Source: Candidatus Ribeiella danica | Lineage (GTDB): Bacteria; Chloroflexota; Chloroflexia; Chloroflexales; Roseiflexaceae | Direction: 5' to 3' | Length of the DNA stretch: 64,000 bases | Assembly (NCBI GenBank): GCA_016717335.1 | Contig: JADKFS010000012.1 | Span: 29,421-93,420 of the forward strand | Shown here: positions 1 to 64,000 of the stretch, piece by piece | How the letters are laid out: the number at the start of each line of letters is the position of its first letter | Numbering within the stretch: the first letter of the stretch is position 1 | Notes under the pieces: generated by a model | Database searches by the model: none | What the model saw: only the letters and a program-made list of their open reading frames with translations | Told to the model about the DNA's origin: nothing | Program-made: the position numbers and the translations under genes

Positions 1-161
1 GCGCGGCCGGTCGCCGCGAGCTCGCCGCTGGCGTAGACGCTCGACTTGAGCGCCGAGGCGTGGCTCGGCCCGGCCAACCAGCGCCCCAGGCCGGCCAGGA
101 CGCTCACCAGCGCCACGTAGATCAGCAGCGCGACCGGCGGCGCAAGCAGCAGCTGAATCAT
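1..161 (-). CDS. nuoA: NADH-quinone oxidoreductase subunit A, 5' part only (gene runs off window start)
   Basis: Minus-strand ATG at 159-161 preceded by GAGGTGG Shine-Dalgarno; translation [47 protein letters not shown]... resembles NuoA N-terminus (TM helix then Y-x-SGE motif). Not present in supplied ORF track because truncated. Confidence 0.55.
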
Positions 162-183
162 CACACCACCTCGTCTCCCGATT

Positions 184-352
184 GGGACTTGGGAGTTGGC
201 ACTTGGGACTTGGGACTTGGGGCTTGGGACTTGGGGCTTGGGAGTTGGGGCTTGGGGCTTGGGGCTTGGGTCACCTTGCCACCCGGTCACCCGGTCACCT
301 TGTCTCCTTGTCTCCTTGTCTCCTTGTCTCCTTGTCTCCTTGTCTCCTTGTC
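184..352. repeat. Tandem short repeats: ~12 copies of heptamer CTTGGGR (184-270) followed by ~7 copies of octamer CCTTGTCT (299-352)
   Basis: Direct reading: gggacttgggagttggcacttgggacttgggacttggggcttggg... then ccttgtctccttgtctccttgtct...; lies between nuoA start and stop of upstream NuoM/N-type gene. Confidence 0.9.
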
Positions 353-1901
353 ACCTGCCAAACGCCGCCATCACCGCCGCGCCGGCCGGGCCAGTCAGCC
401 AGGCGGCCAGCCCCGGCCACACGCCGAGCGCCAGCACCGCCAGCGCCAGCAGGCCCAGCGGGGCGCGCATCGCCGCCGGCAGCGCCTGGCCGCGCCGCAC
501 CGCCGCCGAGGGCTCCAGCCGGTAGACCGCGTTGACCAGCGGCGCGTAGTAGGCCAGCGACAGCACGCTGTTCAGCGCGGCGAACACGACCAGGGCCATG
601 ATCGCCGGGCTGCGGGTCGCGAAGCCGGCGACGAAGATCTGCCACTTCGACATGAAGCCGGCCAGCGGCGGCAGCCCCGCCAGGCCGAGCGCCGCCACGC
701 TGAGCGCGAGCGCCGCCAGCGGGTAGCGCCGCGCCGCCCCGGCCAGGTCGCCCACCACGAGCGATCCGCGCTCGCGCGCCGCGCCGCCCAGGCTGTAGAT
801 CAGCGCGCCGACCGCCAGGAACGCCAGCGCGCTCATCAGGGCGTGCGTGAGCAGGTGGAACAGCCCGCCCTGCGCCCCGGCGGCCTGCCCGGCGTAGACG
901 CCGATGCCCAATCCGAGAAAGATGTAGCCCAGCTGGCCCAGGCTCGAGTACGCCAGCAGGCGCTTGACCTGGGTCTGCCGCAGCGCCAGCAGGTTGCCGG
1001 CCAGGATGTTCAGCGCGCCGAAGCCGATCAGCAGCGCGCCCCACGAGAGCGTCACGCCCGCCAGCGCGCCGAGCGCGCGCAGCAGCGCCACCAGCCCGGC
1101 CTTGGCGACCACCGCCGACATGATCGCGCTGACGCCGCTGGGCGCCTGCTCGTACGCGTCGGGCAGCCAGGCGTGCAGCGGCACCAGCGCGGCCTTGACG
1201 CCGAAGCCGACCAGCAGCAGCGCGCCGGCCGCCAGCAGCGCCGGCGACCCGGCCGCGCGAGCGTGGATCTGCGCCAGGTCGAGCGTGCCGGCCTGCGCCA
1301 GCACCAGCGCGATGCCGAGCAGCGCCAGCACCGAGCCGGCCGTGCCCTGCAGCAGGTACTTCACGCCGGCCTCAAGCGCGGCGGGCTGCCGGTGGTAGAA
1401 GGCCACCAGCACGTACGACACGACCGCCGTCAGCTCGAACCAGACCCACAGGTTGAACAGGTCGCCGGCGCAGGCCAGGCCGATCAGCGCGCCGACCAGC
1501 ACGACCACCAGCGCGTAGTATTTCTCCTCGCCGACGCGGCCGGCCAGGTCGGGGCCCGAGAACAGCGCCACCAGGCCGCCCAGCGCCAGCGCCAGCGCGG
1601 CCACCAGCAGGCCCAGCCCGTCCAGCCGCAGCGCGACCGCGCCGACGGCGAGCGCGACCGCGCCGCCCGACGCCAGCTCGCGCGCGGCCAGGGCGAGCGG
1701 CAGCCACGCGCCGGCCAGTGCCGCCAGCGCGAGCCAGCGCGCAACCCCACCTTGGATCGCCGGTGTTGGATGTTGGATTGACCGAGAAGGCATCCAAAAG
1801 CCAAAATCCAGCATCCAACATTGCAGACGCCCGACCAGATACACGGCCGGCCCGGCGACCAGCGGCAGCGCGACCAGCCAGATCAGCGCGGTGCTGTTCA
1901 T
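351..1901 (-). CDS. nuoN: NADH-quinone oxidoreductase antiporter-like subunit, NuoN/NuoM family (likely NuoN)
   Basis: 516 aa, ~14 predicted TM helices; [27 protein letters not shown] motif typical of Nuo L/M/N antiporter-like subunits; [15 protein letters not shown] resembles NuoN GF-x-K motif. Confidence 0.8.
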
Positions 1902-1903
1902 GC

Positions 1904-3682
1904 TCAGGCCCCCCAGGCCAGGATGGCGAGCACGATCGCGAGCGTGCCGACCACCCCGACCATGTTCCAGCCGAGCAGGCCGGTCTGGGTCGCGCCCAGC
2001 GCCTGCGCGCCGCCGCGCGCCGCGCGTGCGACGCCGCGGTTCAGCCGCTCGAGACCGAACTCATCGGCGGCCCAGCCCGCCAGCCAGCCCAGACGGCCGG
2101 CCGGCCAGCCCAGACGGTCGCGCCACCACCAGGCCGCCAGCCCCAGCGCGGTCGCCCCCAGGCCCAGCAGCGTCGCCGGGGCCGCGAGCACCTGCCAGCA
2201 GATCTGCGCGGTGGTCTCGTAGCGCAGGTTGTGGTATGGCAGGCTGTCGCTCAGCAGCCGGCTGAGCGGCCCGGCCAGCAGCCATGTCGTCAGGCTGCCC
2301 AGCGCCAGCAGCACGAGCGCGACACCCGCGAGCGATGAGCGATGAACGATGAACGATGAACCGGGCTGAGCGCTCTGCGTTCCCTGCTCAGCGTTCGGCG
2401 TTCCGTAGAAGACCATCCAGACCATCCGAAAGGCGTACAGCGCGGTCAGGCCGGCGCCGAGCAGCAGCCCGCCTGTAGCCCACCACGGCGCGGCGGAGAG
2501 GCCGGCCTCGATCAGCAGCTCCTTGCTCCAGAAGCCGTTGAGGAACGGCAGCCCGGCCAGCGCCAGCGCGCCGATCACGAACACATTGCGCGCGAACGGC
2601 AGCCGCCGGCCCAGCCCGCCCATCAGGCGCATGTCGCGCGTGCCGGCCGCCCCGATCGCCGCGCCGGCCGCCAGGAACAGCAGCGCCTTGAACACGGCGT
2701 GGCTGAGCAGGTGCAGCTGGCTCGCGAACAGCGCGCCCGCGCCGACCGCGCAGACCATCGTGCCGAGCTGGCTGATCGTCGAGTAGGCCAGCGCGCGCTT
2801 GAGGTCGGTCGCGACCAGCGCCATCAGCGCCGCCATGACCGCCGACAGCACGCCCACCGCCATCACGGCGGTCGTCCAGCCGGGCACCAACGCGAAGGCC
2901 GGGTAGAAGCGCGCCAGCAGGTAGACCCCCGCGTTGACCATCGTGGCTGCGTGGATCAGCGCGCTGACCGGCGTGGGCGCCTCCATCGCGTCGGGCAGCC
3001 AGGTGTGAAACGGCGCCTGGGCCGACTTTGCCGCGGCCGCGACCAGGAAGCCGAACGCGACCAGCGCCAGCACAGCCGGCGGCAGGCTGGCCGCCTGCGC
3101 CAGCAGCGCGCCGATCTGGTCGGTGCCCAGGGACGCGCGGGCCGCCAGCGAGCCGGCCAGCAGGCCCACGCCGCCGACCTGGGTGATCACTAGCGCCTTG
3201 ACACCGCCGGCCACCGCCTTCGGGTCGTCGTTGTGGAACGAGATCAGCGCGTACGAGCAGAACGCGACCAGCTCCCAGAACAGGAACAGCAGCAGCAGCG
3301 TGCCGGCCAGCGCCAGCCCGGCCATCGCGCCGATGAACAGCAGCACCAGCGCGTAGTAGCGGCCGAGCTGGGCCTTGCCGCGCATGTAGTCGATCGAGAA
3401 CAGCAGCGTCAGGCTGCCGACGACCGTGGCGATCGCGGCCAGGAACAGCCCCAGCCCGTCGGGCACCAGCGTCCACTCGCCGAACACGCCGCCGGCGGGC
3501 AGCCGGATCGCGGCGGCGCTGCCGCCGTAGCCGAGCAGGGCTAGCGATGCCAGGCCCGCGGCAGCGGCGCTGCCGGCCGCCAGGGCGCCCTGCGCGCGCG
3601 GTCGGCGGTCGCCGACGGCCCAGACGGCCAGCGCGCCCAGCCAGGGCAGCCCGATCGTGAGCAACATCAGCCACGCGGCCAT
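1904..3682 (-). CDS. nuoL: NADH-quinone oxidoreductase subunit L
   Basis: 592 aa; FSIDYMRGKAQLGRYYALVLLFIG and TWLPDAMEAPTPVSALIHAATMVNAGVYL are classic NuoL/ND5 motifs; 3-bp gap to downstream antiporter subunit. Confidence 0.85.
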   Translation of the reverse strand: MAAWLMLLTIGLPWLGALAVWAVGDRRPRAQGALAAGSAAAAGLASLALLGYGGSAAAIRLPAGGVFGEWTLVPDGLGLFLAAIATVVGSLTLLFSIDYMRGKAQLGRYYALVLLFIGAMAGLALAGTLLLLFLFWELVAFCSYALISFHNDDPKAVAGGVKALVITQVGGVGLLAGSLAARASLGTDQIGALLAQAASLPPAVLALVAFGFLVAAAAKSAQAPFHTWLPDAMEAPTPVSALIHAATMVNAGVYLLARFYPAFALVPGWTTAVMAVGVLSAVMAALMALVATDLKRALAYSTISQLGTMVCAVGAGALFASQLHLLSHAVFKALLFLAAGAAIGAAGTRDMRLMGGLGRRLPFARNVFVIGALALAGLPFLNGFWSKELLIEAGLSAAPWWATGGLLLGAGLTALYAFRMVWMVFYGTPNAEQGTQSAQPGSSFIVHRSSLAGVALVLLALGSLTTWLLAGPLSRLLSDSLPYHNLRYETTAQICWQVLAAPATLLGLGATALGLAAWWWRDRLGWPAGRLGWLAGWAADEFGLERLNRGVARAARGGAQALGATQTGLLGWNMVGVVGTLAIVLAILAWGA

Positions 3683-3685
3683 GAC

Positions 3686-3997
3686 TCACCCCCTGAGCCT
3701 GGAAAGCTCGCGCACGTCGAGCGTGCCGATCCGCCGCCGCACCTGCACCGCCAGCGCCAGGCCGAGCACCGCCACGATCGTGTCGGCGACCAGCGCCGTC
3801 GCCGCCAGACTCTGGCCGAGGTTGACCTGGCCTGAAAGGCGGCCGCTCAGCACCAGCGCGAGCAGCGCGGCCTTGCCCAGCAGCTGCAGCGCGATCACCA
3901 GCTTGATCAGGTTGCGCGCGGCCAGCAGGGCATACAGGCCGACGCCGAGCAGGCCCAGCACGCCGACCAGCGCGACTTCGAGCGGCGAGAGCGTCAT
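3686..3997 (-). CDS. nuoK: NADH-quinone oxidoreductase subunit K
   Basis: Start MTLSPLEVALVG... at 3997 with GAGGAGG SD; ATGA overlap with nuoJ stop; ~103 aa, 3 TM helices; LALQLLGKAALLALV typical NuoK. ORF-track upstream extension (to 4057) rejected. Confidence 0.85.
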   Translation of the reverse strand: MTLSPLEVALVGVLGLLGVGLYALLAARNLIKLVIALQLLGKAALLALVLSGRLSGQVNLGQSLAATALVADTIVAVLGLALAVQVRRRIGTLDVRELSRLRG

Positions 3998-4593
3998 ACG
4001 GCGACCTCCTCGGGCACGTCTTCCGGCTCGGGCAGCTGCTCCGGCTCGGGCAGCCATGGCTCTCCGGCGCCGGGAGCCGCCGACAGAGCGCCGTCGGCAT
4101 GCCGATCGTGCGCGCCGTGTAGGTCGGGCGCAGGCGACCGACGGTCGTCCAGCAGGCCCAGCACGCCCAGCGCGCCGGTGAAGAGCAGCCCGATCTGCAG
4201 CAGCGTATCCAGGCCGCGGTCCTGCCAGAGCGCGCCGGCGAACGAGGGCCCGGCCGCGGCGGTAGGCGTGCCGGGCCAGGGCAGCGTCATCCAGCCCAGA
4301 GCGAGGACGGCCAGCGCGGCGAGGCCGGCGGCCAGCGGGCGCGGGATCTGGGGCGAGCGCTCAGGCGCGCCCTCGCCGGCGATGCCGATCGCGAAGACGA
4401 ACAGCACCGTCACCAGGCCGCCGCCGACGCTCAGCTCGATCACCGCGATCTCGTGGGCATCGATAGCATAGAGGAGAATGGACAGCAGCGCGCTGACACC
4501 GGCCAGCCAGAGGGCGGCGGACAGGAGGCGTGTCGCGCGGATCGCCTGGGCCGCGCAGAAGAGCAGCCCGACAACCAGGAGCACGTACAGCAT
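3994..4593 (-). CDS. nuoJ: NADH-quinone oxidoreductase subunit J-like membrane protein
   Basis: 199 aa, 5 TM helices, acidic Pro/Glu-rich C-terminal tail; position immediately upstream of nuoK; GAGGAGG SD before ATG at 4593. Confidence 0.7.
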   Translation of the reverse strand: MLYVLLVVGLLFCAAQAIRATRLLSAALWLAGVSALLSILLYAIDAHEIAVIELSVGGGLVTVLFVFAIGIAGEGAPERSPQIPRPLAAGLAALAVLALGWMTLPWPGTPTAAAGPSFAGALWQDRGLDTLLQIGLLFTGALGVLGLLDDRRSPAPDLHGAHDRHADGALSAAPGAGEPWLPEPEQLPEPEDVPEEVAV

Positions 4594-4754
4594 ACACTAC
4601 CTCCTCGTAGGATGCTGCGGGCGCGGGCCGGGGGCGCGGGAGCGCGCCCAGATAGCCTGGAGCCTCACTGCTGAGTATACAGCCTCCGGGCCGCCGCGCG
4701 AGTAACAGATTCTCACCCTGGGGTGGAGAAAGGCTGACTAATGCTGTTTCTCTG

Positions 4755-4860
4755 ACCCCACCCCCTGCCCCCTCCCCGCGCCGCGGGGAGGGGGTGAAAT
4801 CTGGCACCTGCCAAGAATCCCCCCTCTCCCGGTGGGAGAGGGGGGCAGGGGGGTAAGGGA
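4755..4860. repeat. MITE/REP-like element, family A (CCCCTGCCCC terminal inverted repeats plus internal CTCTCCCGGTGGGAGAG hairpin)
   Basis: ccccaccccctgccccctccccgcgccgcggggagggggtg...aatcccccctctcccggtgggagaggggggcaggggggtaaggg; same architecture recurs at 10 or more sites in window. Confidence 0.8.
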
Positions 4861-4882
4861 ATAGAGTAATACCGCCGGAGGC

Positions 4883-5584
4883 CTACCAGTGGCGGCTGAG
4901 CCCGCCCTGCAGCCGCAGGGCAAACGCGTTCAGCAAGAAGGTGATCGTCAGCAGCACGAACGAGAGCGCCAGCGCCACGTCGAAGCTGCCCTTGCGCGTC
5001 TCCAGCACGATCGCGGTGGTCAGCACGCGGGTCGAACCCTCGATGTTCCCGCCGACCAGCATCACCGCGCCGACCTCGGAGATAATGCTGCCGAAGCCGG
5101 CGATCACCGAGACGATCACGCCGCCGCGCGCCTCCCACAGGATCGCGCGCGTGGCCTGCGCGGCGGTCGCGCCGAGCGAGAGCACCTGGGTGCGCAGCGC
5201 CGGGTCGACCCCCAGCACCGCCGCCATGGTGAAGCCGGTCACCAGCGGCAGGCTGATCACCGTCTGCGCCAGGACCATCGCGCTGGGCGTAAACAGCCAG
5301 CTCATGAAGCCCAGCGGGCCGGAGCGCGAGAGCAGCAGGTACACCAGCAGGCCGACCACCACCGGCGGCAGGCCCATGCCGGTGTATAGCAGCGTGATCA
5401 CCAGCCGGCGCCCGTAGAAGCGGTTCAGCGCCAGGAACGCGCCCAGCGGGATGCCCGGCAGCGCGCTAAACAGCAGCGCCAGCCCCGACACTCGCAGCGA
5501 GAGCATGACCACGCGCGCGGTCTCGCCGTCGCCGCTCCAGAGCAGCCGCAGCGCCTGGAGGATTCCGTTGTTGAAGTCGTCCAT
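4883..5584 (-). CDS. ABC transporter permease (tungstate/molybdate/sulfate-type, TupB/ModB-like)
   Basis: Start MDDFNNGILQALRLL at 5584 (ORF-track N-terminal extension runs into repeat array and is rejected); 233 aa, 5-6 TM, EAA-like loop; adjacent to substrate-binding protein gene. Confidence 0.75.
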   Translation of the reverse strand: MDDFNNGILQALRLLWSGDGETARVVMLSLRVSGLALLFSALPGIPLGAFLALNRFYGRRLVITLLYTGMGLPPVVVGLLVYLLLSRSGPLGFMSWLFTPSAMVLAQTVISLPLVTGFTMAAVLGVDPALRTQVLSLGATAAQATRAILWEARGGVIVSVIAGFGSIISEVGAVMLVGGNIEGSTRVLTTAIVLETRKGSFDVALALSFVLLTITFLLNAFALRLQGGLSRHW

Positions 5585-5590
5585 ACGTGT

Positions 5591-5670
5591 GAGACAAGGA
5601 GACCGGGAGACAAGGAGAACAAGGCTGACAGCATGCCGCCCCTTCTCCTTGTCCCCTTGCCTCCCGGTCA
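5591..5670. repeat. Inverted pair of GAGACAAG-type octamer arrays forming long imperfect hairpin
   Basis: gagacaaggagaccgggagacaaggagaacaagg ... ccttctccttgtccccttgcctcccggtc between permease start and binding-protein stop. Confidence 0.8.
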
Positions 5671-5672
5671 GG

Positions 5673-6659
5673 TCATGGCGCCTTGCCGGGGTAGAACAGC
5701 GGCTGGCCGAACTTGTCCTTGCCGTACGCGGCAATCTTCGCCAGGGTCTCCGGGCTGGTGATCCAGGCCGCGAACTGCTCGGCCAGCTGCGCGTTGATGC
5801 CAGGATGTTTGGCGGGGTTCACCGGGATGACGCCGTAGGGGTTGAGCAGCGCCTTGTCCTTATTCTCATCGATCGTCGCCCCGCCGACGAGCACCGTCAG
5901 GTCGGGAAGCTTGTCGAGCATCGACAGGTAGGTGCCGCGGTCGGTCAGCGTGTATGCCTGCTGCTCGTTGGCGGTGGTCAGCGTCTCGCCCATGCCCTGG
6001 CCGAGCGACTTGTACCAGCCGAGATCGGCGGTGGGCGTGATGCCGGTGCTGCTCCAGATCCCCAGCTCCTTGGTCGAGGTGCCGCTGTTGTCGCCGCGCG
6101 CGTCGAAGGTCGCCTTCTTCTCGGCGATCGCCTTGAACGCGTCGGCGGCCTTCGCGACGCCCTTGATCCCAGCCGGGTCATCCTTCGGCCCGACGATAAT
6201 GAAGTCGTTGTACATCACGTCGCGCCGGTCGATGCCGAAGCCGTTCTTGACGAAGGCATCCTCCTGCTTGCGCGCGTGCACCAGCACGACGTCGGCGTCG
6301 CCGTTCTCGCCGAGCTTGAGCGCCTGGCCGGTGCCGACAGCCACGACCTCGACCTTCGCGCCGTACTGCTTCTCGAAGTCGGGCAGGATCGCGTCGAGCA
6401 GGCCCGAGTCGGCCGTGCTGGTGGTGGTGGCCAGCCGCAGCACCTGGCCCGCGGCGGCGGTCGGCGCGGGAGCTTCTGTCGGGACCGCGGTCGGCGCGGG
6501 CGCCTGAGTGGGGGCGGCGGGCGCAGCCTGGGCGGCGGTTGCGGCCGGCGCGGGCGCCTGGGTCGGGCCGCTGGCGGCTGGGGCGGTTTGGGTCCCGCAG
6601 CCGGCCAGCGCGACCAGCGCGGCCAGCGCGATCAGCCAGCGGGCGATCGACGTCTTCAT
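5673..6659 (-). CDS. ABC transporter substrate-binding lipoprotein (tungstate/molybdate-binding PBP-like, TupA/WtpA-like)
   Basis: 328 aa; signal peptide plus lipobox LAGCG; long Ala/Pro/Thr/Gln linker; PBP-like body (LRLATTTSTADSGLLDAILPDFEKQYG...); operon with permease. Confidence 0.8.
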   Translation of the reverse strand: MKTSIARWLIALAALVALAGCGTQTAPAASGPTQAPAPAATAAQAAPAAPTQAPAPTAVPTEAPAPTAAAGQVLRLATTTSTADSGLLDAILPDFEKQYGAKVEVVAVGTGQALKLGENGDADVVLVHARKQEDAFVKNGFGIDRRDVMYNDFIIVGPKDDPAGIKGVAKAADAFKAIAEKKATFDARGDNSGTSTKELGIWSSTGITPTADLGWYKSLGQGMGETLTTANEQQAYTLTDRGTYLSMLDKLPDLTVLVGGATIDENKDKALLNPYGVIPVNPAKHPGINAQLAEQFAAWITSPETLAKIAAYGKDKFGQPLFYPGKAP

Positions 6660-6754
6660 GGACTGCTTACTCCTATGCTCGTGCCGGCGCTTATACGATG
6701 GCCTCGCCGGCTATCACGACAAGCTCGATCTCTTCCTTTCCAGCACGCTTGAAC

Positions 6755-6880
6755 ACCCCTCGCCCTACCCCCGGAAGGGGTAAATTCTTGGCAGCAGGGT
6801 GCGGCTGCAAAGCAGCCGCACCCTGCTGCCAGAAGGATTCCCGCTCTCCCCGCTGGGAGAGCGGGGCAGGGGGTGAGGGC
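6755..6880. repeat. MITE/REP-like element, family A
   Basis: cacccctcgccctacccccggaaggggtaaattcttggcagcagggtgcggctgcaaagcagccgcaccctgctgccagaaggattcccgctctccccgctgggagagcggggcagggggtgagggc. Confidence 0.8.
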
Positions 6881-6885
6881 CTCCA

Positions 6886-8034
6886 TTACTGGAACCACGC
6901 GGTGCGCGACGCATCGTAGCCCTCCAGGGCCTCGATGTCGAAGCGAAGCGCCGGGGAGGCCAGCGCTTCCAGCAGCGCCGCCAGCCAGGGCGCGCCCTGG
7001 TCGGCGCACCGGAAGGCCAGGTCGTAGCGCTCGACCGCCAGCGGCACGAACTCGAGGTCGAGCGCCCGCGCCGCGGCACGCACCCCCAGCCCTACATCTG
7101 CGGCGCCCGACGCGACCGCCGCGGCGACCGCAAGATGGGTCGCCAGCTCGCGGTCCAGGCGGCGCACCTGCGCCAGCGTCAGGCCGTAGCGCGCGAGCAG
7201 GTGCTCGAGCAGCACGGAGGTGCCCGAGCCGGCCTGTCGCATCGCGACGCGCACGTCGGGCCGCGCCAGGTCGGCGGCCTCGCGCAGCCCCAGCGGGTTG
7301 CCGCGCCGCACGATCAGCCCCTGCTCGCGGTGGACCAGCGTGACGAGCTGGACCTCGACCGCGGGCAGCAGCCGGCTCACGGCCGGGCGGTTGTAGTCGC
7401 CGGTCGCCGGGTCGAGCAGGTGCACGCCGGCCAGGTCGGCGGTGCCGCGGCCAAGCGCCAGCAGCCCGGCGGTGCTGCCGACCGGCGCCCAGCTCAGGCG
7501 CGTGTGCGGATCGACCTCGCGCATGCGGCGCGCCAGCACGTCCAGGCAGAAGTCGTGGCTGCCCAGGAAGCGCACCAGCGACTCGCCACGGCCTGCCCGG
7601 CCGCTGTCCGGCGCGGGCGGCTGCCAGCGCTGGACGGCCTGCCGGACCAGCGCGTCGATCTCGGGCGGTGCCATCCCGATCGCCAGCGCGTCCCGCACGG
7701 CCGGCTCCAGCAGCCCGCGCAGGCGCTCCGCTGCGGCCAGGCCGGCGCCACCCTCTTCGGCGACACAGGTGCCGCCACCGGCCTGCCCGACCGCCAGTCC
7801 CTGCTCGCGCAGCAGCTGGTAGGCGTGCGCGACCGTGTTGCGGTTCAGGCCAAGCTGCGCCGCCAGCGCGCGCACGGTGGGCAGCCGCTCGCCGGGGCGC
7901 AGCTCGCCGTGGGCGCGCGCCGCCTTGACTTGGTCGACGATCTGCTGGTAGGCCGGGCCGGCCGCCTGGTCCAGTTCGATACGTAACACGCTTCGCTCCG
8001 TGGTTGGGACTTGTCCTATTATAGCATAGGACAA
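6886..8034 (-). CDS. Transcriptional regulator, GntR-type N-terminal HTH fused to periplasmic-binding-protein-like (molybdate/tungstate-binding-type) domain
   Basis: N-terminal LRIELDQAAGPAYQQIVDQVKAARAHGELRPGERLPTVRALAAQLGLNRNTVAHAYQLL is GntR HTH; C-terminal ~250 aa PBP-like. Track start at 8034 is TTG; a GTG a few codons downstream is alternative. Sits next to the ABC importer genes, so likely their regulator (inference). Confidence 0.7.
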   Translation of the reverse strand: MSYAIIGQVPTTERSVLRIELDQAAGPAYQQIVDQVKAARAHGELRPGERLPTVRALAAQLGLNRNTVAHAYQLLREQGLAVGQAGGGTCVAEEGGAGLAAAERLRGLLEPAVRDALAIGMAPPEIDALVRQAVQRWQPPAPDSGRAGRGESLVRFLGSHDFCLDVLARRMREVDPHTRLSWAPVGSTAGLLALGRGTADLAGVHLLDPATGDYNRPAVSRLLPAVEVQLVTLVHREQGLIVRRGNPLGLREAADLARPDVRVAMRQAGSGTSVLLEHLLARYGLTLAQVRRLDRELATHLAVAAAVASGAADVGLGVRAAARALDLEFVPLAVERYDLAFRCADQGAPWLAALLEALASPALRFDIEALEGYDASRTAWFQ

Positions 8035-8037
8035 GTT
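8012..8037. promoter_or_regulatory. Perfect 10-bp inverted repeat with 6-bp spacer (CTTGTCCTAT-tatagc-ATAGGACAAG), candidate operator overlapping regulator start
   Basis: Read directly; overlaps first codons/5' end of the GntR-PBP regulator gene, typical autoregulatory operator placement. Confidence 0.5.
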
Positions 8038-8087
8038 CGCTGTTGCGGCTGCGCCGCTTCGTCAGGGCGCAGTGGGGCGCCGGATCG

Positions 8088-8226
8088 CCCCACCCCCGAT
8101 CCCCTGCCAGGGGAGGGGGACAGATTCTCGGCATCAGGGTGCGGGCGCACAGCGCCCGCACCCTGATGCCAAAAGAACACCCCCTTTCCCGTCGCCACGG
8201 GAGAGGGGGGCAGGGGGGTGAGGGCA
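8088..8226. repeat. MITE/REP-like element, family A (full-length copy with terminal inverted repeats CCCACCCCC..CCCCTGCC / GGCAGGGGGGTGAGGG)
   Basis: cccacccccgatcccctgccaggggaggggga...atcagggtgcgggcgcacagcgcccgcaccctgat...gggagaggggggcaggggggtgagggc. Confidence 0.8.
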
Positions 8227-8248
8227 AACAGCGCCAGCGCGCCGCAAC

Positions 8249-9220
8249 CTATAGCCAGCCCGAGCGCTTGAAGCGCCAGTACAGGACGCCGCACAGCGTC
8301 AGCGTGACCGCCGCCATCATCGGGTAGCCAAACTGCCAGCCCAGCTCGGGCATGTACTGGAAGTTCATGCCATACACGCCGGCGATCATCGTCGGCAGCG
8401 CGAGAATGGCGCCCCAGCCGGCGAAGCGCTTCATCACGTCGTTCTGCGCGATCGAGATCAGCGAGAAGGCCGCCTCCAGCGCGGTGGTCAGCAGCTCGCG
8501 CAGCGTGTCGACCATCTCGTTGATCCGCACGACGTGGTCGTAGATGTCGCGGAAGTACAGCTGGGTGCCCTCGGGGATGATCGCGTAGTCGAAGCGCGTC
8601 AGCCGGTTGCAGATGTCGATCAGCGGCGACACGACCCGCTTGACCTCGAGCAGCTGGCTCTGCAGGTGGTAGATCTGCGTGGTGGTCTCGCGGTTGAATG
8701 ACTCGCCGAAGATCTTGTCCTCAAGCTGCTGCAGCTCCTGCTCGAGCACGTCGACGATCGGGAAGTACTGGTCGACGATGAAGTCCATCAGCGCGTACAG
8801 CACGAACGCCGGGCCCTTGCGCAGCAGCTGCGGCGTGGTCTCGACGCGCGCGCGCACGTCGACATACGGCAGCGAGACGCCGTGGCGCACCGAGACGATG
8901 TAGCGCTCGCCGATGAAGATATGGGTCTCGCCGAAGGTGATCTCGCCCCGGTCGACGTGGGCGGTGCGCAGCACCACGAACAGCGAGTCGCCGTACTGCT
9001 CGAGCTTTGGCCGCTGGTGGGCGCAGTGGGCGTCCTCGATCGCCAGGTCGTGCAGGTTGAACTGGCGCTGCACCTGCCGCAGCAGCTCCTCGCCCGGCTC
9101 GTGCAGGCCGATCCAGACGAACTGGCCGGGCAGTTCGAGCGCCTCGCCGACCTGGTCGATCTCGACGTTGCGGGCGCGCCGGCCCTCGGCGTAGGCCGCG
9201 CAGTTGACAATCTCGCTCAT
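8249..9220 (-). CDS. corA: Magnesium/cobalt transport protein CorA
   Basis: Start MSEIVNCAAYA at 9220 with GGAGG SD; C-terminal YGMNFQYMPEL (GMN motif) plus two TM helices; 323 aa. Confidence 0.85.
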   Translation of the reverse strand: MSEIVNCAAYAEGRRARNVEIDQVGEALELPGQFVWIGLHEPGEELLRQVQRQFNLHDLAIEDAHCAHQRPKLEQYGDSLFVVLRTAHVDRGEITFGETHIFIGERYIVSVRHGVSLPYVDVRARVETTPQLLRKGPAFVLYALMDFIVDQYFPIVDVLEQELQQLEDKIFGESFNRETTTQIYHLQSQLLEVKRVVSPLIDICNRLTRFDYAIIPEGTQLYFRDIYDHVVRINEMVDTLRELLTTALEAAFSLISIAQNDVMKRFAGWGAILALPTMIAGVYGMNFQYMPELGWQFGYPMMAAVTLTLCGVLYWRFKRSGWL

Positions 9221-9282
9221 GGCCTGGCCTCCAGTTCCTATAGTAGCTTGCAGCATGCATATTGTGTCCCGCTGCGCCGCAG

Positions 9283-9418
9283 GCCCTCACTCCCTGCCCC
9301 CGCTCCCGTCGCGACGGGAGCGGGGGATTCTTGGCGGGTGCCGGGGTTTCGGCTTCGCCGAAACCCCGGCACCCGCCGATATTCACCCCCGCCCCTGGCA
9401 GGGGCAGGGGGTGGGGTG
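9283..9418. repeat. MITE/REP-like element, family A
   Basis: ccctcactccctgcccccgctcccgtcgcgacgggagcggggg attcttggc gggtgccggggtttcggcttcgccgaaaccccggcacccgcc ... cccctggcaggggcagggggtggggtg. Confidence 0.8.
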
Positions 9419-9596
9419 ATCCGTCGTAGGCCCCGGACCAGCACTCGTTACAAATCGTAAACGAATCTTCTCCCGCAATGATGGCTTCTTTTCTCATGAT
9501 ACCACCGCGGCGGCGTATGATCCGCTATAGGGAGAGCCTATCCCCTTCGCTTCGCTACGTCGGTCTCGCCCTCTCTCTGTGAGGAAGGAGACGTCT

Positions 9597-9662
9597 ATGT
9601 ATCGATCGATCGTAGTTCCGCTGGATGGATCGACGTTCGTGGAGGAACGGTATTGGCTGTAG
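9597..9662 (+). other. 21-codon ORF resembling universal stress protein N-terminus (MYRSIVVPLDGSTFVEERYWL) followed by GC hairpin; gene remnant or leader peptide
   Basis: AGGAAGGAG SD 8 nt upstream of ATG; MYRSIVVPLDGS matches UspA-family start consensus but stops after 21 codons; hairpin gcgcggggagggagcccgcgc follows immediately. Confidence 0.25.
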
Positions 9663-9756
9663 GCGCGGGGAGGGAGCCCGCGCGATCGTTCGGTGCGACG
9701 ATCACCCCAGGGCGAGCCGCCGGAGTGGTTGGTGAGAACATGCGAGGAGGCATCCC

Positions 9757-10317
9757 ATGGATCAAGGCAGAACGCTGGACGAACAGATGCAGGCATGGGC
9801 TGCGCTACAGAAAAAGCTGTGGGAGCGCTGGATCGAGTCCATGCCTGAGCCCAACTCGAAAGTGGCGGCCGACGCCTGGGGGCGAGCGATCGATGGCACG
9901 AAGGTGGCGATGAGCGGCTTCTTCGAGGCGCAGCTGGAGTGGGCCCGCATGTGGGCCACGCTCATGCGCGCCGGGGCCGGCCAGCAGGAGACCGACGAGC
10001 TGACCAACGAGATCGTCACGCTGATCGAGCGCTGGAGCGCGTCGCAGAACGAGCTCTGGGAGACGCTGTTCGCGGCGGTGCGGCGGCTGGAGCCGCAGCT
10101 GCTCGCCACGACCTGGGAGGATGAGCTCTGGAACGTCGGCCAGGCCTGGCAGGATGCCGCTCGCAAGGTGATCGAGGCCCAGATGAGCTGGAACCATGTC
10201 GGGCTGGCCGCGCCGCCGCGCAACGGCTGGCGCAAGCCGCCACTGCTGCGCCCGTCTCTGCGCGTCGCCGAGGCGCACCTATCCAGCAACGGCAATCGCG
10301 AGAACGACAGCGCGTGA
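9757..10317 (+). CDS. Hypothetical protein (Trp/Glu-rich, helical; phasin-like composition)
   Basis: 186-aa ORF with high GC3 and non-low-complexity sequence; no recognisable motif. Confidence 0.5.
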   Translation: MDQGRTLDEQMQAWAALQKKLWERWIESMPEPNSKVAADAWGRAIDGTKVAMSGFFEAQLEWARMWATLMRAGAGQQETDELTNEIVTLIERWSASQNELWETLFAAVRRLEPQLLATTWEDELWNVGQAWQDAARKVIEAQMSWNHVGLAAPPRNGWRKPPLLRPSLRVAEAHLSSNGNRENDSA

Positions 10318-10342
10318 AGCGCTAGCCGAAAGGAGCAGCACA

Positions 10343-10837
10343 ATGACGTGCAAGGACAGGCTGGAGGCATACCTGCGCGACCGGCAGGTACCGTTCGAGA
10401 CGCAGCAGCACCGCCGGGCGTTCACGGCCCAGGGCGTCGCCGCGAGCGAGCACATTCCCGGCAAGCTGGTGGCCAAGGTGGTGATCGTCTTCGCCGATAG
10501 CCGGATGGTGATGCTGGCCCTGCCCGCCTCGCACCGGGTCGACCTCAGCCGGGTCGGCGCGGCGCTGGGGGCCAAGCAGGTCTACCTCGCCGGCGAGCGC
10601 GAGATCGCCCTGGCCTTCCCGGACTGCGACATCGGCGCGATGCCGCCGTTCGGCACGCTGTACAACATCCCGGTGTACGTCGATCAGCTGCTGGCCGAGG
10701 ACGAGACGATCGTGTTCCAGGCCGGCACGCACAGCGACACGATCAGCATGAGCTACGCCGACTTCGCGCGCCTGGTCGCGCCGACCGTCGCGCAGTTCGC
10801 GCGCCACGCGCTCGACCTCGAGCCGTACGTGTGGTAG
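10343..10837 (+). CDS. YbaK/ProX-type aminoacyl-tRNA deacylase domain protein
   Basis: ATG at 10343 after AGGAG SD; 164 aa; pattern KLVAKVVIVFADSRMVMLALPASHRVDLSRVGAALGAK...DCDIGAMPPFG fits YbaK/EbsC editing domain. Confidence 0.7.
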   Translation: MTCKDRLEAYLRDRQVPFETQQHRRAFTAQGVAASEHIPGKLVAKVVIVFADSRMVMLALPASHRVDLSRVGAALGAKQVYLAGEREIALAFPDCDIGAMPPFGTLYNIPVYVDQLLAEDETIVFQAGTHSDTISMSYADFARLVAPTVAQFARHALDLEPYVW

Positions 10838-10840
10838 CAG

Positions 10841-10896
10841 ACCCCCACCTTGGGGAGGTGTGGAGGGGCCGAAGGTCGCTCCACACCTCCCCAAAG
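10841..10896. repeat. Palindromic repeat family B (TTGGGGAGGTGTGGAGGGGCC n CCTCCACACCTCCCCAA)
   Basis: ccccaccttggggaggtgtggaggggccgaaggtcgctccacacctccccaaagg; family recurs at 13316, 14684, 18262. Confidence 0.85.
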
Positions 10897-10911
10897 GTAA
10901 ATAGGAGACCC

Positions 10912-12159
10912 ATGCACTATACGTTCAGCTCGCCCGCGCTGCCGGGCGCGGCCCAGCTCAACCTGCGGCCCGAGGCCACCACGGTGATGCTGGCCAACGA
11001 CCACGTGCTCTCGTTCGACGGCGAGGGCCGCCTGATCACGGCCTACCGCGGCGGGCACCTGTTCAAGCGCGGCCTGGACCAGCGCGTGCTCGAGAAGTGG
11101 CGCCCCTGGGCGATCGGGCGGCCCGAGCACATCCGGCGCGACCTGGCCGAGGACGAGAAGCGCCGCCTGGTCGGCGATGTCCTGGCGACGCTCGGGCAGG
11201 TGCTGGGTGCGCTGCCGGCCGACGCTCCGCCGGCGGCCCGCGCGCGGCTGGAGCGCGCCGCGACCTGGGACGAGCCGGCCTACGCCGAGGATCGCCGGCG
11301 CTTCCAGACGGTCTACAAGCCCGTGCCGATCCTGCCGCCCGACCAGTACCTGGCGATGGTGCTGCAGGCGACCGAGGGCTGCCACTACAACCAGTGCAGC
11401 TTCTGCCACTTCTACCGCGACCGCCCGTTCCACGTCAAGAGCGACGCCGAGCTGCGCGCCCACATCGAGGCGGTGCGCGGCTTTCTCGGGGCGGGGGCGC
11501 GCCTGCGCCGCACGATCTTTCTGGCCGACGCGAACGCGCTGGTGATGCCCGAGCGGCGCCTGGCCGGCGTGTTCGAGGCGATCGGCCAGGCGTTCGAGCT
11601 GGCGCCGGCCGGGATGCGCGGCGCCGCGCTGAGCCGCTGGAAGAGCGAGCACCCGCAGGGCATCGCCGGCATCTACTCGTTCCTGGACGCCTTCACCGGC
11701 AAGCGCAAGACCGAGGGCGAGTTCGAGTACCTGGCCGCGCGCGGGCTGCGGCGGGTCTACATCGGCATGGAGTCGGGCCACGCGCCGCTGCTGGCGTTCC
11801 TACGCAAGCCGAGCATGCCCGCCGACGTGCGCGCCGTGGTGCGGGCCGCCCGCGCGGCCGGCGTCCACGTCGGCGTGATCGTCCTGCTGGGGATCGGCGG
11901 GGACCGCTACGCCCAGGGCCACGTCGACGACACCGTCGCGGTTGTCAACAGCCTGGGGCTCGACTCGCGCGACATCGTGTACTTCTCGGAGTTCGTGGAC
12001 GAGCCGGGCACCGAGTACGGCGCCGACGCGGCGTCCGCCGGCATCCGGGCGCTAACGGGCGCGCAGGTGCGCGCGCAGGCGGCCGCGATCCGGGCCGGGC
12101 TGCGCTTCGAGCAGCCGCCCAAGATCGCGACGTACGACATCCGCGAGTTTATCTATTGA
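10912..12159 (+). CDS. Radical SAM domain protein with non-canonical CX4CX2C cluster motif
   Basis: ATG 10912 after AGGAG; 415 aa; TEGCHYNQCSFCHFY (three Cys spaced x4/x2) plus glycine-rich SAM-binding-like YIGMESG; predicted to be radical-SAM by motif only. Confidence 0.75.
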   Translation: MHYTFSSPALPGAAQLNLRPEATTVMLANDHVLSFDGEGRLITAYRGGHLFKRGLDQRVLEKWRPWAIGRPEHIRRDLAEDEKRRLVGDVLATLGQVLGALPADAPPAARARLERAATWDEPAYAEDRRRFQTVYKPVPILPPDQYLAMVLQATEGCHYNQCSFCHFYRDRPFHVKSDAELRAHIEAVRGFLGAGARLRRTIFLADANALVMPERRLAGVFEAIGQAFELAPAGMRGAALSRWKSEHPQGIAGIYSFLDAFTGKRKTEGEFEYLAARGLRRVYIGMESGHAPLLAFLRKPSMPADVRAVVRAARAAGVHVGVIVLLGIGGDRYAQGHVDDTVAVVNSLGLDSRDIVYFSEFVDEPGTEYGADAASAGIRALTGAQVRAQAAAIRAGLRFEQPPKIATYDIREFIY

Positions 12160-12226
12160 TGCGGCTGGCGCCGGCCTGGGCGCCTCGCCCGCCGGGGCAA
12201 CCGTACGGGCGTTCAGGCAAGGCTCG

Positions 12227-12460
12227 TCACTCCGCGCCGGGCCAAGCCGGCATCCGCGCGGGCGCCATCTCGCGCGTGCCGTCGCCGCCCCGCAGCACGC
12301 GGCGCAGCAGCACCAGCCGGGTCGCGCCGGTGAGCAGCAGCAGCAGCGATATCGACCACAGCCACGCGCCGATGTCGGGGAACAGCAGCAGGCCCTCGGT
12401 CCACGACTGCGCGCCCAGCAGATGGAGCAGCACGCGCGCGCCGATCAGCAGCGCCAGCGG
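12227..12460 (-). CDS. Possible small membrane protein (start uncertain)
   Basis: High-GC3 frame encoding hydrophobic LALLIGARVLLHLLGAQSWTEGLLLFPDIGAWLWSISLLLLLTGA; candidate GTG start; no homolog recognised. Confidence 0.3.
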   Translation of the reverse strand, partial: PLALLIGARVLLHLLGAQSWTEGLLLFPDIGAWLWSISLLLLLTGATRLVLLRRVLRGGDGTREMAPARMPAWPGAE

Positions 12461-12576
12461 CACGCGCGGATCGCGCGGTTGGTCGAGAGTGCGGCCTGCT
12501 CGGTGACTCTGCTTGCGAATCGCATCGTAGTCGCGCCCCACTGAGTCGCAGTGGCCGCGCCAGGGCAACCGCGCCG

Positions 12577-13116
12577 TCACCCCAGGCGGTGCTCGACGAT
12601 AGCGCCCACGATGCTCTGCCCGGCGATATCAATATAGAGCTGCCGCTCCGTGACCGAGAGGGTCATGCGCGTGCGCCGCTCCACGGCGGCAACCAGGGCG
12701 GCCATGACGTGATGCCCGATCGCATAGATCGGAATGTCCTCGGCCCGATGGATGCGCTTGCCCGCCAGCTGCTGCTTGAGCATCGCGGGGTTGCGATGGG
12801 TGTAAATGGCGACCCGGCCCGCCAGCTTGCTCGCCCGATGGAGCCGATCGGCGTCGGGCATGCCAACATCAATCCAGGCGATCATCCGCCCGGTAAGATC
12901 GCGTACCCAGATCGCCGGCTCATCGCCTGCCGCCAGCCCTTGGGTGAACTCAATCCCTTCCGTATACTCAAGGCAGTAGGCCAGCACCCGCGACAGCATA
13001 TATTCCAGTGTCTCCGACGGCTGCTGCGCGACGCGCAGCTCCAGCGTTTCATAGCAGCCCCGGTCCACGTCGGCCAGGTCGATGCTGAAGGTGTAGATCG
13101 TGGCAGTGAGCGCCAT
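12577..13116 (-). CDS. yaeQ: YaeQ family protein
   Basis: Start MALTATIYTFSIDLADVDRGCYETLELRVAQ at 13116; 179 aa; strongly resembles YaeQ N-terminal consensus (MALKATIYKA..L.LSD.DR..YE). Confidence 0.8.
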   Translation of the reverse strand: MALTATIYTFSIDLADVDRGCYETLELRVAQQPSETLEYMLSRVLAYCLEYTEGIEFTQGLAAGDEPAIWVRDLTGRMIAWIDVGMPDADRLHRASKLAGRVAIYTHRNPAMLKQQLAGKRIHRAEDIPIYAIGHHVMAALVAAVERRTRMTLSVTERQLYIDIAGQSIVGAIVEHRLG

Positions 13117-13315
13117 GCGTGTTGTTCGCTCCTGTGCTGAATCGCGCAGCAGAGTGGTGGCCTGCGCGCCAGTTCCGGCAGCGCGCAGCCATTCGTTCGC
13201 GGAGCCCGGCCGGTTGTGCTGGGCTATTGTATCACGGCGGCTCCCGAGAGGCTGCCTGCAACGCTCTTTTACCACCAAGACACGCAGGCGCCAAGGGTGG
13301 AAGCATCCCTTTTAC

Positions 13316-13436
13316 AGTTGGGGAGGTGTGGAGGGCCTTTGGCCCCTCCACACCTCCCCAAGGTGGGGGTCTGGGGGCGGGCAAAGCCCGCCCCCAGACC
13401 CCCACCCTGAACTGTAAGGTTCGCAAGAACCTTGCC
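13316..13436. repeat. Composite: family B palindrome + perfect GC palindrome GGTGGGGGTCTGGGGGCGGGCAAAGCCCGCCCCCAGACCCCCACC + 30-bp module CTGAACTGTAAGGTTCGCAAGAACCTTGC
   Basis: Read directly; the 30-bp module recurs in reverse orientation at 18262-18290. Confidence 0.85.
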
Positions 13437-13464
13437 TGGTTCCTGCTCAGACAGCTTCTGCGAG

Positions 13465-14439
13465 TCAGAGCCCGCCCCGGCGCGCGATCCCGATCAACGC
13501 CGCCTCGCGCTCGGGCGCTAGCGCGGGGGCCGGCAGGTCCTGCCCGAGCATCCAGGCCCGCATGTCCCGCGCGGTAACGTCCGGGTCGGTCAGGGTGAGA
13601 CCCGCAATGCGCGCCCGCTCGCTGCTCACATCCATCAGGCCGCTCCGCTCCCCGCGCTCTGGCCGGAACAGCGGCAGCTCGACGAATGTCAGGCCGGCGG
13701 ACCTGAGGATCTCGGCCGCGACCCAGACGAGGTTCTGCGCGCCAAGGACCTGCATGAACGCCGCCCACGTGAGCCGCGGCCCGGCCAGGTTGAAGCTCCC
13801 GCCCCGATCGGCCTCGATCACCGCTTGCGCGAATCGCGCCAGGTCCCGCGCGTCGATGACTTGCACATGATCGGACCCGTCGCCGGGTGCCAGCATCTCG
13901 CCGCCCCGCATGGCGCGCTGCACCCAGTAGGCGTAGCGGCCGCTCGGATCATGCGGCCCGACGACCACCTGCGGGCGCAGGAGCGTGCAGCGGTCGGCGT
14001 AGACCTGCTGCACAATGTCCTCGCAGGCGACTTTGAGGGCGCCGTAGGTCTCGCCGTTCACGTCGGTCACATCTTCGCCGGCGGGCGGCAGGCGGGGGTG
14101 GGTTTCGTGGACCGGGCGGTCCTGCGGGTCGCCATAGACGCTGACGGCGCTGATAAAGATATAGCGCTGCACGCGCCCGCGCAGCTGCTCGGCGCTTGGC
14201 CGCACCTGCCGCGGCGTGTAGCCGCTCACGTCCACGCACGCGTCCCAGGAGCGACCGGCCAGGGCGTCCAGGCCCGCGGCCCCGGCGTCGCGGTCGCCGC
14301 GCAGCCGCTCCACCTGCGCTGGCAGCGCGTCGGGCGATAGGCCGCGCGTCAGGGTGCTCACGGTGTGCCCGGCCTGCAGCAAGGTCTCCACAATGTGCCG
14401 GCCGACGAACTGGGTGCCGCCAAGGATCAATACACGCAT
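13465..14439 (-). CDS. NAD-dependent epimerase/dehydratase family protein (SDR, NmrA-like)
   Basis: 324 aa; N-terminal Rossmann MRVLILGGTQFVGRHIVETLL; YxxxK-type region YGALKVACE. Confidence 0.8.
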   Translation of the reverse strand: MRVLILGGTQFVGRHIVETLLQAGHTVSTLTRGLSPDALPAQVERLRGDRDAGAAGLDALAGRSWDACVDVSGYTPRQVRPSAEQLRGRVQRYIFISAVSVYGDPQDRPVHETHPRLPPAGEDVTDVNGETYGALKVACEDIVQQVYADRCTLLRPQVVVGPHDPSGRYAYWVQRAMRGGEMLAPGDGSDHVQVIDARDLARFAQAVIEADRGGSFNLAGPRLTWAAFMQVLGAQNLVWVAAEILRSAGLTFVELPLFRPERGERSGLMDVSSERARIAGLTLTDPDVTARDMRAWMLGQDLPAPALAPEREAALIGIARRGGL

Positions 14440-14683
14440 TGCTCGCCTACCCTCCTACGCAGCCATCAGCCGACGCAGCTGCGGTGCGATCTTCGCCGCC
14501 AGCGCTTGAGCTTGATCCCCTCCGCGCGCCCATGGGCGGCGCTACCGGTTTGCGTGGCCCAAGCAATACATGTATAAACCATGAGCGGCTGTTTGCAAAG
14601 GGGCGTTTGGGGGAACTTCGTCCCTCCAAACGCGCGCTCTGCTCTTCAGGCGGGCTCCTAGCAGCTCGTGAATCTGGCGGGTA

Positions 14684-14765
14684 GGGTGTGGGGCGGGCGT
14701 AGCCCGCCCCACACCCTACCTTTGGGAGGTCTGGAGGGGCCAAAGGTCCTCCAGACCTCCCCATC
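14684..14765. repeat. Palindromic repeat family B (with GGGGCGGGCGTAGCCCGCCCC hairpin)
   Basis: gtggggcgggcgtagcccgccccacaccctacctttgggaggtctggaggggccaaaggtcctccagacctcccca. Confidence 0.85.
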
Positions 14766-14787
14766 AAAAGCGATGCGGCACACGCTA

Positions 14788-14815
14788 AAGCCAGTGAGCG
14801 ACTGCCCACTGGCTT
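14788..14815 (-). terminator. Hairpin downstream of membrane-protein gene (AAGCCAGTG-agcgactgccc-ACTGGCTT), possible terminator
   Basis: Inverted repeat 8 bp located 30 bp after stop of 14844..15233; weak U-tract. Confidence 0.3.
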
Positions 14816-14843
14816 CAGGCTATATGCTGCGTCGGGTGTGTCG

Positions 14844-15233
14844 CTACGCGCCCGCGAAGAGATCGAAGAACGGCGGGAAGGTCATCAGGAAGCCCAGCGC
14901 CGTCAACACGCCCGCGACGATCACGTAGGTCTTCAGGTTGACGTCCTTGTCCTTCATCGTGAAATGCGCGACGCCCCACGATAGCAGGAAGGCGATCACC
15001 GCGACCCCGGTCTTGCCGCTCAGCGGGCCGACCGGATTGCTCCAGTTCAATCCATTCTTCAGGCCGACCAGCGCCGGCATCTCCGTGAGCGTGACCAACA
15101 GGCCGAGGACGAAGCACCCGACCCCACCGGCCAGGAATGCCGCCGCCGCCTCACCCGTCGCCACGCGAGTCTCGACCTGCTGCTGCCCCTTGGTGGCGAC
15201 CGTCTTGGGAAGCTGTGTAACTGCCATATCCAT
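14844..15233 (-). CDS. Membrane protein, 3-4 TM helices, unknown function
   Basis: 129 aa; hydrophobic segments AAFLAGGVGCFVLGLLVTL, VAVIAFLLSWGVAHF, VIVAGVLTALGFLMTF. Confidence 0.6.
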   Translation of the reverse strand: MDMAVTQLPKTVATKGQQQVETRVATGEAAAAFLAGGVGCFVLGLLVTLTEMPALVGLKNGLNWSNPVGPLSGKTGVAVIAFLLSWGVAHFTMKDKDVNLKTYVIVAGVLTALGFLMTFPPFFDLFAGA

Positions 15234-15279
15234 ACCTCTTTCGTGATTGCACTATGTTCAGTATCAGCCCGTCGGCAGC

Positions 15280-15810
15280 CTAGTGGATCGGCGCGGCCTT
15301 GGTGATCAGCGCGCCCATCAGGCCCGCGACCGCCGCCGCAGCGAAGGCCAGCACGAAGGTGACCATCAGCGTCTTGCGCAGGAACGGCATCTCGGCCAGC
15401 CGCTTACCGTAGCGCAGCACCACGAAGGCTACCACGGTCGCCAGGATCGGCGCGAACCAGGCGATGTGCTCCTTCCACTCCATCCCAAAGTTGTGCCACT
15501 CGGCCAGGCTCGGGTTGGCGAGCAAGAAGCTGCGCGGGAAGGTAGTCAGGTCGGCGCCCTTCGGCGCGGCGGCGCGATACCACGGGTAGACGATGTAGGT
15601 GCCGGTGAGAACCGTGCCCCAGGCGGCGATCGCCATCAGCCACGTGCCCGAAACGAGGCGAGTCATGCGCTCGCGCAGGCCGGTGACGGTGAGCAGCTCG
15701 GGGCGCAGGCTGTAGAGCCCGGCCAGCCCGCCCGCAAACGCGAGCAGGAATAGCGCGCCAAAGCCCATCCCGTGGATCAGCCCCCAGAATTCGCGATTGG
15801 TGAGTTCCAT
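15280..15810 (-). CDS. Membrane protein, 4-5 TM helices, unknown function
   Basis: Start MELTNREFWGLIHGMGFGALFLLAF at 15810 with AGGAGG SD (track extension rejected); 176 aa. Confidence 0.65.
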   Translation of the reverse strand: MELTNREFWGLIHGMGFGALFLLAFAGGLAGLYSLRPELLTVTGLRERMTRLVSGTWLMAIAAWGTVLTGTYIVYPWYRAAAPKGADLTTFPRSFLLANPSLAEWHNFGMEWKEHIAWFAPILATVVAFVVLRYGKRLAEMPFLRKTLMVTFVLAFAAAAVAGLMGALITKAAPIH

Positions 15811-16083
15811 GGTGCTCCTCCTATACAACGGTGTACAGTACGATCGCGCAGCGCTGTCGGCTGAACCGCGTGGCATCAGTGCCAGCGCATCTCGGTATGT
15901 TCAGTCTCGGGGTCAGTGCCGATTGTCGTTCCGTTGCCGACTCTACTGTACTGCGGCGTCGCCCGAATCAGAAGGGTCATGTCCCCCCTTTTTTCTGGGT
16001 CGAGTGTCCCCTCGCACCGGGCCGATGCTCGGCTATAATGAGCGTTGAGATTCTCTGCCGGGGGGATGTGCGAACGCACAGCT

Positions 16084-17520
16084 ATGATCACCTTTCTGCG
16101 CGACCTGTTTGCCGCCAACCAGACGATCGTCCTGTCGATCTATGGGCAGGTCTTCTTCGTGCTGGGGCTGGCGATCGTGCTGCAATCCTGGCGGCACAGC
16201 CGGCTGACCATGGCCCGCAATCTGCAGTGGTTGGCGGCTTTTGGCCTGACGCACGCGCTGTACGAGTGGGGCGATATCTTCATCCCGATTCAGGCGCAGT
16301 ACGTGTCGGCGCCGCTGCTCGCCTTCCTCCGCAGCCTGCACGCGATCATGCTCGCCGTTTCCTTCGCCTGCCTGTTCCAGTTTGGGGTCGAGGCGCTGCG
16401 GCCCCTGCCCGGCCGCCGGCGCCTGCTGCGCTTGGGGCCGCTCGTGCTGCTGTTCCTCTGGATCGGCTGGGCCTTCGGCCCGGCCCTCGCCGCGGCCCGG
16501 GATCTGCGCGCGTGGAACAGGGATATGATGATCCTGGCGCGCTACACGATCGGGCTGCCGGGCGCGCTGCTGGCGGCCTACGGGCTGTGGCACCAGGCCC
16601 ACCAGATCGCTATTGGCATGCAGATGCCGCACATCCGGCGCGCGCTGCGCCTGGCCGCGCTCGCGCTGGTCGGCTACGGCATCATGGCCGGCCTGGTCGT
16701 GCGGCCGGCGCCGTTCTTTCCGGCGAACGTGCTGAACACCGCTTGGGTGGAGGATCAGCTGCTCATCCCGGTGCCGATCATGCGCGCCCTGTTCGGGCTG
16801 GTGCTGGCGGTGGCGATCATCCGCAGCCTGGAGGCGTTTCAGGTCGAGCTGGACCGCCGGCTGGTCGTCATGGAAGAGGCGCAGGTCCTGGCCACCGAGC
16901 GCGAGCGGATCGGCCGCGAGATTCACGATGGGACGCTGCAGACGATCTATGCGGCCGGTCTGCTGCTGCAGACGGTGGAGCACGACCTGGCGGATAACGC
17001 GCCTCAGCTTCGTACGCGGCTGCACCAGAGCGTGCAGCTGCTCAACCAGGCGGTGACCGAGATTCGCGGCTCGATCGGCACGCTGCGCCCGCTCCCCGAC
17101 GGCCGAAGCTTGACGGCCGGCCTGCAGGAGCTGGCCCGGGATCGCAACCTCCGCGCGCTCATGGATGTCGATCTGATCCTGGACATCCCCGAGGGGCAGG
17201 CCCTGGCGCCCGGCCAGATCGGGCAGCTGCTGGCGATCACCAACGAGGCGCTGAGCAACGTGGCGCGCCATGCGCAGGCGACGCGCGTGCGGCTCACCGC
17301 GGCGGTGCAGGACGGCCGGCTGCGGCTGGAGATTCACGACAACGGGCATGGCCTGGCGGTCGATTATGTCGTCGGGTACGGCCTGCGCAATATGCACGAC
17401 CGCGCGCGCCTGCTGGGCGGCGAGCTGTCGGTACACAGCGGGCCCGGCCACGGCACGCGCGTCGCCGTCGATGTGCCCTGGAGGAAAGAAGATGAGCGAT
17501 TTGCGACTCGTGCTGGTTGA
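16084..17520 (+). CDS. Sensor histidine kinase, NarX/LiaS class (multi-TM sensor, HisKA_3, HATPase_c)
   Basis: ERERIGREIHDGTLQTIYAAGLLLQ H-box (HisKA_3 type); C-terminal NVARHAQATRVRL...LEIHDNGHG...GYGLRNM ATPase motifs; start could be 16045/16066/16084; end overlaps RR start. Confidence 0.8.
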   Translation: MITFLRDLFAANQTIVLSIYGQVFFVLGLAIVLQSWRHSRLTMARNLQWLAAFGLTHALYEWGDIFIPIQAQYVSAPLLAFLRSLHAIMLAVSFACLFQFGVEALRPLPGRRRLLRLGPLVLLFLWIGWAFGPALAAARDLRAWNRDMMILARYTIGLPGALLAAYGLWHQAHQIAIGMQMPHIRRALRLAALALVGYGIMAGLVVRPAPFFPANVLNTAWVEDQLLIPVPIMRALFGLVLAVAIIRSLEAFQVELDRRLVVMEEAQVLATERERIGREIHDGTLQTIYAAGLLLQTVEHDLADNAPQLRTRLHQSVQLLNQAVTEIRGSIGTLRPLPDGRSLTAGLQELARDRNLRALMDVDLILDIPEGQALAPGQIGQLLAITNEALSNVARHAQATRVRLTAAVQDGRLRLEIHDNGHGLAVDYVVGYGLRNMHDRARLLGGELSVHSGPGHGTRVAVDVPWRKEDERFATRAG

Positions 17521-18154
17521 CGATCATCAGGTCGTGCGCCTGGGCCTGCGCGCGCTGCTCGGCAGCGAGCCGGACATCACGGTGGTCGGCGAGGCCGGCA
17601 CGGTGGCCGAGGCGATCGAGGTGGTGGGCCGGCTTCAGCCGGACATCGTGCTGATGGATATTCGCCTGCCGGACCAGAGCGGGATTGCGGCCTGCCAGCA
17701 GGTGCGGCAGCGCTGGCCGGCGGTGCAGGTGCTAATGCTGACCTCCTTCGCCGACGAAGACCTGGTGCTGGATGCGATCAGCGCCGGCGCGGCGGGGTAT
17801 GTGCTGAAGCAGCTGGACACCGACGATCTGGTGCGGGCGGTCCGGGCGGTCGGCCGCGGCGACGCGGTGCTCGATCCAACCGTGACGCGGCAGCTGCTGG
17901 CGCGGGTGCGGCGCGCCGAGCACGACGCCCATGGCGCGGCGTTTCAGGACCTGTCAGAGCGCGAGCTGGCTATTCTCGCACTGGTGGCCGAGGGCAAGAC
18001 CAACGCCGAGATCGCCGCGGCGCTCATCCTGAGCGAGAAGACCGCGCGCAACCACGTCAGTGCCATCCTAGAGAAGTTGGCGCTGACCAATCGCATCGAG
18101 GCGGCGACCTACGCGGTGCGCCACCATATCGAGCGCTTCGTGGCGGAGCGGTAA
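17492..18154 (+). CDS. Two-component response regulator, NarL/FixJ (LuxR-type HTH) family
   Basis: ATG 17492 after GGAGGAAAG; LVLVDDHQVVRLGL...DIVLMDIRLPDQSG receiver; C-terminal LSERELAILALVAEGKTNAEIAAALILSEKTARNHVSAILEKL LuxR HTH. Confidence 0.9.
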   Translation: MSDLRLVLVDDHQVVRLGLRALLGSEPDITVVGEAGTVAEAIEVVGRLQPDIVLMDIRLPDQSGIAACQQVRQRWPAVQVLMLTSFADEDLVLDAISAGAAGYVLKQLDTDDLVRAVRAVGRGDAVLDPTVTRQLLARVRRAEHDAHGAAFQDLSERELAILALVAEGKTNAEIAAALILSEKTARNHVSAILEKLALTNRIEAATYAVRHHIERFVAER

Positions 18155-18261
18155 GCGCGCGCCTCCTCGCGCGCCTGCCCCGACCACGCCCCGCGAGTCC
18201 TTGACAAGCCATCGGCGCGTTGGTAAGATCGTGAACTCAGTTTCTCTACGACAAAGTTCTT

Positions 18262-18350
18262 ACGAATCGTACAGTTCGGAGTGGTGGGCTGGGGCCGCTG
18301 GCCCCTCCAAATCTTGGCGGGTCATGGTGGGGCGGGCCGTAGGCCCGCCC
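18262..18350. repeat. Repeat family B variant (reverse-oriented 30-bp module + GGTGGGGCGGGCCGTAGGCCCGCCCCACC hairpin)
   Basis: caaagttcttacgaatcgtacagttcgg...gtcatggtggggcgggccgtaggcccgccccaccatgcc. Confidence 0.8.
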
Positions 18351-18375
18351 CACCATGCCGAAAAGGAGACTGATA

Positions 18376-20262
18376 GTGCAAGCATCTCCCGCGCGACAGC
18401 GGCCGGCCGGGCGCGGCTCAAGCAGCGGCGGGCTGCGCCGCGCGCTCGGCTACCTTGCCCGGCAGCGCCGCAGCGCCGCGATGGCCTACGGCGCGCTGGT
18501 GGTCGCGACGATCGCCCAGCTCGCGGTGCCGCAGCTGGTGCAGAACATGATCGACGCGGTCACGAACGGCACGATCGCGCGGATCATCCTGGGGCTGCCC
18601 GCGCCGGCCCAGCCGCTCGCGGCGCAGCGCGCCAACACCACGATCGAGCAGCTCAAGGCCAACCAGGCCGGCGCCGAGTCGCTGCTGATCAACGCCGCGC
18701 TGATCATCGTCGCGTTCGCGCTGATGCGCGGCGTGTTCTCGTTCGTGCAGGCGTTCATGGCCGAGAAGACCTCGCAGGGCATGGCGTTCGACCTGCGCAA
18801 CGAGATCTTCGCCAAGATCCAGCGGCTCTCGTTCAGCTACTACGACCGCAACCAGACCGGCCAGCTCATGATCCGCGCCACCGACGACGTCGAGAAGGTG
18901 CGCATGTTCATCGCCCAGGGGCTGGTGCTGGCGGCGCAGGCGTTCCTGCTGCTGACCGCCGCGCTGATCATTCTGGTTCTGACCAACTGGCGGCTCACGC
19001 TGTGGATCCTGCCGACGCTGCCGATCGCGCTGGCGCTGTTCATGGCCTTCGGCGCGATCAGCCAGCCGCTGTTCGGCGAGATCCAGCGCCGGCTCTCGGC
19101 GCTAAACACGATCCTGCAGGAGAACCTGGCCGGCATCAAGGTGATCAAGGCGTTCGCGCGCGAGCCGTACGAGGAGCAGCGCTTCGACCGATCCGCCACG
19201 GCGCTGATGGAGCAGCAGCTGCGCGTCAGCCGGGTCTTCTCGTTCCTGTTCCCGGTGATCTTCCTGATCGCCCAGATCGGCCAGGCGGTGATCCTGTACT
19301 TCGGCGGCCAGCAGATCGTCGCCGGCACGCTGAACCTGGGCGAGTACCAGAAGTTCAGCCTGTACCTGATCTATGTGTTCTTCCCGCTCGGCCAGCTCGG
19401 CTTCATCATCTCGCTGATGGCCCAGGCCGGCGCCTCGGCCGGGCGGATCTTCGAGATCCTCGACTCGAAGAGCGACATCGTCGATCGGCCCGGCGCCGCC
19501 GCCCTGCCGCCGATCGAGGGCCGCGTCGAGCTTCGGCAGGTGACCTTCCGCTACTTCGGCAGCGGCGACCCGGTGCTGCGCGATGTCAGCTTCGTCGCCG
19601 AGCCGGGCCAGACGATCGCGCTGTTGGGGGCCACCGGCAGCGGCAAGACCACGATCATCAACCTCATCCCGCGCTTCTACGACACCAGCGAGGGCGCGAT
19701 CCTGATCGACGGCCACGACATCCGCGACGTCACGCTGGACAGCCTGCGCTCGCAGATCGGCATCGTGCTGCAGGAGACCAACCTGTTCAGCGGGACGATC
19801 CGCGACAACATCGCCTTCGGCCGGCCCGACGCGACGATCGAGCAGGTCCAGGCCGCCGCGCAGGCCGCCTCGGCGCACGACTTCATCATTGGCTTCGCCC
19901 AAGGCTACGACACGCCGGTCGGCGAGCGCGGCACGACGCTCTCGGGCGGGCAGAAGCAGCGCATCGCGATCGCGCGCGCGCTGCTGCTCGACCCGCGCCT
20001 GCTGATCCTGGACGACTCGACCAGCAGCGTCGACCTGCAGACCGAGCACAAGATCCAGCAGGCGCTCGACAACCTGATGCAGGGCCGCACCAGCTTCGTG
20101 ATCGCCCAGCGCATCAGCACCGTGCTGAACGCCGACCAGATCCTGGTGCTCGACAAGGGCCAGGTCGTCGCCGCGGGCGTCCACGAGGAGCTGATGGAGA
20201 GCAGCCCGATCTACGCCGAGATCTACCACTCGCAGCTGATCGGCGACACCGTGACGGCGTGA
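18376..20262 (+). CDS. ABC transporter ATP-binding/permease protein (MsbA-like exporter, half-transporter 1)
   Basis: GTG 18376 seven nt after AAGGAG (ATG at 18355 also possible); 6 TM then NBD with GATGSGKTT Walker A, LSGGQKQRIAIARAL signature, LILDDSTSSVD Walker B. Confidence 0.85.
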   Translation: MQASPARQRPAGRGSSSGGLRRALGYLARQRRSAAMAYGALVVATIAQLAVPQLVQNMIDAVTNGTIARIILGLPAPAQPLAAQRANTTIEQLKANQAGAESLLINAALIIVAFALMRGVFSFVQAFMAEKTSQGMAFDLRNEIFAKIQRLSFSYYDRNQTGQLMIRATDDVEKVRMFIAQGLVLAAQAFLLLTAALIILVLTNWRLTLWILPTLPIALALFMAFGAISQPLFGEIQRRLSALNTILQENLAGIKVIKAFAREPYEEQRFDRSATALMEQQLRVSRVFSFLFPVIFLIAQIGQAVILYFGGQQIVAGTLNLGEYQKFSLYLIYVFFPLGQLGFIISLMAQAGASAGRIFEILDSKSDIVDRPGAAALPPIEGRVELRQVTFRYFGSGDPVLRDVSFVAEPGQTIALLGATGSGKTTIINLIPRFYDTSEGAILIDGHDIRDVTLDSLRSQIGIVLQETNLFSGTIRDNIAFGRPDATIEQVQAAAQAASAHDFIIGFAQGYDTPVGERGTTLSGGQKQRIAIARALLLDPRLLILDDSTSSVDLQTEHKIQQALDNLMQGRTSFVIAQRISTVLNADQILVLDKGQVVAAGVHEELMESSPIYAEIYHSQLIGDTVTA

Positions 20263-20265
20263 GGG

Positions 20266-20333
20266 GGAGACAAGGAGACAAGGAGACAAGGAGACAAGGA
20301 GACAAGGAGACAAGGAGACAAGGAGACAAGGGG
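20266..20333. repeat. Tandem octamer array (GAGACAAG) x8
   Basis: ggagacaaggagacaaggagacaagg... read directly, immediately after stop of ABC gene 1. Confidence 0.95.
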
Positions 20334-20358
20334 AAGGTCTGTTTGTAGTGGGAGGTGG

Positions 20359-20793
20359 ATGATGGGTGGGAAGATACGGACGCATCGCGAGCTGGAGGCT
20401 TATCGAAAAGCTTTTGACACTGCGATGGAGATCTTCGAGCTGTCGAGAGGCTTCCCACGTGAAGAGACCTATTCGCTCACGGATCAGATCCGTCGCTCAT
20501 CGCGCTCGGTCTGTGCAAACTTGGCGGAGGCCTGGCGCAAGCGCCGCTACGAGAAAGCATTCGTCGCCAAACTCTGCGACGCCGAGAGCGAGGCCGCCGA
20601 GACACAGGTTTGGCTGGAGTTCGCGCTCAAGTGCGGCTACATCCAGCGGGATAACGCCAATGCGCTCTATCAAGCCTGCGAAGAGGTTACCAAGCTGCTT
20701 GTCAGCATGATTGCCAGCCCGGAGAAATGGACGATCGGCTACTCAGACAGATCGATCCAGGAGGCTTCTGAAGAATATGAGGCACTCCTGTAA
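20359..20793 (+). CDS. Four-helix-bundle protein (23S rRNA intervening-sequence protein family)
   Basis: 144 aa; RELEAYRKAFDTAMEIFELSRGFPREETYSLTDQIRRSSRSVCANLAEAWRKRRYEKAFVAKLCDAESEAAETQVWLEFALKCGYI matches family consensus; markedly lower GC (~55%) than flanks. Confidence 0.8.
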   Translation: MMGGKIRTHRELEAYRKAFDTAMEIFELSRGFPREETYSLTDQIRRSSRSVCANLAEAWRKRRYEKAFVAKLCDAESEAAETQVWLEFALKCGYIQRDNANALYQACEEVTKLLVSMIASPEKWTIGYSDRSIQEASEEYEALL

Positions 20794-20822
20794 ATCTCAG
20801 CTCATCGAGAAGCTGCTGCCGA

Positions 20823-20849
20823 TCTCCTTGTCTCCTTGTCTCCTTGTCT
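20823..20849. repeat. Tandem octamer array (TCTCCTTG) x3.5, inverse orientation of 20266-20333 array
   Basis: tctccttgtctccttgtctccttgtc read directly. Confidence 0.9.
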
Positions 20850-20918
20850 AGGGTGAGAAGCGTAACATGTCTTGCGGGTAAAAAGTCTCGAAGACATACA
20901 GAACCCGGAGCAACACAT

Positions 20919-22961
20919 ATGATGGGAGGACCCGGCGGTCCCGGCCGCCTCTTGAATACCGAGGCCCAGAAGCCCAAGAATCTGGGCGCGACGCTGGCGC
21001 GGTTCGGCTACTACTTCGGCAAGTACTGGGTCGGCATTGTGCTAACCATGCTGCTGATCGTCGGCGGCGTCTGGACGCAGGTGACCGCGCCGGAGCTGAT
21101 CGGCCAGGCGGTCGACTGCTACCTGGCGCCGCAGGCCGGCGCCAGCAGCTGCTGGTACACGGCCGCCGACCCCGCCGCGACGGCGGACGCGCGGGTGGCC
21201 GGCCTAGGCGCGCTGGTGCTGCTGCTGGTGGCGCTGTTCGTGGGCGGCTCGCTGATGAACGGCCTGGCCTTCTACACAATGAACTGGTCGGGCCAGCACG
21301 CGCTGCGGCGCATTCGCGAGGACCTGTTCGAGCAGGTGCACCGGCTGTCGCTGGGCTACTACGCCGAGAACGAGGCCGGCAACGTCATGAGCCGGATCAC
21401 CAGCGATACCGACACGATCCAGCAGGCGATCGGCTTCGCGCTGATCAACGTCGTCAGCGGCGCGCTGCTGATCGTCTGGATCATGGTCAAGATGCTGCAG
21501 GAGAACGTGCCCTACGCGCTGCTGAGCCTGAGCGTCGTGCCGGTGATGGCGGTGGCGACCGGCTACTTCTCGGGCCAGGCGCGCAAGGCCTTCCGCAAGA
21601 GCCGCCAGCAGATGGGCAACGTCAACGCCGGCCTGCAGGAGAGCATCGCCGGCGTGCGCGAGGTCCAGGCGTTCAACCGCGAGGACGAGAGCATCGAGCA
21701 GTTCCGCCGCGCCAACGCCGCCAACCGCGACGCGAACGTGCGCGCGGCCAGCTTCACCACCGCGCTGAACCCGGTGCTCGAGGCGCTCGGCTACGTCGCG
21801 CTGGCGATCGTCGTGGTGGTCGGCGGCCTGTCGCTGCTGCGCGGCCAGCCGCTGCTGGGCGGCAGGGCGATCACGCTCGGCGTGGTGTTCGCGTTCCTGC
21901 AGTACGTGCAGCGCTTCAACCAGCCGATCCAGCAGATCGCGGTGCTGTGGACCAACGTGCAGAGCGCGATCGCCGGCGGCGAGCGGATCTTCGGCCTGCT
22001 CGACGTCGCGCCCGAGATCAGCGACAAGCCCGGCGCGATCGAGATGCCGCCGATCCGCGGGCGGGTCGCGTTCGAGGATGTGACGTTCAGCTACCAGGCT
22101 GGGACAAGGGACTTGGGGCTAGGAGCTAGGGATCAGGGATCGGAGGCCCGTAATACGGCGATCGCCGCATCGAATGGCACCGGAGCTCAGGCCCCAAGCC
22201 CCAAGCCCCGAGCCCCGAGCCCCGACGGCTCACAAGCCCCAAGCCCCAAGCTCCAAGCCCCAACCGTGCTGAACGGCGTCTCGCTCGTCGCCGAGCCGGG
22301 CCAGATGATCGCGATCGTCGGGCCGACCGGCGCGGGCAAGACCACGATCATCAACCTCATCCCGCGCTTCTACGACGTGTCGAGCGGCGCGGTCAAGATC
22401 GACGGGGTCGACGTGCGCGACGTGACGCGCACCAGCCTGCGCTCGCAGATCGGCATCGTGCTGCAGGACTCGTTCCTGTTCTCCGACACGGTGATGAACA
22501 ACATCCGCTACGGCCGTCTCGACGCGACCGACGAGGAGGTGATCGCCGCGGCGAAGCTGGCCTCGGCCGACAGCTTCATCGAGCGGCTGCCCGAGGGCTA
22601 CCAGACGGTCCTGGGCGAGCGCGGCAGCGGCCTGAGCCAGGGCCAGCGCCAGCTGATCTCGATCGCGCGCGCGGCGCTGGCCAGCCCGCGCATCCTGATC
22701 CTCGACGAGGCGACATCGAGCGTGGACACGCGCACCGAGCGGCTGATCCAGAAGGCGTTCGACCAGCTGCTGGAGGGCCGCACCAGCTTCGTGATCGCCC
22801 ACCGGCTCAGCACGATCCAGCACGCCGATCAGGTACTGATGCTCCAGGCCGGCCAGATCGTCGAGCGCGGCACCCACGCCGAGCTGCTGGCCCGGCGCGG
22901 CCCGTACTACGATCTGTACATGAGCCAGTTCCGCCGCGAGGAGGAGCAGGTCGGGACGTGA
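20919..22961 (+). CDS. ABC transporter ATP-binding/permease protein (half-transporter 2) carrying an in-frame repeat-encoded insertion in the NBD
   Basis: Start MMGGPGGPGRLL (ATG 20919/20922); 6 TM; NBD with GPTGAGKTT, LSQGQRQLISIARAA, LILDEATSSVD; ~55-aa insertion between FSYQ and VLNGVSL relative to paralog upstream. Confidence 0.85.
   Translation: MMGGPGGPGRLLNTEAQKPKNLGATLARFGYYFGKYWVGIVLTMLLIVGGVWTQVTAPELIGQAVDCYLAPQAGASSCWYTAADPAATADARVAGLGALVLLLVALFVGGSLMNGLAFYTMNWSGQHALRRIREDLFEQVHRLSLGYYAENEAGNVMSRITSDTDTIQQAIGFALINVVSGALLIVWIMVKMLQENVPYALLSLSVVPVMAVATGYFSGQARKAFRKSRQQMGNVNAGLQESIAGVREVQAFNREDESIEQFRRANAANRDANVRAASFTTALNPVLEALGYVALAIVVVVGGLSLLRGQPLLGGRAITLGVVFAFLQYVQRFNQPIQQIAVLWTNVQSAIAGGERIFGLLDVAPEISDKPGAIEMPPIRGRVAFEDVTFSYQAGTRDLGLGARDQGSEARNTAIAASNGTGAQAPSPKPRAPSPDGSQAPSPKLQAPTVLNGVSLVAEPGQMIAIVGPTGAGKTTIINLIPRFYDVSSGAVKIDGVDVRDVTRTSLRSQIGIVLQDSFLFSDTVMNNIRYGRLDATDEEVIAAAKLASADSFIERLPEGYQTVLGERGSGLSQGQRQLISIARAALASPRILILDEATSSVDTRTERLIQKAFDQLLEGRTSFVIAHRLSTIQHADQVLMLQAGQIVERGTHAELLARRGPYYDLYMSQFRREEEQVGT
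22096..22262. repeat. Heptamer-type tandem repeats (GGGACAA/GGGACTT/CTAGGGA then CCCCAAG/CCCCGAG x~9) embedded in-frame inside ABC transporter CDS
   Basis: gggacaagggacttggggctaggagctagggatcagggatcgg...gccccaagccccaagccccgagccccgagccccgacggctcacaagccccaagccccaagctccaagcccc; translates GTRDLGLGARDQGS...APSPKPRAPSPDGSQAPSPKLQAP. Confidence 0.9.
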
Positions 22962-23043
22962 ACGCGGAGCTGCGGAGGGCGCGTGGACTTCCGCTGCCGC
23001 GCCGCTCTTCCCCCGCCGCTCTATCTTCGGCTATAATGCCGCC

Positions 23044-24516
23044 ATGACCATCGAGACCATTCTCCTGGCCGTAGCGCTGCTGCTCGTCGCGAGCATTATC
23101 GCGAGCACCGCCTCCCACCGGCTCGGCATCCCCGCGCTGGTGTTCTTCCTTGCGATTGGAATGCTCGCCGGATCGGACGGCCTCGGTGGGATCGCCTTCG
23201 ACAACGCCTGGCAGGCCCAGTCGGTCGGGGTGGTGGCGCTGGCCTACATCCTGTTCTCGGGCGGCATGGACACCGACTGGCGGCGGATCAGGCCGGTGCT
23301 CTCGGCCGGGCTGCTGCTGGCGAACGTCGGCGTCGCCGTCAGCGCGCTGCTGGTGGCCGGCTTCGTGGTGCTGGTGCTCGACTTCACGCCGATCGCCGGC
23401 CTGCTGCTCGGCGCGATCGTCTCGTCGACCGACGCCGCCGCAGTGTTCTCGGTGATGCGCACCCGCGGCGTCCGGCTGCGCGGCGACCTCGAGCCACTGA
23501 TCGAGCTGGAGTCCGGCAGCAACGATCCGATCGCGGTGTTCCTGACGATCGGCCTGACCGGCCTGCTGTCCAACCCTGGCGCCTCGCTGATCGGACTCGT
23601 GCCGGCGTTTGTCATGCAGATGGCGATCGGCGCGCTGGGCGGCTACCTGTTCGGCGTCGCGATGACATGGCTGATCAACCGGCTGCGGCTGCGCCAGGAG
23701 GGCCTGTACCCGGTGCTGACGCTCGCACTGGTGCTGCTGACCTACAGCGCCACGGCCGAGCTGGGTGGCAACGGCTTCCTGGCGGTCTACCTGGCCGGCA
23801 TCGTCATCGGCAACCGCGACTTCGTGCACAAGCGCAGCCTGATGCGCTTCCACGACGGGATCGCCTGGCTGATGCAGATCGGGATGTTCCTGGTGCTGGG
23901 GCTGCTGGTGTTCCCCTCGCGGCTCGTGCCGGTGGCCGGCGCCGGCCTGCTCGTCTCGGCCTTCCTGATCGTCGTCGCGCGCCCGCTGAGCGTCTTCGCC
24001 GCGCTGGCGCTGACCCGGCTGGGCGCGCGCGACAAGCTCATGGTCGCGTGGTCGGGGCTGCGCGGCTCGGTGCCGATCGTCCTGGCGACCTACCCGCTGC
24101 TGGAGGGGGTCGCCAACGCCGACCTGATCTTTCACCTGGTCTTCTTCATCGTGCTGACGTCGGTGGTGATCCAGGGCAGCTCGATTGGCTTCGTCGCGAA
24201 GCTGCTGGGCGTGCAGGACTCGCGCCAGGCCGGCTACCGCTACCCGCTCGAGTTCGTGCCCGAGATCAGCCAGGGCAGCCAGCTCAGCGAGCTGGCGGTC
24301 CCGCGCGGGTCGTCGCTCGACGGCAGGTCGATCGTGGAGATCGGGCTGCCGCGCGGGGCGCTGGTCGTGCTGGTGCGGCGCGGCGACGAGAGCATCGTCC
24401 CGAACGGCGGCACCATCCTGGAGGCCGATGACCGGCTGGTGATGCTGGCGGACGGCGAGGCGCTGGCGTCGATACAGTTGCGCCTTGCCGGCGAGGAGGA
24501 GGCCGCGGCCGGCTGA
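23044..24516 (+). CDS. K+/H+ (cation:proton) antiporter, NhaP2/CvrA family with C-terminal TrkA-C domain
   Basis: 490 aa; ~12 TM; LIELESGSNDPIAVFLTIG typical CPA1 motif; C-terminal GRSIVEIGLPRGALVVLVRRGDESIVPNGGTILEADDRLVMLAD is TrkA-C/RCK_C. Confidence 0.85.
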   Translation: MTIETILLAVALLLVASIIASTASHRLGIPALVFFLAIGMLAGSDGLGGIAFDNAWQAQSVGVVALAYILFSGGMDTDWRRIRPVLSAGLLLANVGVAVSALLVAGFVVLVLDFTPIAGLLLGAIVSSTDAAAVFSVMRTRGVRLRGDLEPLIELESGSNDPIAVFLTIGLTGLLSNPGASLIGLVPAFVMQMAIGALGGYLFGVAMTWLINRLRLRQEGLYPVLTLALVLLTYSATAELGGNGFLAVYLAGIVIGNRDFVHKRSLMRFHDGIAWLMQIGMFLVLGLLVFPSRLVPVAGAGLLVSAFLIVVARPLSVFAALALTRLGARDKLMVAWSGLRGSVPIVLATYPLLEGVANADLIFHLVFFIVLTSVVIQGSSIGFVAKLLGVQDSRQAGYRYPLEFVPEISQGSQLSELAVPRGSSLDGRSIVEIGLPRGALVVLVRRGDESIVPNGGTILEADDRLVMLADGEALASIQLRLAGEEEAAAG

Positions 24517-24539
24517 TCGTTCATTCGTGGCACGCTGCT

Positions 24540-25100
24540 CGTGGGGGCTGCGCGCCCCCGTGCCCCCCGGCCGGGGCTTGCGCCCCTGGACCCCAAGGAG
24601 ACCAGGTGACAAGGTGACAAGATGCCAACGTGCCAACGTGCCAACAGGCTTGGAACGATGGACAGATGACACAGCCCGTTGCAGCCCGACCGGTCGGAAT
24701 GTGGATGGGCATGCGCCACGATCATTGCAACTGATCCGGCATCATTTGCCGGAGGGGGGCCGGGGGAACCGGCGCGGGTTCCCCCGGGCGGGGGGCGCAG
24801 GCCCGAAAGAAACGGGGGGGGGCGCAGCGCCCGAAAGACAGCCCGCGCAGCTTCCTGAACCGGCGCGGGTTCCCCCGGGCGGGGGGCCGGGGGGCGCAGC
24901 GCCCCGAAAGAAACCGGGCGGGGGGCCGGGGGCGCAGCGCCCCGAAAGACAGCCCGCGCAGCTTCCTGAACCGGCGCGGGTTCCCCCGGGCGGGGGGCCG
25001 GGGGCGCAGCGCCCCGAAAGAAACCGGGCGGGGGGCCGGGGGCGCAGCGCCCCGAAAGACAGCCCGCGCAGCGCCCCACCCAGCACCGGCGCAGCCGGCA
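24540..25100. repeat. Composite GC-rich repeat cluster: family C fragment (GGGGCTTGCGCCCCTGGACCCCAA), GTGACAA/GTGCCAAC short tandems, CATCATTTGCCGGAGGGGGGCC module, then ~110-bp unit x3 built of GGGGCGCAGCGCCCCGAAAGA hairpins
   Basis: Read directly; 24770-25080 contains three near-identical ~111-bp units. Confidence 0.85.
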
Positions 25101-25161
25101 CAGTATGCTATACTTGGCAGACAACCGCAGGCGCGCAGCATCCCCAGTGAAAGGAACAAGT

Positions 25162-25938
25162 ATGGCCCCGGCCAGTAGTCTGGTGGCGCTCTTCAGCGCG
25201 ATGACGCAGAATCTTCAGCAGGATCGGGCGGATCTCAACCGGCTCGACCGCGGCGACGGCGACGCCGGCGACAACATGGCCGCCAATTTCCAGATCGTCA
25301 CCGATACGCTTTCCAGCGCCATCCAGCAGGGCGGCCAGAAGGCCGACGTCGGGGCGGCGCTGCGGCAGGCGGCCGAGGCGCTCAAGCAGCAGGGCCAGGG
25401 CGCGACGGCGCCAATCTACGCCCAGGGCATCGCGGACGCGGCGCAGCGCCTGCAGGGGAAGTCGAGCTTCTCGATCGACGACCTGCTGCCGCTGCTCCAG
25501 GGGCTGCTGAGCGGCTCGCAGCAGGCCAGCGGCATGCAGCCGGGGCAGGGCTCGCTGATCGATGTGCTGCTGCCCGGCGTCATGACCTACATGCAGGCCA
25601 AGCAGGCCGGCGACTCGGATCTGCAGGCGATCCTCAAGGCGATGCTGAACCTGCGGCGCGGCGCTAACAGCACGGCCGCCTCGCCGATCGGCTTCGGCAA
25701 CGACAGCCAGCGCGATACGACCGGCCAGATTGACCCGGGCGCGGCCGGCGCAGCCTCGCTGCTGGAGGGCCTGTTCGGGGCGCTCCTGAACGGGGCGCTG
25801 CAGCAGCAGAGCCGCCCCGCGCCCACGCCCGCCCCGCAGCCGGCGCAGGGCAGCGGCGGGAATCTCGGCGACCTGCTCGGCCAGCTCTTCAGCGACCAGG
25901 GCCAGCCGCCCACGGCGCGGCGCAGCCATCGCCGCTGA
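25162..25938 (+). CDS. DAK2 (DhaL-like) domain-containing protein
   Basis: ATG 25162 after AAAGGA; LNRLDRGDGDAGDNMAANF matches the DhaL/Dak2 D-x-GDGD-x-G-x-NM motif; Gly/Gln-rich C-terminus. Confidence 0.55.
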   Translation: MAPASSLVALFSAMTQNLQQDRADLNRLDRGDGDAGDNMAANFQIVTDTLSSAIQQGGQKADVGAALRQAAEALKQQGQGATAPIYAQGIADAAQRLQGKSSFSIDDLLPLLQGLLSGSQQASGMQPGQGSLIDVLLPGVMTYMQAKQAGDSDLQAILKAMLNLRRGANSTAASPIGFGNDSQRDTTGQIDPGAAGAASLLEGLFGALLNGALQQQSRPAPTPAPQPAQGSGGNLGDLLGQLFSDQGQPPTARRSHRR

Positions 25939-26222
25939 GCCTCCGATCGGCGCGCCGCCGCCCGCCCGATCCCTCGCGGGGTCGGGCTTTTGTTTATGCG
26001 CTGTGGATGCGCCGGATCACCCCCGCTCGCCCCCGGCCACAAGCATAGCCCATACGCCCGCACCTCGTAAGCAGCCCCGCCGACGGCTTGCCTGGTGGAG
26101 TATAATCCATGCAGGATGACGATCTGTTGTGGGGCTGAGCCCGCGCAGCCCGCCGCGCGCGGCCCGGCCCTTCCATATGGGAGCTGCGGCGGATCTTCTG
26201 CCGCGCCTCACTGCTCGCTGCC

Positions 26223-28523
26223 ATGAATGCACTTCCTTATGTCATTCTCTTCTTGATACCGGCGGCCACCTCGGCGGCGCTGGCCGCGTACGGCTGGCCG
26301 CGCCGAACCAGCGAGTCCAGGCCGTTCAGCCTGCTCATGGGCGCGGTTGCGCTCTGGTCGATCTGCCACGCGCTCAGCGTCGCCAGCCCGACCTTCGAGG
26401 GCACGCTGTTCTGGGCGCAGGTGCAGTACGCCGGGATCGTGCTGGTCGGCCCGCTCTGGCTGCTGTTCGCGCTGGCCTACGCGAACCGCTGGGAGCTGGC
26501 AACGCGCACGCGGCAGATCGTCCTGCTGGCGCCATCGGCCCTTGCGTTCGTCGCAGTGCTCACCAACAGCTGGCACCGGCTCTGGTGGCCCAGCGTGCTG
26601 CCGGACACCAGCCGCGACTTCATGTCGCTGGCGGTGACGCGCGGCCCGCTGTTCTGGCTGCACGCCACCTACAGCTACGGCTGCGTGCTGTTTGGCATGG
26701 GGCTGTTCGTCTACACCATGATCGAGTCGCGCCTGATCTACCGCAACCAGGCCCGGCTGGTCGTGCTCGGCGGGCTGTTCCCGCTGGTCGGGAACATCGC
26801 GCTGCTGATGGGCCTCCGGCTGCGCTACATCGACGACCCGACGCCGTTCCTGTTCGTCGGATCGGGGCTGGTGATGTTCTACGCCGCCCGCCACTACCAC
26901 CTGCTCGACCTCGCGCCAGTCGCGCAGCGCGAGATCTTCGAGGGCATGCCCGATGGCGTCGTCGTGCTCGACCGGCGCGGCGTGGTCGCGGCTGTCAACA
27001 CCGCCGCGGCGCGGCTGCTGGCGATCGAGCCGGGGGCCTGGGTCGGGCAGGCCGCGCGTAATCTGGCGAACAGCTCGCCGCTGGCGGGCGCGCTGGGCAA
27101 CCTGCTGGAGGCGCCGGCAGCCGGCGCGCCCACCGCTACGATCACCGCCACCTACACCGGCCACGACGGGCAGCGCGTCGTGGAGGCGCGGCTGCGCCCG
27201 CTGGCGGCCGGCCAGCGCGAGCGCGCGGGCGCGATGCTGCTGCTGCGCGATGTCACCGAGCAGGCGCGCCTGGCCCAGCAGCTCGATCGGCGGCTGGGCG
27301 AGCTGACGCTGCTGAACGAGATCGCGCGCGCCGCCAACGCCGCCGCGCAGACCGGCGACCTGCTGCGGACGATCACGGGCGAGATCATCCGCGCGATGGC
27401 CTGGGACCGGGTCGTGATCGGGATCTTGCAGCCCGACGACAGCACGCTCCGGATTGTGGTCGACGAGTCGCCGCACGAGATCGAGCAGAGCGAGGGCAAC
27501 GACGTAAGCGCGGCCGATTTTGGGCTGATCTTCGAGATCATGCGCACCGGCGAGACGTGCGTGCTCAACGCCGCCGACCCGGCGCTGAGCGGCACGACCA
27601 CCCTGGCGACGATGCGGCGGCTCGATCTGCAGACCGGCCTGGTGGCGCCGCTCTACCAGCGCGGCGCCGCGCTGGGCGTGCTGCTGGTCGGGCACACCGC
27701 CGCGCAGGCGATCGCGCCCGAGGACCTGCGGCTGTACGAGACGGTCGGCAAGCTGATCGGCGACGCGATCACCCGCGCGCGGCTGTACGAGGCGGCCAAC
27801 GAGGCCAGCGCGCTCAAGTCGGCGTTCCTGGCGACGATCAGCCACGAGCTGCGCACGCCGCTGACCTCGATCATCGGGTACGCCGACATGCTGGAGGGCG
27901 GGATCTTCGGGCAGCTGCCCGAGGCCGCGATCGAGCCGCTCGACCACGTGCGGCGCAGCGGCCAGGCGCTGCTGCGCATGATCAACGACATCCTGGACTT
28001 CTCGAAGATGGAGGCCGGCCACTTCAACGTGGACCTCTACCCGGTCGATCTGGCGACGGTGATCCGCGGCGTGGCCGGGGCGCTGCTGCCGCAGATCCGC
28101 CAGCGCGAGCTCGGCCTGGCGCTGGATCTCGCGCCGGACCTGCCGCTGGTGCAGGCCAACAGCACGCGTCTGGAGCAGGTGGTGACCAACCTGCTCGCCA
28201 ACGCGATCAAGTTCACCGACGCCGGATCGATCAGCGTGCGGGCCGAGGTCCACGGCGACCGGGTGCGGATCAGCGTCGAGGACACCGGGATCGGCATCGC
28301 GCCCGAGGAGGTGCGCCAGCTGTTCCAGCCGTTCCACCAGATCGACAACCAGATCACCCGGCGCTACGGCGGCAGCGGCCTGGGCCTGGCGATCAGCCGC
28401 CGGCTGATCGATCTCATGCACGGGACGATCGGGGTCGAGAGCGCGCCCGGCGCCGGCTCGACGTTCTACTGCGAGCTGCGGGTCGCCGCGCACAGCTCGC
28501 TGATGGAGATCGCAGTCAGCTGA
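26223..28523 (+). CDS. Sensor histidine kinase: N-terminal 7TM sensor, PAS, GAF, HisKA, HATPase_c
   Basis: 766 aa; 7 TM helices in first 230 aa; ATISHELRTPLTSIIGY H-box; NLLANAIKFTD...DTGIGI...GGSGLGLAI ATPase motifs. Confidence 0.85.
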   Translation: MNALPYVILFLIPAATSAALAAYGWPRRTSESRPFSLLMGAVALWSICHALSVASPTFEGTLFWAQVQYAGIVLVGPLWLLFALAYANRWELATRTRQIVLLAPSALAFVAVLTNSWHRLWWPSVLPDTSRDFMSLAVTRGPLFWLHATYSYGCVLFGMGLFVYTMIESRLIYRNQARLVVLGGLFPLVGNIALLMGLRLRYIDDPTPFLFVGSGLVMFYAARHYHLLDLAPVAQREIFEGMPDGVVVLDRRGVVAAVNTAAARLLAIEPGAWVGQAARNLANSSPLAGALGNLLEAPAAGAPTATITATYTGHDGQRVVEARLRPLAAGQRERAGAMLLLRDVTEQARLAQQLDRRLGELTLLNEIARAANAAAQTGDLLRTITGEIIRAMAWDRVVIGILQPDDSTLRIVVDESPHEIEQSEGNDVSAADFGLIFEIMRTGETCVLNAADPALSGTTTLATMRRLDLQTGLVAPLYQRGAALGVLLVGHTAAQAIAPEDLRLYETVGKLIGDAITRARLYEAANEASALKSAFLATISHELRTPLTSIIGYADMLEGGIFGQLPEAAIEPLDHVRRSGQALLRMINDILDFSKMEAGHFNVDLYPVDLATVIRGVAGALLPQIRQRELGLALDLAPDLPLVQANSTRLEQVVTNLLANAIKFTDAGSISVRAEVHGDRVRISVEDTGIGIAPEEVRQLFQPFHQIDNQITRRYGGSGLGLAISRRLIDLMHGTIGVESAPGAGSTFYCELRVAAHSSLMEIAVS

Positions 28524-28739
28524 CGAAAAGCAGGGCGGTGCTCACCCGCCATTATATGCCATGTTTTGCAGCCCCTTTACACGGCTTTGACGCGCCGCTT
28601 TCCGCTCACCCTTACTCCTGAGTGGGCTCGAAGAGTTCGATCGGGTTGCCCGGTCGTGGCGCGTCCAAGCGCATTACCACCCAGGGCTTCGGCCGTCCAA
28701 CCCGCACCAGTGTGTCCTATCAGCCGAGCGGTTCCTGAG

Positions 28740-29000
28740 CTAGCGCAGGAACTCCCGCACCAGCCCCAGCGCCTGGTCGGTCTTGGTGATCGACGCCAGG
28801 CCGTTCTCCTCGATGCCGCTCAGCGCGCGGATGGCGGCGATCGTCTCCGGCACGACGATCGCCTGGTTGTAGACCTGGTAGTTGTAGAACAGTTCGCTGC
28901 CCTGCACCGTCAGGCTATCCTCCCACAACCCGACCTCCCACATGTCGCCGCGCGGACGCCCCAAGTCGGCCATCAACTCCAGCGTGCTGTTGAGCGCCAC
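28740..29000 (-). CDS. Hypothetical protein (86 aa)
   Basis: High-GC3 ORF, non-repetitive sequence MALNSTLELMADLGRPRGDMWEVGLWEDSLTVQGSELFYNYQVYNQ...; downstream of yidD on same strand. Confidence 0.45.
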   Translation of the reverse strand: MALNSTLELMADLGRPRGDMWEVGLWEDSLTVQGSELFYNYQVYNQAIVVPETIAAIRALSGIEENGLASITKTDQALGLVREFLR

Positions 29001-29139
29001 GACCCCCTCTGAGGCGCGCAGAGGCGCGATCCGCGGCGCGCTGCGGGAGGCGCGCGGCGGTATGGCCCGATCTGGGCGAGCGGCAGCGTATCGGAGGGCG
29101 ACGCGCAGCGGCCACTATACACAAACGGCTCGACCGGCG

Positions 29140-29361
29140 CTACGGCACCGGGTCGTAGCCGCCTTCTGCCCATGGGTGGCAGCGCAGGATGCGCCTGGTG
29201 CCCAGCCAGCCGCCTTTGAGGATGCCGTACTTCTGGATCGCCTGGTACATATAGGTCGAGCAGCCAGGCGTGTAGATGCAGCTCGGCGGCAGCGCCGGGC
29301 TGATGAACTTCTGGTAGAGCCTGATCAGCATCAGGAAGGGCCAGTTGATCGCCTGTTTCAT
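29140..29361 (-). CDS. yidD: Membrane protein insertion efficiency factor YidD
   Basis: 73 aa; [31 protein letters not shown]...[17 protein letters not shown] matches YidD family signature (CxxxPxCSxY, GGYDPVP). Confidence 0.85.
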
Positions 29362-29873
29362 TGCCGTAGGATCTCCCAGATCAAATGGGGCAGCTCGGGG
29401 ATAATCAGCTTCTCGAGCGCGAGCCGGACCGCGCCGGTCGAGCCGGGCATGCAGAAGATCACCGTGTCGCCGAGCAGCCCGGCGGTGGCGCGCGAGAGCA
29501 TGGCGGCCGGGCCGATCTCGCCGTAGGAGAGCATCCGGAACAGCTCGCCGAAGCCGGTCAGCCGCCGCTCGATCAGGGCGTCGATCGCCTCGAACGTGCT
29601 ATCGCGCCGCGAGATGCCGGTGCCGCCGCTGGTGAGAATCACCTGGCAGCCCGCGCCGGCCAGCTCGCGCACCAGCGCGGCGATCTCGGCCGGCTCGTCC
29701 CTGACGACATCGTAGCGCGCCACCGTGTGGCCGTGGGCCGTCAGGATCTCGCGGATCGCCGCGCCGCTCGTGTCGGTCGCGGGCGTGCGCGTGTCGCTGA
29801 TCGTGATGACGCCGCAGCGGATGGCGCGCGGCGCCTCGGCCTGCGCGCGCTGCTCGTGCTCCTGGTAGCCCAT
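29358..29873 (-). CDS. moaB: Molybdenum cofactor biosynthesis protein B (MoaB/MogA family)
   Basis: [13 protein letters not shown]...[35 protein letters not shown] matches MoaB/MogA GGTG motif region; start taken at MGYQEHEQ (29873), track start 29942 possible; ATGA overlap with yidD. Confidence 0.75.
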
Positions 29874-29980
29874 AGACGACTGCCCGCCCTCCCGTGCTGG
29901 CCGGCCTGCCGGCGCAGGATCGGCACTATCGTACCACGACATGCGCGCGCGTGTCCAGAGATGCGGCTGGCGCCTGCCGC

Positions 29981-30075
29981 CCCCTCACCCCCTGCCCCCT
30001 CTCCCGCCGGGAGAGGGGGGAATTATTGGCTCGGCACGGGGTTTCGGCGGAGCTGAAACCCCGTGCCGAGCTACC
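29981..30075. repeat. MITE/REP-like element, family A (CCCCTCACCCCCTGCCCCCTCTCCCGCCGGGAGAGGGGGG + CGGCACGGGGTTTCGGCGGAGCTGAAACCCCGTGCCG hairpin)
   Basis: Read directly; same GGGGTTTCGGC..GCCGAAACCCC hairpin module as 9283-9418 and 63668-63806 copies. Confidence 0.85.
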
Positions 30076-30099
30076 GTTTCAACCCGACGAGTTCCATCC

Positions 30100-30235
30100 C
30101 GCCGCGCCTGGATTCCGCCGGGCACGCGCGCCAAGCCTGGCGCACGAGGCAGCCTTCTTTTTGGGGTCCAGGGGCGAAGCCCCCGACAAGCTACGGGTGC
30201 GCAAGACGCAAGCGGGGCTGCGCGGCCCAAGCAAC
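30100..30235. repeat. Repeat family C (CGCCTGGATTCCGCCGGGCA...CTTTTTGGGGTCCAGGGGCGAAGCCCC), single copy
   Basis: cgccgcgcctggattccgccgggcacgcgcgccaagcctggcgcacgaggcagccttctttttggggtccaggggcgaagcccc; same unit is 3x tandem at 47585-48130. Confidence 0.8.
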
Positions 30236-30420
30236 TCCCGCTTGACTCGCATGAACATTTGTTCTATAATCGAAGGCACACCATCGCACCCACAACGATA
30301 CTCGGACGGCGAGAGCCACTTGCGCCCGCCACCTGGCGGCTGCGCGCCGGAACCACCTCGGGACTCGATTCGGAATATCGATCGCTTGACTGCTCGTTTC
30401 GTGTAGCAAGGAGGATGCGT

Positions 30421-30789
30421 ATGTCGCGAGTTGTTCACTTTGAGCTGGCCGCCGACGATCCGGAGCGCGCGAGCCGGTTCTACAGCGCGGTGCTCGGCTG
30501 GAAGATCGACAAGTGGGACGGGCCGCAGGACTACTGGCTCGCCACGACGGGCGATGCCGCACAGCCCGGCATCGACGGCGCGATCATGCGGCGCGCCCCC
30601 CAGATGCCGTCGGTGATCAACACGGTCGACGTCGCCTCGGTCGACGAGGCGGTGGCGAAAGTGACCGCGAACGGCGGGCAGGTGGTCGAGCCCAAGATGG
30701 CCATCCCCGGCGTGGGCTACCTGGCCTACTGCCTGGACACCGAGGGCAATATGTTCGGCCTGATGCAGAGGGAGCGCTCGGCCACATAG
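30421..30789 (+). CDS. VOC family protein (glyoxalase/bleomycin-resistance fold)
   Basis: ATG 30421 after AGGAGG; 122 aa; MSRVVHFELAADDPERASRFYSAVLGWKIDKW...GNMFGLMQ typical VOC single-domain protein. Confidence 0.75.
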   Translation: MSRVVHFELAADDPERASRFYSAVLGWKIDKWDGPQDYWLATTGDAAQPGIDGAIMRRAPQMPSVINTVDVASVDEAVAKVTANGGQVVEPKMAIPGVGYLAYCLDTEGNMFGLMQRERSAT

Positions 30790-30825
30790 CGCCAGTCGTC
30801 AGCCGTCAGTACGACTTGTCGTACC

Positions 30826-30950
30826 ATCCCCCACACCCCCGCCCCGCGGGGGAGATCGTTTGTGGGTGTGGCGCGGCGGCGAAGCCGCCGCGCCACACCC
30901 ACGAAAAAGAAACCCCCTCCCCTGGCAGGGGAGGGGGCAGGCGGTGGGGT
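30826..30950. repeat. Repeat family D (CCCACACCCACGAAAAAGAAACCCCCTCCCCTGGCAGGGGAGGGGG) preceded by inverted CCCACACCC/GGGTGTGG arms
   Basis: Read directly; second copy at 52176-52240. Confidence 0.8.
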
Positions 30951-30982
30951 TTATAACATACGGGATGACCCTGGCGCGAGCC

Positions 30983-33019
30983 CTATGAGCCTGCGCCGTT
31001 CGGCTTGAGCGGCGTCGTCGGAACCGTGACCGGGGCAGCCGGCAGGCCCTGCTTCGGCTGCTCGGCCAGCAGGCGCTGCATGATCTGCTCGCGCATCGCG
31101 GCGGCCTCCGGGCGCACTATAGTGCCATTACCGGCCACCGAGGTGCCCATCCGCTCGGAGAGGAGCATCGCGAGCAGCCCTTCCATCAGGTTGCCGCCGC
31201 TGGCAGTGCCACTGCCGCCGCCGCCAACCACCACCTGCGGCACGATGCTCACGCCGGCCTTCTCGATCGCCTCTGCGAAGCGGTTCATCACCTGCTGGGT
31301 GACCTGGAACTGCGGGCCGCCGTAGGCGCGGACCTTCTCCTCGATCGCGATCGCCTCCGCGATACCCACGCGCGCGGCCTTCTCGGCCTCGGCCTCGGCC
31401 AGCGCGCGGATGGTGGCCGCCTGCTGGAGCGAGCGCTGGTAGTCGGCCTTGCCCTGGTTGCTCTGGACGGTGATGCTGATCTCCGACTCGGTCAGCGCCT
31501 GCTGCTGGCGCGCGCGCGACTCGGCCTCGCGCAGCTCGCGCTCCTTGACGGCGGCCTTCTCCTGGCGGTTGTAGGTCTCGATCTGCTCCTCGGCGATCTG
31601 GCGCGCGCGCAGCTGCGTCAGGATCTGCTCGATCTTCTGATCGCCGGCCGATGAGGTCGGCGTGCCGATCAGCACTTCCTCCAGCTCGAGGTTGTAGCGG
31701 GCGAACTTCTCGCGCATCTGCTCGCCGGCGAGCGACTGGATGTTGCTGCGCTCCTGGATGAGCTGGATGAGGGTGCGGATCTGGCCCACGTTCTTGAAGT
31801 AGGCCGCGACCATCGGATCGAGCGTCTGCTCGACCAGCCGCTTGACATCGCCGAAGCGCTGGATGACCAGCGGCGCCTGGCGGTAGTCGATATGCACGAC
31901 GACCGAGAGCGGCAGCGACGGCTCGAAGGCGTCCTTGGTGATCAGCGAGATCTCCGACAGGTTCTCGTCCAGCCGGTGCGCGCCGGTCTCGCTCCGGTTC
32001 CACTTCAGGATGATATTGGTGGTCGGGACCATGAGGATCTTGCCGGCGTAGGTGTTGAAGGCATACTTGCCCGGCAAGAGCGGGACGCTCCAGACGCCGC
32101 GCTGGCCCTGCTGCACCATCTCGCCGTGCTTATACTCCTCGCCCGAGATATCCACGCCGATATCGCCCGTGTACGAGACCACCACGCCGACGTTGCCGAC
32201 CTCGACGGTGGTCTTCGGGATCATCTCGACGGTCGCGAACAGGCGGTTGATGTAGTAGGTGCCCTCGACCAGCACCTGGAGCTGGCGGCCGCGCATACCG
32301 CCGGCCTTCAGGAAGCGCTCGGGGTCCTGGAAGGTGTTGTGGTAGATCTCCTGGTCGCCGGAGTCGTTGCCGACGGTGGGCGCGATGATCTCGCCCTGCG
32401 GGAGCGACGGCCCATCGTGGACGGTGACGATGCCGACCAGGTCGTCGGCGCCCTTGATGATCACCGGCTGAAAGCCGCCGCGCTCCTTGATGACCTCGGC
32501 CATGCGCTTGAAGACGGCTTCCTCTTCCTTGTTCAGCGGGAGGTAGTAGACGGTGTCCTCGGTAATAACCACGAACTGCGCGAGGTTGAGGGCGTAGGTT
32601 CCCTCGCGCAAGATCTGGCGCTGTGGCCCTTGCTGCCCGCCGCTCTGCAGAAAGTCGCGCACGTCCTGGAAATTACGAGCCGTGACATTGGACGCCAGCG
32701 ACTGGGCCGGCCGGAGCGGCTGGCCATCGCGCGCGAAGATGTAGCCGATCTTGCCCTGCGGGATCGTCACGAGCGGGACGCTGTGGATGCGGTATTGGAA
32801 TGGGATAAACAGGTGCCAGCCGCCGCGCAGGACATCGGGCTGGAAACCGGCCTCGCCCTTGATCGCGATAAACCCGGACTTCACCGAGCCGCGGCCGCTG
32901 ACGAGCTTCTCCACGATGCCGACGCGGTTGTTCGGAATGTAGCGGAGAAACCCGGACATAAAAATGAGCAACAGAGCGACACCGATGACGATCGCGGGGA
33001 TCAACAGTAGCCCTGACAT
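30983..33019 (-). CDS. Flotillin-like SPFH/band-7 domain protein
   Basis: Start MSGLLLIPAIVIGVALLLIFM at 33019 (AGGAAAGGAAG SD); 678 aa; N-terminal TM, SPFH domain, long Glu/Ala/Gln-rich coiled coil (AEAEKAARVGIAEAIAIEEK...) typical of bacterial flotillins. Confidence 0.8.
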   Translation of the reverse strand: MSGLLLIPAIVIGVALLLIFMSGFLRYIPNNRVGIVEKLVSGRGSVKSGFIAIKGEAGFQPDVLRGGWHLFIPFQYRIHSVPLVTIPQGKIGYIFARDGQPLRPAQSLASNVTARNFQDVRDFLQSGGQQGPQRQILREGTYALNLAQFVVITEDTVYYLPLNKEEEAVFKRMAEVIKERGGFQPVIIKGADDLVGIVTVHDGPSLPQGEIIAPTVGNDSGDQEIYHNTFQDPERFLKAGGMRGRQLQVLVEGTYYINRLFATVEMIPKTTVEVGNVGVVVSYTGDIGVDISGEEYKHGEMVQQGQRGVWSVPLLPGKYAFNTYAGKILMVPTTNIILKWNRSETGAHRLDENLSEISLITKDAFEPSLPLSVVVHIDYRQAPLVIQRFGDVKRLVEQTLDPMVAAYFKNVGQIRTLIQLIQERSNIQSLAGEQMREKFARYNLELEEVLIGTPTSSAGDQKIEQILTQLRARQIAEEQIETYNRQEKAAVKERELREAESRARQQQALTESEISITVQSNQGKADYQRSLQQAATIRALAEAEAEKAARVGIAEAIAIEEKVRAYGGPQFQVTQQVMNRFAEAIEKAGVSIVPQVVVGGGGSGTASGGNLMEGLLAMLLSERMGTSVAGNGTIVRPEAAAMREQIMQRLLAEQPKQGLPAAPVTVPTTPLKPNGAGS

Positions 33020-33039
33020 AGCCTGCTTCCTTTCCTGAG

Positions 33040-33460
33040 ATGTGCCTGGCTCGATCGCCGGCACGGATGCCTGCGATGCAGCACACCAGTATATACGTAA
33101 ACGCTCCGCTTTGGTTGCTGGGTACTGTGCTACTGTGCTGTTCGGGGGCTGCGCGCCCCTGCCCCCGCGCGAGTACACGTGTGTTCGGGGGGCTGCGCGC
33201 CCCCCGCGACCCCGCGGGTGGGGGTGGGCCGCCACCCCCGCCGCCCCCCGGCCGGGGCTTCGCCCCTGGACCCCAAAATGACGCTACCTCATCTTCAGCA
33301 CTTGGTGCGCATGCCCAGCTGAATCCAGGCGCGGCGAGAGACAACACGTCCGATCGGAATGGTGCCAGGCATGGGCCACCAGCAATGCAACCGGGAAGGC
33401 ATCATTTGCCAGAGGGGGGCCGGGGCGCAGCGCCCCGGAAAAGCCTCGCGCGCAGCGCGC
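33040..33460. repeat. Composite repeat cluster: GGGGCTGCGCGCCCC hairpins, family C fragment (GGGGCTTCGCCCCTGGACCCCAAAA), CGGAATGGTG..GGCATGGGCCAC..ATTGCAAC..CATCATTTGCCAGAGGGGGGCC module
   Basis: Read directly; modules shared with 24540-25100 (same orientation) and 47413-47560 (reverse orientation). Confidence 0.8.
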
Positions 33461-33463
33461 CAG

Positions 33464-35980
33464 CTAGCGCGTCAGCGCCACCTTCACCACCACCTCGCCG
33501 CGCAGGGTGATGTGGGCCGTCTGGGCAACCTGGTGGCCGTCGCTGGTCGCGCGGGCCTCGCTGGCGCTGAACACTAGGTCCTGCGCGGCGTGGCCCTTGC
33601 GGGCGAGGCGCTGCTCTGGCTGGGCGGCGATACGCAGCGGCGCGGCCGCGGCGCCCGGCAGCACGCGCTTGAGCACCGCCCGCGCGCGCGCGACTAGCGC
33701 GCCCGGCACGCGCGCCTCCTCCAGCGTTACCAGCGGCCGGTGCGCCGGCGCGCCTTCCGCGCCCGCCAGCTTCGGGGCGGCCCAGCCGGAGGCGGCGGCC
33801 AGCGGCGCCACGCCGGCCCACGGGTCGCCCAGCAGCACGAACTCGCCCAGGGTCTTGACGTCGACGTCGTCCAGGAAGCCCTGGCGGTGATAGATCGTCT
33901 GCGCGAACTCCAGCCGGGCCTGCTGCAGCGCATGGCCGACCGGCAGGCCGCGCGCCAGGTGCGCGAGCAGCCGCTGGCAGAGCAGGTCGGCGCAGACCAG
34001 CGGCGCGGCGTAGCTGCCGTAGGCGCTGGCCGTCGCGCCGACGCAGGCCAGCGCGCCCTCGGCCAGCGCGCGCAGGGGGATCGAGGTCGCGGTCGTGCGG
34101 CCGGGCAGCTCCATCCCGTAGCAGGCCTCGCTCACCAGGATGCCGCCGGCGACCACGCCGCCGATCTGGTCGGGGCGCAGCGCCACCGGCAGGCGCGACG
34201 CCGCGCCCGACCCGATCCCCTCGCCCTGGCCGTACCAGTTCGGCAGGCCGGCGCCGCCGTGCAGGTTGACGTACAGCAGCCGGCGCGCCGCCAGCGCGCG
34301 TGGGTCGAGCGCGTCGGCGTCGAGCGGCGGCGAGGCGTGCAGCGCGGCGTCGCGCTCGATCGCGTCGAGCACGGCGCGCGAGCTTTCCTGCCAGACGCGG
34401 GCGGTGTAGCCGCCGCTCAGGGCCGCCTGCGCGTGCGGCGGCCAGCGCACGCCCAGCAGCCCGCGGCCGGCAGGGATCTGAGCGACGGGCCGCGGCATCC
34501 GGCCGTGATGGTAGTCGATCATCTGATCGAGCGTGGCCAGCAGCAGCGCGGGGCTGGGGCCGGCGCCGTCCGGCAGCCGCGCGACGATGCGCTGTGGCGC
34601 CAGGTAGCCGGCGTCGTCGCTGGCGTACGGGCTATCGGACAGCACGACGCCGTCGTCGTCGTGGGCCGGGTTCGGCAGGCGGTGAAACGGGATGCACTCG
34701 TCGCCGCCGATCAGCAGCAGCACCGCCAGCTCGCGTCGCTCCTGCGCCAAGGCCGCCGACATCGCGCGCACCAGCTCGCCGATCGCCGCAGCGTCGCGCG
34801 GCACCGGCGCGAGCGAGACGCCGCCGCCGACCCGCAGCGAGGCCGCGTCGTCGAGATAGCAGCAGTGCGTCTGAAGGCCGCGCCGCCCCAGCGCGGCCGC
34901 GAGCGCGCGCAGGCGCCGATCGATCGCCGCGAAGGCTGCCTCGCCGTAGCGCTCGATCAGCGCGAACCGGCAGCCCAGCAGCACCTGGGCCTGCGGGCAA
35001 GCGGCGGCCGGGTTTGCCAGCGGCCCCGGCGCGCCTGTGACGCTGGCGACTCGCAGTCGCACGCGCTCGGTCGTGGCGATCAGGCTGCTGACATCCGGGT
35101 CGGGCTGGGGCGGTGCGGGCGGCAGGTTCGCTTTGGCGCCGGCGGCAGATTTGCGGGCCGGGCCGAGGCGGAGCGGCAGCAGCGTCAGAAACGGTCGGAT
35201 CGAGTCGAGTGCGGCTGCCCATGCCAATGCTGGCGGCGGGGCAGGCTCCCAGGGTGGCGGCTCGGGCGCGGCCAGCAGGCGCGCCTGCTGCCCGTCGGGG
35301 TCGTAGCCGGCACAGCGGGCGCGCGCGACGGCGCCGTCGCCGGGCCAGGCGCCAAGGGCCAGCTGTAGCAGTGTCGCCGGCAGGCTGGCGCGCTCCAGGT
35401 CCACGAGCAGCGCGAGCTGGCTGCGCGCCGCGCCCAGGTTATCGCAGCGCCGCAGCGCCTCGACGTAGTACAGACGCAGGTCCGCCCGCCGCGGCTCGCG
35501 CGCGAGGGCCGCCGCAAGCTCGGCGACCGCCAGGTCGGCCAGGCCGCGCCGCAGGTAGAGCACGCCCAGCCCGAGCGGCTGGGGCGAGTCGCCCAATCCA
35601 GGCGCCGTGTCGCCGAGCGGGTCGTGCAGCGCCGCCCGCCGCAGCGCAGCCTGCGACTCCTGAAGCCGCCCGCACCGCGCGAGCGCGGCGGCCAGGCCGG
35701 CCCACGCGGCGGCGCTGAGCGGGTTCAGCTTCAGCGCGCGGTGAAAGTGCGCGGCGGCCTCCTGGTGCCGACCCAGGTCGAGCAGCGCCTGGCCGAGCAG
35801 GGCCAGCGGCGAGATCGCCTCGGGCCAGCGCTCGCGCACGGCAATAGCCGCCTGCCGGGCCGCCTGAGGCTCGCCCAGGCGCAGCGCCAGCTCGATCGCG
35901 CGGCAGACCTGCTCCAGATCGAGCGGCTGGTCTTCAGAAGCCGTTGCAGCGCCAGGGTGGGCTAACAGCCGATCGCTCAT
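33464..35980 (-). CDS. TPR-repeat protein with C-terminal caspase-like (CHAT-type) peptidase domain
   Basis: True start MSDRLLAHPG at 35980 (ATGA overlap with stop of upstream NACHT gene; the track's 1033-aa version is a frame-overlap extension). N-terminal TPR-like helices; C-terminal LYVNLHGGAG...(46 aa)...GILVSEACYG gives His-Gly / Ser-x-Ala-Cys dyad spacing typical of caspase-fold CHAT/C14 peptidases. Confidence 0.7.
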   Translation of the reverse strand: MSDRLLAHPGAATASEDQPLDLEQVCRAIELALRLGEPQAARQAAIAVRERWPEAISPLALLGQALLDLGRHQEAAAHFHRALKLNPLSAAAWAGLAAALARCGRLQESQAALRRAALHDPLGDTAPGLGDSPQPLGLGVLYLRRGLADLAVAELAAALAREPRRADLRLYYVEALRRCDNLGAARSQLALLVDLERASLPATLLQLALGAWPGDGAVARARCAGYDPDGQQARLLAAPEPPPWEPAPPPALAWAAALDSIRPFLTLLPLRLGPARKSAAGAKANLPPAPPQPDPDVSSLIATTERVRLRVASVTGAPGPLANPAAACPQAQVLLGCRFALIERYGEAAFAAIDRRLRALAAALGRRGLQTHCCYLDDAASLRVGGGVSLAPVPRDAAAIGELVRAMSAALAQERRELAVLLLIGGDECIPFHRLPNPAHDDDGVVLSDSPYASDDAGYLAPQRIVARLPDGAGPSPALLLATLDQMIDYHHGRMPRPVAQIPAGRGLLGVRWPPHAQAALSGGYTARVWQESSRAVLDAIERDAALHASPPLDADALDPRALAARRLLYVNLHGGAGLPNWYGQGEGIGSGAASRLPVALRPDQIGGVVAGGILVSEACYGMELPGRTTATSIPLRALAEGALACVGATASAYGSYAAPLVCADLLCQRLLAHLARGLPVGHALQQARLEFAQTIYHRQGFLDDVDVKTLGEFVLLGDPWAGVAPLAAASGWAAPKLAGAEGAPAHRPLVTLEEARVPGALVARARAVLKRVLPGAAAAPLRIAAQPEQRLARKGHAAQDLVFSASEARATSDGHQVAQTAHITLRGEVVVKVALTR

Positions 35981-38900
35981 GCCAGCACTTCCTGATCGGC
36001 GCCGCGCAGATGATGCGCGACAAAGGCGAGCGGGCCAAGCGTGCTCAGCTCGACGATCGCCTCGCTGTAGCCGGGCGACAGGCGCACGGCGCGCCGGTAG
36101 CGCTCGATCGCGCGGCTGTACTGCTTGAGGCGCCGGTGCGCCTTGCCGGCCAGGAAGTGGTAGCGCGCCTGCTCGGGCTGTAGCTCGGCCGCGCGCTCGA
36201 ATGCCGCCAGCGCCTCGCGATTCAGGCCGACGTCGAGCGCTGTCTCGCCGTAGCGTATTTGCACCTCCGGGTCGTCCGGCGCCAGCCTGACCGCGCGCTC
36301 CATTACGCGGTGGGCCGCGTCGAAGTGGCGCGCGTGGGCAAGCGCCTCGGCGTACGCCATCTGGTAGTCCACCTCGTCCGGCGCCAGCTCGGCCGCGCGC
36401 TGGATGTGGCGCAGCACCGCCTCGACGTCCGCTTCCCGCGCCAGGATCTGGGCCATGCCGGCGTGCGCCGCGGCGGCCCTGGGGTCGAGCGTCAGGGCAC
36501 GCTCGAACGAGCCGCGCGCCTCCGCCAGCTCGCCAAGCGCAAGGCAGGCGCGGCCGAGCCGCCACCAGTGCTCGGCAATGCCCGAGTCGGGCGCGACCGC
36601 CCTACGGTAGTGCCAGGCCGCCTGGTCGTGGCGCTGCCCCTGCTCGAGCAGCGCGCCGGCAGCGGCGTGGAGCTGCGCGTCGTCGCCAAAGCGATCGAGC
36701 GCGCGCTCCAGGGTTTCGAGCGCGATCTCGCAGCTCGAATGGCGCCGCTGCGCGTGCGCGAGCGTGCGCCAGTGCTCGGCGACGCCGGGGGCGAGCTGGA
36801 CGGCGGCTGCGAAGTGGTCGAGTCCGCCGCGCTGATCGCCCAGCTGCCCGGCGAGCTGGCCGAGCTGGTAGTGCCACTCGCCGCGGTCGGGGGCGAGCTG
36901 CAGCGCCTGCTCCAGCGCCGCGCGCGCCTCGGTCGCCAGCCCCTGCCCGGCGAGCAGGCGCGCGTACGCGTAGAGATAGTCGACGTTCGTGGGGTCGAAC
37001 TGCGCCGCGCGCGCGTGTGCGCTGCGCGCGGCATCGCTTATCCCCAGCCGCAGGCAGATCTCGCCCATCTGCGCGTGCCAGGCCGCCACGCCCGGCTGGA
37101 GCGTCGTCGCGTTGATCAGCGCGGCGCGGGCCTCGTTGAGACGCCCGCCGTGGGCGTACAGAGTCGCCAGGCGCTGGTGATAGGCAGCGACGCTCGGGTC
37201 GAGCCGGACAGCCCGGACGGCCGCGGCCAGCGCGCGCTCGTGCCGCCCGAGCGACGTATAGGCGGCGCTGAGCGCCGCGAGCGTGGGGGCGTGGTCGGGC
37301 CGCAGCTCGGTCGCGCGCTCGACCGCCACGACTGCCTCGGGCGACCGATCGAGCGCGCCGAGCACGCGCCCGAGGAGCAGCTGCATGCGCGGGTTGTCGG
37401 GCTCCGCGCCGGCCGCGGCCACAAGCGCCGCGTGCGCGGCCGACAGGTCGCCCAGCTCATACGCGATCCGGCCGAGCAGGTACGCGTCGGCGGCAGCCTC
37501 CGCGCCCTGCTCGCGTGCCGAATCGAGATCGGCGCGCGCCTCGGCCGGCCGGCCGAGCAGGTATAGCGACAGCGCCCGCCGACGCAGGATGTCGGCCGGC
37601 GCGACGTGCTCCTGCTGGGCGACGCCGCGGATCGCTTGCCGCGGCGTGAGGCCAACCTCCCCGGCGCTTGGGGCCGCCAGGCACCGATCGAACGACTCGA
37701 CCGCCGCGGCGTGCCGGCAGAGCAGCTGGTCGGCCAGGCCAAGCTCGTAGCGCCAGCGCAGGGAGCCAGGCTCCAGCGCGACCGCGCGCTCGAACGCGGC
37801 GCGGGCCCGATCGAGCGCCGGGCGAGTCGATTCCGCTGCGACGTGCAGCTCGTCCGGCTCGTCCACAAGCGGCACATTATGTCGATACGCTCGCCCCAGG
37901 GCGCCGTGATACGCGGCGACATCGGGCGCCGCCGCCGTGGCCGCCGTCAGCGCCGCGACTGCGGCTTCGACGGCGCCGCGCTCGAGCGACGCACTGCCGA
38001 GCAGGAAGGCCGCGCGCGCGTTGGCGGGATCGAGCTCGTGCGCGCGCCGCAGCGCCTGCAGCGACTCGTCCGGCGCGCCCTGGGCGAGCAGCGCCTCGCC
38101 GAGAATGCGCCAGTGGTCGCTCTGGTGCGGCTGGAGCGCGACCGCCCGGCGCGCGCTCTCGACCGCAGACTCGCGCGCAGGCGACTCAAACGGTTCGCTA
38201 GGCACGGCCTCCGGCCACTCCAGCAGGAGCTCGGCGAGCCGCGCATGGGCCGGCGCCAGCTGCGGCGCGCGAGCGATCGCCTGCTGGAGCTGCGCCAGCG
38301 CCCCGGCGCGCTCGCCAAGCTGCGCGAGCAGGCAGCCGTAGCGATAGCGCAGCGTCGCGTCTTCGGGCATCGCCGCCACGGCGCGCGGCCAGGCGCTCCG
38401 GGCATCCTCATGCCGATCGAGCGCCTCATAGTCGTCGGCCAGCTCGGCCCACCAGCCGTCCGGGCCGCCCTCGGCCAGCGCGCGCGCAAGCTGACCGGCC
38501 GACTCGGCGCGCCGGTCGAGTCCGCACAGCGCGATCGCCAGCAAGTAGCGGTGCTTCGCCGTCGGCTGCAGATCGACCGCCCGCTCGGCGGCGGCCAGCG
38601 CGTCCTTGTATACCCCGCCAGAGGCCAGCAGCTGCGACAGCAGCGCGAAGCTGGCAGCGTCGTCCGGGCCGCGCCGCAGCGCCTCGGCTAGATCGTCGCG
38701 CGCGGCTTCGATCTGCCGCAGCTCAAGGTGCAGCCCGGCGCGCAGCCGCCAGAGCTGGTGGTGCCCGGGGCTCGCGGCGATGGTGTGGTTCAGCTCGGCC
38801 AGCGCCTCGGCGTGCCAGCCGCGCTCGATCTGGATCTGCGCCAGCTCGGCGCGCCACAGCGCGGCATCCGGCCGGAGGCGCAGCGCGTGCTCGATCGCCT

Positions 38901-41900
38901 CCGCGGCGCCCGCATGCTCGCCCAGCGCGTGCAGGCAGCGCCCGAGCGCGGAGTGATGCTCGGCATTGCCGGCGTCCAGCAGAGCGGCGCGGCGCAGGCA
39001 GGCGAGCGCCGCCGCGTGGCCGCCCGCGTCCACGTGGGCCTGCCCGAGCGCGTAGTGCCACTCGGCCCGCGCGGGCTCGCGCTCGGCCGCGGCGCCGAGG
39101 TGTAGGATCGCGCCGGCGTGGTCGCCCGCGCCGGACAAGGCGCGCGCCAGCGTCACACGGTGCGCGGCGACCTGGGGCGCGAGCGCGACCGCTCGCTCCG
39201 CACAGGCGCGCGCCTGCCCCCAGTCCTGCGACTGGGCGTAGATCCGGCTGAGCTGCGCGTGGGCCTCGGCCAGGCTCGGGTCGATCTGCAGCGCCCGCTG
39301 GAGCGGCTCGGCCGCCGCGCCGGGATCGCCCGCGCCAAGCAGCAGCTCGGCCAGGCGCAGGTGGTGCCGGGCGCAGTCAGGGGCCAGCGCCAGCGCCTCG
39401 CGCGCCGCCCGCAGCGCGTCGGCGGGCTGGCCGGCCCGGTCGAGCAGGTCGCGCAGCGCGGCAAAGGCCGCGTCGGTCGGTGCCAGCGCGGCGGCCCGCG
39501 CGAGCAGCGGCAGCGCCTGGTCGTCGCTGCCGAGCTGGACCAGCGCCTGGCCGGCGATCAGCGCCGCGTCGGCCAGGTCCGGGGCGAGCTGAAGCGCAGC
39601 CTGCGCGCTCGACAGCGCCGATGGCGGCTGCTCCAGCTCCAGCAGCACGCGCCCGCGGCCAAGGTGCGCGCCGACCAGAGTCGAATCGCGTGCCAGCGCC
39701 CGGTCGAACAGCTCCAGCGCCTCGTGCGGGCGGCCAAGCCGCAGCGCCAGCTCGCCGGCGTGCTGCTGGTGTGCGGGCAGCGCCGCCGCGAGCCGGGCGG
39801 ACTGGCGCGCAGCCTGGTAGGCTGCCTCGATCTGGCCGCAGGCGCCGAGCGCCTCGCTGTAGTGGAACAGCGTCTGGGGGTCGTCGGGCTGGATCTGCAG
39901 CGCCTGCGCGAACGCCGCGAGCGCCTCGTCCAGCCGCCCGGCCAGGGCGAGCGCGCGACCGAGAGCTTCGTAGGCGGGCGCCGTCCGCTCGAGTCGCAGC
40001 GACCGGCCGAGCGCCCGGATCGCGCGGCCCCAGGACGCGTCGGCGACATGGGCCAGGCCGGCCTGGTAGAGCGCCGCCGCGTTCCGGCGGTCGCTGCGCA
40101 GCGCGCGCGCCAGGTGCCTGCGGGCCTGGGCGCGATCGCCGAGCCGGAGCCGCATGGCGCCGGCCGCGCGCGCGAACTCGGCGCGCCCCGGGGCGAGCGC
40201 GGCTGCACGCTCGTACGCGGCGAGCGCCGGCTCGATCTGCCCGGCGGCCTCGGCGACCGTCCCGGCGTCGTAGTGCAGCTCGGCGCGCGCGGGCGCAAGC
40301 GTGGCGGCGCGCCGGAGGTGCCGGGCCGCCGGGCGCAGCTGGCCCAGCTCGCGATGGGTCCGGCCGAGCGCGCGCTCATAGTCGGCGCTGTGCGGGTCGA
40401 GCGCCAGCGCGCGCCGGTAGGACTCGAGCGCCGGCTCGTGCTGCCCCTGGCGCCACAGCAGCTCCGCTATGTCAGCGTGCGCGGCAGCGCTGTCGGGGCG
40501 CAGGCCAAGCGCGGCCCTCAGCACGAGCTGCGCCTCCTCGTCGTCGCCGCGGTCGCGCAGCAGCGCCCCAAGGCGGTGCTGGTAGGCGTCATTCAGGGGA
40601 TCGAGGCGCACGGCGTGGCGATACGCTGCCAGCGCGCCGGATTGCTCGCCGCACAGCTCGCAGGCCTCGCCAAGCTCGAACGACAGCGCGGCGCTGCCGG
40701 TGTCCAGCTCGGCGGCGCGCTGCAGAGCCGCCCGCGCGCCGGAGCAATCGCCCAGGGCGCGCCGCAGCCGGCCAACCTCGCGGTAGAGCTCGGGCCGCGC
40801 CGGCTCGATCGCCGCAGCCTTCAGGTAGCAGGCGATCGCCTCGGCCAGCCGCCCGGCGCCGCCGTAGAGCCGGCCAAGCTCGGCGTGCGCCGCCGCGTCG
40901 TCGCCATGCTCGTCCAGCAGCGCGTGGAGGAGCGCCTCGGCCTCGTCTGCCTGCCCGCTCAGGCGCAGCGCGCTCGCCACGCTGCGCTGGTATGCCGGAT
41001 CGTCCGGCCGTCCCGCCAGCGCCTGCCGATACGCCGACAGCGCGCGCTCGGCCTGACCCTGCCGCAGGTAGACCTGGCCGAGCTCGTAGGCGGCCTCGGA
41101 CAGGCGGTGCTGCTGCGCCTGCACGACCGCCTCTAGCGCGACCGCGGCCTGGTCCATCTCACCCAGCCGGCTGCAGACCACGCCCAGCTCCTGGCGGTAG
41201 CGCAGGTCGCCGGCCTCGCGGGCGAGCGCCTGCTCGTAGGCCGCGCGCGCGTGGCGCCACTGCCCGGCCGCGCCATACAGCTCGCCCAGACGCCCGAACA
41301 GGCCAGCCTCATCGTAGCCATCGAGCGCGGCCCGCTCGAGCTGTTCGAGCGCGGCGGCGGACAAGCCCTCGGCGGCAAAGGCGTCAGCCAGCATCACGCG
41401 CAGCGGCGGGGTCAGGGCGCCAATCCGCGCCAGCAGCGGCTCGAACTGGCCCGGCGCCTCGGCGTCGATCAGGCAGCGCGCCGCAAGCGACACCGCGCCG
41501 TTGGCGAGCAGCCGGCGCAGCACCGACTCGCGATCGCCGCACAGGCTATACGCCAGCACGACCGCGTCGCCCGAGGCGCGCGCGAAGCTGCCGGCCGGCC
41601 AGGTCTCGGGGCTCGCGCGGGCGAGCAGGAGCGCCTGGCCAAACGCGCGCAGCGCCGGGCGTCGAAACGAGACCTGCTGCCGCTCGGGGTCGAGCGCCAG
41701 GATGCCCGCGCCCACCAGCAGCTGCAGCAGCCCCGGCGCCATATCCGGCGTGGGCGAGTCCCGCGCGCCGATCGCCGCCAGCGCCTCGGCTATGCTCAGC
41801 GAGCCGCGCCGGTCGCGGTCGAGCGCCGCCGCAAGCTCAGGCAGCGCCGCGAGCGCCGCCTCCGCCGTCGCCGGCGACCGGTGCGCCTCCAGCGCCGCGG

Positions 41901-42741
41901 CGATCACGGCGGGCAGCCATGCGGCCAGCAGCCGGCCGCGGCTCAGCGGCCCGGTCGGCCCCAGCTCATGGGCGATCCCGCCTGGCAGCGCGGCCAGCCA
42001 GCGCGGGCAGGCGGCCAGCTCGGCCAGGTCTTCCGCGCGCTGCAGCCAGCCGGCCAGCTCGTCGCCGTGCCGTCGCTGGATCAGGCCGAGCGCGTCGCGC
42101 GGCTGCAGCGCGCGGATCTCGCGCACCTCGGCCGCGCCGAGCCAGGGGCGGAACAGCGCCAGGCGCTCGCTCCGGCAGGTGCAGATCCAGCGCGCCTGAG
42201 GGCCGAGCGCCGCCAGCGTGTGCGACAGCGCCGACAGGCTGATCAGCTGCATGTCCGGCGCGACCTCGTCTAGCCCGTCGAGCAGCACCAGCAGCGGACG
42301 CTGCTGGGCCAGCTCCTGCAGCGAGGGGGCCTCCGGTCCAAATCCAGCGGCGAAGGTTGCCTCGACGCTGTGCTGGAAGCATGCCAGCTCGATGTACAGC
42401 GGCAGCGGCAGGGGGCTTTTGGCCCTGCCCGAGGTCGCGCTGGCGGGCTCGCCCGCATCCTCCGCGAGGATCGCCTCGGCCAGCCCGCAGGCGAGCTGCC
42501 GCAGCAGCGTGGTCTTGCCGGCACCGGCCGGGCCGGCCAGCATGAGCCGCGGCCAGATCTCGGCGGCCATCTGGATCGTCACGCGCGCGGCCCTGGGCGG
42601 CCAAAGCGCCTGCTCGCCCGCGGGCTCCCGCTCGCCGGCGCGGGCCAGCCACAGCGGCACGACCTCGCGCGACCCGCTGAAGCGCGGGTCGGCGCGCAGC
42701 GCCTGCAGGTAGAGCTGAATCCAGGCTTTGGTTCTACTCAT
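35977..42741 (-). CDS. Giant STAND NTPase: N-terminal NACHT-type P-loop domain followed by ~1700 aa of TPR repeats
   Basis: Start MSRTKAWIQLYLQ at 42741 (AT-richer upstream region); Walker A LMLAGPAGAGKTTLLRQL, Walker B LLVLLDGLDEV, then dozens of 34-aa TPR units (A..Y..AL.L.P..A.....LG...). 2254 aa. Confidence 0.8.
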   Translation of the reverse strand: MSRTKAWIQLYLQALRADPRFSGSREVVPLWLARAGEREPAGEQALWPPRAARVTIQMAAEIWPRLMLAGPAGAGKTTLLRQLACGLAEAILAEDAGEPASATSGRAKSPLPLPLYIELACFQHSVEATFAAGFGPEAPSLQELAQQRPLLVLLDGLDEVAPDMQLISLSALSHTLAALGPQARWICTCRSERLALFRPWLGAAEVREIRALQPRDALGLIQRRHGDELAGWLQRAEDLAELAACPRWLAALPGGIAHELGPTGPLSRGRLLAAWLPAVIAAALEAHRSPATAEAALAALPELAAALDRDRRGSLSIAEALAAIGARDSPTPDMAPGLLQLLVGAGILALDPERQQVSFRRPALRAFGQALLLARASPETWPAGSFARASGDAVVLAYSLCGDRESVLRRLLANGAVSLAARCLIDAEAPGQFEPLLARIGALTPPLRVMLADAFAAEGLSAAALEQLERAALDGYDEAGLFGRLGELYGAAGQWRHARAAYEQALAREAGDLRYRQELGVVCSRLGEMDQAAVALEAVVQAQQHRLSEAAYELGQVYLRQGQAERALSAYRQALAGRPDDPAYQRSVASALRLSGQADEAEALLHALLDEHGDDAAAHAELGRLYGGAGRLAEAIACYLKAAAIEPARPELYREVGRLRRALGDCSGARAALQRAAELDTGSAALSFELGEACELCGEQSGALAAYRHAVRLDPLNDAYQHRLGALLRDRGDDEEAQLVLRAALGLRPDSAAAHADIAELLWRQGQHEPALESYRRALALDPHSADYERALGRTHRELGQLRPAARHLRRAATLAPARAELHYDAGTVAEAAGQIEPALAAYERAAALAPGRAEFARAAGAMRLRLGDRAQARRHLARALRSDRRNAAALYQAGLAHVADASWGRAIRALGRSLRLERTAPAYEALGRALALAGRLDEALAAFAQALQIQPDDPQTLFHYSEALGACGQIEAAYQAARQSARLAAALPAHQQHAGELALRLGRPHEALELFDRALARDSTLVGAHLGRGRVLLELEQPPSALSSAQAALQLAPDLADAALIAGQALVQLGSDDQALPLLARAAALAPTDAAFAALRDLLDRAGQPADALRAAREALALAPDCARHHLRLAELLLGAGDPGAAAEPLQRALQIDPSLAEAHAQLSRIYAQSQDWGQARACAERAVALAPQVAAHRVTLARALSGAGDHAGAILHLGAAAEREPARAEWHYALGQAHVDAGGHAAALACLRRAALLDAGNAEHHSALGRCLHALGEHAGAAEAIEHALRLRPDAALWRAELAQIQIERGWHAEALAELNHTIAASPGHHQLWRLRAGLHLELRQIEAARDDLAEALRRGPDDAASFALLSQLLASGGVYKDALAAAERAVDLQPTAKHRYLLAIALCGLDRRAESAGQLARALAEGGPDGWWAELADDYEALDRHEDARSAWPRAVAAMPEDATLRYRYGCLLAQLGERAGALAQLQQAIARAPQLAPAHARLAELLLEWPEAVPSEPFESPARESAVESARRAVALQPHQSDHWRILGEALLAQGAPDESLQALRRAHELDPANARAAFLLGSASLERGAVEAAVAALTAATAAAPDVAAYHGALGRAYRHNVPLVDEPDELHVAAESTRPALDRARAAFERAVALEPGSLRWRYELGLADQLLCRHAAAVESFDRCLAAPSAGEVGLTPRQAIRGVAQQEHVAPADILRRRALSLYLLGRPAEARADLDSAREQGAEAAADAYLLGRIAYELGDLSAAHAALVAAAGAEPDNPRMQLLLGRVLGALDRSPEAVVAVERATELRPDHAPTLAALSAAYTSLGRHERALAAAVRAVRLDPSVAAYHQRLATLYAHGGRLNEARAALINATTLQPGVAAWHAQMGEICLRLGISDAARSAHARAAQFDPTNVDYLYAYARLLAGQGLATEARAALEQALQLAPDRGEWHYQLGQLAGQLGDQRGGLDHFAAAVQLAPGVAEHWRTLAHAQRRHSSCEIALETLERALDRFGDDAQLHAAAGALLEQGQRHDQAAWHYRRAVAPDSGIAEHWWRLGRACLALGELAEARGSFERALTLDPRAAAAHAGMAQILAREADVEAVLRHIQRAAELAPDEVDYQMAYAEALAHARHFDAAHRVMERAVRLAPDDPEVQIRYGETALDVGLNREALAAFERAAELQPEQARYHFLAGKAHRRLKQYSRAIERYRRAVRLSPGYSEAIVELSTLGPLAFVAHHLRGADQEVLA

Positions 42742-42834
42742 TGCGTCTCGATCCAATATGTTGTCATATCGATGTGCCCCATTCCCTACCCGTGGTGGGA
42801 GTAAGTTTTGTCGAGCGCATCCTCGTGCGCTGCA

Positions 42835-42895
42835 GGCCCTCACCCCCCTGCCCCCCGCTCCCGCCGCCACAGGAGCGGGGGGGGTTGGCTGGGGC
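42835..42895. repeat. MITE/REP-like element family A, half copy (GCCCTCACCCCCCTGCCCCCCGCTCCCGCCGCCACAGGAGCGGGGGGGG)
   Basis: Read directly upstream of the giant NACHT gene. Confidence 0.75.
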
Positions 42896-42900
42896 GATCC

Positions 42901-43239
42901 TTACCGCACCAGCGACAGCATCCAGAAGCTGACGCCGCAGATGATCGTCCCCAGCAGGCACAGGAACGCCCCGGTGCCGATGGCGGTCTGGACGAGGCCG
43001 GTGATCGACTCGAACAGGCGCGCCGAGCTTTCGATCGCCGCCTGCACGCCGACGTCGCCGAGCAGCTTGCTGCTCAGGCGCGCGGACTGGCTGGAGAGCG
43101 AGCGCATGGCCTCCTGGTACTCGCGCGTCAGGATGATCACGATGCCGCTCACCAGCATCGCCAGGCCGGCCAGAAACAGCGCGACGGCCATGCCGATCTG
43201 TATTGTGCTGGACATATTCTCTTTCTCTATCCACCGCAT
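42901..43239 (-). CDS. Small membrane protein (3 TM), unknown function
   Basis: 112 aa; MAVALFLAGLAMLVSGIVIIL and GAFLCLLGTIICGVSFWMLSLV hydrophobic segments; normal codon bias. Confidence 0.5.
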   Translation of the reverse strand: MRWIEKENMSSTIQIGMAVALFLAGLAMLVSGIVIILTREYQEAMRSLSSQSARLSSKLLGDVGVQAAIESSARLFESITGLVQTAIGTGAFLCLLGTIICGVSFWMLSLVR

Positions 43240-43244
43240 TGCCA

Positions 43245-43480
43245 GTCGGCAGTCGGCAGTGCGGCAGTCGGCAGTGCGGCAGCAGGCAGTCGGCAGTCGG
43301 CAGCAGGCAGTCGGCAGCAGGCAGTCGGCAGCAGCAGGCAGTCGGCAGTCGGCAGGCAGTCGGCAGCAGGCAGTCGGCAGTCGGCAGCAGGCAGTCGGCA
43401 GTGCGGCGAAGGCATTCCAACGCGATTCAACATGCGCTCGTCGCGCTCTACAATCTACAATCTACAATCTGCAATCTACA
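43245..43480. repeat. Tandem arrays: (CAGTCGGCAG/CAGTGCGGCAG/CAGCAGGCAG)n ~17 units (43245-43430) then (TACAATC/TGCAATC) x5 (43441-43478)
   Basis: Read directly; 3' end of the GAF-protein CDS (..RLRVVDCRL) runs into the TACAATC array. Confidence 0.95.
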
Positions 43481-44847
43481 ACGCGCAGCCGGTCGGCGAT
43501 CAGGCCGCCGAGCAGCATCAGCAGCGTCTGGGTCGCGATGTCGGCGGGCCGCCCGAGCGCGGCCAGCACGACCGGCATATCCGCGCCCGCGCCGACCGGC
43601 AGGCAGACCAGGCTCGCGCGCCCTTCGGCGCGCACCAGCGGACGATCTCCGCGCAGCGCCTCGGCGGCCACCCGCAGCTGCGCCCCGCTCAGGTGCGGCG
43701 GGGTGGCGCCCGGCCGCCCGCGCGCGAAGACGAACGGGGCCAGGGCGTGCAGCTCGTCGGGGGCCAGCAGCGCCAGCCAGTCCAGATCGAGCACGCCTGC
43801 CAGTCTGCGGCAGGCCTCCTGGCAAGCCTCCCGGGGGTCGGGCGCGATGCGGAGCAGCCCGGCGGTCTCCCAGAGCGCGGTCAGCGCGGCCTGCTGGCGC
43901 CGCAGCTGCGCGTCGTGGCGCAGCGCCAGCGCCCGCAGCCCGACCAGCGCCGCCAGCTGCTCAAGGCCCGAGCGGCGGGCCGGGGTGAGATCGCCGGCGG
44001 GCAGCTCGATCCGGCCAAGCACGGCGCCGCAGCTGATCGGTATGCGTGCTGTGCCGGCGCAGCCATCGTGCTCAGGCAGGCTCCCCGCTCCCGCGTCGGC
44101 CAGCTCGACCACGGCGAGCGCGCCGCCAATCGCGCCGGCCTGCTCGCGCGCTAATCTCACCAGCGCGTCGATCGTCGCGCAGGCGTTGACCTGCGCGGCC
44201 AGGCGCCTCCAGTCGACGCGCCCAGCAGCCTCGCGGCCGTGATCGTGCGCCCTGGCGATCGTGCCGGCGTAGAGCGCGCGCAGCGCCAGCCGCACCTGCT
44301 CGCGAATGCGATAGACCGTGGCTCCGCCGATCAGCTGCACGGCCAGCATCGCCGCCAGCAGGCCCGGCGCCGGGCGAGAGACGGCGCAACCCGAGAGCAG
44401 GACCAGCGCGCCGACGCCGCTGCCCACCAGCGCGTCGCGCGCCGAGCCGAGCAGGGCGCCCTGGACGACGAGCAGCAGCGGCAGGCCAAGGAGCGGGCTG
44501 CCGGCGCCGCCGCTCCCCAGGATCAGCAGCCCGGCCGCCAGCCCGTCGGACAGCAGCGCGAGCGCGAGCGGCAGCCGCCAGGCCAGGCCCGCGCCGAGCG
44601 CGAGCGCCGACAGCGCGGCGGCGAGATAGAGTGCGGCCGGCCAGGTCGCCGGGGGAACATTCCAGCCCAGCGCTATCAGCGCGAGCAGCAGCAAGCAGCC
44701 GCGGACGGCGAATGATGCAGCCGTGCTCAGGCGCGCGAGGCGGCGCTGGAAGTGACTCAGGGCGGGCGCCTCGCCGTGCCGATCGCCTTGAGGCGTCACC
44801 GGCGGCCGAATGGAAGCGGCGCGAGACGGGCGGAGCGAGATGATCAT
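43462..44847 (-). CDS. Membrane-anchored GAF-domain sensor-like protein without recognisable output domain
   Basis: 461 aa; ~5 N-terminal TM helices then two GAF-like regions (by composition/inference); no kinase or cyclase motifs seen. Confidence 0.55.
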   Translation of the reverse strand: MIISLRPSRAASIRPPVTPQGDRHGEAPALSHFQRRLARLSTAASFAVRGCLLLLALIALGWNVPPATWPAALYLAAALSALALGAGLAWRLPLALALLSDGLAAGLLILGSGGAGSPLLGLPLLLVVQGALLGSARDALVGSGVGALVLLSGCAVSRPAPGLLAAMLAVQLIGGATVYRIREQVRLALRALYAGTIARAHDHGREAAGRVDWRRLAAQVNACATIDALVRLAREQAGAIGGALAVVELADAGAGSLPEHDGCAGTARIPISCGAVLGRIELPAGDLTPARRSGLEQLAALVGLRALALRHDAQLRRQQAALTALWETAGLLRIAPDPREACQEACRRLAGVLDLDWLALLAPDELHALAPFVFARGRPGATPPHLSGAQLRVAAEALRGDRPLVRAEGRASLVCLPVGAGADMPVVLAALGRPADIATQTLLMLLGGLIADRLRVVDCRL

Positions 44848-44936
44848 GGGCGTCCTTCCTTATGATGCAACTGCACGTCGGATCAGTGGGTTTAGCGCAA
44901 GGGCGCAGCCGCGATGCTGAAAACGAACGTTTGGAG

Positions 44937-44975
44937 GGGGTCTTGGGGAGGGCTTCGCCCTTCCCAAGTCCCTCC
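44937..44975 (-). terminator. Stem-loop CTTGGGGAGGGC-ttcg-CCCTTCCCAAG downstream of amidase gene
   Basis: 12-bp stem (1 mismatch) 50 bp after amidase stop at 45024. Confidence 0.35.
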
Positions 44976-45023
44976 CCTGAAGTGGTGAAGCTTCTAAGCA
45001 TTCGCAGGTGAACGGTATTGGGG

Positions 45024-46301
45024 CTAGCCGGGCAGCGCGCCGAGCCGCGCGATCGACTTCCAGTCGCCAACCTCGCAGTAGGCCACGTCGAGCGCGAACG
45101 CCTCGGCGACGTAGTCGCGGCCGTCGAGCGCGACGCGGAAGCTCGGGCCGAGCGGCGCGCCGAGCGACTGCGCGAGCGCGTACCGGTGGATCTGCCAGTC
45201 GGCGCGCAGCCGGCTGCCGGCACGGCGGTACAGCTGCTCCTGCAGGGCCTCGGCCAGCGCGGACTTTGGGCCGGCGGCCGGGCGCGCGAGCAGCTCGCTG
45301 AGCCGTGCGATCTCCCTCCAGCTGCCGGCCGGGCTGAAGATCGTGTCGAGCGCGTAGCACGCGGCGACGTAGTCCTGGCCGGCCGCGCCGACCCGCCAGC
45401 CCGGGCCCAGCGGCGGCCCAAGCGGCGCGCGCTCGGCGTACTGGTGCAGCGCCCAGCCGGGGCGGTAGGTCTCGCCGGCCTGGGCGTAGACTGCCTGCGT
45501 CAGCGCCTCGCGCAGCGGCTGCTGCTCCGGCGCGGCCAGCGCGGCCTGCCGCACGACGCGCTGCCAGTCCCCGATCGGGCTCAGCAGCGTCTCGCGGCCG
45601 AACGGCTGCGCGATATAGGCGCGGCCGGCCACAGCCAGCTCGAACGACGGCCCGACCGGCAGGCCCAGCCCCTCGGCGCGCGCCAGGCGGTGCATCGCCC
45701 ACTCCGGCCGATCGGTCGCGCCGACCTGCCGGTAGGCCTCGGCGCGCAGCGCCCGCGCCAGCCCGACCGGGCCGTCGCCGGGCGAGGGCGGCCGCGGCGG
45801 GCGCTCGTCCGGCGACGCGGGCTGCTGCGGGAAGAGCTGGCGGATAAACTCGGCCCAGGGGAAGCCGGCCGGGTCGGATTTGCGGCCGGGCGGCTGCGCG
45901 ACGTCGCGGTGGCGCACGACCATGGCGGGCGCGATCTGGTAGCGGGCCACCTTGTCGCGCGCGAGCCGCAGCAGCGCGTCGACCTGCCCGGCCGGGTACG
46001 GGTCGCGGCCGTCGTTGGCGTTCTCAAGCTCGATCCCGAGCGAGATCTCGTTGATCGCCGTCTCCCCGCGCCAGCCGGCGCGGCCGGCGTGCCAGGCCGC
46101 CAACTCGTCGGGCACGAGCTGGTAGACCTGGCCCTGCTTGTCGATCAGGTAGTGCGCCGAGACGCGCGCGGCGGCGTTCGTCAGCCAGGCCAGCGCGCCG
46201 CGCAGGCTGCCCGCCGTCGCGTGGACGACCAGCATGGCTATGTCCCGGCCGCCGCGGGCGCCGTAGTTGGGTGAGCGAACGGTGGCGATCATATGGCACA
46301 C
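45024..46301 (-). CDS. N-acetylmuramoyl-L-alanine amidase (Amidase_2/PGRP domain) with three ~65-aa C-terminal repeats
   Basis: N-terminal MLVVHATAGSLRGALAWLTNAAARVSAHYLIDKQGQVYQLVPDELAAWHAG...ISLGIELEN matches Amidase_2/PGRP zinc amidase motifs; C-terminal three repeats (YRQVGATDRPEWAMHRLARAEGLGLPVGPSFELAVAGRAYIAQPF / YAQAGETYRPGWALHQYAERAPLGPPLGPGWRVGAAGQDYVAACY / YRRAGSRLRADWQIHRYALAQSLGAPLGPSFRVALDGRDYVAEAF). Confidence 0.8.
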   Translation of the reverse strand: MCHMIATVRSPNYGARGGRDIAMLVVHATAGSLRGALAWLTNAAARVSAHYLIDKQGQVYQLVPDELAAWHAGRAGWRGETAINEISLGIELENANDGRDPYPAGQVDALLRLARDKVARYQIAPAMVVRHRDVAQPPGRKSDPAGFPWAEFIRQLFPQQPASPDERPPRPPSPGDGPVGLARALRAEAYRQVGATDRPEWAMHRLARAEGLGLPVGPSFELAVAGRAYIAQPFGRETLLSPIGDWQRVVRQAALAAPEQQPLREALTQAVYAQAGETYRPGWALHQYAERAPLGPPLGPGWRVGAAGQDYVAACYALDTIFSPAGSWREIARLSELLARPAAGPKSALAEALQEQLYRRAGSRLRADWQIHRYALAQSLGAPLGPSFRVALDGRDYVAEAFALDVAYCEVGDWKSIARLGALPG

Positions 46302-46722
46302 AACAGTAGTAAAAATCTTGTTAAATCCCTGTTACGAAGGATAGCACGGCCATCCCAGCTTATGCTATAGTAGGTTGCACGCATCTTTGGCTGCTGCAAT
46401 GCAGTGATTTCAATAGAGCTGAGATCGAGTACTTGAGTTGGAGTATCTGGCGTACATACAACGAGGTACGTTTCCACCGGGCTCATCGAAGAAGAAGCTC
46501 TCAGGCCTGGGGTAAACGGGTGTGACCGCAAGCTAAGAGCAGGCGATCGCACAGGCGATCCGGGTTCGACCGAAGACCGAAGACGGAGGGCGGCGGTCAA
46601 TCGTCGTCGGCCCTCCGTCCTCCGTCAAACAAACACGGATCAATATTCCGACTGGCTGTACTAAGGGCCGCGGAGGTGTATCGCGCTGCCCGGCGCGGCG
46701 GCAAGAGGCAAAGAGGTTATCG
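46302..46722. promoter_or_regulatory. 420-bp AT-rich (approx 50% GC) divergent intergenic region with hairpin GACGGAGGGC-n18-GCCCTCCGTC; probable promoters and possibly a small RNA
   Basis: Sharp GC drop relative to 70% flanks; no convincing ORF (103-aa track ORF has poor codon bias); hairpin at 46579-46616. Confidence 0.4.
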
Positions 46723-47412
46723 GTGCGGAGTCGATCCCTAGCCCCACGGCGTGCGCGGATCGTCCTAGCTGACCAGCAGGTGCTGTTCAGGCAAATGCTC
46801 AGCTACCATCTCTCCCACGGCGGCCATACCGTGGTCTACGAAGCCGGCGATGGCAGCGCGCTCGAGCAGGGTATGATCGACCGCGAAGTCGACATCGTCG
46901 TGATCGATCGGTATCTGCCGGGCATCGACAGCCTCGCCTACTGTAGGATGCTGAACGCGCTCCAGCCGTACATCCAGATCCTGCTCCTGGTCGCGTACGA
47001 GCACGAGGCCAGGGCCCTGCAGGCGACCGCCTTCCTCGCTGGGGCCGGCGGCTGCCTCTCGAAGGATCTCGAGCCGCAGGCGTACCTGGCGGCGATCCAC
47101 CAGCTCCTGGAGGGCTACGTGCTGTTTCACGCCGAGGTGATGCGGCGGGCCGCGCGACCGCCGATGCTGAGCGGCTCGGCGGCGCAGCTCCAGGGGCTCA
47201 CCGGCCGCGAGCGCGAGATCCTCGAACTGGTCGCCGAGGGGATGAGCAACCGCGAGATCGCCAGGCAGCTCGACATCAGCTACCATACGGCCATGAAGCA
47301 CGTCAGCAACATCATCGGCAAGCTCAAGGTGAGCAATCGCATGGAGGCCGGGCTGGTGCTGCTGCGCCACAACGAGAGCGCGATGCTTTTGCCCGATCGG
47401 GCAGACGATTAG
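46723..47412 (+). CDS. Orphan response regulator, NarL/FixJ (LuxR HTH) family
   Basis: GTG 46723 after AAGAGGCAAAGAGG; RIVLADQQVLFRQML...VVIDRYLPGIDS receiver; C-terminal LTGREREILELVAEGMSNREIARQLDISYHTAMKHVSNIIGKL LuxR HTH; no adjacent kinase. Confidence 0.85.
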   Translation: MRSRSLAPRRARIVLADQQVLFRQMLSYHLSHGGHTVVYEAGDGSALEQGMIDREVDIVVIDRYLPGIDSLAYCRMLNALQPYIQILLLVAYEHEARALQATAFLAGAGGCLSKDLEPQAYLAAIHQLLEGYVLFHAEVMRRAARPPMLSGSAAQLQGLTGREREILELVAEGMSNREIARQLDISYHTAMKHVSNIIGKLKVSNRMEAGLVLLRHNESAMLLPDRADD

Positions 47413-48230
47413 GGGCTGCGCCCCCGGCCCCCCGCCCGGGGGAACCCGCGCCGGTTCAGGCGGCTGCGCCAGGCCTTTCTTCCGGGGCGCTGCGCCCCCG
47501 GCCCCCCTCCGGCAAATGATGCCGTACCAGCTGCAATCGTCGTGGCCCATGCCCATCAACATTCCGAAGAGCCGGGTTGTATTCCCCCGCGCCTGGATTC
47601 CGCCGGGCATGCACGTCAAACATTGCAACTGAGGCGGCATTCTTTTTGGGGTCCAGGGGCGAAGCCCCGGCCGGGGGGCGGCGGGGGTGGCGGACCACCC
47701 CCGCCCGCGGGGGCGCGGGGGGCGCGCAGCCCCCCGTACAAACGTGTGCGCATCCCGCCGCGCCTGGATTCCGCCGGGCATGCACGTCAAACATTGCAAC
47801 TGAGGCGGCATTCTTTTTGGGGTCCAGGGGCGAAGCCCCGGCCGGGGGCGGCGGGGGTGGCGGACCACCCCCGCCCGCGGGGCGCGGGGGCGCGCAGCCC
47901 CCGTACAAACGTGTGCGCATCCCGCCGCGCCTGGATTCCGCCGCCGTCAAACGCCCGGTCGGGCGCAGCCGGCGCGGGGGCGCGGGGGGGGGGGGCCTGG
48001 ATTCCGCCAGCGTCAAACATTGCAACTGAGGCGGCATTCTTTTTGGGGTCCAGGGGCGAAGCCCCGGCCGGGGGGCGGCGGGGGTGGCGGACCACCCCCG
48101 CCCGCGGGGGTACGGGGGGCGCGCAGCCCCCCGCAGGGCTTGGGCGCGGGGGCACGGGGGCGCGCAGCCCCCAGACTAATTCCGCGAACTTGACAATCTG
48201 GCGGTGTTGCGGATGATCAGGAGCCGTCAG
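47413..48230. repeat. Repeat cluster: reverse-oriented CATCATTTGCC module, then ~175-bp family C unit in three tandem copies (47585-47760, 47760-47938, 47938-48130), includes a 12-nt poly-G run at 47985-47996
   Basis: Read directly; units begin CGCCTGGATTCCGCCGGGCATGCACGTCAAACATTGCAACTGAGGCGGCATTCTTTTTGGGGTCCAGGGGCGAAGCCCC. Confidence 0.9.
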
Positions 48231-48262
48231 GCAGAGGCAGAACAGCAGACTAGGTAGAACGT

Positions 48263-50737
48263 GTGGCGTCGTACAAACCCGACCCGCCCCCGCTGTTGCA
48301 GCAGTACCAGCGCGCCGCCGGAGCCGGCTCGGCAGGTATCGCCGCGTCAGCCCCCGAAGCCGGCCAGGCCCTGATCAGCTATCTGCGCGCGATCGTCGCG
48401 CAGGCCCGCGATATTCCGCTCGGCCGGGTGGGCGCGCCCGCGCGCCGCCTGCCGCTGCTCGACCTGTACCTGGAGCGCGGGCTGCTGCCGCTCGAACCGG
48501 CGGCTGAGTCGGCCGAGCGCCCGCAGCCCGGCCAGCCGCTGCTCCGGTCGCCGCTCGATCTCATCCGCCCGGCCGGCGCGCGGATCGTGCTCGAGGGGCG
48601 GGCCGGCTCCGGCAAGAGCACATGCCTGCGCCGGCTGGCGCTGGCGTGCGCCGCCAGCTGGCTGGGCGAGCCGGATCTCTACGGCGATCTGCTGGCGGCG
48701 TGGCCCGGCCCGCCGCCCCTGCCGCTGCTGCTGTCCGCGCGCGACGGCTGCGGCGCGGACCCGCTTAGCCCGCCTGGACTCGACCCCGCGGCGCGGCCGG
48801 CGATCCGCGAGCAGCTGCAGCTCGGCCGCGCGCTGGTGCTGATCGATGGGCTCGACGACCTGGCCGACCGGCAGGAGTTGGACGCCGCGCTGGCGGCGAT
48901 CGAGCGGCTGAGCGCGCAGTATCCCGCGAACAGGTACGTCGTCGCGAGCGGCCCGCGCGCCGATCGTCGGCTGGCCGGCTTCGCGCGCTATAGCCTGGCC
49001 CCGCTCGACGCCGCCGAGGTCGACGCGATGATCGCGCGCTGGTACGGGGCGATCGCCGGGGAGGGCGCGCCGGATGTTGGCGAGCGCGTCGCCGTGCTGC
49101 AGGGCCACATGCGCGCCTCCAGGCAGCTCCACGCGCTGGCGGCCAGCCCGCTCGGCCTGGCGCTCTGCATCCTCGCGCACGCCGACGGGCACGCGCTGCC
49201 GGCGGAGCGCGGGGCGATCCTGGCCCGGCTGGCCGATCTGCTGCTCGACGGGTGGGATACGGGGAGCGCCGGCCTGCTCGCCCAGGTCGTCGGCGCGGGC
49301 CGGCCAACCAGCGTGGAGCAGCGCCTTGGCTTGCTGGAGCCGCTGGCGCTGGCGCTTCAGTCCGAAGCGGGCCAAGCGGCCGAGCAGCCGGGCGCGCTGA
49401 GCGACGCCACCGCTGCGATGCTCCTGCGCGCGCCGCTCGTGGCGCTGGGCGTTCCGGCCGAGCAGGCGAGCGCGCGGCTGCTCGATTGGTGCTGCGACAG
49501 GGGCATTCTGACCCAGGCCGGAGCGCAGGGCGACCGCACGATCGCGTGGCCGCCGCTGCGCGAGTACCTGGCCGCGCGCGCGCTGGCGGCCGCGCCCGAC
49601 TTTGTCGAGCGCGCGGCTGGCCTCGGCGGCGACCCGCGCTGGCACGAGCCGATCGCCCTGGCGATCTCGGAGCTTGGCCGCGAGCGGGCGCCGCAGGCGG
49701 CCGGCGAGCTGTTTCGGCGCCTGATCGAGCGCGCCGATAAGCCGGCCAGGCGACCGGCAAGTCGCGCCCCGGCATCTGCGCCCGAGGCGGCAGAGCCGCC
49801 GTGGGGCGCGACCCTGCTCGCCGCCGCGTGCCTGCTGCAGCTGGGCAGCTCGGAGGCGCGTGTCGAAGCGCTGCGCGTGGAGGCGCGGGCGCGCCTGGTG
49901 GAGCTGATGCAATCGCGCGCGTGCCCGCTGGCCGCGCGCGTGCGGGCGGGGCTGCTGCTCGGCGAGCTGGGCGATCCGCGGTTCGCAAGCCTGCTTCCGC
50001 CGCTGGCGCACATCCCGGCCGGGGCGTTCGTGCTGGGCGCGCAGGGGCGCTACGAGGACGAGGGGCCGACGCAGCGCGTCAACGTGCCCAGCTTCTCGAT
50101 CGGGCTGTACCCGGTCACCAACCACGAGTACGCGCGGTTTCTGGCCGACGAGCTGGGCTACCCGCCGCCGCGCTACTGGCACGACCCGCGCTTCAACAAC
50201 CCGGCCCAGCCGGTCGTGGGCGTGACGTGGCACGACGCGAGCGCCTACTGCCGCTGGCTGAGCGAGCGCCTGGCCCTGGCCGGCCTGCTGCCGGCCGAGA
50301 TGACCGCGCGGCTGCCGCTGGAGGTCGAGTGGGAGAAAGCCGCCGGCTGGGACGCGCGGCGGCGCGCCAAGCGGCGCTACCCCTGGGGCGAGGAGTGGTC
50401 GAGCGCGCGGGCCAACACGGCCGAAGCGCGCGGGGCGTGGGTCACCGCGCCGGTAGGGTGCTACCCGGAGGGTGTGAGCCCGTTCGGAGCGCACGATATG
50501 ATCGGCAACGTGTGGGAGTGGATGGCGAGCGTCTACGCCAGCTACCCCGGTTCGGCGGCGCCGTTCCACGAGCCGAAAAGCTACGTGCTCCGCGGCTCCT
50601 CGTGCGTCTCGCTGCCCAAGGAGGCGCGCTGCACCTATCGCAGCCGTCTGCCGGCCGACTACTGGCGCTACCACCTCGGCTTTCGCGTGGTGGTCGCGAG
50701 CCCGCTGGACGGCGGCAGCGGTCAGCGCATCGATTGA
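48263..50737 (+). CDS. STAND NTPase with NACHT-type P-loop domain, HEAT/PBS-lyase-like repeats and C-terminal FGE-sulfatase (formylglycine-generating enzyme/SUMF1-like) domain
   Basis: GTG start 48263; Walker A IVLEGRAGSGKSTCLRRL, Walker B ALVLIDGLDDL; C-terminal YPVTNHEYARFLADE...VVGVTWHDASAYCRWL...GNVWEWM...VLRGSSCVSLPKEARCTYRSR...HLGFRVV matches FGE-sulfatase fold motifs. Confidence 0.8.
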   Translation: MASYKPDPPPLLQQYQRAAGAGSAGIAASAPEAGQALISYLRAIVAQARDIPLGRVGAPARRLPLLDLYLERGLLPLEPAAESAERPQPGQPLLRSPLDLIRPAGARIVLEGRAGSGKSTCLRRLALACAASWLGEPDLYGDLLAAWPGPPPLPLLLSARDGCGADPLSPPGLDPAARPAIREQLQLGRALVLIDGLDDLADRQELDAALAAIERLSAQYPANRYVVASGPRADRRLAGFARYSLAPLDAAEVDAMIARWYGAIAGEGAPDVGERVAVLQGHMRASRQLHALAASPLGLALCILAHADGHALPAERGAILARLADLLLDGWDTGSAGLLAQVVGAGRPTSVEQRLGLLEPLALALQSEAGQAAEQPGALSDATAAMLLRAPLVALGVPAEQASARLLDWCCDRGILTQAGAQGDRTIAWPPLREYLAARALAAAPDFVERAAGLGGDPRWHEPIALAISELGRERAPQAAGELFRRLIERADKPARRPASRAPASAPEAAEPPWGATLLAAACLLQLGSSEARVEALRVEARARLVELMQSRACPLAARVRAGLLLGELGDPRFASLLPPLAHIPAGAFVLGAQGRYEDEGPTQRVNVPSFSIGLYPVTNHEYARFLADELGYPPPRYWHDPRFNNPAQPVVGVTWHDASAYCRWLSERLALAGLLPAEMTARLPLEVEWEKAAGWDARRRAKRRYPWGEEWSSARANTAEARGAWVTAPVGCYPEGVSPFGAHDMIGNVWEWMASVYASYPGSAAPFHEPKSYVLRGSSCVSLPKEARCTYRSRLPADYWRYHLGFRVVVASPLDGGSGQRID

Positions 50738-50869
50738 TCCGCAAACCTATGCGCTTGATAGCGCGGGCGCTGGATTCGCTCGCGCAAAGCCGCAAAGCCG
50801 CAAAGAACAACGCGGTCTGATGCCTTTGCGCGTGGTGGCTTGGCGTGAGATCAATCCGTGATCAGCGCT

Positions 50870-50959
50870 TTAGCACTTGGGGCAGTCGTCGTCGGCGTAG
50901 GGGCCGTGCTCGGGGCAGTCGTCGCCGGGAGCGTCGTCGGGAAGAGGCAGATCGTCCAT
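50870..50959 (-). CDS. Possible 29-aa acidic Cys-containing peptide MDDLPLPDDAPGDDCPEHGPYADDDCPKC
   Basis: ATG at 50959 with GAAGGA ~10 nt upstream; TAA stop; GC3-rich codons; two DDCP motifs; not in ORF track (below length cutoff). Convergent with NACHT-FGE gene end. Confidence 0.25.
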   Translation of the reverse strand: MDDLPLPDDAPGDDCPEHGPYADDDCPKC

Positions 50960-51172
50960 GATGGGGTCCTTCTGAATGTAATAGATCAACGTCTATCCAA
51001 GCGTACTCGATCGCATGGACTACGACCAAGATGCGTAGATTAATGTAGCGTGACAGCGAGGAGATCTACCGAAGCGGGCCAGCGCCGGCCAAATACAGGC
51101 GCACAAAGTTATGCGATAATAGGCCCGATCGCTTGATCGTCTCGTCAAGCTGCCAAGCAGAGGGGAATTACG

Positions 51173-52138
51173 ATGTCTGGGCTGATTACCTGTATGGGCG
51201 AGATCTTGATCGACTTCTTGCCTATCGAGGAGGACGGGCGGACCGTCGGCTTTCGCATGCACCCCGGCGGCTCGCCGCTGAACGTGGCGGTTGGGGCGGC
51301 GCGGATGGGGCAGCCGGCCGCGTTCGCCGGCAAGGTCGCGGCCGACTTCTTCGGGCGCCACCTGCGCGGCTACGTCGAGTCCGAGGGCATCGACACGCGC
51401 TTCCTGCAGACGGTCGAGTCGCCTACGACGCTGGCGTTCGTGGCCTACGAGGGCGGCGACGCGGCCTACGCATTCTACGGGGACGCGGCCGCCGATACGC
51501 TGCTTTCGGTCGACGACCTGCCGCCGGCGCTGTTCGAAGAGACGAGCGCGCTGCAGATCGGCTCGATCAGCTTGCTGCGCGGAACGACCCCCGCCGCGAT
51601 CCTCGCGACCGCCGAGCGACTCAAGGGCCGCGCGCTGATCTCGCTCGACCCGAACATCCGGCCGGGGCTCGTCCACGACGAGGCCGGCTACCGGGCGCTG
51701 CTGGACCGGCTGTTCGCGCTGGCCGATGTCGTCAAGATCAGCACGGTCGACCTGGACTGGCTCGCGCCGGGGCAGCCGGTCGAGGCGACGATGGCCGACC
51801 TGATGCGGCGCGGGCCGGCGCTGGTGGTCGTGACGCGCGGCGGCGAGGGGGTGCTGGCGCTGCATGGTGGGCGCGCGTATGCAGAGGACTCGTTCCCGGT
51901 CACGGTCATCGACACGATCGGAGCGGGCGACACCTACGACGCCGGGCTGCTCGTCGGCCTGGCCGAGCGCGGCGCGCTCTCGCGCGAGAAGCTCGAGGCG
52001 CTGGCGCCCGAGGAGCTGAGCGCCACACTACGATTTGCGGGCGCCGCCGCGGCGATCAACTGCAGCCGCGCGGGGGCAAACCCGCCCAGCCGCGCCGAGG
52101 TCGCGGCGTTCCTGGCGCGCCCCGGCGGCAGCGCATAG
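51173..52138 (+). CDS. Carbohydrate kinase, PfkB family (fructokinase-like)
   Basis: 321 aa; N-terminal CMGEILIDFL...GGSPLNVAV and C-terminal DTIGAGDTYDAGLLVGL (PfkB signature 2). Confidence 0.85.
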   Translation: MSGLITCMGEILIDFLPIEEDGRTVGFRMHPGGSPLNVAVGAARMGQPAAFAGKVAADFFGRHLRGYVESEGIDTRFLQTVESPTTLAFVAYEGGDAAYAFYGDAAADTLLSVDDLPPALFEETSALQIGSISLLRGTTPAAILATAERLKGRALISLDPNIRPGLVHDEAGYRALLDRLFALADVVKISTVDLDWLAPGQPVEATMADLMRRGPALVVVTRGGEGVLALHGGRAYAEDSFPVTVIDTIGAGDTYDAGLLVGLAERGALSREKLEALAPEELSATLRFAGAAAAINCSRAGANPPSRAEVAAFLARPGGSA

Positions 52139-52175
52139 CTTCTATCTTCCATTCGGAAATCGCGCTTTGTCGTGC

Positions 52176-52240
52176 CATCCCCCACACCCACGAAAAAGAA
52201 ACCCCCGCCCCTGGCAGGGGCGGGGGTAGGGGGAGGGGTA
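52176..52240. repeat. Repeat family D copy (CCCACACCCACGAAAAAGAAACCCCCGCCCCTGGCAGGGGCGGGGG)
   Basis: Near-identical to 30890-30945. Confidence 0.85.
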
Positions 52241-52253
52241 TCCGATCAAGCGA

Positions 52254-52481
52254 CTACCGCTTGCGGCCAAACAGGAAGTAGGCGATCGGCCCGACGAAGT
52301 TGACGAACGCCAGCCCGGCCCACATCCGCTTGCTGCCGTTGATCTGCTCGGCCGGCCGGCGGCGGATATCGGCCAGCGCCGCGACCAGCAGCCCCACCTG
52401 AGCGATCACAAGCAGAACCGCGCCCGCTTTCTGCTCGGTCGTGAGGTCGCTCCAGGATTTTTTCGGCATATACACTGCCAT
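52254..52481 (-). CDS. PLD-nuclease N-terminal (PLDc_N) domain small membrane protein
   Basis: Start MAVYMPKKSWSDLT at 52481 with GGAGGA SD; two TM helices; GLAFVNFVGPIAYFLFGRK matches PLDc_N family C-terminal motif. Confidence 0.6.
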   Translation of the reverse strand: MAVYMPKKSWSDLTTEQKAGAVLLVIAQVGLLVAALADIRRRPAEQINGSKRMWAGLAFVNFVGPIAYFLFGRKR

Positions 52482-52727
52482 TGAGGTTTCCTCCACTCTG
52501 CCTGCTGGGGTGCGCCGGTGGTGCAGCCATCGGGCCGGCGCGGGCGCACACGCGCTCGCACCCATGATATCGCGTTGAGAAGCCCTGTTCGGTGAAGATT
52601 TGTTACTCTGGCGTGCCGGTGTGGATCGGCTGCAGGCTGGAGATCGGCGCTGTCGCGGCGACGGAAAACGGCGCGGGCGCCCGATCAGGGAGGCCCGCGC
52701 CGCGCGATCGATCCATCTGCTAAAGAT

Positions 52728-52913
52728 CTACTCGCCGTAGCCCTCGCTCATAACGTGGCGATATAATCGCTGGAGCATCTGGAGCGAGAGTGTCTGCGAA
52801 CCTTCCTCACGGCGCACTGGCAGGGGCGTGCGCTCCGCGTAATGGCGGCGCAGCCGGCTCATAATGGCTTCAACATACGCTCGCCGGGCATCCGTCTCCG
52901 TATTCATAGCCAC
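52728..52913 (-). CDS. Hypothetical small protein (61 aa)
   Basis: ORF with moderate codon bias; no motif. Confidence 0.3.
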   Translation of the reverse strand: MAMNTETDARRAYVEAIMSRLRRHYAERTPLPVRREEGSQTLSLQMLQRLYRHVMSEGYGE

Positions 52914-53126
52914 TACTCCTACGCACTGTAGATGTTATCATCCATCGCTCTACGTAGCTTACCAATCCGCCGAGGCTATGTCATCAACCGTTTATCATCA
53001 GATCAGTAATACTACCGTCGCTGATCTCTAAAAGCATTTCGCGTGCCGCGAAACGGGCGCCACAGCGGCGGGCAGCACGATCGGGCCCGCCGAGGGCCGG
53101 CGATTGCCCGCGCGCTCGACGCCGGC

Positions 53127-54194
53127 TCAATCGCGCGGGAGGCTCGGGACCGGCCAGCCCTGCGGGTGGATCACGTAGGCGGTTCCGCTGGAATTGGCCT
53201 GCCAGGCCCGCTCTAGCTGCGCGGCGTCGTAGAGCCGGCGAACGGCGCCCTCGTCGTCGCCGCGCGGGTCGGCGACGACCACCCGCCCCTGCGCGTCGAA
53301 GCCGGCGACGATCAGCAGGTGGCCGGCGCTCGCCGGGATCGGCGCGTTGTCCAGCTCGCCCGCGCCCCAGGCCACGCTGATCGCCAGCGGCACGCCGGCC
53401 GCCAGCCACGGATCGAGCTGGTCGAGCCCGGCGAAGCGCGCGACGTAGCCATCCAGCCCGCGGCCGGCCGCGAAGGCCGTGTTGAAGCCCCAGTTGCCGT
53501 GGCCGTCGTAGACCGGATCGTAGACTTGCGGCACGACCAGATCCGCGACGGCGCCGCGCTCGGCGAAGGGCGCCAGCCGCTCGTCGCCGGTCTGCGCGTG
53601 CCAGTAGGCCAGCAGCATGCCCGTGCAGGTCGGGCTGCACAGGTTGCGACCGTTCGGGTAGGCCAGCTGCGAGCGCGCCGGCACCGGCAGCTCGCGCGGT
53701 GTGAGGCGGCCCGGCGACGTGGCGCGCGCACCCGGCGCGCTTAGCGCCAGGCGCAGCGCCCGCAGCTCCGTCCGGCGCTCGCTCTCGCCGAGGAGCAGCA
53801 CGCGCGGCTGCACCGCATCAGCGGGGCCGGCGAGCGACAGCGTGTCGGTCGCGACGCGCCCGTCGGCGTCCTGCTGCGCGTCGAAGCTGCGCCGGGCGCT
53901 GTTTTCGGCCAGGCTATCCCACTGCGCGATCCGGTAGAACGCCGTCCAGCGGCCGTCGCGCCGGGCGCGCAGCTGCAGCTCGATCCGGCTCCCGCCCGGC
54001 GTGGTCGCGGCCCACGAGGGGACGGCCTCGGCAAAGGGCGCCGGCGCGGCGGCCTCGGGCCCCAGCAGAATCGTCGCCGGCGCGCCGTCGACGGCGGCGG
54101 CCTCGCTATGCCAGCCGTGCGCGGCGTCGAACTGATCCCAGGAGAGCAGCGCTCGCATCGTTGTTGCTCCGTCGCTATGGCGGTCCGGCGACAT
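53127..54194 (-). CDS. Peptidase C39-like (papain-fold cysteine peptidase) domain protein with N-terminal uncharacterised domain
   Basis: Start MSPDRHSDGATTMRALLSW (54194, or 54158 after GGAG SD); C-terminal NGRNLCSPTCTGMLLAYW (catalytic Cys) and SAGHLLIVAGFD (His) match Peptidase_C39_2; track N-terminal extension through heptamer arrays rejected. Confidence 0.65.
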   Translation of the reverse strand: MSPDRHSDGATTMRALLSWDQFDAAHGWHSEAAAVDGAPATILLGPEAAAPAPFAEAVPSWAATTPGGSRIELQLRARRDGRWTAFYRIAQWDSLAENSARRSFDAQQDADGRVATDTLSLAGPADAVQPRVLLLGESERRTELRALRLALSAPGARATSPGRLTPRELPVPARSQLAYPNGRNLCSPTCTGMLLAYWHAQTGDERLAPFAERGAVADLVVPQVYDPVYDGHGNWGFNTAFAAGRGLDGYVARFAGLDQLDPWLAAGVPLAISVAWGAGELDNAPIPASAGHLLIVAGFDAQGRVVVADPRGDDEGAVRRLYDAAQLERAWQANSSGTAYVIHPQGWPVPSLPRD

Positions 54195-54202
54195 TGTACC
54201 AT

Positions 54203-54432
54203 CGAACGCTGAACGCTGAACGTTGAACGCTGAACGCTGAACGTTGAACGCTGAACGCTGAACGCTGAACGAACGTTTGAACGCGTTTGAATGTTTGAAC
54301 GTTGAACGTTTGATCGAACGCTTTGAACGTTTGAACGTTTGAACGCCGGCTATCAACAGCCCCAAGCCCCAAGCCCCAAGCCCCAAGCCCCAAGCCCCAA
54401 GCCCCCAGGCCCAAGCCCCAAGCCCCACTCGT
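54203..54432. repeat. Two adjacent tandem heptamer arrays: (GAACGCT/GAACGTT/GAACGTTT)n ~20 units (54203-54352) then (CCCCAAG) x10 (54358-54432)
   Basis: Read directly. Confidence 0.95.
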
Positions 54433-55220
54433 CAATGCGTCTGATCCGCCCGCTCCCACCAGACAAACGTTGCGACGATGCCCGCAAGGCTCGCGAGGAG
54501 CACGATCGCGTAGCTGGTCGCGCCGATCGGCCCATAGGCCGGCCCGGCCATTCCGGCGAACAGTGCCGGGATCGACCAGGGGAAGTACTCGCCCCAGCCC
54601 GCCGCCGCGACGACCTGCGCCAGGATCACCGCCAGGATCGCCGCGCCCATCGCCGGCAGGTAGCCGCGGCCGGCGCTGGCGCAGAACGCGATCGGCGTGA
54701 CGAGCGCGATCGTCAGGCCGGCGGTGATCGCCAGGGTGACCGTGCCGTGCCAGAGCACCCCCGCCGGCGCCGGCGGCAGGCCGACCGCCGTGCCGACGCC
54801 GAGGCCGATCAGATAGATCGCCGCCGTCAGCGCGGCCGACCACGCCATCACCAGGATGAACTTGGCCAGCATGATCGCGAAGCGCGGGGTCGGCAGGGCC
54901 AGCAGGTCCTTGATCGTCTGGTCCGAGTACTCGCGCCCGAAGACCCAGCTGCCGATCAGGCTGAACAAGATGAAGCCGCCGATCGCGGCCGCCTGGCCGA
55001 GCATCCCCAGGTAGGTGCTCCAGTCGGCCGCGCCAACCGTGATCTGCGCCTTGGCGCTGATCATCCCCATGCGGCGCGCGAGGGCGGGGTCCTTCAAGAC
55101 AATCATAAAGAAGCCGCCGGCGAGCGGCGCGAGCGAAAAGCCCAGCAGGGTCAGCAGCGGCATCTTGGATCGCCGCGCCTTCAGCAGCTCGACCCAGACG
55201 GCTTGTGTCAGGTTGCTCAT
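54432..55220 (-). CDS. ABC-2 type transporter permease
   Basis: Start MSNLTQAVWVELLKARRSKMPLLTLLGF at 55220, ATGA overlap with ATPase stop; 262 aa, 6 TM; the 794-aa track ORF is this gene plus a spurious 5' frame extension. Confidence 0.75.
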   Translation of the reverse strand: MSNLTQAVWVELLKARRSKMPLLTLLGFSLAPLAGGFFMIVLKDPALARRMGMISAKAQITVGAADWSTYLGMLGQAAAIGGFILFSLIGSWVFGREYSDQTIKDLLALPTPRFAIMLAKFILVMAWSAALTAAIYLIGLGVGTAVGLPPAPAGVLWHGTVTLAITAGLTIALVTPIAFCASAGRGYLPAMGAAILAVILAQVVAAAGWGEYFPWSIPALFAGMAGPAYGPIGATSYAIVLLASLAGIVATFVWWERADQTH

Positions 55221-56149
55221 CGTTTGCCCTCCTCGCCCATGTCCATGTCGATCAGCCGCAGGAAGTAGTGCTCCAGATCCTCCTGCTCGACGTTGAGCAT
55301 CGTCGGCGCGTGCCCGGCGTTGACCAGGCGCGTCGCGACGTCGTCCGGGTGCTCGATCGCGGCGAGATTGCAGACCTCGATGCCGTCCTCGTCCAGCATC
55401 TCCGTGGCGTAGCCGGCGCCGACAAGCACCGCGCGGGCCGCCGCCGACTCGCGCGCGCGCACCACCAGCCGGCGCCGCAGGCTGTGCTCCAGCTCGGCCG
55501 CGTCCAGCTCCTGCACCAGGCGCCCCTGGTGGATGATGCCGATCCGATCGGCCAGGCGCGAGACCTCGCCCAGGATGTGGCTCGACATGAATATGGTGAC
55601 GCCCTGCCCGTGCGCCAGATCGATCAGCAGGTTGCGAATCTCCACGATGCCGGCCGGGTCCAGGCCGTTGGCCGGCTCGTCGAGCACGAGCAGCCGCGGC
55701 TGGTGCAGGATCGCCTTGGCCAGCCCGAGGCGCTGCGCGTTGCCGAGCGATAGCGTCCCGGCGCGGCGATCGGCGTAGGCGCTCAAGCCCAGCTGCTCGA
55801 TCATCCGCGCGACCGCCCGCCGATCGGTGCCCGGGCGCAGGCGGCGCATCGCCTCCAGGTTCTCGCGCACCGTCAGCTCCGGGTAGGCGTGCGGGGTCTC
55901 GACCATGTAGCCGACCGCGCCCCACGGCCGCCGCTCGCCAGGCCGAATCAGCGTGCCGAGCACGCGCGCCGCGCCGGCGGTCGGCTTGACCATCCCGAGC
56001 AGCATGCGAATCGTCGTCGTCTTGCCCGCGCCGTTGAGGCCGAGAAACGCGTAGATCTCGCCCTCGGCGACGCGCAGCGACAGCCCATCCACGGCGGCGA
56101 CGTCGCCGTAGCGCTTCGCCAGATCCTGGGTTTCGATCGCAAGTTTCAT
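55217..56149 (-). CDS. ABC transporter ATP-binding protein
   Basis: 310 aa; GLNGAGKTTTIRML Walker A, LSLGNAQRLGLAKAI signature, LLVLDEPANGLD Walker B. Confidence 0.9.
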   Translation of the reverse strand: MKLAIETQDLAKRYGDVAAVDGLSLRVAEGEIYAFLGLNGAGKTTTIRMLLGMVKPTAGAARVLGTLIRPGERRPWGAVGYMVETPHAYPELTVRENLEAMRRLRPGTDRRAVARMIEQLGLSAYADRRAGTLSLGNAQRLGLAKAILHQPRLLVLDEPANGLDPAGIVEIRNLLIDLAHGQGVTIFMSSHILGEVSRLADRIGIIHQGRLVQELDAAELEHSLRRRLVVRARESAAARAVLVGAGYATEMLDEDGIEVCNLAAIEHPDDVATRLVNAGHAPTMLNVEQEDLEHYFLRLIDMDMGEEGKR

Positions 56150-56152
56150 AGC

Positions 56153-56752
56153 TCACTCCGCGACGAGATATCCGGCCACCAGGCCGACCAGCACGTCCAG
56201 CACGGCCGGGTAGATATCGGCGTCGAACTCTTGCTCGTGTAGGCTCAGGAAGAACAGCGCGCGCATGAGGTTCGAGACCAGCCGCGCGTCGCGGTCGATC
56301 GCGACGCCGGCGCGCGCCCACTCGGCGATCAGCTCGCCGGCCGACATGTCGTCGCGCTGCGTGTGCGCCGCGACCTTCTCCTCGGGCAGCTTGCGCAGCA
56401 GGTGCTCGTAGTCCTCCCGGTCGAAGTGCGTGAACAGCGCGTTGGTCTTCCAGAGCGCGAGCGCGTCCTTCAGCAGGGCGTGCACCCGCTGGCGGGGCGG
56501 CGTCTCCGAGCGGGCGGCGCCGCGGAACAGGCTGGCCTTGAAGTCGGCCTCGAACTGCTCCAGCAGCTCGAAGAACAGCTCCTCCTTCGAGTCGAAGAAC
56601 AGGTAGAACGCGCCCTTCGAGATGCCGGCCGCGCTGGTCAGATCCTCCACGCTGGTCTTCTTGACGCCGTAGGTCGCGAAAAGATCGCGGCCTTTCTCCA
56701 GCAGCTTGGCGCGGATCAGCGCCTTCTCGCGCTCGGTGAAGCCTTTCGGCAT
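56153..56752 (-). CDS. TetR/AcrR family transcriptional regulator
   Basis: 199 aa; N-terminal ATYGVKKTSVEDLTSAAGISKGAFYLFFDSKEELF HTH; first gene of 3-gene efflux operon. Confidence 0.85.
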   Translation of the reverse strand: MPKGFTEREKALIRAKLLEKGRDLFATYGVKKTSVEDLTSAAGISKGAFYLFFDSKEELFFELLEQFEADFKASLFRGAARSETPPRQRVHALLKDALALWKTNALFTHFDREDYEHLLRKLPEEKVAAHTQRDDMSAGELIAEWARAGVAIDRDARLVSNLMRALFFLSLHEQEFDADIYPAVLDVLVGLVAGYLVAE

Positions 56753-56915
56753 AGCTCCCTCTTTGCAAACGTGTGACTAAATTACTTTTACAGTCATAAG
56801 GATACACCTGTTCCACGCGATGTCAAGTCGGTCGCTGGTCGGAGGCATCGGCCCTGGCGTCACGCACGGCACGGTTGCGCGCGGCGCGCCGCTATGCTAC
56901 AATTCGCGCAATGTT

Positions 56916-56999
56916 GGGGACGTGGCGAAATGGCAGACGCGCAAGTCTTAGGAACTTGTGGAGCAATCCGTAAGGGTTCAAGTCCCTTCGTCCCCACCA
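56916..56999 (+). tRNA. tRNA-Leu (anticodon TAG)
   Basis: GGGGACG...CGTCCCCACCA acceptor stem, anticodon stem-loop CAAGT-CTTAGGA-ACTTG, long variable arm, T-arm AAGGGTTCAAGTCCCTT, encoded CCA; 84 nt. Confidence 0.85.
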
Positions 57000-57018
57000 C
57001 GCGATTGCAGCGCAGAGA

Positions 57019-57056
57019 AACGCCCCTACCACCTGCAACGGTAGGGGCGTTTTTCG
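57019..57056 (+). terminator. Rho-independent terminator after tRNA-Leu (AACGCCCCTACC-acctgcaac-GGTAGGGGCGTT + TTTT)
   Basis: 12-bp perfect stem followed by T-run. Confidence 0.65.
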
Positions 57057-57110
57057 TGTTTATGCGGCGGTTGTACAACAGCGAGAGAATGCAATGATCG
57101 TGCGCAAGTT

Positions 57111-57500
57111 GTGAGCAACAACGCATATCGATTGAAGGTACTGCTGCTCCTGCTCGCGGCTGCCACGGTTGGGCTTGTATCGCGCCTGCTACCGATTGGC
57201 GTCCGCCTGTGGGATAAGTACGTCGGCGACATGGTCTACGCAGCAGCATTCTACCTGGTGGTCAGCCTGATCTGGCGTGATTGGTCGATCGCGCCCAAGC
57301 TGCTGATCACCGCAATCTACGTAGTTGCCATCGAAGCGTTCCAGCTCACGCCTGTTCCGACGCAACTCGGCCAGAGTCGGCAGATTGTGGTCAAGCTCTT
57401 TGCCTATGTCGTTCTCGGATCGAAGTTCAGCTGGTGGGATCTGCTCGCGTATGGCGTCGGTATAGCGGCGGTGGTCAGTGTGGATCGATGGATTCGGTAA
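57111..57500 (+). CDS. DUF2809-like membrane protein
   Basis: 129 aa, 4 TM; pattern LPIGVRLWDKYVGDMVYAAAFYLVV...IEAFQL resembles DUF2809 family. Confidence 0.5.
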   Translation: MSNNAYRLKVLLLLLAAATVGLVSRLLPIGVRLWDKYVGDMVYAAAFYLVVSLIWRDWSIAPKLLITAIYVVAIEAFQLTPVPTQLGQSRQIVVKLFAYVVLGSKFSWWDLLAYGVGIAAVVSVDRWIR

Positions 57501-57668
57501 CGGTCAAGACGCCACAGCACCAACGACAAAGAGCCCCGGCATGGCTGCCGAGGCTCTTTCGATCTCTATGGCCGTGAGCAAAAGCATTGAGCCACGACGC
57601 ACGAACGAGCTGCCGTCGTGATTGCCATCCGCCTTACTGCCGACTGCCCACTGCTATAGGAGTTGGTG

Positions 57669-57926
57669 TTAGCGCACCGAGCCGCGCCGGACCAGGTTGA
57701 CGATCGCCAGCAGGATGACCGCGCCGACGAACGAGATCAGAATCGCGGTGAGGTTAAGCGCGCTGCTGTTAATCGTCGGGCCACCGAACAGGAAGCCGCC
57801 GATCAGCGCGCCGATGATGCCGACGACGATATTCAGGATCGCGCCCTGCTGCGCATCGGTCCGCATGACCATGCTCGCCAGCCAACCCACCAATGCGCCG
57901 ATCAAGAGCCAGATAATCAAGTTCAT
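57669..57926 (-). CDS. GlsB/YeaQ/YmgE family stress-response membrane protein
   Basis: Start MNLIIWLLIGALVGWLASMVMRTD at 57926; 85 aa; hallmark G-x-x-x-G rich IIGALVGWLAS / VVGIIGALIGGFLF. Confidence 0.8.
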   Translation of the reverse strand: MNLIIWLLIGALVGWLASMVMRTDAQQGAILNIVVGIIGALIGGFLFGGPTINSSALNLTAILISFVGAVILLAIVNLVRRGSVR

Positions 57927-58071
57927 GGGATCCTCCGTTATCACACTGTGATGATGCACCCTGGCATCGTACGCAGGATGATAAAGCAAGCAGCGTGCCA
58001 CGAGTAGGCCGTCACGGTTATTGCTCTTTCTGATGCTGATCGTGGTATCCTCGACTGGATGCCAGAACCAT

Positions 58072-58113
58072 ACCCCCCTCTCCCGCCGGGAGAGGGGGGC
58101 AGGGGGGTGAGGG
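58072..58113. repeat. MITE/REP-like family A half copy (CCCCCCTCTCCCGCCGGGAGAGGGGGGCAGGGGGGTGAGGG)
   Basis: Read directly. Confidence 0.8.
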
Positions 58114-58199
58114 AAAACAACATAATGATATGACCAAGATATGCTACAATATCCGCATCCATACGCCATTCGAGCCAGAATTGCGGAAGGCTAGCGGCG

Positions 58200-61082
58200 T
58201 TGCAGAGCATCAGCGAGATCGTTCAGACTATCGCGCGCCAGCGCGGGCGTGGCGGCGATGCGCAGCCGCTCCTGGCGACGCTGCCGATCGAGGGCGCGCC
58301 GGGAGAGCGGATCGCGCACCTGCCAATTGACTCAGACCTGGCGCAGGCCTGGGTCGCGCTGACGGGCGAGCCGTTTCGGCCGCACCAGGCCCACGCGCTC
58401 ACCGCGCTCCGCCGCGGCGAGCCGGTGGCGCTGCGCGCGTCGAGCGCCGACGTGGCGATCAGCGCGCACCTGCTGCTCTACGCCACGCTGCTGGCCGACC
58501 CATCCGCGACGGCGCTGCTGATCGCGCCCGACCAGGCCGCCGCGCTGGCCGCGCGCGCCGCTATCGCGCAGATCAACCAGGACCTGCCGCGCAGCCTGCA
58601 CCTGAGCGCCACGCCGCTGGAGCACGCCCGCCGGCCGGATATGTACGCGCGGGTGATCATCGCTTCCCCCGAGACCGTCCACAGCCGGCTGCTGCGCCAC
58701 CACGATCGCGCGTGGCGGCTGTTCTGGCCGCAGCTCCGGCTGGTGGTGCTGCCCGAGCTGCAGCGCTGCACGGGCGTGGCCGCCGCGCAGCTGGCCGATC
58801 TCTTGCTGCGCGTCCAGCGCGTCGCCGCCGGCCACACCGGGCAGCACCCCGGCCTGCTGGCCACGCTTGAGGATGTGGCCGAGCCCGAGCCCACGCTCGC
58901 GGGCATGCTCGGCCGTCCCTGGCGGGTCGTCCCGGCCGACGACGGGCCGCGCCAGCCGACCACCCTGGAGATCTGGCGCGCCGGCGGCGCGCGGCTGCGC
59001 GAGTCGGTCGAGATCGCCACGGCGATGCAGCGCCAGGGCTACCAGGTGCACATCTTCTGCCGGCCGTTCGAGCAGGCGCTGGTCGCGCCGCTGGCCGGCG
59101 ATCTGCCGCGGCTGACGTTCGGGCCGAACCTGCTGCCGGGCCAGGGGCTGGTGGTGGCCGGCTACCCCGGCTCGCACAGCCGGCTCCGGCGCATGCTGCG
59201 CGCCGGCTACCAGACGGTCGTCCTGGCGCTCGGCGAGCTGCCGTACGAGCAGGCGCTGGCGCGCCACGTCGAGGGGCTGCTGACCGAGCCGGCGCCGATC
59301 TGGGTGACGCCGCCGCCCAACGCCTATGTGCTGGCGAAGAACATCCTGTGCGCCGCGAGCGAGCAGCCGCTGACCGAGACCGAGGTCGAGGCCTGGGGCG
59401 CCGGCGACATCGTCGATCGGCTCGTCGCGCAGGGCAAGCTGGTCGACCTGCCCGACCCCGAGGTGGCCTGGAAGCCGACCGACGCGGCCGGCGACCCGTA
59501 CGCCGACTGGAGCCTGCGCTCGCCGATGGGCGAGGCCGTCGTCGCGCGCAACGAGCAGGCCCAGGTGGTCGGCGCGGTCGAGCCGGCGATCTACGAGCGC
59601 TGGGCCTTCCCGAACGCCGCGCTGCCACCGGCGATCGGCGGGTTCCGAATCCTGTCGCGCGACGAGGAGACCGGCGCGCTGACCCTACGCATGGAGAGCG
59701 CGGGCCGGCGCACCTATCCGCTGCGCCGCTGCGAGGTCGCCGTGCGCGAGGTGCGCGAGAGCCGCACGCTGCCGGGCAGCGCCATGATCGGCTGGGGCCG
59801 CGTGCTGGTCGACGAGGAGGTGTACGGCTACCGCGAGCTATCCGGCAGCAGCGCGCCGGCCGAGGTCGCGCTCGCGCCGACGCTGCACGCGCGCTGGGCC
59901 GCGCCGGCCTGCTGGTTCGATCTGCCCGCCGCCATCCAGGTGCTCGGCCAGCTGATCGGCTGGAGCCTGGCGGCGGCCCTGCCGCTGCGCGCCCTGGCCG
60001 AGCTCACCGATGTCGTGCCGTGCTACGACCACGAGGCCCGCCGGCTGTACCTGGTGGACGCCCAGCCGGGCGGCAATGGCCTGGCGCTCTGGACCTACAC
60101 GCACGCCGAGGATCTGCTGCCGCTGGCCTACGACGTGGCGCACGCCAGCCGCAACGATCCGCTGCTCGAGCCGCTCTGCCGCGTCGATATGGACTGGCTG
60201 CTGGCGCTGCTGGGCCGCCAGGCCGCCGAGGCCCACGTCCCCGCGCGCGCGCCGGCCGCGCCGATCCGCAAGACCGAGTTCGTCGAGGGGCCGCCGCCCG
60301 AGCCGGCGCCCGCGCGCCCGGCCAGCCTGCCGCCCGCCGAGGCCCGGCGCCCGGCGCCCGCTCCGCCCGCGGCGCCGCCTGACGATGCGCCGCCCGCGCG
60401 CCCAGCGCCGCGCGGCCAGCCCGCCCCGCCGGCTGGTCGCCGCGCGGAGCCGCCTCCGGCTGACGACCCGCTGCCGCCCGCGCGCCCAGCGCCGCGCGGC
60501 CAGCCCGCCCCGCCGGCGCGATCGTACTCGCAGGGCCGGCCCGACCACGAGGCGAAGGCCAAGCCGCCCGAGCAGCGCTCGATGTTCGGCGGCGGTCGGC
60601 CGCGCCCAGGCAGCCCCGAGCCTCCTCCCGGCCCCGTACGCCCAGCCGCGCCCGAGCCGCCCGAGACCAGGCGCCCGCCGCCCGGCGGCCCCGCACGCCC
60701 AGCCGCGCCCGAGCCGCCGCAGCGGGGCCGCCCCGCGCCGCCCGACGACAGCCCGCCCGACCCGGCAGCGCTGGTCGCACGGCTGCGCCGCGAGCGCGAG
60801 CAGCGCGAGGCCCGGCAGCAGCCGGGCGGGTCGCGCCGCGCCGCGCCAGCTCCCGCCGGCGATCAAGGGGGCGATCGGGGGGTCGAGCGGCGCTTCAGCG
60901 CCGGCGACAAGATCTTCTGCCTGCCGTACGGCGACGGCATCGTGCGCGAGAGCCGCGCCGCGGGCGGGCGCGAGCTGCTGGTGGTGGCATTCCCTGACTA
61001 CGGCGAGCTCGAGATCGACCCGGACGTCAGCCTGGTGCGCAAGCTGGAAGATGCGGCGCCGGAGGACGACGATCTCCTGTAG
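58200..61082 (+). CDS. Catalytically degenerate MrfA/YprA-like (DEAD/DEAH-box-derived) helicase homolog with DUF1998-like region, Pro-rich linker and small C-terminal domain
   Basis: TTG start 58200 (no in-frame ATG for >150 codons); PFRPHQAHALTALRRGEPVALRASSADVAIS replaces Walker A (no GKT); RLLRHHDRAWRLFWPQLRLVVLPELQRCTGVAAAQLADLLLRVQRV parallels MrfA motif-II region but DExH is PELQ; CYDHEARRLYLVDAQPGGNGLALW resembles DUF1998 GG-x-G region; ~300-aa Pro/Ala/Arg-rich low-complexity stretch. Confidence 0.65.
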   Translation: MQSISEIVQTIARQRGRGGDAQPLLATLPIEGAPGERIAHLPIDSDLAQAWVALTGEPFRPHQAHALTALRRGEPVALRASSADVAISAHLLLYATLLADPSATALLIAPDQAAALAARAAIAQINQDLPRSLHLSATPLEHARRPDMYARVIIASPETVHSRLLRHHDRAWRLFWPQLRLVVLPELQRCTGVAAAQLADLLLRVQRVAAGHTGQHPGLLATLEDVAEPEPTLAGMLGRPWRVVPADDGPRQPTTLEIWRAGGARLRESVEIATAMQRQGYQVHIFCRPFEQALVAPLAGDLPRLTFGPNLLPGQGLVVAGYPGSHSRLRRMLRAGYQTVVLALGELPYEQALARHVEGLLTEPAPIWVTPPPNAYVLAKNILCAASEQPLTETEVEAWGAGDIVDRLVAQGKLVDLPDPEVAWKPTDAAGDPYADWSLRSPMGEAVVARNEQAQVVGAVEPAIYERWAFPNAALPPAIGGFRILSRDEETGALTLRMESAGRRTYPLRRCEVAVREVRESRTLPGSAMIGWGRVLVDEEVYGYRELSGSSAPAEVALAPTLHARWAAPACWFDLPAAIQVLGQLIGWSLAAALPLRALAELTDVVPCYDHEARRLYLVDAQPGGNGLALWTYTHAEDLLPLAYDVAHASRNDPLLEPLCRVDMDWLLALLGRQAAEAHVPARAPAAPIRKTEFVEGPPPEPAPARPASLPPAEARRPAPAPPAAPPDDAPPARPAPRGQPAPPAGRRAEPPPADDPLPPARPAPRGQPAPPARSYSQGRPDHEAKAKPPEQRSMFGGGRPRPGSPEPPPGPVRPAAPEPPETRRPPPGGPARPAAPEPPQRGRPAPPDDSPPDPAALVARLRREREQREARQQPGGSRRAAPAPAGDQGGDRGVERRFSAGDKIFCLPYGDGIVRESRAAGGRELLVVAFPDYGELEIDPDVSLVRKLEDAAPEDDDLL

Positions 61083-61238
61083 TTGCGGTACCGCCCGTCA
61101 CCTGCGAGGCGAACGACACGGTGATGTTCGACTGCGGCGTATTGTAGTATCCTCGCCGCCGCGCGAGCCGCCGATCGGCGCGTTATCCTTGTAGAGCTGG
61201 AGCGCGGCGCCGGCGTCGTCCTGCTTATAATCAGCGGT

Positions 61239-62147
61239 TCATTCGGCCGGCGCCACCCCCGGCTTGGCCGCGCGGCCACGGATGCGCCGCCGCAGCCACA
61301 GCGCCAGCAGCGCCAGCGGCAGCCACAGTGGCGTCCAGACCAGCGCCACGATCGCGATCGTGCCGAGGGCCTGGCCGAAGCTCACCAGGCCGCGCAGCGC
61401 GCCGCGCGCAACCGCCAAGGGCTGCCAGCTGTCCTCGTCCACGATCGGCGCGACCGGCGGCACCGGCGAGAGCGACACGCTGATGGTCGAGAGCGCGGCG
61501 CTCTGCTTCAGGAACTGCTGGCGGCCGCGGATCTGCTCGATCTGCCCCTGGATCTCGCTGAGCGACTGGTTGACATTCAGCGCATCCTCGACGGTGGTGG
61601 CCTTGTCGAGAAACGACTGCAGCCGATCGCGCGTCGCGTTGAGGTTCTTCAGGCGCGACTCGAGGTCGACGAACTCCTCGGTCACGTCGTCGCCGCTGAC
61701 GGTGCGGGCCAGCACCTTCTTCGCCAGCCCCTGCACGCCCGACAGCGCCTCGTCGAAGCGCTCGGCCGGCACGCGGAAGGTGATCCGCGCCGAGAGATCC
61801 TCGTCCGAGCCGCTGGTCTCGACCTTCACGACGTAGCCGCCCAGCCGGCCGACGATCGCCCGCACGCTCGCCTCGGCGTCGCGCGCGCTCTCGACCTGCA
61901 GCGCGAGGTCGGCGGTCTTGATCACCAGGCGGTCGAATGCGGGCTGGCCGGCCTGCGGCTGGTTCGCGGCCGGCGCGCCGGCGCTCTGCTCCAGCGCGCT
62001 CGCGCCGCCAGCCGCGGCCGGCGCCGAGTCCATCGCCGGCGCCCTGGCGGGCTCGACCGGCGACGAGGCCGTGGAGGTTGCGCCGCCGCCGCACGCGGCC
62101 AGCGCCATGGCGATCACAAGCAAGCTGAGGAGATGGACGAGTTTCAT
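61239..62147 (-). CDS. DUF4349-like lipoprotein
   Basis: Start MKLVHLLSLLVIAMALAACGG at 62147 (lipobox); coiled-coil middle; C-terminal TM; track upstream extension rejected. Confidence 0.6.
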   Translation of the reverse strand: MKLVHLLSLLVIAMALAACGGGATSTASSPVEPARAPAMDSAPAAAGGASALEQSAGAPAANQPQAGQPAFDRLVIKTADLALQVESARDAEASVRAIVGRLGGYVVKVETSGSDEDLSARITFRVPAERFDEALSGVQGLAKKVLARTVSGDDVTEEFVDLESRLKNLNATRDRLQSFLDKATTVEDALNVNQSLSEIQGQIEQIRGRQQFLKQSAALSTISVSLSPVPPVAPIVDEDSWQPLAVARGALRGLVSFGQALGTIAIVALVWTPLWLPLALLALWLRRRIRGRAAKPGVAPAE

Positions 62148-62264
62148 GGTTGTGCTCCTTGCGCGTCTGCGGTATCGATCAGATGATCTAGCTGAATGAC
62201 GCCGCGGTGCGCGGCTTGGTTCCATTCCGGCCTGATCGGGCGGCGCGGTGATGCGACGGATCAT

Positions 62265-62405
62265 CCCACCCCCGTATCCTCGCCTGCCAGGGGCGGGGGG
62301 CAGATTCGCGGCATCAGGATGCGGTCACTTTGTGACCGCATCCTGATGCCAAAAGGATACTTCCCTCCCTGGTTCTAAGGACGGGGGAGGGGAGTGAGGG
62401 GCGGG
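62265..62405. repeat. MITE/REP-like element, family A (full copy with ATCAGGATGCGGTCAC-tttg-GTGACCGCATCCTGAT internal hairpin)
   Basis: Read directly. Confidence 0.85.
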
Positions 62406-62410
62406 AGCGA

Positions 62411-63589
62411 TCAGAGGGGTTTCTCGTAGACCCGGTAGGTCTTATTGATCCAGGCGCCGAGCGCCTCGATCGGGCGGCGCATCGCCAGATTGTTCTCGAC
62501 GATCAGCGAGAGCTCGGCGCGCTGGTAGCCCTTCTGGATGGCGGCGCGGAAGGTCTCGTAGTAGAACACCGCGTCGATGCCGCGCTGGCGGTACTCCGGA
62601 ATGATCCCCATCGCGAAGAACCGCGCGGTCTGGATGCGCTTGCGGCCGAACACCAGGTGCCGCCAGCCGAACGGCAGCAGCCGGCCGTTCATCTTGAGCA
62701 GCGGCTGGTTCATGTCGGGCAGCGTGATCGACACGCCGACCGGCCGATCGCCGACCTCGGCGATCCAGACCAGGTCGGGGTCGACGATCGACTTCAGGCC
62801 GGCGGCCATGTACGTGATCTCGTCGTCGTCCATCGGCACGAACGAGGCGTTGCGCTCCCAGGCGCTGTTGTAGACCTTCTGGACGCGCTCCAGCTCCTCG
62901 TCGAAGCGGCTCATCTGCACCCGCCGGAAGGTCGCGCCGCTCCTGCGCCGGGCGATCTCGAGCACCCGCAGCAGCTTGGGCGGCAGCGCCTCGGTCGCGC
63001 CGCCGCCCAGCGCGGCGCGGTCGATCAGGTAGGCGTACCAGTCCAGCGCCTTGGCGTAGCCGGCCGACTCGATGTAGCCGCGGTAGTAGGGCGGGTTGTA
63101 GACGGTCATGATGATCGGCGGCTGGTCGTAGGCGTCGAGCAGCAGGCCGGACTCGTTGTCGGTCGCGAAGTTGATCGGCCCGCGGATCGCGCTCATCCCG
63201 CGCGCGCGCACCCACTCCTCGGCGGCGGCCAGCAGCGCGGCGGCGGCCTCCTCGTCCTCCAGCACCTCGAAGAACCCGAAGAAGCCCATCCGCACCTGCT
63301 GGAACTGGTTGTAGGCGTGGTTGACGAACGCCGCCACCGTGCCGACATCCTGCCGGCCGCGGCGCGCGATGAAGAGCTGCACCTCGGCGTGCCGGAAGAA
63401 CGGGTTGCGGGCCGGGTCGAAGTACTGGCGCCGCTCGAACAGCAGCGGCGGCACCCAGCAGGGGTTGCCGGCGTAGACCTGCCACGGCAGCTTGATGAAG
63501 CGCGTGCGATCGGCCGGCCGCTCGATCGGCTCCACGACCAGCGGGGCGCCCGCCCGTACGGGCCGGTAGGCGGTGTTCGGTGCGGACAT
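62411..63589 (-). CDS. GNAT-fold acyltransferase-like protein (FemAB/N-acyltransferase superfamily-like), function unknown
   Basis: Start MSAPNTAYRP at 63589 with GAGGGAG SD (GTG at 63610 alternative); normal composition unlike overlapping 456-aa frame; C-terminal LSLIVENNLAMRRPIEALGAWINKTYRVYEK. Confidence 0.5.
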   Translation of the reverse strand: MSAPNTAYRPVRAGAPLVVEPIERPADRTRFIKLPWQVYAGNPCWVPPLLFERRQYFDPARNPFFRHAEVQLFIARRGRQDVGTVAAFVNHAYNQFQQVRMGFFGFFEVLEDEEAAAALLAAAEEWVRARGMSAIRGPINFATDNESGLLLDAYDQPPIIMTVYNPPYYRGYIESAGYAKALDWYAYLIDRAALGGGATEALPPKLLRVLEIARRRSGATFRRVQMSRFDEELERVQKVYNSAWERNASFVPMDDDEITYMAAGLKSIVDPDLVWIAEVGDRPVGVSITLPDMNQPLLKMNGRLLPFGWRHLVFGRKRIQTARFFAMGIIPEYRQRGIDAVFYYETFRAAIQKGYQRAELSLIVENNLAMRRPIEALGAWINKTYRVYEKPL

Positions 63590-63667
63590 AGACACTCCCT
63601 CGTGGATCACGCGGCTTCTGGTAATGGCCTATTGTACGACAATTATGCGCGGCGCTGTGCGATATTT

Positions 63668-63806
63668 CACCCCACCCCCTGCCCCCGACCAGGCCAGGGG
63701 CGGCGGAAACGGTAGCTCGGCACGGGGCTCGGCTCCGCCGAACCCCGTGCCGAGCCAATAATTCCCCCCTCTCCCGCTGGGAAAGGGGGCGGGGGGTGAG
63801 GGCCAA
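63668..63806. repeat. MITE/REP-like element, family A (with CGGCACGGGGCTCGGCTCCGCCGAACCCCGTGCCG hairpin)
   Basis: ccccaccccctgcccccgacc...aattcccccctctcccgctgggaaagggggcggggggtgagggc. Confidence 0.85.
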
Positions 63807-63813
63807 CCACACG

Positions 63814-64000
63814 CTACGGCTCCAGCACGCCCTCGGTCTGCCCCTCGATCGCGATCCGCACCTGCCTCACGCTGGGGAACTGCAGCAGCGTCTGCGCGAT
63901 CTGCTGGCGGATGAGCATGACGCGCAGCGACCCGCCGCCGTAGGCGCTCAGCTCGCCCGAAAAGTCCGCCGTCGCCACGCCGTCGACGATCGTCAGCTTG
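63814..64000 (-). CDS. GerMN-domain (sporulation/germination-like) protein, C-terminal fragment (start outside window)
   Basis: Minus-strand frame translates ...KLTIVDGVATADFSGELSAYGGGSLRVMLIRQQIAQTLLQFPSVRQVRIAIEGQTEGVLEP*, the typical GerMN C-terminal motif; stop TAG at 63814-63816. Confidence 0.5.
   Translation of the reverse strand, partial: KLTIVDGVATADFSGELSAYGGGSLRVMLIRQQIAQTLLQFPSVRQVRIAIEGQTEGVLEP

Follow-up and report, generated by a model that had tools for sequence, protein, structure and literature searches.

According to the passages on Rickettsia palindromic elements (RPEs) in PMC10969869, these short palindromes (about 100-150 bp) lie in frame in unrelated housekeeping genes (Ogata et al. 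2000, 2002), where they are translated without destroying the protein and are thought to be placed where the fold tolerates them. The same passages present RPEs as dispersed copies that belong to families with a defined consensus, in which the encoded peptide is conserved as well. The 171-base tract described here, which is located in an ABC exporter gene, resembles the RPEs in being a hairpin-forming palindrome that lies in frame in a gene under constraint, in its predicted position at a tolerated surface site, and in its occurrence in several genes, with three in-frame cases in the 64-kb window (the window being the whole stretch of 64,000 nucleotides that was analysed). On the other hand, its arms consist of tandemly repeated 7-8-nt units without an element consensus, the alleles found at this one site have unrelated arms, and the hosts differ: RPEs reside in a reduced alpha-proteobacterial genome, whereas the present genome is that of a free-living, filamentous member of the Chloroflexota with 70% GC.

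Heptamer repeats of other kinds have also been described, including the quadruplex-forming GGGNATC and GGGGA(C/T)T heptamers of Xanthomonas and Nostoc (PMC4692102) and TAACTGA repeats (PMC4679880). Genome-wide arrays of given heptamers, with 2-26 units and a mostly intergenic location near gene ends, are common to STRR/heptamer repeats and the window, and the GGGGATT and GGGACTT units of the window resemble the GGGGA(C/T)T of Nostoc. The published repeats (PMC4692102, PMC4679880) are direct arrays that are under-represented in coding DNA, whereas those reported here are inverted hairpin pairs, some of which are translated. STRR are of cyanobacterial origin, and the closest relatives of the window are instead Kouleothrix and other Roseiflexaceae (Chloroflexota). 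The units of the window presumably differ from the consensus units of cyanobacterial STRR.

MITEs and REPINs are hairpin-forming, non-autonomous mobile DNA (PMC3116915, PMC10969869). They share with the present arrays the small intergenic hairpin repeats, the occasional in-frame fusion to ORFs and the variability between close relatives. The insert seems to differ from them in several respects: it has tandem repeats as arms, transposon terminal inverted repeats and a target-site duplication were not found at it, a cognate transposase or RAYT was not found among the approximately 30 window ORFs scanned, and it has the look of a long-standing occupant of one site, not of a recent transposition. 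The contingency loci of host-adapted pathogens likewise have an in-ORF repeat whose unit is not a multiple of three; the tract differs from them in being short and imperfect, in showing no population-level variation of copy number, and in lying outside surface or restriction-modification genes. The intervening sequences (IVS) of 23S rRNA that contain a PF05635 gene are also insertions bounded by inverted repeats in a transcribed functional gene region, but the ABC insert has no ORF of its own, is translated through and shows no sign of excision. Compared with these systems, the tract can be viewed as a probable 'protein-coding palindrome' similar to the Rickettsia RPEs and built from STRR-like arrays.

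Host gene, insert and hairpin

As judged from its sequence, the gene containing the tract encodes one half of a heterodimeric type IV ABC exporter, namely the TM288/TmrA-like subunit that is competent for catalysis, and lies downstream of the gene for its partner (Table 1). The ORF (20844/20919..22961, + strand) is uninterrupted in translation, and the ATG at 20919, which is preceded by GGAG, is most likely the true start. Pfam assigned ABC_membrane (E = 7.8e-43) to residues 67-358 and ABC_tran (E = 3.1e-30) to residues 476-625 of the 705-aa ORF, corresponding to an N-terminal transmembrane domain (TMD) and a C-terminal nucleotide-binding domain (NBD) in one polypeptide, and every match of the NCBIfam models to this ORF came in two stretches with the tract between them. 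The protein also matched TM_0288 (E = 1e-127), and its best Foldseek structures were 4q4h_B, 3qf4_B and 5mkk_A (probability 1.00). In translation, the downstream subunit shows a Walker B motif with the canonical Glu (ILDEATSSVD), the H-loop IAHRLST and a degenerate signature (LSQGQRQ), and the upstream subunit shows ILDDSTSSVD, IAQRIST and a canonical signature (LSGGQKQ). The fold and this asymmetry, with one degenerate and one consensus ATP site, are common to the window pair, TM287/288 and TmrAB.

Table 1. Features of the exporter locus (positions in the window)
Feature	Position	Strand	Basis or remark
Upstream paralogue, partner half-transporter, degenerate-site subunit	18355..20262	+	translation, Pfam
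Spacer element between the two ABC genes	20266..20849	+	same architecture as insert
Downstream half-transporter gene (680 aa)	20919..22961	+	PF00664 + PF00005
Strand beta1 including A-loop tyrosine (GRVAFEDVTFSY), allele-specific left flank	22056..22094	+	
In-frame insert, 57 codons (QAGTRD...KLQAPT)	22095..22265	+	alignment
Left arm, degenerate G-rich heptamers, encodes GTRDLGLGARDQGS	22097..22145	+	inverted-repeat pairs I1-I6
Central hairpin loop region	22146..22190	+	palindrome GGCGATCGCC at 22157-22166
Right arm, GCCCCAA/GCCCCGA heptamers, encodes APSPKPRAPSPDGSQAPSPKLQAP	22191..22263	+	TRF; pairs I2, I3, I6
Start of strand beta2 (VLNGVSL), allele-specific right flank	22266..22286	+	

The tract separates the A-loop tyrosine (FSY) from strand beta2 (VLNG), and the alignment sets its borders after ...VTFSY, which ends at 22094, and before VLNGVSL, which starts at 22266 and is followed on its 3' side by the strongly conserved Walker A region. 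Of 120 homologues sampled from the wider family, 98 have a linker of exactly 5 residues at this position, against 57 in the window, and the linker measures exactly 15 nt in 154 of 160 fetched loci. The net gain from the insert is about 52 residues. Together, the continuous ORF and the five-residue linker of homologues confirm the repeat-built, in-frame insertion in the NBD reported by the first-pass annotation. Its location was correct, and its bounds, given as 22096-22262 and about 55 aa, are corrected to 22095-22265 and the net value above. The upstream paralogue had been said to have no insertion, and its linker indeed measures 6 residues, both in the window (FGSGDP) and at 77 of 80 loci. 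GC content by codon position is flat at 22095-22265 (0.68/0.70/0.65), and values of 0.67/0.62/0.64 were also obtained for insert DNA, with 0.65/0.47/0.91 in the gene. An Rfam scan of the window gave a tRNA at 56916-56996 as its sole match and none in the insert, and the Cys/Ser...His-Asn signatures of inteins were absent at the insert junctions (Q...T, followed by V); an intein, a group I or II intron and a known structured RNA were rejected on these grounds, 171 nt being moreover far too short for a self-splicing intron. No target-site duplication was evident at the junctions inspected.

The tract is a translated hairpin formed by two complementary heptanucleotide arrays around a short loop. 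The units of the left arm are GGGACAA, GGGACTT, GGGGCTA, GGAGCTA, GGGATCA and GGGATCG. Over the right arm (22191-22263), Tandem Repeats Finder reported 10.0 copies of GCCCCAA (period 7, 79% matches, score 84). Units of the TTGGGGC type in the left arm are the reverse complement of this array, giving an imperfect palindrome. Complementarity reaches 70% between 22101-22137 and 22180-22216, and 89% between 22113-22131 and 22245-22263. Since the repeat blocks are inverted complements, the tract folds as one long hairpin, with a minimum free energy of -77.3 kcal/mol in comparison with -64.1 ± 3.9 for shuffled sequences (z = -3.4; -2.2 with wider flanks). The motif AATGG, translated as 'NG', is found at the apex (22173-22177). 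The arrays are short and imperfect, with longest perfect runs below 3 units.

A structure model had been suggested in the first-pass annotation as a check for a surface loop, and it favoured such a location: AlphaFold2 gave residues 394-445 as coil with pLDDT < 50, between beta1 (383-391) and beta2 (449-458). The insert is thus modelled as a disordered surface loop at the solvent-exposed beta1-beta2 turn. The dN/dS values of the genes range from 0.12 to 0.35, and by these estimates the host gene is shown to stay under purifying selection; the reading frame is kept across a long divergence (dS 0.4-0.5).

The tract is one of many inverted hepta- or octanucleotide arrays that litter the genomes of the Kouleothrix group (Roseiflexaceae, Chloroflexota). 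The window has 16 or more arrays with a repeat period of 7 or 8 nt, where the GGAGACAA family recurs four times, TTGGGGC/GCCCCAA three times and GGTCACC twice. The units of the insert recur in intergenic arrays (TTGGGAC/TTGGGGC at 182-270 and AGCCCCA x10 at 54358-54427), in line with the earlier proposal of a tolerated loop created by STRR-like repeats. A second copy of the whole insert element was not found in the window, the recurring part being the 7-8-nt units, and the intergenic hairpin arrays of the window and of relatives have no consistent position. In the spacer between the two ABC genes, the arms GGAGACAA x8.2 (20266-20331) and its inverse TCTCCTTG x3.4 (20823-20849) are 100% complementary over 27 nt and enclose an ORF (20359..20793) for a four-helix-bundle '23S rRNA IVS protein' (PF05635/TIGR02436; 4.5e-32 for PF05635 vs 3.8e-06 for bAvd). 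The corresponding spacer of relatives does not contain the PF05635 ORF. Smaller in-frame heptamer inserts were observed in two neighbouring complex-I-type genes: the NuoN-like gene has one in the TM1-TM2 loop, a hairpin insert that is identical in the 99%-identical ENA protein P0121, and the NuoL-like protein has a segment of +10 aa that is missing from 20 representatives. A Pfam scan of approximately 30 window ORFs revealed no gene for a transposase, integrase, RAYT or reverse transcriptase. A DGR variable region was rejected because no reverse transcriptase is encoded in these ORFs, alleles differ by whole repeat units rather than by point changes, and the spacer ORF is a better match to PF05635 than to bAvd.

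Alleles at one codon in the Kouleothrix group

Comparisons with relatives were drawn from metagenome assemblies. At the same codon as in the window, 22 of the 120 homologues have an insert of 18-79 aa, all of them Kouleothrix/Roseiflexaceae-like, in frame and placed after the flank 'V[STA]FSY'. A tblastn search gave six insert-bearing loci, all six with lengths that are multiples of 3. The arm units are unrelated between alleles (CCACCGA, GGAGACAA, GGGGATT and others), and most inserts still fold as hairpins, with stems of -40 to -77 kcal/mol. The hairpin z-scores were -3.4 for the window insert (unit TTGGGGC), -3.7 for L081 (CCACCGA), -5.4 and -4.4 for L162 and L165 (both GGAGACAA), -2.5 for L166 (GGGGATT) and -2.0 for L163. 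Weak values were obtained for L002 (-0.8), L164 (-0.8), L084 (-0.4) and L161 (-1.3), and the short alleles L001 and L083 of K. aurantiaca are without hairpin potential (z = -0.35); the insert of P0006 has 18 aa. Of 13 orthologous inserts, 7 have AATGG close to their centre, when about 1 would be expected and none of 5000 shuffles reached 7; the motif is thus more frequent than by chance, and it was not found in the other hairpin elements inspected within the window. It has to be noted that arm complementarity and a conserved apex are equally compatible with a selected RNA or DNA structure.

Inserts of the same type share 74-82% nucleotide identity and differ in length by whole multiples of 7 aa (35 aa in P0296, 49 aa in P0293), whereas inserts of different types cannot be aligned between flanks that are about 90% identical. 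Seven alleles of different types agree precisely in insert length, at 35 aa (15 heptamers, 105 nt); the insert of L165 comprises 15 octamers (120 nt), and P0001 resembles P0004 plus a centrally nested segment of 25 aa. The composition of the encoded peptide tracks the repeat unit, being rich in G/A/P/S, in D/K/E/T/R or in P/T/D/H/R, and no peptide conservation among alleles was observed beyond 'NG' and the flanks. G-quadruplex potential also varies among alleles, the GGAGACAA and CCACCGA types having no G3 tracts.

The left flank 'V[STA]FSY' is present in 22/22 insert alleles and in 0/98 insert-free ones, which show '..AEY/AAY/AGY' instead, and position 3 of the right flank is K/N in the former and R/H/Q in the latter. 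No allele of the kind 'AEY + insert' or 'FSY + 5 aa' was found among the 120 homologues. This strict link between the insert and a remodelled beta1 strand (AEY to FSY, E to V) may reflect an adaptation of the protein to the loop, or a use that it makes of it. The proteins P0022 (with insert) and P0044 (insert-free) are 94.5% identical, and 10 of their 38 differences fall within about 17 residues around the site; in their DNAs (L167 and L168), both from metagenome sample 3300050231, divergence is confined to a stretch that begins about 39 nt upstream of the insert and ends about 20 nt downstream. Different insert types were found in backbones that are 93-95% identical (P0011, P0012, P0013, P0015 and P0019), and one insert type in backbones whose TMDs share only 75% identity (P0001 and P0022), so that the presence, absence or type of the insert does not follow the gene tree. 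This incongruence and the 94.5%-identical pair point to cassette exchange by recombination, and hairpin cassettes appear to be swapped between strains. The palindromic architecture, the clade-wide site, the allele-specific flanks and the evidence of recombination had no place in the first-pass annotation.

Origin and upkeep of the insert

The different hairpins of relatives at the same codon indicate that repeat DNA of non-coding appearance has settled in a working gene; it would persist there by virtue of a loop in which nearly any peptide is tolerated, provided that it has no stop. The explanation that we favour, and consider somewhat better than an even prospect, is a resident cassette that recombines, a translated passenger hairpin that entered once and is kept up by slippage and template switching. 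The element would have entered the site a single time, in an ancestor of the clade, as suggested by the 5-nt motif and the short flanks common to its descendants, and would be a passenger with no functional part in the pump. Its present alleles would comprise a TTGGGGC/GGGGATT type, a CCACCGA type, a GGAGACAA type and a decayed short type, and homologous recombination via the conserved flanking codons would carry these cassettes, and likewise the allele without an insert, from strain to strain. Replication slippage, limited to outcomes that preserve the frame and create no stop, would alter the arms of a given allele, and their complementarity would result from intrastrand template switching (quasipalindrome correction) rather than from selection on the protein.

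It is unlikely, although worth serious consideration, that the hairpin is a selected nucleic-acid structure, i.e. a functional mRNA or DNA cis-element with the translated loop as its price. Such an element might serve as a site of processing or decay of the RNase III type, by which subunit stoichiometry is tuned, or it might be a translational pause between the membrane domain and the NBD, or a replication or recombination signal. Complementarity maintained across alleles with unrelated arms, the conserved AATGG apex and the very stable stems would agree with this reading, as would the like architecture of the adjoining spacer around the '23S rRNA IVS protein' gene, IVS elements being RNase III substrates that this enzyme excises from rRNA. 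However, insert-free alleles are the norm of the family and co-occur with insert alleles in one sample, hairpin-free short alleles persist in K. aurantiaca and relatives, several z-scores are weak, the insert has no Rfam match, and similar hairpins are scattered between genes at no consistent position. Recurrent, independent insertion of different hairpin elements at one hotspot codon, by structure- or sequence-specific integration, is improbable. It would account for arms that cannot be aligned between different types within well-conserved flanks, for the 105-nt length of seven alleles of different type, for the nested segment of P0001 and for the units in common with arrays elsewhere in the genome; on the contrary, the FSY-type flank of all insert alleles with no mixed combination among the 120 homologues, an AATGG core shared by inserts and not seen in other inspected window hairpins, and the lack of mobility or reverse transcriptase genes in the approximately 30 ORFs and of an evident target-site duplication all argue against it.

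The proposal of the first-pass annotation that the tract is a contingency locus, at which gain or loss of a single unit would switch the exporter off and on, did not hold up, and we regard it as very improbable. The unit length of 7 or 8 is not divisible by 3, so a one-unit change is a frameshift; within-type lengths step by multiples of 7 aa (P0296 and P0293), and P0288 (517 aa) is frameshifted within its PPTTD array. Nevertheless, in 8 clusters (at least 90% identity) with 51 sequences from independent assemblies, insert length was constant within each cluster except for one 21/22-aa difference and for P0288, whose several compensating shifts are what sequencing error or decay typically produces. 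In addition, the arrays have few units and many mismatches (79% matches), and the gene concerned encodes an exporter of housekeeping type rather than a surface antigen. The comparison of orthologues that had been recommended thus gave length polymorphism across the clade (18-79 aa) and near-constancy within clusters of at least 90% identity. A functional peptide loop, selected as a disordered region that would regulate the consensus ATPase site, e.g. by docking or phosphorylation (SPK motifs), is most doubtful. The insert adjoins the active-site A-loop, beta1 is remodelled in all insert alleles, and the frame is retained over a long divergence; against this, conservation between allele peptides is limited to 'NG' and the flanks, composition shifts with the repeat unit, GC by codon position is flat, and most family members and co-occurring strains do without the loop. 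It is scarcely credible that the tract or its copy number in the window arose from repeat misassembly. Assembly is notoriously error-prone at repeat arrays and hairpins, and the best database matches to the window protein are 77-85% identical, with no near-identical copy found, which leaves the window allele itself without independent confirmation. On the other hand, its frame is intact and its flanks (FSY, VLNG) are of the insert-allele kind, TCCCCAA/GGGGATT-type relatives are present in other assemblies (L166, P0010, P0013, P0293 and P0296), identical insert alleles recur in up to 14 independent assemblies per cluster, and the NuoN-like hairpin insert of this genome has its identical counterpart in P0121. 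As a class, artefact was also contradicted by the recovery of insert alleles, in frame and at the same codon, from assemblies of NCBI, ENA, JGI and Logan, among them that of the cultured Kouleothrix aurantiaca COM-B.

If the favoured reading of a resident passenger cassette is confirmed, this would be a second lineage, phylogenetically remote from Rickettsia, with translated, selfish-looking palindromes in working genes, with a different architecture (paired tandem-repeat arrays) and in the large, GC-rich genome of a free-living bacterium. The acceptance of 18-79 near-arbitrary residues by the beta1-beta2 turn, beside the A-loop of a catalytically active NBD, may be useful for placing tags or sensors in ABC exporters. 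With its dozens of alleles, the locus would also serve as a test bed for hairpin-arm co-evolution (template switching vs selection) and for cassette shuffling, and the cassette as a hypervariable strain marker for Kouleothrix, whose filaments are associated with the bulking of activated sludge.

The presence of GGAGACAA and like units at many unrelated loci of different genomes indicates that local slippage alone is insufficient, and hints at ectopic templating or array writing. An active, structure-directed process of Kouleothrix-group Chloroflexota that writes or rewrites complementary arrays at genome hairpins, perhaps linked to the PF05635 four-helix-bundle genes located within hairpins of this kind, and so generates multi-allelic, hypervariable loops at permissive codons is a speculative idea to which we give little credence; it might work through templated synthesis or by the ectopic copying of one array from another that is alike only in architecture. 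If true, it would be a repeat-based diversification of protein loops distinct from DGRs, contingency loci and transposition. The exact 35-aa length of the seven different-type alleles is not predicted by a neutral passenger model.

The insert and its place in the exporter

The ORF at 20844..22961 (+) is open throughout, with a likely start at ATG 20919, upstream of which a GGAG is found. Pfam matches to the ABC exporter membrane domain and the ABC ATPase domain were obtained for this ORF, and every NCBIfam exporter model matched it in two stretches, because the alignment is split by an intervening segment. This insert of 171 nt lies between a left junction, ...GTGACGTTCAGCTAC, which encodes VTFSY and has its last base at 22094, and a right junction, GTGCTGAACGGC, which encodes VLNG from base 22266 onwards. 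Tandem Repeats Finder identified GCCCCAA x10.0 at 22191-22263 (79% matches, score 84), and the left part of the tract consists of degenerate, G-rich heptamers. These results bear out the first-pass annotation, which had described a heptamer repeat tract within the ATP-binding domain of an ABC exporter, with the frame preserved across it and no insertion in the upstream paralogue; the latter (18355..20262) has FGSGDP alone at the equivalent position. Overlooked in that account was the reverse-complement relation of the two repeat blocks. A repeat search revealed six inverted pairs in the tract, such as 22113-22131 / 22245-22263 with 89% complementarity, and the tract folds as one long hairpin with a minimum free energy of −77.3 kcal/mol, in comparison with −64.1 ± 3.9 for dinucleotide shuffles (z = −3.4; z = −2.2 when more flank was folded along). 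The insert, in which tandem arrays pair into a hairpin, occupies a fixed codon in a functional gene; its DNA is non-coding in character yet translated, in the sense that the frame is kept and no stop occurs.

By sequence, the protein is closest, among solved bacterial structures, to TM_0288 (E = 1e-127) and to chain 5mkk_A of TmrAB, and the best Foldseek matches of its AlphaFold2 model were TM288 (4q4h_B, 3qf4_B) and again 5mkk_A. In the translated sequence, the Walker B glutamate (ILDEAT) and the H-loop (AHRLS) are canonical and the signature is degenerate (LSQGQ); in the upstream partner the corresponding motifs are ILDDS and AQRIS, and the signature, LSGGQ, is canonical. Asymmetry between the two chains is established for exporters of the TM287/288 type, and by this asymmetry the catalytically competent site takes its Walker A/B, H-loop and A-loop from the insert-bearing chain. 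The insert starts one residue past the A-loop tyrosine. Modelling of the nucleotide-binding domain, which had been proposed as a check for a surface loop, indeed placed it in a loop (residues 394-445) between beta1 (residues 383-391) and beta2 (449-458), with pLDDT below 50 and without secondary structure, suggesting a disordered loop on the beta-subdomain.

Distribution, anatomy and probable exchange of insert alleles

The linker at this position is exactly five residues long in 98 of the 120 best homologues, with the consensus K-x-G-x-P after '..AEY', and 18-79 residues are found in the other 22. All insert-bearing homologues are close to the window protein (73-82% identical), and those bearing a name belong to Kouleothrix or Roseiflexaceae. 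Among 160 loci fetched by tblastn, the site holds 15 nt in 154 and 63-129 nt in six, always a multiple of three; in the partner subunit, the linker measures six residues in 77 of 80 loci. In every insert allele the flanks read V[S/T/A]FSY on the left and VL(K/N) on the right, and in every insert-free allele ..AEY/AAY/AGY and VL(R/H/Q), so that the insert-type flanks accompany 22/22 insert alleles vs 0/98 insert-free ones. No independent copy of the window's own allele was found in database searches, the best full-length match being 82% identical; when the insert region alone was used as the query, the match (85% identity) covered flank only.

DNA was obtained for 13 insert alleles. Most of them are hairpins of complementary short-repeat arrays, the unit of which varies from allele to allele; K. 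aurantiaca and relatives have short alleles (63-66 nt) devoid of hairpin potential (z = −0.35). The insert peptides are three-frame read-through of the units (DKETRRQGD...LPVSLSP, PPTTDHR...SVVGRQS, GNGSQAPQSPIPN). The window allele is of the TTGGGGC/GGGGATT type, its GCCCCAA being one base away from the TCCCCAA of the relative's allele L166, and the peptide 'NG(S/T)..QAP(S)P' is common to both. AATGG occurs near the centre of 7/13 inserts vs about one expected from composition, a number reached in 0/5000 shuffles, and it was not found in the other hairpin elements inspected within the window. GC content is flat over the codon positions of the inserts (0.67/0.62/0.64; 0.65/0.47/0.91 in the gene), and to judge by its sequence this DNA looks non-coding, though translated. 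The whole genes are under purifying selection, with dN/dS of 0.12-0.35, values that are upper bounds since insert codons were counted in. The G3 tracts of the window left arm are spaced like the GGGNATC repeats of Nostoc/Xanthomonas (PMC4692102); G-quadruplex potential was rejected as a conserved property since the GGAGACAA and CCACCGA alleles have no G3 tracts.

Repeat units and folding scores of insert alleles (L-numbers, DNA loci of relatives)
Allele	Left arm	Right arm	Unit	z
Window allele	TTGGGGC-type	GCCCCAA		−3.4
L081	CCACCGA	TCGGTGG		−3.7
L167	CCACCGA	TCGGTGG		
L162	GGAGACAA	TTGTCTCC		−5.4
L165	GGAGACAA	TTGTCTCC		−4.4
L166	GGGGATA	TCCCCAA		−2.5
L164			CCGACGA	−0.8
L002			GACCAAA	−0.8
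L161			30-nt purine-rich	−1.3

The inserts of seven homologous proteins (P0010, P0011, P0013, P0019, P0022, P0024 and P0027) are exactly 35 aa long (105 nt, 15 heptamers) and span at least three repeat types; the octamer allele L165 has 120 nt, i.e. 15 octamers. The backbones of P0001 and P0004 are 93.8% identical, and the P0001 insert equals that of P0004 plus about 25 central residues (TRPRTEHAGAVEPEQDLTRSPVHPLTRSAD), perhaps a second element that lies nested within the first one's loop.

To assess the stability of the insert, 51 sequences were compared, all from independent assemblies (NCBI, ENA, JGI and Logan) and falling into eight clusters with identities of 90% or more. Insert length was constant per cluster, with the exceptions of one 21/22-residue difference and of P0288, and the differences within clusters were point substitutions. 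This constancy speaks against two explanations offered by the first-pass annotation: a fast, slippage-driven contingency locus is unlikely, as no copy-number polymorphism was found apart from those exceptions, and an assembly artefact does not hold as a class, the same lengths having been recovered in independent assemblies. As a class, the insert is real. In P0288 (517 aa, from the P0027 cluster), the frame is lost within the PPTTD repeat encoded by the insert, regained for a short stretch (RSSVIG) and lost once more; this sequence is either a decayed allele or the product of indel errors in the repeat.

The insert is multi-allelic and incongruent with the gene backbone. P0022, with a 35-aa insert, is 94.5% identical to the insert-free P0044 and ~87% identical to P0024, whose insert is almost identical to its own. 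The loci of P0022 and P0044, L167 and L168, respectively, come from one metagenome sample (JGI 3300050231) and are ~92% identical through both ABC genes, except for a patch from ~39 nt upstream to ~20 nt downstream of the insert. Different insert types are found in backbones 93-95% identical (P0011, P0012, P0013, P0015, P0019), and the CCACCGA type occurs in backbones with only 75% identity in the membrane domain. Inserts of the same type in different backbones share 74-82% nucleotide identity; those of different types are unalignable and have flanks ~90% identical. The simplest reading of these data is that old cassette alleles, the empty one included, are exchanged by homologous recombination via very conserved flanking codons. 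A stretch of 90 nt of 100% identity to the right of the insert in L167/L168 was dropped as a recombination scar, because the Walker A-region codons there are almost invariant in all loci.

Repeat arrays and other translated segments in the window

The window has a GC content of 70.6% and no fewer than 16 arrays with a period of 7 or 8, in which few units are used again and again. Intergenic arrays (for example TTGGGAC x12.7, GTCTCCTT x7.9, CAGTCGG x23, GAACGCT x9.7 and AGCCCCA x10) stand at gene starts and ends, several of them as inverted pairs drawing on a small shared unit set. The unit of a relative's ABC insert was not found among its other arrays, many of which were present in the few kb available per relative, a small sample.

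Repeat features and associated genes of the window
Feature	Position	Detail
Inverted array pair	5593-5669	
Inverted array pair	46560-46626	
Inverted array pair	20266-20331 / 20823-20849	27-nt arms, 100% complementary; GGAGACAA x8.2 / inverse array TCTCCTTG x3.4
PF05635/TIGR02436 ORF	20359..20793	enclosed by array pair 20266-20849
Dense intergenic hepta-/octanucleotide arrays	182-356; 5593-5669; 24594-24644; 43243-43481; 46560-46626; 54204-54427	
NuoN/MrpD-like gene	351..1901 (−)	
In-frame hairpin segment in it	1764-1821	arms TTGGATG/CATCCAA, 22 residues
NuoL/MrpA-like gene	1904..3682 (−)	
Extra loop residues in it	2333-2404	QPGSSFIVHR, ten residues
G+C-rich tandem repeat	24818-25072	110-nt unit x2.3, 98% identity

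The PF05635/TIGR02436 ORF, coding for a four-helix-bundle ('23S rRNA intervening-sequence protein', Avd-like), stands between the two ABC half-transporter genes, and together with its bounding arrays it resembles a form of the insert's hairpin architecture with a cargo inside. It was the only copy found by tblastn across the window and the full set of 168 fetched loci. The relatives' spacers are 84-360 nt long and without this ORF, and hold other, unrelated hairpins or arrays. Between L167 and L168 this spacer is wholly different, with an ATAGAAG/CTTCTAT hairpin array in L168 and unrelated sequence in L167; such unlike spacers beside ~92% identical genes indicate that hairpin arrays between genes are replaced as quickly as the cassette in the coding region. 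Synteny of both loci is broken downstream of the ABC gene as well.

The NuoN/MrpD-like segment lies in the TM1-TM2 loop, which varies from ~0 to 45 residues among 120 homologues. The insert recurs unchanged in an ENA protein (P0121) that is 99% identical to the NuoN/MrpD-like protein, and a related segment, ILDFGFWM...QNPQSH, is found in a homologue with 62% identity (P0129). The extra residues of the NuoL/MrpA-like protein derive from TTCATCG x4, adjoining GAACGCC/GAACGCT units, and were not found in 20 representative homologues. These in-frame heptamer segments show that translated repeat DNA is habitual in this genome and not peculiar to the ABC gene. The tandem repeat at 24818-25072, which is very rich in G+C and has internal 38-nt sub-repeats (GGGGGCGCAGCGCCCCGAAAGA...), occupies the spacer between a Na+/H+ exchanger-like gene and a DAK2-domain gene. 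With Rfam gathering thresholds, one tRNA alone (56916-56996, 58.9 bits) was detected in the whole window.

Origin of the insert and comparison with known systems

The central AATGG and the shared flanks argue for descent of the inserts from one insertion event. The insert probably goes back to a single ancient insertion at this codon of the ABC gene and would be a passenger in the exporter; it may have spread and been lost through homologous recombination, its arms probably evolving by slippage and being coupled via intrastrand template switching. The recurrence of units at unrelated loci and in different genomes, the modal length of 105 nt (15 heptamers) across types and the remodelling of beta1 in all insert alleles are left unaccounted for by this scheme, and keep two rivals alive, namely a selected RNA or DNA structure at the insert and an active process writing or copying arrays.

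Several known systems were considered. An intein, an intron or a bypass element was discarded, since the ORF is open, the junctions have no splicing signatures and the insert is too small. The adjacent Avd-like ORF raised the possibility of a diversity-generating retroelement target, which was also rejected: that ORF encodes a PF05635 protein, insert variation is by whole units and not adenine-specific, and no reverse transcriptase was detected among ~30 window ORFs. For a MITE or REPIN, neither a duplication at the insert nor, among the same ORFs, a transposase, integrase or RAYT was seen. In the literature, we found no report of hepta-/octamer hairpin arrays in Kouleothrix or Chloroflexi, nor of inserts after the ABC A-loop. 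The closest functional analogy is with the Rickettsia palindromic elements (reviewed in PMC10969869), yet the insert is not a member of this group, since their defining trait, a dispersed family that shares a consensus and a conserved peptide, was looked for and not found. Its building blocks resemble the cyanobacterial STRR and the Nostoc/Xanthomonas heptamers (PMC4679880, PMC4692102); those arrays, however, are direct, mostly intergenic and from other phyla, whereas the insert is a translated inverted pair.

Follow-up and report, generated by a model that had tools for sequence, protein, structure and literature searches.

Gene organization of the NACHT-FGS locus

The window, i.e. the whole stretch of 64,000 nt analyzed here, has a GC content of 70% and harbors a gene for an 824 aa protein, hereafter NACHT-FGS, in which a STAND NTPase is fused to a C-terminal FGE-sulfatase-fold (FGS) domain. 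The genes and features considered are as follows.

33464..35980, reverse strand: TPR and Peptidase_C25 (clan CD, caspase-fold) protein, TPR-C25
35977..42870, reverse strand: the first STAND protein of the window, NACHT-TPR, 2297 aa
46723..47412, forward strand: response regulator (receiver and LuxR/GerE HTH), the upstream same-strand neighbor of NACHT-FGS
48190..48217, forward strand: sigma-70-like promoter match TTGACA-16-GATGAT (consensus match only)
48263..50737, forward strand: NACHT-FGS gene (ORF, profiles and AF2 model)
48563..48997, forward strand: NACHT nucleotide-binding domain, aa ~101-245 (profile, alignment and model)
48998..49987, forward strand: helical and winged-helix part of the NACHT module (aa ~246-430) and helical arm (aa ~431-575)
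50009..50692, forward strand: FGE-sulfatase/C-type-lectin-fold (FGS) domain, aa 583-810 (profile, fold search and alignment)
50870..50959, reverse strand: 29-aa small ORF, MDDLPLPDDAPGDDCPEHGPYADDDCPKC, convergent with NACHT-FGS and 132 nt from its stop codon

The NACHT-FGS ORF is a genuine single frame with a GTG start and a GC3 of 0.91, which is usual for genes of this window. Since the frame is open only from 48254, a longer N-terminus is impossible. The promoter match ends 46 nt 5′ of the GTG codon, and one such match was found versus 0.1 expected from shuffled sequences. The protein is 100% identical to an NCBI entry named 'SUMF1/EgtB/PvdO family nonheme iron enzyme [Kouleothrix sp.]' (P0001), and the designation as a nonheme iron enzyme is very likely misleading. 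The surroundings are ordinary chromosome with genes for histidine kinases, ABC transporters, PfkB and an amidase, and no recognizable defense island was found in the window. The PADLOC 2023 defense models gave only P-loop-level noise against NACHT-FGS (E~0.005), and no known anti-phage system was recognized in it.

An effector-less NACHT module

The initial annotation had assigned the N-terminal P-loop to the NACHT type, and Pfam scoring, the AF2 model and fold searches all agree. The Pfam NACHT profile (PF05729) scored 31.3 bits against a gathering cut-off of 26.7 and matched 23/23 family members, with a best E-value of 5e-11. Walker A (GRAGSGKST) occupies aa 112-120 (nt 48596-48622) and Walker B (LVLIDGLDDL) aa 191-200 (nt 48833-48862); their residues Lys118 and Asp195 are invariant in the 23 relatives. 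The nucleotide-binding, helical and winged-helix domains are arranged as in solved NLRs. One position deviates in this copy. In the column of the sensor-1 Arg after strand 4, which we take to be that of the 'TSRP' motif of NACHT proteins, 21 of the 23 family members have Arg, and NACHT-FGS and a 90%-identical relative have Gly230 ('VVASGPRADR'). Judging from this substitution, the present copy may hydrolyze or sense nucleotide abnormally, while R232, two residues further on, might compensate for the lost Arg.

The HEAT/PBS-lyase-like repeats once proposed to link the two ends of the protein failed every test, as no repeat profile matched between NACHT and the FGE fold and no HEAT/ARM solenoid fold was found there. 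The helical arm in this region ends in an 'LGELGDPRF' helix, and ToxD has the same helix ahead of its FGE fold. Residues 1-100 had no family match and form two helices only; the N-termini of more distant homologs carry TIR, SEFIR, EAD or metallophosphatase domains. NACHT-FGS has no fused effector domain and represents a known kind of protein in an effector-less form.

Loss of the catalytic cysteines from a conserved FGE fold

The C-terminal domain had been described as a complete FGE/SUMF1 fold. This assignment holds, because PF03781 matched aa 583-810 over profile positions 7-254 of 255 (E=1e-49) and both the AF2 model and the fold search agree. FGE itself (human SUMF1 and bacterial FGEs; PDB 1y1e, 2q17 and 5nxl) shares the fold at 26-27% identity (Foldseek E~1e-11) and has the structural motifs LPxExEWE, PWG, GNxWEW, RGxS and GFR in common with NACHT-FGS. 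In contrast to FGE, the FGS domain is fused to an NTPase, lacks the structural disulfides, and has an active-site loop that is three residues shorter. The best sequence and structure matches are ToxD (7spq), CalU17, PvdO and SUMF2, of which ToxD aligns with aa 544-809 at 34-37% identity, including its helical 'LGDPR' lead-in. Unlike NACHT-FGS, all of these are stand-alone proteins without a STAND NTPase.

Two cysteines near the C-terminus had been read as a counterpart of the catalytic CxxxxC pair with an altered spacing of nine residues. The actual spacing is eight (C781 and C790; Cx8C), and neither residue is homologous to a catalytic Cys. In a BLASTP alignment with human FGE, the sequence of which was validated against 1y1e, C781 is placed opposite Y334, and C790 takes the position of the structural C346; the disulfide partner of C346, C235, is missing from the FGS domain. 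Human C336 falls into a 3-residue gap, and C341 corresponds to Pro785. By this alignment, both Cu(I)-binding cysteines (C336 and C341) have been lost. Moreover, in several relatives, Phe or Trp replaces C781 and Ser or Ala replaces C790. The initial conclusion of a non-canonical function, probably that of a sensor, is retained, but its argument from Cys spacing is not, since the pair was misaligned and the catalytic positions are absent.

The same residues bear on whether the domain could instead be an active oxidative enzyme of FGE, EgtB or PvdO/ToxD type that acts as a NACHT-gated effector. Its fold is complete and highly conserved. ToxD, CalU17 and PvdO belong by name to biosynthetic pathways, and for the closest solved relatives, ToxD (toxoflavin) and CalU17 (calicheamicin), these are natural-product pathways, which leaves some room for a chemistry unlike that of FGE. 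However, the catalytic Cys positions are absent and C781 and C790 vary within the family, which disfavors the oxidative effector considered in the initial annotation. All invariant residues of the FGS domain also lie within signature motifs of the FGE-sulfatase fold (LPxE.EWE, PWG, GNVWEW, RG and GFR). The EgtB, OvoA and SenA sulfoxide synthases bear their iron site in an N-terminal DinB-like domain; NACHT-FGS has no DinB domain, and its FGE fold is preceded by NACHT. The NCBIfam scores for EgtB, SenA, OvoA and PvdO were far under their cut-offs (54-100 versus 360-500 bits), e.g. 99.5 versus 360 for TIGR03440, 81 versus 420 for SenA and 55 versus 400 for OvoA. With the copper-binding Cys and DinB absent and the equivalog scores low, a catalytic FGE or EgtB identity was rejected, and we consider an oxidative enzyme of any of these types improbable.

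Conserved neighbors of NACHT-FGS

NACHT-FGS of relatives overlaps at its start with a stand-alone receiver gene of 132 aa and faces a convergent 29-aa peptide gene at its end. This block of receiver, NACHT-FGS and convergent peptide is present in five loci (L084, L096, L102, L110 and the P0008 contig); the P0007 contig carries the receiver and ends short of the peptide site. The LuxR-type regulator in the window is 35% identical to the stand-alone receiver over 92 aa. We judge this value ordinary for any two receiver domains, and orthology between the two is unsupported.

The 'adjacent Cys peptide' noticed in the initial annotation proved to be a real small gene conserved across the loci of relatives. 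It is preceded by a Shine-Dalgarno-like motif, AGAAGGA, and the only substitution within the ORF relative to the locus of the 90%-identical relative is synonymous. The family motif is …GDDCPxHGPYADDDCPKC, and this core is nearly invariant among loci whose NACHT-FGS proteins share just ~50% identity. The peptide is a candidate partner of NACHT-FGS. An exclusive partnership was rejected, because ~17 informative metagenome loci have the peptide without NACHT-FGS, some of them beside replication-type genes, the kind borne by mobile elements. Since the peptide family occurs in so many loci of this sort, its linkage with NACHT-FGS may be mere synteny. Two further loci of apparent NACHT-FGS absence (L105 and L109) were treated as chimeric or uninformative, because homology stops exactly at the peptide stop codon and GC falls to ~0.5. 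A phage origin of the peptide was also considered, and no match was found in the phage collection.

The block lies beside a five-gene cluster (amidase, membrane protein, DUF7139, NACHT-TPR and TPR-C25) that is kept in Roseiflexus sp. and other Roseiflexaceae. The gene order within the block is the same on either flank of this cluster: the block is found at the amidase end in the window and at the C25 end in L085. The NACHT module of NACHT-TPR is 33% identical to that of NACHT-FGS over 222 aa. In TPR-C25, the His574/Cys620 dyad is invariant. Among the relatives, a TPR-C25 ortholog abuts NACHT-FGS genes in L084, in L085 and on the P0008 contig, whereas TPR-C25 lies 12 kb from NACHT-FGS in the window; by inference, the peptidase may be an effector that acts in trans. 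It was rejected as a partner of NACHT-FGS in general, being nearby only in close Roseiflexaceae relatives and in no distant NACHT-FGS locus.

Inverted repeats are located at 33175-33425 and 47496-48133, and the same family also occurs at 24682-25013 and 30073-30183. A simple inversion between the inverted repeats does not restore the gene order of the relatives, because the orientations do not fit. As the repeats are dispersed in the window, we treated them as a genome-wide intergenic family; folding of one copy revealed no special structure (z = -0.23).

Distribution and comparison with known systems

Although the architecture had been called unusual, full-length relatives are found in Chloroflexota, Pseudomonadota, Verrucomicrobiota, Acidobacteriota, Planctomycetota and Desulfobacterota, and the STAND/NACHT-FGS combination is described as widespread in earlier surveys (Kaur 2020/2021; Kibby 2022; Doré 2024; a 2026 Nature survey; PMC8195603; 10.1101/2022.07.19.500537; PMC10907252; PMC13581612). 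Such proteins are read in the literature as invader sensors (PMC8195603; PMC7159879; 10.1101/2022.07.19.500537; PMC13581612); in the literature searched, we found no experimentally tested member with an FGS sensor. Proteins of this architecture have been listed before as putative intracellular sensors, so the architecture holds nothing new as such. We count three points as new, the receiver, NACHT-FGS and peptide block common to relatives, the FGS domain as the most conserved module, and the sensor-1 Arg-to-Gly change in this copy. The text consulted in PMC8195603, 10.1101/2022.07.19.500537 and PMC13581612 contained no mention of a receiver gene or a 29-aa peptide as neighbors of NACHT-FGS.

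NACHT-FGS resembles the bNACHT 'antigen-receptor-type' STAND-FGS proteins (PMC8195603; 10.1101/2022.07.19.500537; PMC13581612) in its central NACHT with a single C-terminal FGE-sulfatase fold, its cytoplasmic location, its multicellular filamentous host and the tandem paralogs among its relatives. It differs from them in lacking an N-terminal effector or effector-associated domain and, in the window, a DGR, in having the sensor domain as its most conserved part and Gly in place of the sensor-1 Arg, and in having the receiver and 29-aa Cys/His peptide genes as conserved neighbors. The NACHT module architecture is also that of eukaryotic NLRs (NOD2, NLRP3 and NLRC4), but the sensor here is a lectin/FGE fold, not LRR or WD40, and there is no death-fold adaptor. 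A C25 peptidase nearby, or adjacent in relatives, recalls the Apaf-1/caspase-type pairs of STAND proteins and clan-CD peptidases, except that the link here is by gene neighborhood only.

The NACHT-CLec targets of DGRs likewise combine NACHT with a C-type-lectin/FGE fold; they often occur as two tandem target genes, and a neighboring peptidase was proposed as effector (Doré et al. 2024 PNAS, PMC10907252). The shared overall architecture (PMC10907252; PMC8195603) and the filamentous, multicellular host would fit an antigen receptor made 'adaptive' by DGR diversification, as in the NACHT-CLec targets of Thiohalocapsa PB-PSB1. However, no template repeat was found in the window, where no 60-nt stretch matched the FGE-coding sequence better than 40/60 and repeat searches of that region were empty. 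No long ORF in the window has a reverse-transcriptase motif, and 0/18 scanned large neighboring ORFs matched a reverse-transcriptase family. Furthermore, the C-terminal segment, the expected site of a variable repeat, is strongly conserved among relatives and not hypervariable. With no TR/VR pair, no reverse transcriptase and no hypervariable C-terminus, a DGR target was rejected for this window, and such a receptor is highly improbable.

Model of NACHT-FGS function

We estimate at roughly 50% the probability that NACHT-FGS is a cytoplasmic NLR-like STAND switch with an FGS ligand sensor and trans signaling. Given the loss of its copper-binding cysteines, the FGS domain would sense a ligand and not catalyze a reaction. 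As in NLRs and Avs proteins, on which this model is patterned, a ligand bound to the FGS domain would relieve autoinhibition and drive nucleotide-dependent oligomerization of the NACHT module. Because the protein has no fused effector, the assembly would signal to separately encoded partners. Candidates for this part are the protein with the receiver domain, the convergent Cys/His peptide of 29 aa and the clan-CD peptidase TPR-C25, whose gene is nearby. Most likely, NACHT-FGS would belong to the repertoire for conflict or cell-fate surveillance that has been described in multicellular, filamentous bacteria.

The FGS domain is 59-71% identical among relatives, versus 40-50% for the rest of the protein. 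Being the slowest-evolving part, it behaves opposite to what would be expected of an arms-race antigen receptor, which may count against an immune sensor. It is in keeping with a housekeeping or developmental switch, a lesser possibility, in which the ligand of the FGS domain would be endogenous, e.g. the 29-aa mini-protein or a molecule derived from the cell wall, and NACHT would pass the signal on through the receiver protein to control the physiology of filaments, cell wall or cell death. The five-gene cluster, which is vertically inherited, would act jointly with this switch. The nearly invariant peptide core, the block order kept on both flanks of the cluster, the conservation of the cluster itself and the lack of defense genes found nearby in the window point in the same direction. 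On the other hand, NACHT-FGS is patchy: it is missing at the syntenic site in L106 and from the examined stretches around the five-gene cluster in L086-L088, it is tandemly duplicated in L084 and the P0008 contig, and it adjoins RNR in L001 and L003. Patchy presence and tandem duplication are typical of conflict genes, and the classic immune effectors (TIR and SEFIR) on distant homologs and the occurrence of the peptide without NACHT-FGS also speak against a housekeeping switch.

A further reading, which we consider unlikely, unites the receiver, NACHT-FGS and peptide into a functional module. The FGS domain would bind or 'guard' the CPxHG…CPxC mini-protein, and loss, modification or metal-loading of the latter would trigger NACHT oligomerization and TPR-C25 activation. 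An FGE-fold domain, descended from enzymes that clamp Cys-containing peptides, would have been re-used for a candidate self-ligand. If true, this would constitute a self-ligand-guarding NLR circuit in filamentous Chloroflexota. We know of no ligand for any STAND-linked FGS domain, so binding between the FGS domain and the neighboring peptide is a concrete and cheap hypothesis. Effector-less, non-DGR and with an unusually conserved sensor domain, NACHT-FGS offers a clean test case, and the genes in its company encode a receiver protein, a caspase-fold peptidase and a 29-aa Cys/His peptide that lacks annotation.

Domain architecture of the NACHT-FGS protein

The protein under study combines an N-terminal NACHT domain with a C-terminal FGE-sulfatase/C-type-lectin-fold (FGS) domain, and matches, at 100% identity, a protein of a Kouleothrix sp. 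MAG (Chloroflexota, Roseiflexaceae) that NCBI lists as 'SUMF1/EgtB/PvdO family nonheme iron enzyme'. The GC3 of its ORF (0.91) is similar to that of the other genes in the window, whose GC content is ~70%. As the reading frame is open only from 48254, a longer N-terminus is impossible.

48263..50737 (+), NACHT-FGS ORF, GTG start, 824 aa
48190-48217 (+), sigma-70-like promoter match TTGACA-16-GATGAT, a consensus match ending 46 nt 5′ of the GTG

The initial annotation had assigned both terminal domains correctly: Pfam detected NACHT at 31.3 bits (cut-off 26.7) and FGE-sulfatase at E=1e-49 (aa 583-810, profile positions 7-254 of 255), and fold searches confirmed both. The AF2 model, built from an alignment of 23 homologues, was good (pLDDT 82.9, pTM 0.82). 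Neither the profile search nor this model revealed an N-terminal effector, since aa 1-100 match no family and form two helices only; close relatives carry ~75 additional N-terminal helical residues that are absent here.

The proposed HEAT/PBS-lyase linker failed every test. No HEAT family matched the protein at E≤1 in the profile search or was among the families listed for the 23 relatives at E≤0.1, and the alignment of the single homologue annotated as HEAT_2 (P0036) covers the nucleotide-binding domain (NBD) only. The linking arm (aa 431-575) is made up of some seven helices, residues 493-512 forming a disordered loop, and its final helix, 'LGELGDPRF', is likewise found ahead of the FGE fold of ToxD.

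Nor is the architecture unusual, as first supposed, because several papers have described it and full-length relatives occur in many lineages. According to these sources, STAND NTPase-FGS proteins with varied N-terminal effectors are widespread in bacterial and archaeal lineages (Kaur et al. 2021, PMC8195603), FGS is one of two 'antigen-receptor-type' C-termini in bacterial NACHT proteins (Kibby et al., 10.1101/2022.07.19.500537), NACHT-CLec/FGE proteins are targets of diversity-generating retroelements (DGRs) (Doré et al., PMC10907252), and FGE-sulfatase sensors are listed among STAND sensor types (2026 Nature survey, PMC13581612). When one genome per species was scanned, full-length relatives at 26-31% identity appeared in Chloroflexota, Methylumidiphilus, Lysobacter, Verrucomicrobiota, Bryobacteraceae, Desulfobacterales and Phycisphaeraceae, and the protein search found TIR, SEFIR, EAD-type or metallophosphatase N-termini among the relatives. 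The literature searched yielded no FGS-type STAND that had been examined by experiment.

The FGS domain lacks the copper ligands of FGE

The two C-terminal cysteines, C781 and C790, are spaced as Cx8C rather than by nine residues. The FGS domain was aligned to a human FGE reference sequence identical to PDB 1y1e. C781 is opposite Y334, a 3-residue gap is opposite C336-H-R, and Pro785 is opposite C341; the gap and the proline thus leave both copper ligands missing. C790 is opposite C346, a structural disulfide cysteine whose partner, C235, is absent here. Among the 23 family members, Phe or Trp occupies the C781 position in seven, and Ser or Ala the C790 position in four. The EgtB, SenA, OvoA and PvdO equivalog models reached 54-100 bits, whereas their cut-offs lie at 360-500, and no DinB domain was found by profile search, so that, on sequence grounds, the name 'nonheme iron enzyme' is generic and, for this protein, probably wrong. 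The features tested disfavor an enzymatic role of the FGS domain, which we consider unlikely.

A Cys/His peptide gene is convergent with NACHT-FGS

A small ORF lies between NACHT-FGS and the downstream PfkB gene, and its counterparts were located in relatives and metagenomes (L loci).

50870-50959 (-), 29-aa ORF, sequence MDDLPLPDDAPGDDCPEHGPYADDDCPKC, AGAAGGA motif upstream
L084 3583-3690; L085 1577-1684; L089 2710-2832; also L090-L128: peptide gene in relatives

Compared with the locus of the 90%-identical relative (L089), the flanks differ by ~6% while the ORF has one substitution, which is synonymous. The gene, with the core DAPGDDCP[DE]HGPYADDDCPKC, is directly 3′ of and convergent with NACHT-FGS in L084 and L085, and in the contig of P0008, a protein match, gene prediction places a 29-aa gene at the corresponding site; the NACHT-FGS proteins of these three are only ~47-50% identical to that of the window. 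Gene callers had already recorded the peptide as a 29-aa 'hypothetical protein', and the unannotated family to which it belongs falls into 29 clusters, 27-68 aa in length, none with a Pfam domain. Taken together, these sequence comparisons indicate that the small ORF is a real gene. The peptide C-terminus is near-invariant, GDDCP[DE]HGPY[AG]DDDCPKC, with two knuckle-like motifs, CPxHG and CPxC.

The metagenome scan yielded 39 peptide loci. NACHT-FGS is the convergent neighbor in 12 of about 30 informative ones (L091, L092, L094, L095, L096, L102, L110, L112, L113, L114, L126 and L127); the ~17 without it have mixed contexts (DnaB-N + AAA_25, IstB-like, HSDR_N, HSP70-like/AddB pair). L106 is syntenic with the window, its amidase (65% identical) and RR-LuxR (67%) being followed by the peptide with no NACHT-FGS in between. 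In L105 and L109, homology to sister contigs ends exactly at the peptide stop codon and GC drops from ~0.64 to ~0.5, so both loci probably represent assembly chimeras or insertions of foreign DNA.

Receiver, paralogue and five-gene cluster

On the plus strand of the window, a response regulator is followed by 850 bp of repeats, NACHT-FGS and the PfkB kinase gene; a cluster of five genes lies on the minus strand.

46723-47412 (+), response regulator, receiver + LuxR
45024-46301 (-), Amidase_2, cluster gene 1
43462-44847 (-), ~460-aa membrane protein (461 aa in the window), cluster gene 2
42901-43239 (-), DUF7139/CdpA_N-like TM protein of 105-112 aa, cluster gene 3
35977-42870 (-), NACHT-TPR of ~2270 aa (2297 in the window), cluster gene 4
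33464-35980 (-), TPR + Peptidase_C25, last cluster gene

In the clade of relatives, a stand-alone 132-aa receiver gene overlaps the NACHT-FGS start, and the peptide gene is followed by a second NACHT-FGS paralogue whose Walker A reads GSGRTT. This Lys-to-Arg change suggests a sensor/helper-like tandem pair in which one NTPase would be degenerate. In L084, the second copy spans 4045-6699 (+), with the Walker A GDLGSGRTT.

Next to the second paralogue is a convergent gene for an 841-aa protein, 55% identical to its window orthologue, TPR-C25. The latter matches Peptidase_C25 at 26.0 bits (gathering 23; profile positions 45-370 of 374), and its His574/Cys620 dyad is invariant. The order and orientation of the five-gene cluster (33464-46301, -) are kept in Roseiflexus sp. 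and other Roseiflexaceae (L086-L088). With its STAND protein, caspase-fold peptidase and cell-wall amidase, it resembles a module for cell fate or autolysis that is passed on vertically. The receiver/NACHT-FGS/peptide block flanks the cluster at its amidase end in the window and at its C25 end in L085, and in L001 and L003 NACHT-FGS adjoins RNR with no receiver, peptide or cluster partners. We found no mention, in the available text of the literature, of the block (receiver and NACHT-FGS in tandem, Cys/His peptide convergent) or of the nearby C25 peptidase. These leads come from gene neighborhood in a single bacterial family and may simply reflect synteny.

Conservation of the putative sensor and possible function

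FGS is the most conserved module, with 59-71% identity to close relatives as against 32-51% for the NBD, the helical/winged-helix region and the arm, a pattern that is not that of an arms-race receptor. Gly230 (codon 48950-48952), in a column that we take to be the NACHT 'TSRP' sensor-1, is shared with the 90%-identical relative, and 21 of the 23 relatives have Arg. The window contains neither a DGR template repeat (best 60-nt match, 40/60) nor a reverse transcriptase motif; these features disfavor a role as a DGR receptor, which is very improbable. PADLOC matched the protein to no defense model, and the remaining window genes encode histidine kinases, ABC transporters, an antiporter and an SPFH protein.

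The best-supported reading is that of an effector-less bacterial NLR-type switch: the non-catalytic FGS domain would bind a ligand that gates NACHT oligomerization, and the output may pass to separately encoded proteins. We put the probability that such a switch acts in conflict with invaders at about 0.5, given its patchy presence, tandem paralogues and distant homologues with immune effectors, although the FGS domain evolves slowly and not in an arms-race pattern. The slow evolution of the sensor, the stable receiver and peptide neighbors and the lack of defense context would fit surveillance of an endogenous ligand, a possibility that we hold more tentatively.

Repeats and other features of the window

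A GC-rich intergenic repeat family is dispersed at 47412-48133, 24682-25013, 30073-30183 and 33175-33425. Three copies, ~125-170 nt long, together fill the 850-bp gap 5′ of NACHT-FGS, and inverted copies with a complementarity of up to 94% sit directly downstream of the TPR-C25 gene. Folding of one copy gave no advantage over shuffled sequences (z = -0.23).

The spacer that separates the 461-aa gene from the small TM gene contains 23 tandem copies of the 7-nt repeat CAGTCGG (43243-43407). One frame would read as a Cys-rich 'PTACCRL' repeat, but the array is probably non-coding because it lies upstream of the small protein's conserved start. Short-period arrays at 182-356, 20234-20334 and 54358-54431 (14-nt TTGGGACTTGGGGC-type, 8-nt GGAGACAA) are mutual reverse complements at distant sites. 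Two large, well-coding ORFs, 58134-61082 (+, 982 aa) and 62411-63628 (-, 405 aa), have no Pfam match at E≤1e-5, and a tRNA at 56916-56996 (+) is the sole Rfam match in the window.

Follow-up and report, generated by a model that had tools for sequence, protein, structure and literature searches.

MrfA/YprA helicases form a widespread family that works in repair and defence. MrfA (mitomycin repair factor A of Bacillus subtilis; PDB 6ZNP/6ZNQ/6ZNS; DUF1998/COG1205) has the domain order NTR-RecA1-RecA2-WH-OB-CON-MZB. In PcrA and UvrD, a C-terminal Tudor domain (PF21196; PDB 5DMA, 7EGS, 7EGT, 9DQS) is attached to an SF1 core and docks these helicases onto the β subunit of RNA polymerase (RNAP) or onto UvrB; a conserved basic residue of this domain (PcrA K712/UvrD K708) is required for RNAP binding and remodelling. 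In Mfd (TRCF), the UvrB-homology module recruits UvrA and a Tudor-like domain docks on RNAP β; the former is reportedly an ATPase-dead, helicase-derived module used for partner recruitment only (Deaconescu et al., 2006, cited in PMC5397179). ImuB is a dead polymerase. The recruitment of MrfA itself was left to "a yet to be identified factor" (Roske et al., 2020).

In the window (the whole 64-kb stretch of DNA analysed), an open reading frame (ORF) encoding a protein of 960 aa was identified. Its start codon was TTG, and homologs begin at the equivalent position. A Shine-Dalgarno-like sequence preceded the start, and a possible extended -10 element was located further upstream, which was regarded as tentative because a consensus scan gave no full -35/-10 pair. 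Scanning for sigma-70 promoters and terminators around the gene yielded nothing convincing. The GC3 of the coding sequence was 0.92, which was typical for coding frames of the window. The gene and the domains of its N-terminal core were assigned as follows.

58142..58150, + strand, TGcTACAAT, possible extended -10 element of a promoter, within the divergent intergenic region of 280 bp (read from the sequence)
58185..58190, + strand, GGAAGG, Shine-Dalgarno-like, 9 nt 5' of the TTG start (sequence)
58200..61082, + strand, coding sequence including the stop codon, 960 aa, pseudo-helicase bearing a Tudor domain at its C-terminus (ORF list)
58200..58364, + strand, N-terminal region, aa 1-55, carrying a conserved motif, IARQRGRGGD (family conservation; alignment with the NTR of MrfA; pLDDT >83)
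58365..58949, + strand, RecA1-like domain, aa 56-250 (alignments to MrfA and canonical helicases)
58950..59294, + strand, trimmed RecA2-like domain, aa 251-365 (alignment; fold kept in the predicted model)
59295..59474, + strand, winged-helix (WH) domain, aa 366-425, with the LCAASE.PLT block conserved with active helicases (Pfam WHD_HRQ1, sub-threshold, 373-419)
59475..59954, + strand, OB/CON-like β-rich region, aa 426-585 (family conservation, predicted structure, MrfA alignment)
59955..60224, + strand, MZB/DUF1998-like domain without Zn site, aa 586-675 (PF09369 sub-threshold, alignments)

The first ~675 residues were homologous to MrfA/YprA (PDB 6ZNP) in both sequence and fold, in agreement with the preliminary description, which had aligned the N-terminal half to this family by eye. 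The query matched TIGR03817 with an E value of 3.5e-41, at a score of 141.3 bits that lies below the cutoff of 874.1 bits, and matched PDB 6ZNP with an E value of 1.2e-15 as a single sequence. When the family profile was used, the match to 6ZNP reached 4e-125 and spanned MrfA residues 24-720. Foldseek aligned the predicted model with MrfA across ~740 columns (E 2e-39; TM to target 0.60-0.74). The similarity found by profile and fold searches was clearly of the MrfA helicase type. No match of the query to Pfam PF00270 or PF00271 was obtained, and Pfam searches with the two core halves and with the isolated C-terminal 81 aa gave no match either. The segment CYDH...DAQPGGNGL, previously likened to DUF1998, was indeed aligned with the MZB/DUF1998 domain; the PF09369 match was sub-threshold (E 0.049; 14.8 bits, cutoff 24.2).

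The domain order of MrfA was shared by the query, and several MrfA features were kept in the query family, including the HH-K/R 3'-exit contacts (HH-R in the RecA1-like domain of the query), the acidic residue of motif Ic, the WH block LxCAAxExP and the MZB block PGGxGL. Residues C384, A385 and E388 of the winged-helix domain were invariant in dead and active sequences alike. The OB/CON-like region contained strongly conserved family-specific blocks (GRRTYPLRRC, GWGRVxVDE, and APACWFDLP) and a hairpin, RDEETGALT, at aa 487-495. The MZB/DUF1998-like domain was the most conserved domain of the family, with a mean identity of 75%. To the MrfA architecture the query adds a long linker that is disordered, followed by a basic helix, the Tudor domain and an acidic tail.

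The motor was compared residue by residue through the MrfA alignment, with the roles of MrfA residues taken from PMC7797055. Motif I (TPTASGKT in MrfA) was aligned to ASSADVAI in the query and motif II (DELH) to PELQ, which confirmed the reported replacement of Walker A by ASSADVAIS and of the DExH box by PELQ. Walker A GK[ST] was found in none of the >115 family members, the most divergent branches included, and the motif I position varied freely. Motif II read PDIH, LDIH, MDVD, VDLH, LSAH, or PDLQ elsewhere in the family, and its first Asp was never kept. In the RecA1-like domain of the query, motif Ia was changed with charge reversal (PTKAL to APDQA), motif Ib was deleted, and motif III was changed from SAT to TLE. 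In RecA2, ~40 aa were deleted (MrfA index 312-351), including motif IVa; motif V was degenerate, and motif VI (QQAGRAGRR) was reduced to RRMLRAG with a 5-aa deletion. The base-stacking WH Phe of MrfA was replaced by Asp. The four Zn-binding Cys were also missing: in place of the canonical CxC..GCPxC stands A(C/S)RNDPLLEP, with no more than one Cys kept and with Ser in the query. Most ssDNA-contact residues were lost. It is doubtful that the core binds DNA, given the overall acidity of its domains and the erosion, charge reversals included, of the canonical ssDNA-binding residues.

The motif losses were present in every family member examined, which supports the view in the preliminary description of a helicase-dead derivative of a repair helicase. 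An intact ATPase motif was seen neither in the query nor in any of the >115 members, and helicase-fold similarity was clear, so that neither of the refuting conditions named in the preliminary description applied. Its reading is stronger than first stated, because the losses extend to motifs III, VI and Ia/Ib/IV/IVa, to the Zn site and to a part of RecA2. From its sequence, the query protein is predicted to possess neither ATPase nor ATP-dependent 3'-5' unwinding activity. The family comprised >115 full-length proteins in ~80 species-level genomes, almost all from the filamentous Chloroflexales, with intact full-length ORFs across Roseiflexaceae, Chloroflexaceae, and Oscillochloridaceae. Because all members examined share the losses, the gene is better read as an old pseudo-helicase under selection than as one in decay.

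The remaining part of the protein was resolved into four segments.

60225..60749, + strand, disordered Pro/Arg/Ala-rich linker, aa 676-850 (pLDDT <50; composition)
60750..60824, + strand, conserved basic helix PDxxALxxRLRRxREQRE, aa 851-875 (family conservation, predicted structure)
60891..61049, + strand, PcrA/UvrD-type Tudor domain, a five-stranded β barrel, aa 898-950
61050..61079, + strand, acidic C-terminal tail ending in ...EDDDLL, aa 951-960 (family comparison)

The linker was Pro-rich and disordered as described before, but its disordered part was ~175 aa (677-850) instead of the ~300 aa first given; between the end of the MZB-like domain and the C-terminal module lie ~225 aa, which include a conserved helix at 855-873. 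It contained 34% Pro, had a net charge of +6 and was poorly conserved, and its length ranged from 109 to 557 aa across the family. The linker DNA holds imperfect GC-rich repeats.

The C-terminal module, noted earlier as a conserved-looking domain of ~80 aa, proved to be a PcrA/UvrD-type Tudor domain of smaller size (a ~53-aa barrel at 898-950 plus the acidic tail). Its identity was derived from the family profile, hmmsearch against PDB and structure prediction. The query was not scored by the Pfam PF21196 HMM; the family profile retrieved PF21196-bearing proteins, UvrD helicases among them, with library-wide E values of 1e-13 to 1e-4. The query has a five-stranded Tudor/SH3-like barrel at its C-terminus behind a flexible linker, and Mfd RID and CarD/CdnL were among the fold matches of the module. 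In contrast to PcrA and UvrD, the domain is attached to a dead SF2 core of the MrfA type. Mean identity of the Tudor domain within the family was 68%, and the family as a whole has many invariant residues specific to it. The aromatic surface positions (PcrA W684, F705) were conserved as Y910 and F931. At the position of PcrA K712/UvrD K708, the family has a nearly invariant Leu (Leu937) or, compared with the active clade, a deletion; this argues for a different partner or binding mode. In its strict form, the helicase-interaction motif of PcrA, [VIL]-D-x-x-T-G-E-[VIL]-[VILT], was found in no family protein and nowhere in the six-frame translation of the window; only a look-alike hairpin without the Glu, at 487-495, was present.

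Catalytically intact MrfA-type helicases with a homologous helix-Tudor C-terminus were found in metagenomes (L086 4038-6822, L087, P0267, P0212 and P0261, the last labelled 'Chloroflexi bacterium'). The C-terminal helix and Tudor of active and dead proteins were homologous (hhalign 99.1%, E 1e-18), and among the active relatives found, these helicases scored best with the dead cores. Unlike the query, they keep GKT, DEVH, SAT, QQAGRAGRR and the Cys4 Zn site, exceed the Pfam thresholds for DEAD, Helicase_C and MZB, and have a short linker and a basic residue after the 'RG-x-V' turn of the Tudor. PF21196 scored this active sister clade with E values of 0.002-0.1. The presence of a Tudor, a known docking module for RNAP or UvrB, on some MrfA-type helicases suggests a recruitment route for them.

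In the searchable text of a 2025 survey of the YprA family, neither Tudor-bearing MrfA-type helicases nor a motor-less version was found. A whole order keeps a version with its motor dismantled, in which strong selection acts on fold and docking module; this would represent a bacterial pseudo-helicase with a logic comparable to that of the dead UvrB-like module of Mfd or of ImuB.

We consider the protein to be a Chloroflexales-specific, MrfA-derived pseudo-helicase that may serve as a non-motor adaptor, docked by its Tudor on RNAP β or UvrB; a probability of about 0.5 is assigned to this reading. An SF2 DNA-repair helicase of the MrfA/YprA type, with a C-terminal PcrA/UvrD-type Tudor domain already in place, may have been its ancestor. 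The multi-domain fold has been kept; gone are the ATP-binding/hydrolysis motifs, the Zn site, most of the canonical ssDNA track and part of RecA2. The Tudor, on a flexible tether of 110-560 aa, would dock the protein onto a β-hairpin or β-sheet surface of its partner, possibly RNAP β or UvrB by analogy with PcrA/UvrD, and the dead core, via newly conserved surfaces, might keep another partner or some nucleic-acid structure in place without translocating. We infer this Tudor partner, the adaptor role and a part in transcription- or gap-associated DNA maintenance, and with them the scaffold or regulator function put forward in the preliminary description. Mfd offers a functional analogy, with no claim of membership, as its ATPase-dead module and Tudor-like RNAP-docking domain follow a similar logic; Mfd, however, also has an active translocase, whereas the query has nothing active, and the Tudor of the query belongs with that of PcrA/UvrD rather than with the Mfd/CarD type.

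Alternatively, the Tudor might target UvrB or another 'helicase interaction motif' protein and not RNAP, in which case the protein would regulate UvrD/PcrA, or compete with them, during nucleotide-excision or gap repair. This appears unlikely, since the missing basic Tudor residue weakens it as it does the RNAP case, and uvr genes were adjacent in no locus examined. An SSB- or replisome-associated factor at ssDNA gaps or forks, whose acidic tip (…DDDLL/…DDDF) mimics the SSB tip or acts alongside SSB, is a rather remote candidate suggested by gene neighbourhoods. A canonical ssb (PF00436, tail DDDxDLPF) lay directly downstream on the same strand, at a gap of 33-117 bp, in 15/15 loci of the most divergent branch; dnaX and recR were located 1-3.6 kb downstream in the branch of the query, and ruvB two genes upstream of the pseudo-helicase gene in Chloroploca. 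An acidic run with a hydrophobic end was moreover present in 76 of 109 members, though not in the ssb-linked branch. However, every adjacency was limited to one subclade and could be explained by inherited synteny, about one DNA-metabolism neighbour is expected by chance across the gene slots examined, an opposite-strand gene separates dnaX-recR from the pseudo-helicase gene, and the tail resembles the SSB tip in composition only. Still more speculatively, and with a low probability, a motor-less MrfA kept throughout Chloroflexales could form a dedicated bridge between the transcription machinery (through the Tudor) and SSB-coated or replisome-associated DNA (through the acidic SSB-like tip and the neighbourhoods with ssb and with dnaX-recR). 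At gaps, or where transcription and replication conflict, it would be a passive sensor or adaptor. It might then be controlled through a latch within the molecule, the Lys-less Tudor binding the protein's own Glu-less hairpin, RDEETGALT, which resembles a helicase-interaction motif. If this bridge exists, the active MrfA-Tudor helicases would indicate the long-sought recruitment route of MrfA-type repair helicases.

Two further explanations question the pseudo-helicase itself. An NTPase or translocase using non-canonical residues is very improbable: the Q-motif-like FRPHQ hardly varies and a DxH survives at motif II of some members (PDIH, VDLH), but the P-loop Gly-Lys-Ser/Thr occurs in no member, and the Ser of motif III, the Arg-Gly-Arg of motif VI and ~40 aa of RecA2 are gone. 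The loss of all catalytic features would also be expected of a decaying relic without function, but intact ORFs in ~80 or more species-level genomes and the identities of the MZB-like (75%) and Tudor (68%) domains effectively refute this.

A family-wide conserved operon was considered and rejected, because all-vs-all ORF clustering of 80 loci gave subclade-specific synteny only. The neighbours were housekeeping genes that differed between subclades, and no MrfB-like nuclease was seen next to the gene in the loci examined. The comparison with DISARM DrmB-like defence proteins made in the preliminary description was not supported: PADLOC matched neither the query nor the Roseiflexus and ssb-linked members, and the Chloroploca member gave no more than a trace match to DruE (21 bits). 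Membership in defence systems (DISARM DrmA/DrmB, Druantia DruE, Dpd, ARMADA) was thus rejected, PADLOC being negative and a methylase, nuclease or DrmB context being absent. No partner helicase or repair gene was found within the window, where the large ORFs encoded ABC transporters, histidine kinases, NACHT-TPR and NACHT-FGE proteins, an amidase, and an SPFH protein.

In databases, proteins of this family are labelled 'helicase' or 'ATP-dependent helicase YprA'; in functional terms, the 'helicase' labels are probably wrong.

The gene encodes a protein in which an inactivated MrfA-type helicase core is followed by a long linker and a Tudor domain, a structural description to which we assign a probability above 0.9. 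The gene and its upstream elements were as follows:

58200..61082, forward strand: pseudo-helicase coding sequence, 960 aa, TTG start
9 nt 5' of the TTG start, forward strand: Shine-Dalgarno sequence GGAAGG
~50 nt 5' of the gene, forward strand: possible extended -10 element TGcTACAAT, within a ~280-bp divergent intergenic region

The GC3 value of 0.92 was usual for real coding frames (window ~70% GC), and the start is well supported because homologs begin at the identical residue (MQSISEI...). A consensus promoter scan around the gene yielded nothing stronger than the extended -10 candidate. The genes upstream (small GlsB/YeaQ-like membrane protein) and downstream (DUF4349 protein) both lie on the opposite strand, which makes the gene a monocistronic unit.

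Sequence, profile and fold all matched MrfA, which identifies the core as an MrfA-type SF2 helicase scaffold (domain order NTR-RecA1-RecA2-WH-OB-CON-MZB) and supports the MrfA/YprA homology put forward in the preliminary description. NCBIfam TIGR03817 (DECH helicase) matched at E 3.5e-41 (141 bits; curated cutoff 874), and Pfam gave sub-threshold matches to WHD_HRQ1 and MZB and none to DEAD or Helicase_C. In a PDB sequence search with the protein alone, the only real match was Bacillus subtilis MrfA/YprA (6ZNP; E 1.2e-15), to which the family profile aligned end to end over MrfA residues 24-720 (E 4e-125). The AlphaFold2 model, built on 67 sequences, was confident for residues 1-675 (pLDDT ~95). 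A Foldseek search of the model against the PDB placed MrfA far best (E 2e-39, ~740 columns, TM to target 0.60-0.74), followed by Hel308, Pol-theta and Brr2 (~1e-11).

Motifs were scored by aligning the family to MrfA (PDB index = published numbering + 2), with residue roles taken from Roske et al. (PMC7797055):

Motif I (MrfA K82/T83): variable positions, ASSADVAIS in the studied protein; GK[ST] in no member
Motif Ia (MrfA PTKAL): P-D-[EQD]-A-A, a charge reversal
Motif Ib (MrfA YDGD): deleted
Motif Ic (MrfA acidic residue): kept
Motif II (MrfA D185/E186): P/L/M/V then E/D/S, PELQ in the studied protein
Motif III (MrfA S222): Leu
Motif IV (MrfA R298): not conserved
Motif IVa (MrfA R333 and the surrounding ~40-residue stretch): deleted
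Motif V (MrfA TNALELGVD): degenerate
Motif VI (MrfA QQAGRAGRR): RRMLRAG, with a 5-aa deletion
WH base-stacking residue (MrfA F483): nearly invariant Asp
WH block (MrfA LxCAAxExP): kept
"Rope" anchor (MrfA R491): Leu in the consensus
Zn site (four Cys in MrfA): A(C/S)RNDPLLEP
3'-exit contacts (MrfA H168/K171): kept as HH-R

The motor is gone in the family, as had been put forward for the studied protein from motif I and the DExH box, where the alignment confirmed ASSADVAIS and PELQ; the canonical ssDNA track is gone too, a wider loss than had been noted. The core domains are acidic overall. Judged from its sequence, the protein is predicted neither to hydrolyze ATP nor to translocate. Roseiflexus and Chloroploca showed the same pattern of loss, as did the most divergent branch, which is ssb-linked (31-34% identity), and, further out still, the protein matches P0204/P0205. 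Since these branches share the loss, inactivation is older than the diversification of the family.

A homology search of 5.8 billion proteins identified 115 close homologs (40-70% identity, 840-1290 aa), below which identity fell abruptly to canonical helicases at 23-26%. A genome scan with one genome per species gave 97 encoding stretches, reduced to 79 distinct loci. Almost all belonged to Chloroflexales (Roseiflexus, Kouleothrix, Chloroflexus, Oscillochloris, Chloroploca, and Viridilinea), with the best match in Kouleothrix (68%), and a few were in obviously mislabelled MAGs. Family-specific, almost invariant blocks included GRRTYPLRRC, GWGRVxVDE, APACWFDLP, LGQLIGWSLAAALPLRA, VVPCYDHExRRLYLVDAQPGGNGLA, and DPLLEPLxRVDMDWLLALLGR; the best-conserved part was the Zn-less MZB-like domain (mean 75% identity). 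A decaying gene, another possible reading of the lost motifs, was ruled out by this conservation pattern. Database names for the proteins were "helicase," "ATP-dependent helicase YprA," or "hypothetical." Loci L067, L071, L074, and L076 ("uncultured Klebsiella sp.") and L077 ("Singulisphaera sp.") carried a Chloroflexales-type gene with Chloroflexi-like neighbours, and the organism names given to these MAG records are almost certainly incorrect.

Residues 675 to ~850 were disordered in the model (34% Pro, net charge +6), and the distance from the MZB-like end to the C-terminal module ranged from 109 to 557 aa across the family. The C-terminal region contained the following:

aa 855-873: conserved basic helix PDxxALIxRLRRQREQRE, followed by a short spacer
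aa 898-950: five-stranded beta module, pLDDT ~93
C-terminal to the beta module: acidic tail

The C-terminal module is a PcrA/UvrD-type Tudor domain, as indicated by profile matches and by matches of its AlphaFold2 model. A Pfam search of the module gave no score. A profile of 40 family C-termini had four PDB matches, each weak alone (E 0.5-1.5), and all were RNAP-binding Tudor-like domains (CdnL NTD 2LQK, UvrD CTD 6YI2 and 7EGS, and UvrD1 Tudor 9DQS). When this profile was searched heuristics-free against 1.84 billion representatives, the regions matched outside the family were PF21196 PcrA/UvrD Tudor domains (library-wide E 1e-13 to 1e-4). The matches included genuine UvrD helicases, a TIR-Tudor fusion (P0208, 295 aa), and a multi-Tudor protein (P0206, 1441 aa) with three RNAP alpha-CTD domains, sigma-70 region 4, and several Tudor repeats. 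A separate AlphaFold2 model of the module matched UvrD1 Tudor 9DQS best, and CdnL/CarD and the Mfd RID ranked lower. Of the PcrA Tudor surface residues highlighted previously (W684, F705, and K712; K708 in UvrD; PMC5397179), both aromatics are conserved, as Y910 and F931; at the K712 position the family has a nearly invariant Leu937 or, compared with the active sister clade, a deletion. In one related Chloroflexia genome (L005, 1-2165, reverse strand), the gene for a 672-aa UvrD helicase precedes a 79-aa PcrA_UvrD_tudor gene that was called separately and is either split off or frameshift-affected; a canonical UvrD Tudor is therefore also present in these organisms.

Intact MrfA-type helicases with a homologous basic helix and Tudor were also identified, including P0267, P0261, and P0212, the last a remote match with a canonical above-threshold MZB and Cys4 motif. 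Relatives of P0212 were mostly contig-end fragments, one labelled "Chloroflexi bacterium." Two further loci carried such genes:

L086 (107-kb contig), 4038-6822: active MrfA-Tudor gene, frameshift near 5790-5818
L087, 719-3551: active MrfA-Tudor gene

In L086, a DEAD+Helicase_C gene overlaps an MZB+Tudor gene on the same strand, evidently a single ~925-aa gene broken by a frameshift; several active MrfA-Tudor genes were frameshift-split in long-read assemblies. L086 exceeded Pfam thresholds and had intact motifs (TSSGKT, DEVH, SAT, TTNALEMGIDIG, QQAGRAGRRG, and CPCSEGCPSC). Homology links the C-terminal modules of the dead clade to those of the active one (hhalign 99.1%, E 1e-18), and L086 was the top-scoring active relative for every dead core tested (studied protein, 127 vs. 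107/82/71 bits; Roseiflexus, 108 vs. ≤88; L071, 77 vs. ≤45). In the simplest history, an active MrfA-type helicase gained a PcrA/UvrD-type Tudor, and the Chloroflexales lineage later dismantled the motor while keeping fold and Tudor.

No partner helicase or repair gene was seen within the 64-kb window, and no family-wide operon across 80 loci, with synteny differing per subclade. The subclade-specific neighbours were as follows:

ssb (L061, L062, L065, L067, L068, L070-L077, L079, L080): canonical ssb (PF00436, tail DDDxDLPF) directly downstream of the most divergent branch, same strand, 33-117 bp gap, 15/15 loci; in L077, pseudo-helicase gene at 5378-8053 and ssb ATG at 8170
dnaX and recR (L006, L009, L011, L018, L053, L057, L064, L066): 1-3.6 kb downstream in the studied gene's branch, on the gene's strand, beyond the convergent DUF4349 gene; e.g., L053 9588-11528 and L018 11940-12617
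ruvB (Chloroploca): two genes upstream

The window itself did not contain dnaX or recR. These adjacencies hint at DNA metabolism but are subclade-restricted and statistically weak. In ssb-linked pseudo-helicases, the acidic tail ends without the terminal LL/F found elsewhere in the family. The DISARM/defence likeness suggested in the preliminary description was not borne out, as PADLOC gave no defence-system relationship.

The Tudor of PcrA/UvrD follows a long linker and binds RpoB and UvrB at a beta-hairpin, the "helicase interaction motif" (PMC8318588). By analogy, the Tudor studied here would dock the protein onto RNAP beta or UvrB, and the newly conserved core surfaces would bind something else. 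We regard this adaptor model as evenly balanced for and against, and RNAP specifically as a more tentative choice of partner. The nearest functional analogy is Mfd, in which a UvrB-homology module that is ATPase-dead occurs together with a Tudor-like RNAP-interaction domain. The chief reservation about the adaptor model concerns the basic Tudor residue, whose absence suggests that the partner or the mode of binding has been modified. A hairpin within the core was also noted:

aa 487-495 (window 59658-59684): conserved OB beta-hairpin, RDEETGALT

Its family consensus, R-D-[ED]-[ED]-x-G-[STA]-[ILV]-[TSV], is similar to the helicase interaction motif of PcrA ([VIL]-D-x-x-T-G-E-[VIL]-[VILT]) except that the essential Glu is absent, and the family Tudor lacks the conserved Lys matching that Glu. 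A compensated intramolecular contact between hairpin and Tudor is conceivable; the hairpin Asp is ancestral in MrfA.

In full-text literature searches, neither the family nor an MrfA/YprA helicase with a Tudor nor a dead branch of YprA was found described, and the intact helicase-basic helix-Tudor architecture was likewise absent from the literature searched. Tudor, RNA polymerase, and helicase inactivation go unmentioned in the main text of a 2025 YprA-family phylogenomic survey; among its table rows listed, Chloroflexia appear only as ARMADA helicases and family locus tags are absent, a silence that does not prove absence of the family. With clear anatomy, a conserved family, and an inferred function, these proteins offer a testable lead on the recruitment of MrfA-type helicases.

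Other features of the window were also observed. A GC-rich palindrome, CCTCTCCC-N3-GGGAGAGG, which looks like a REP-like intergenic element, occurs in three copies (4823-4841, 29998-30016, and 58077-58095; chance expectation none), the last within the promoter region of the studied gene. Odd short peptide repeats (one of 14 residues; the other QRSAFNVQRSAF...) at ~54200-54430, where a 433-aa ORF (53127-54428, reverse strand) has its predicted N-terminus, probably reflect a tandem repeat in the DNA, located within or 5' of the true start. Two STAND-type NTPases were encoded, a giant 2307-aa NACHT-TPR protein (35977-42900, reverse strand) and an 827-aa protein with a NACHT-like P-loop and an FGE-sulfatase domain (48254-50737, forward strand).
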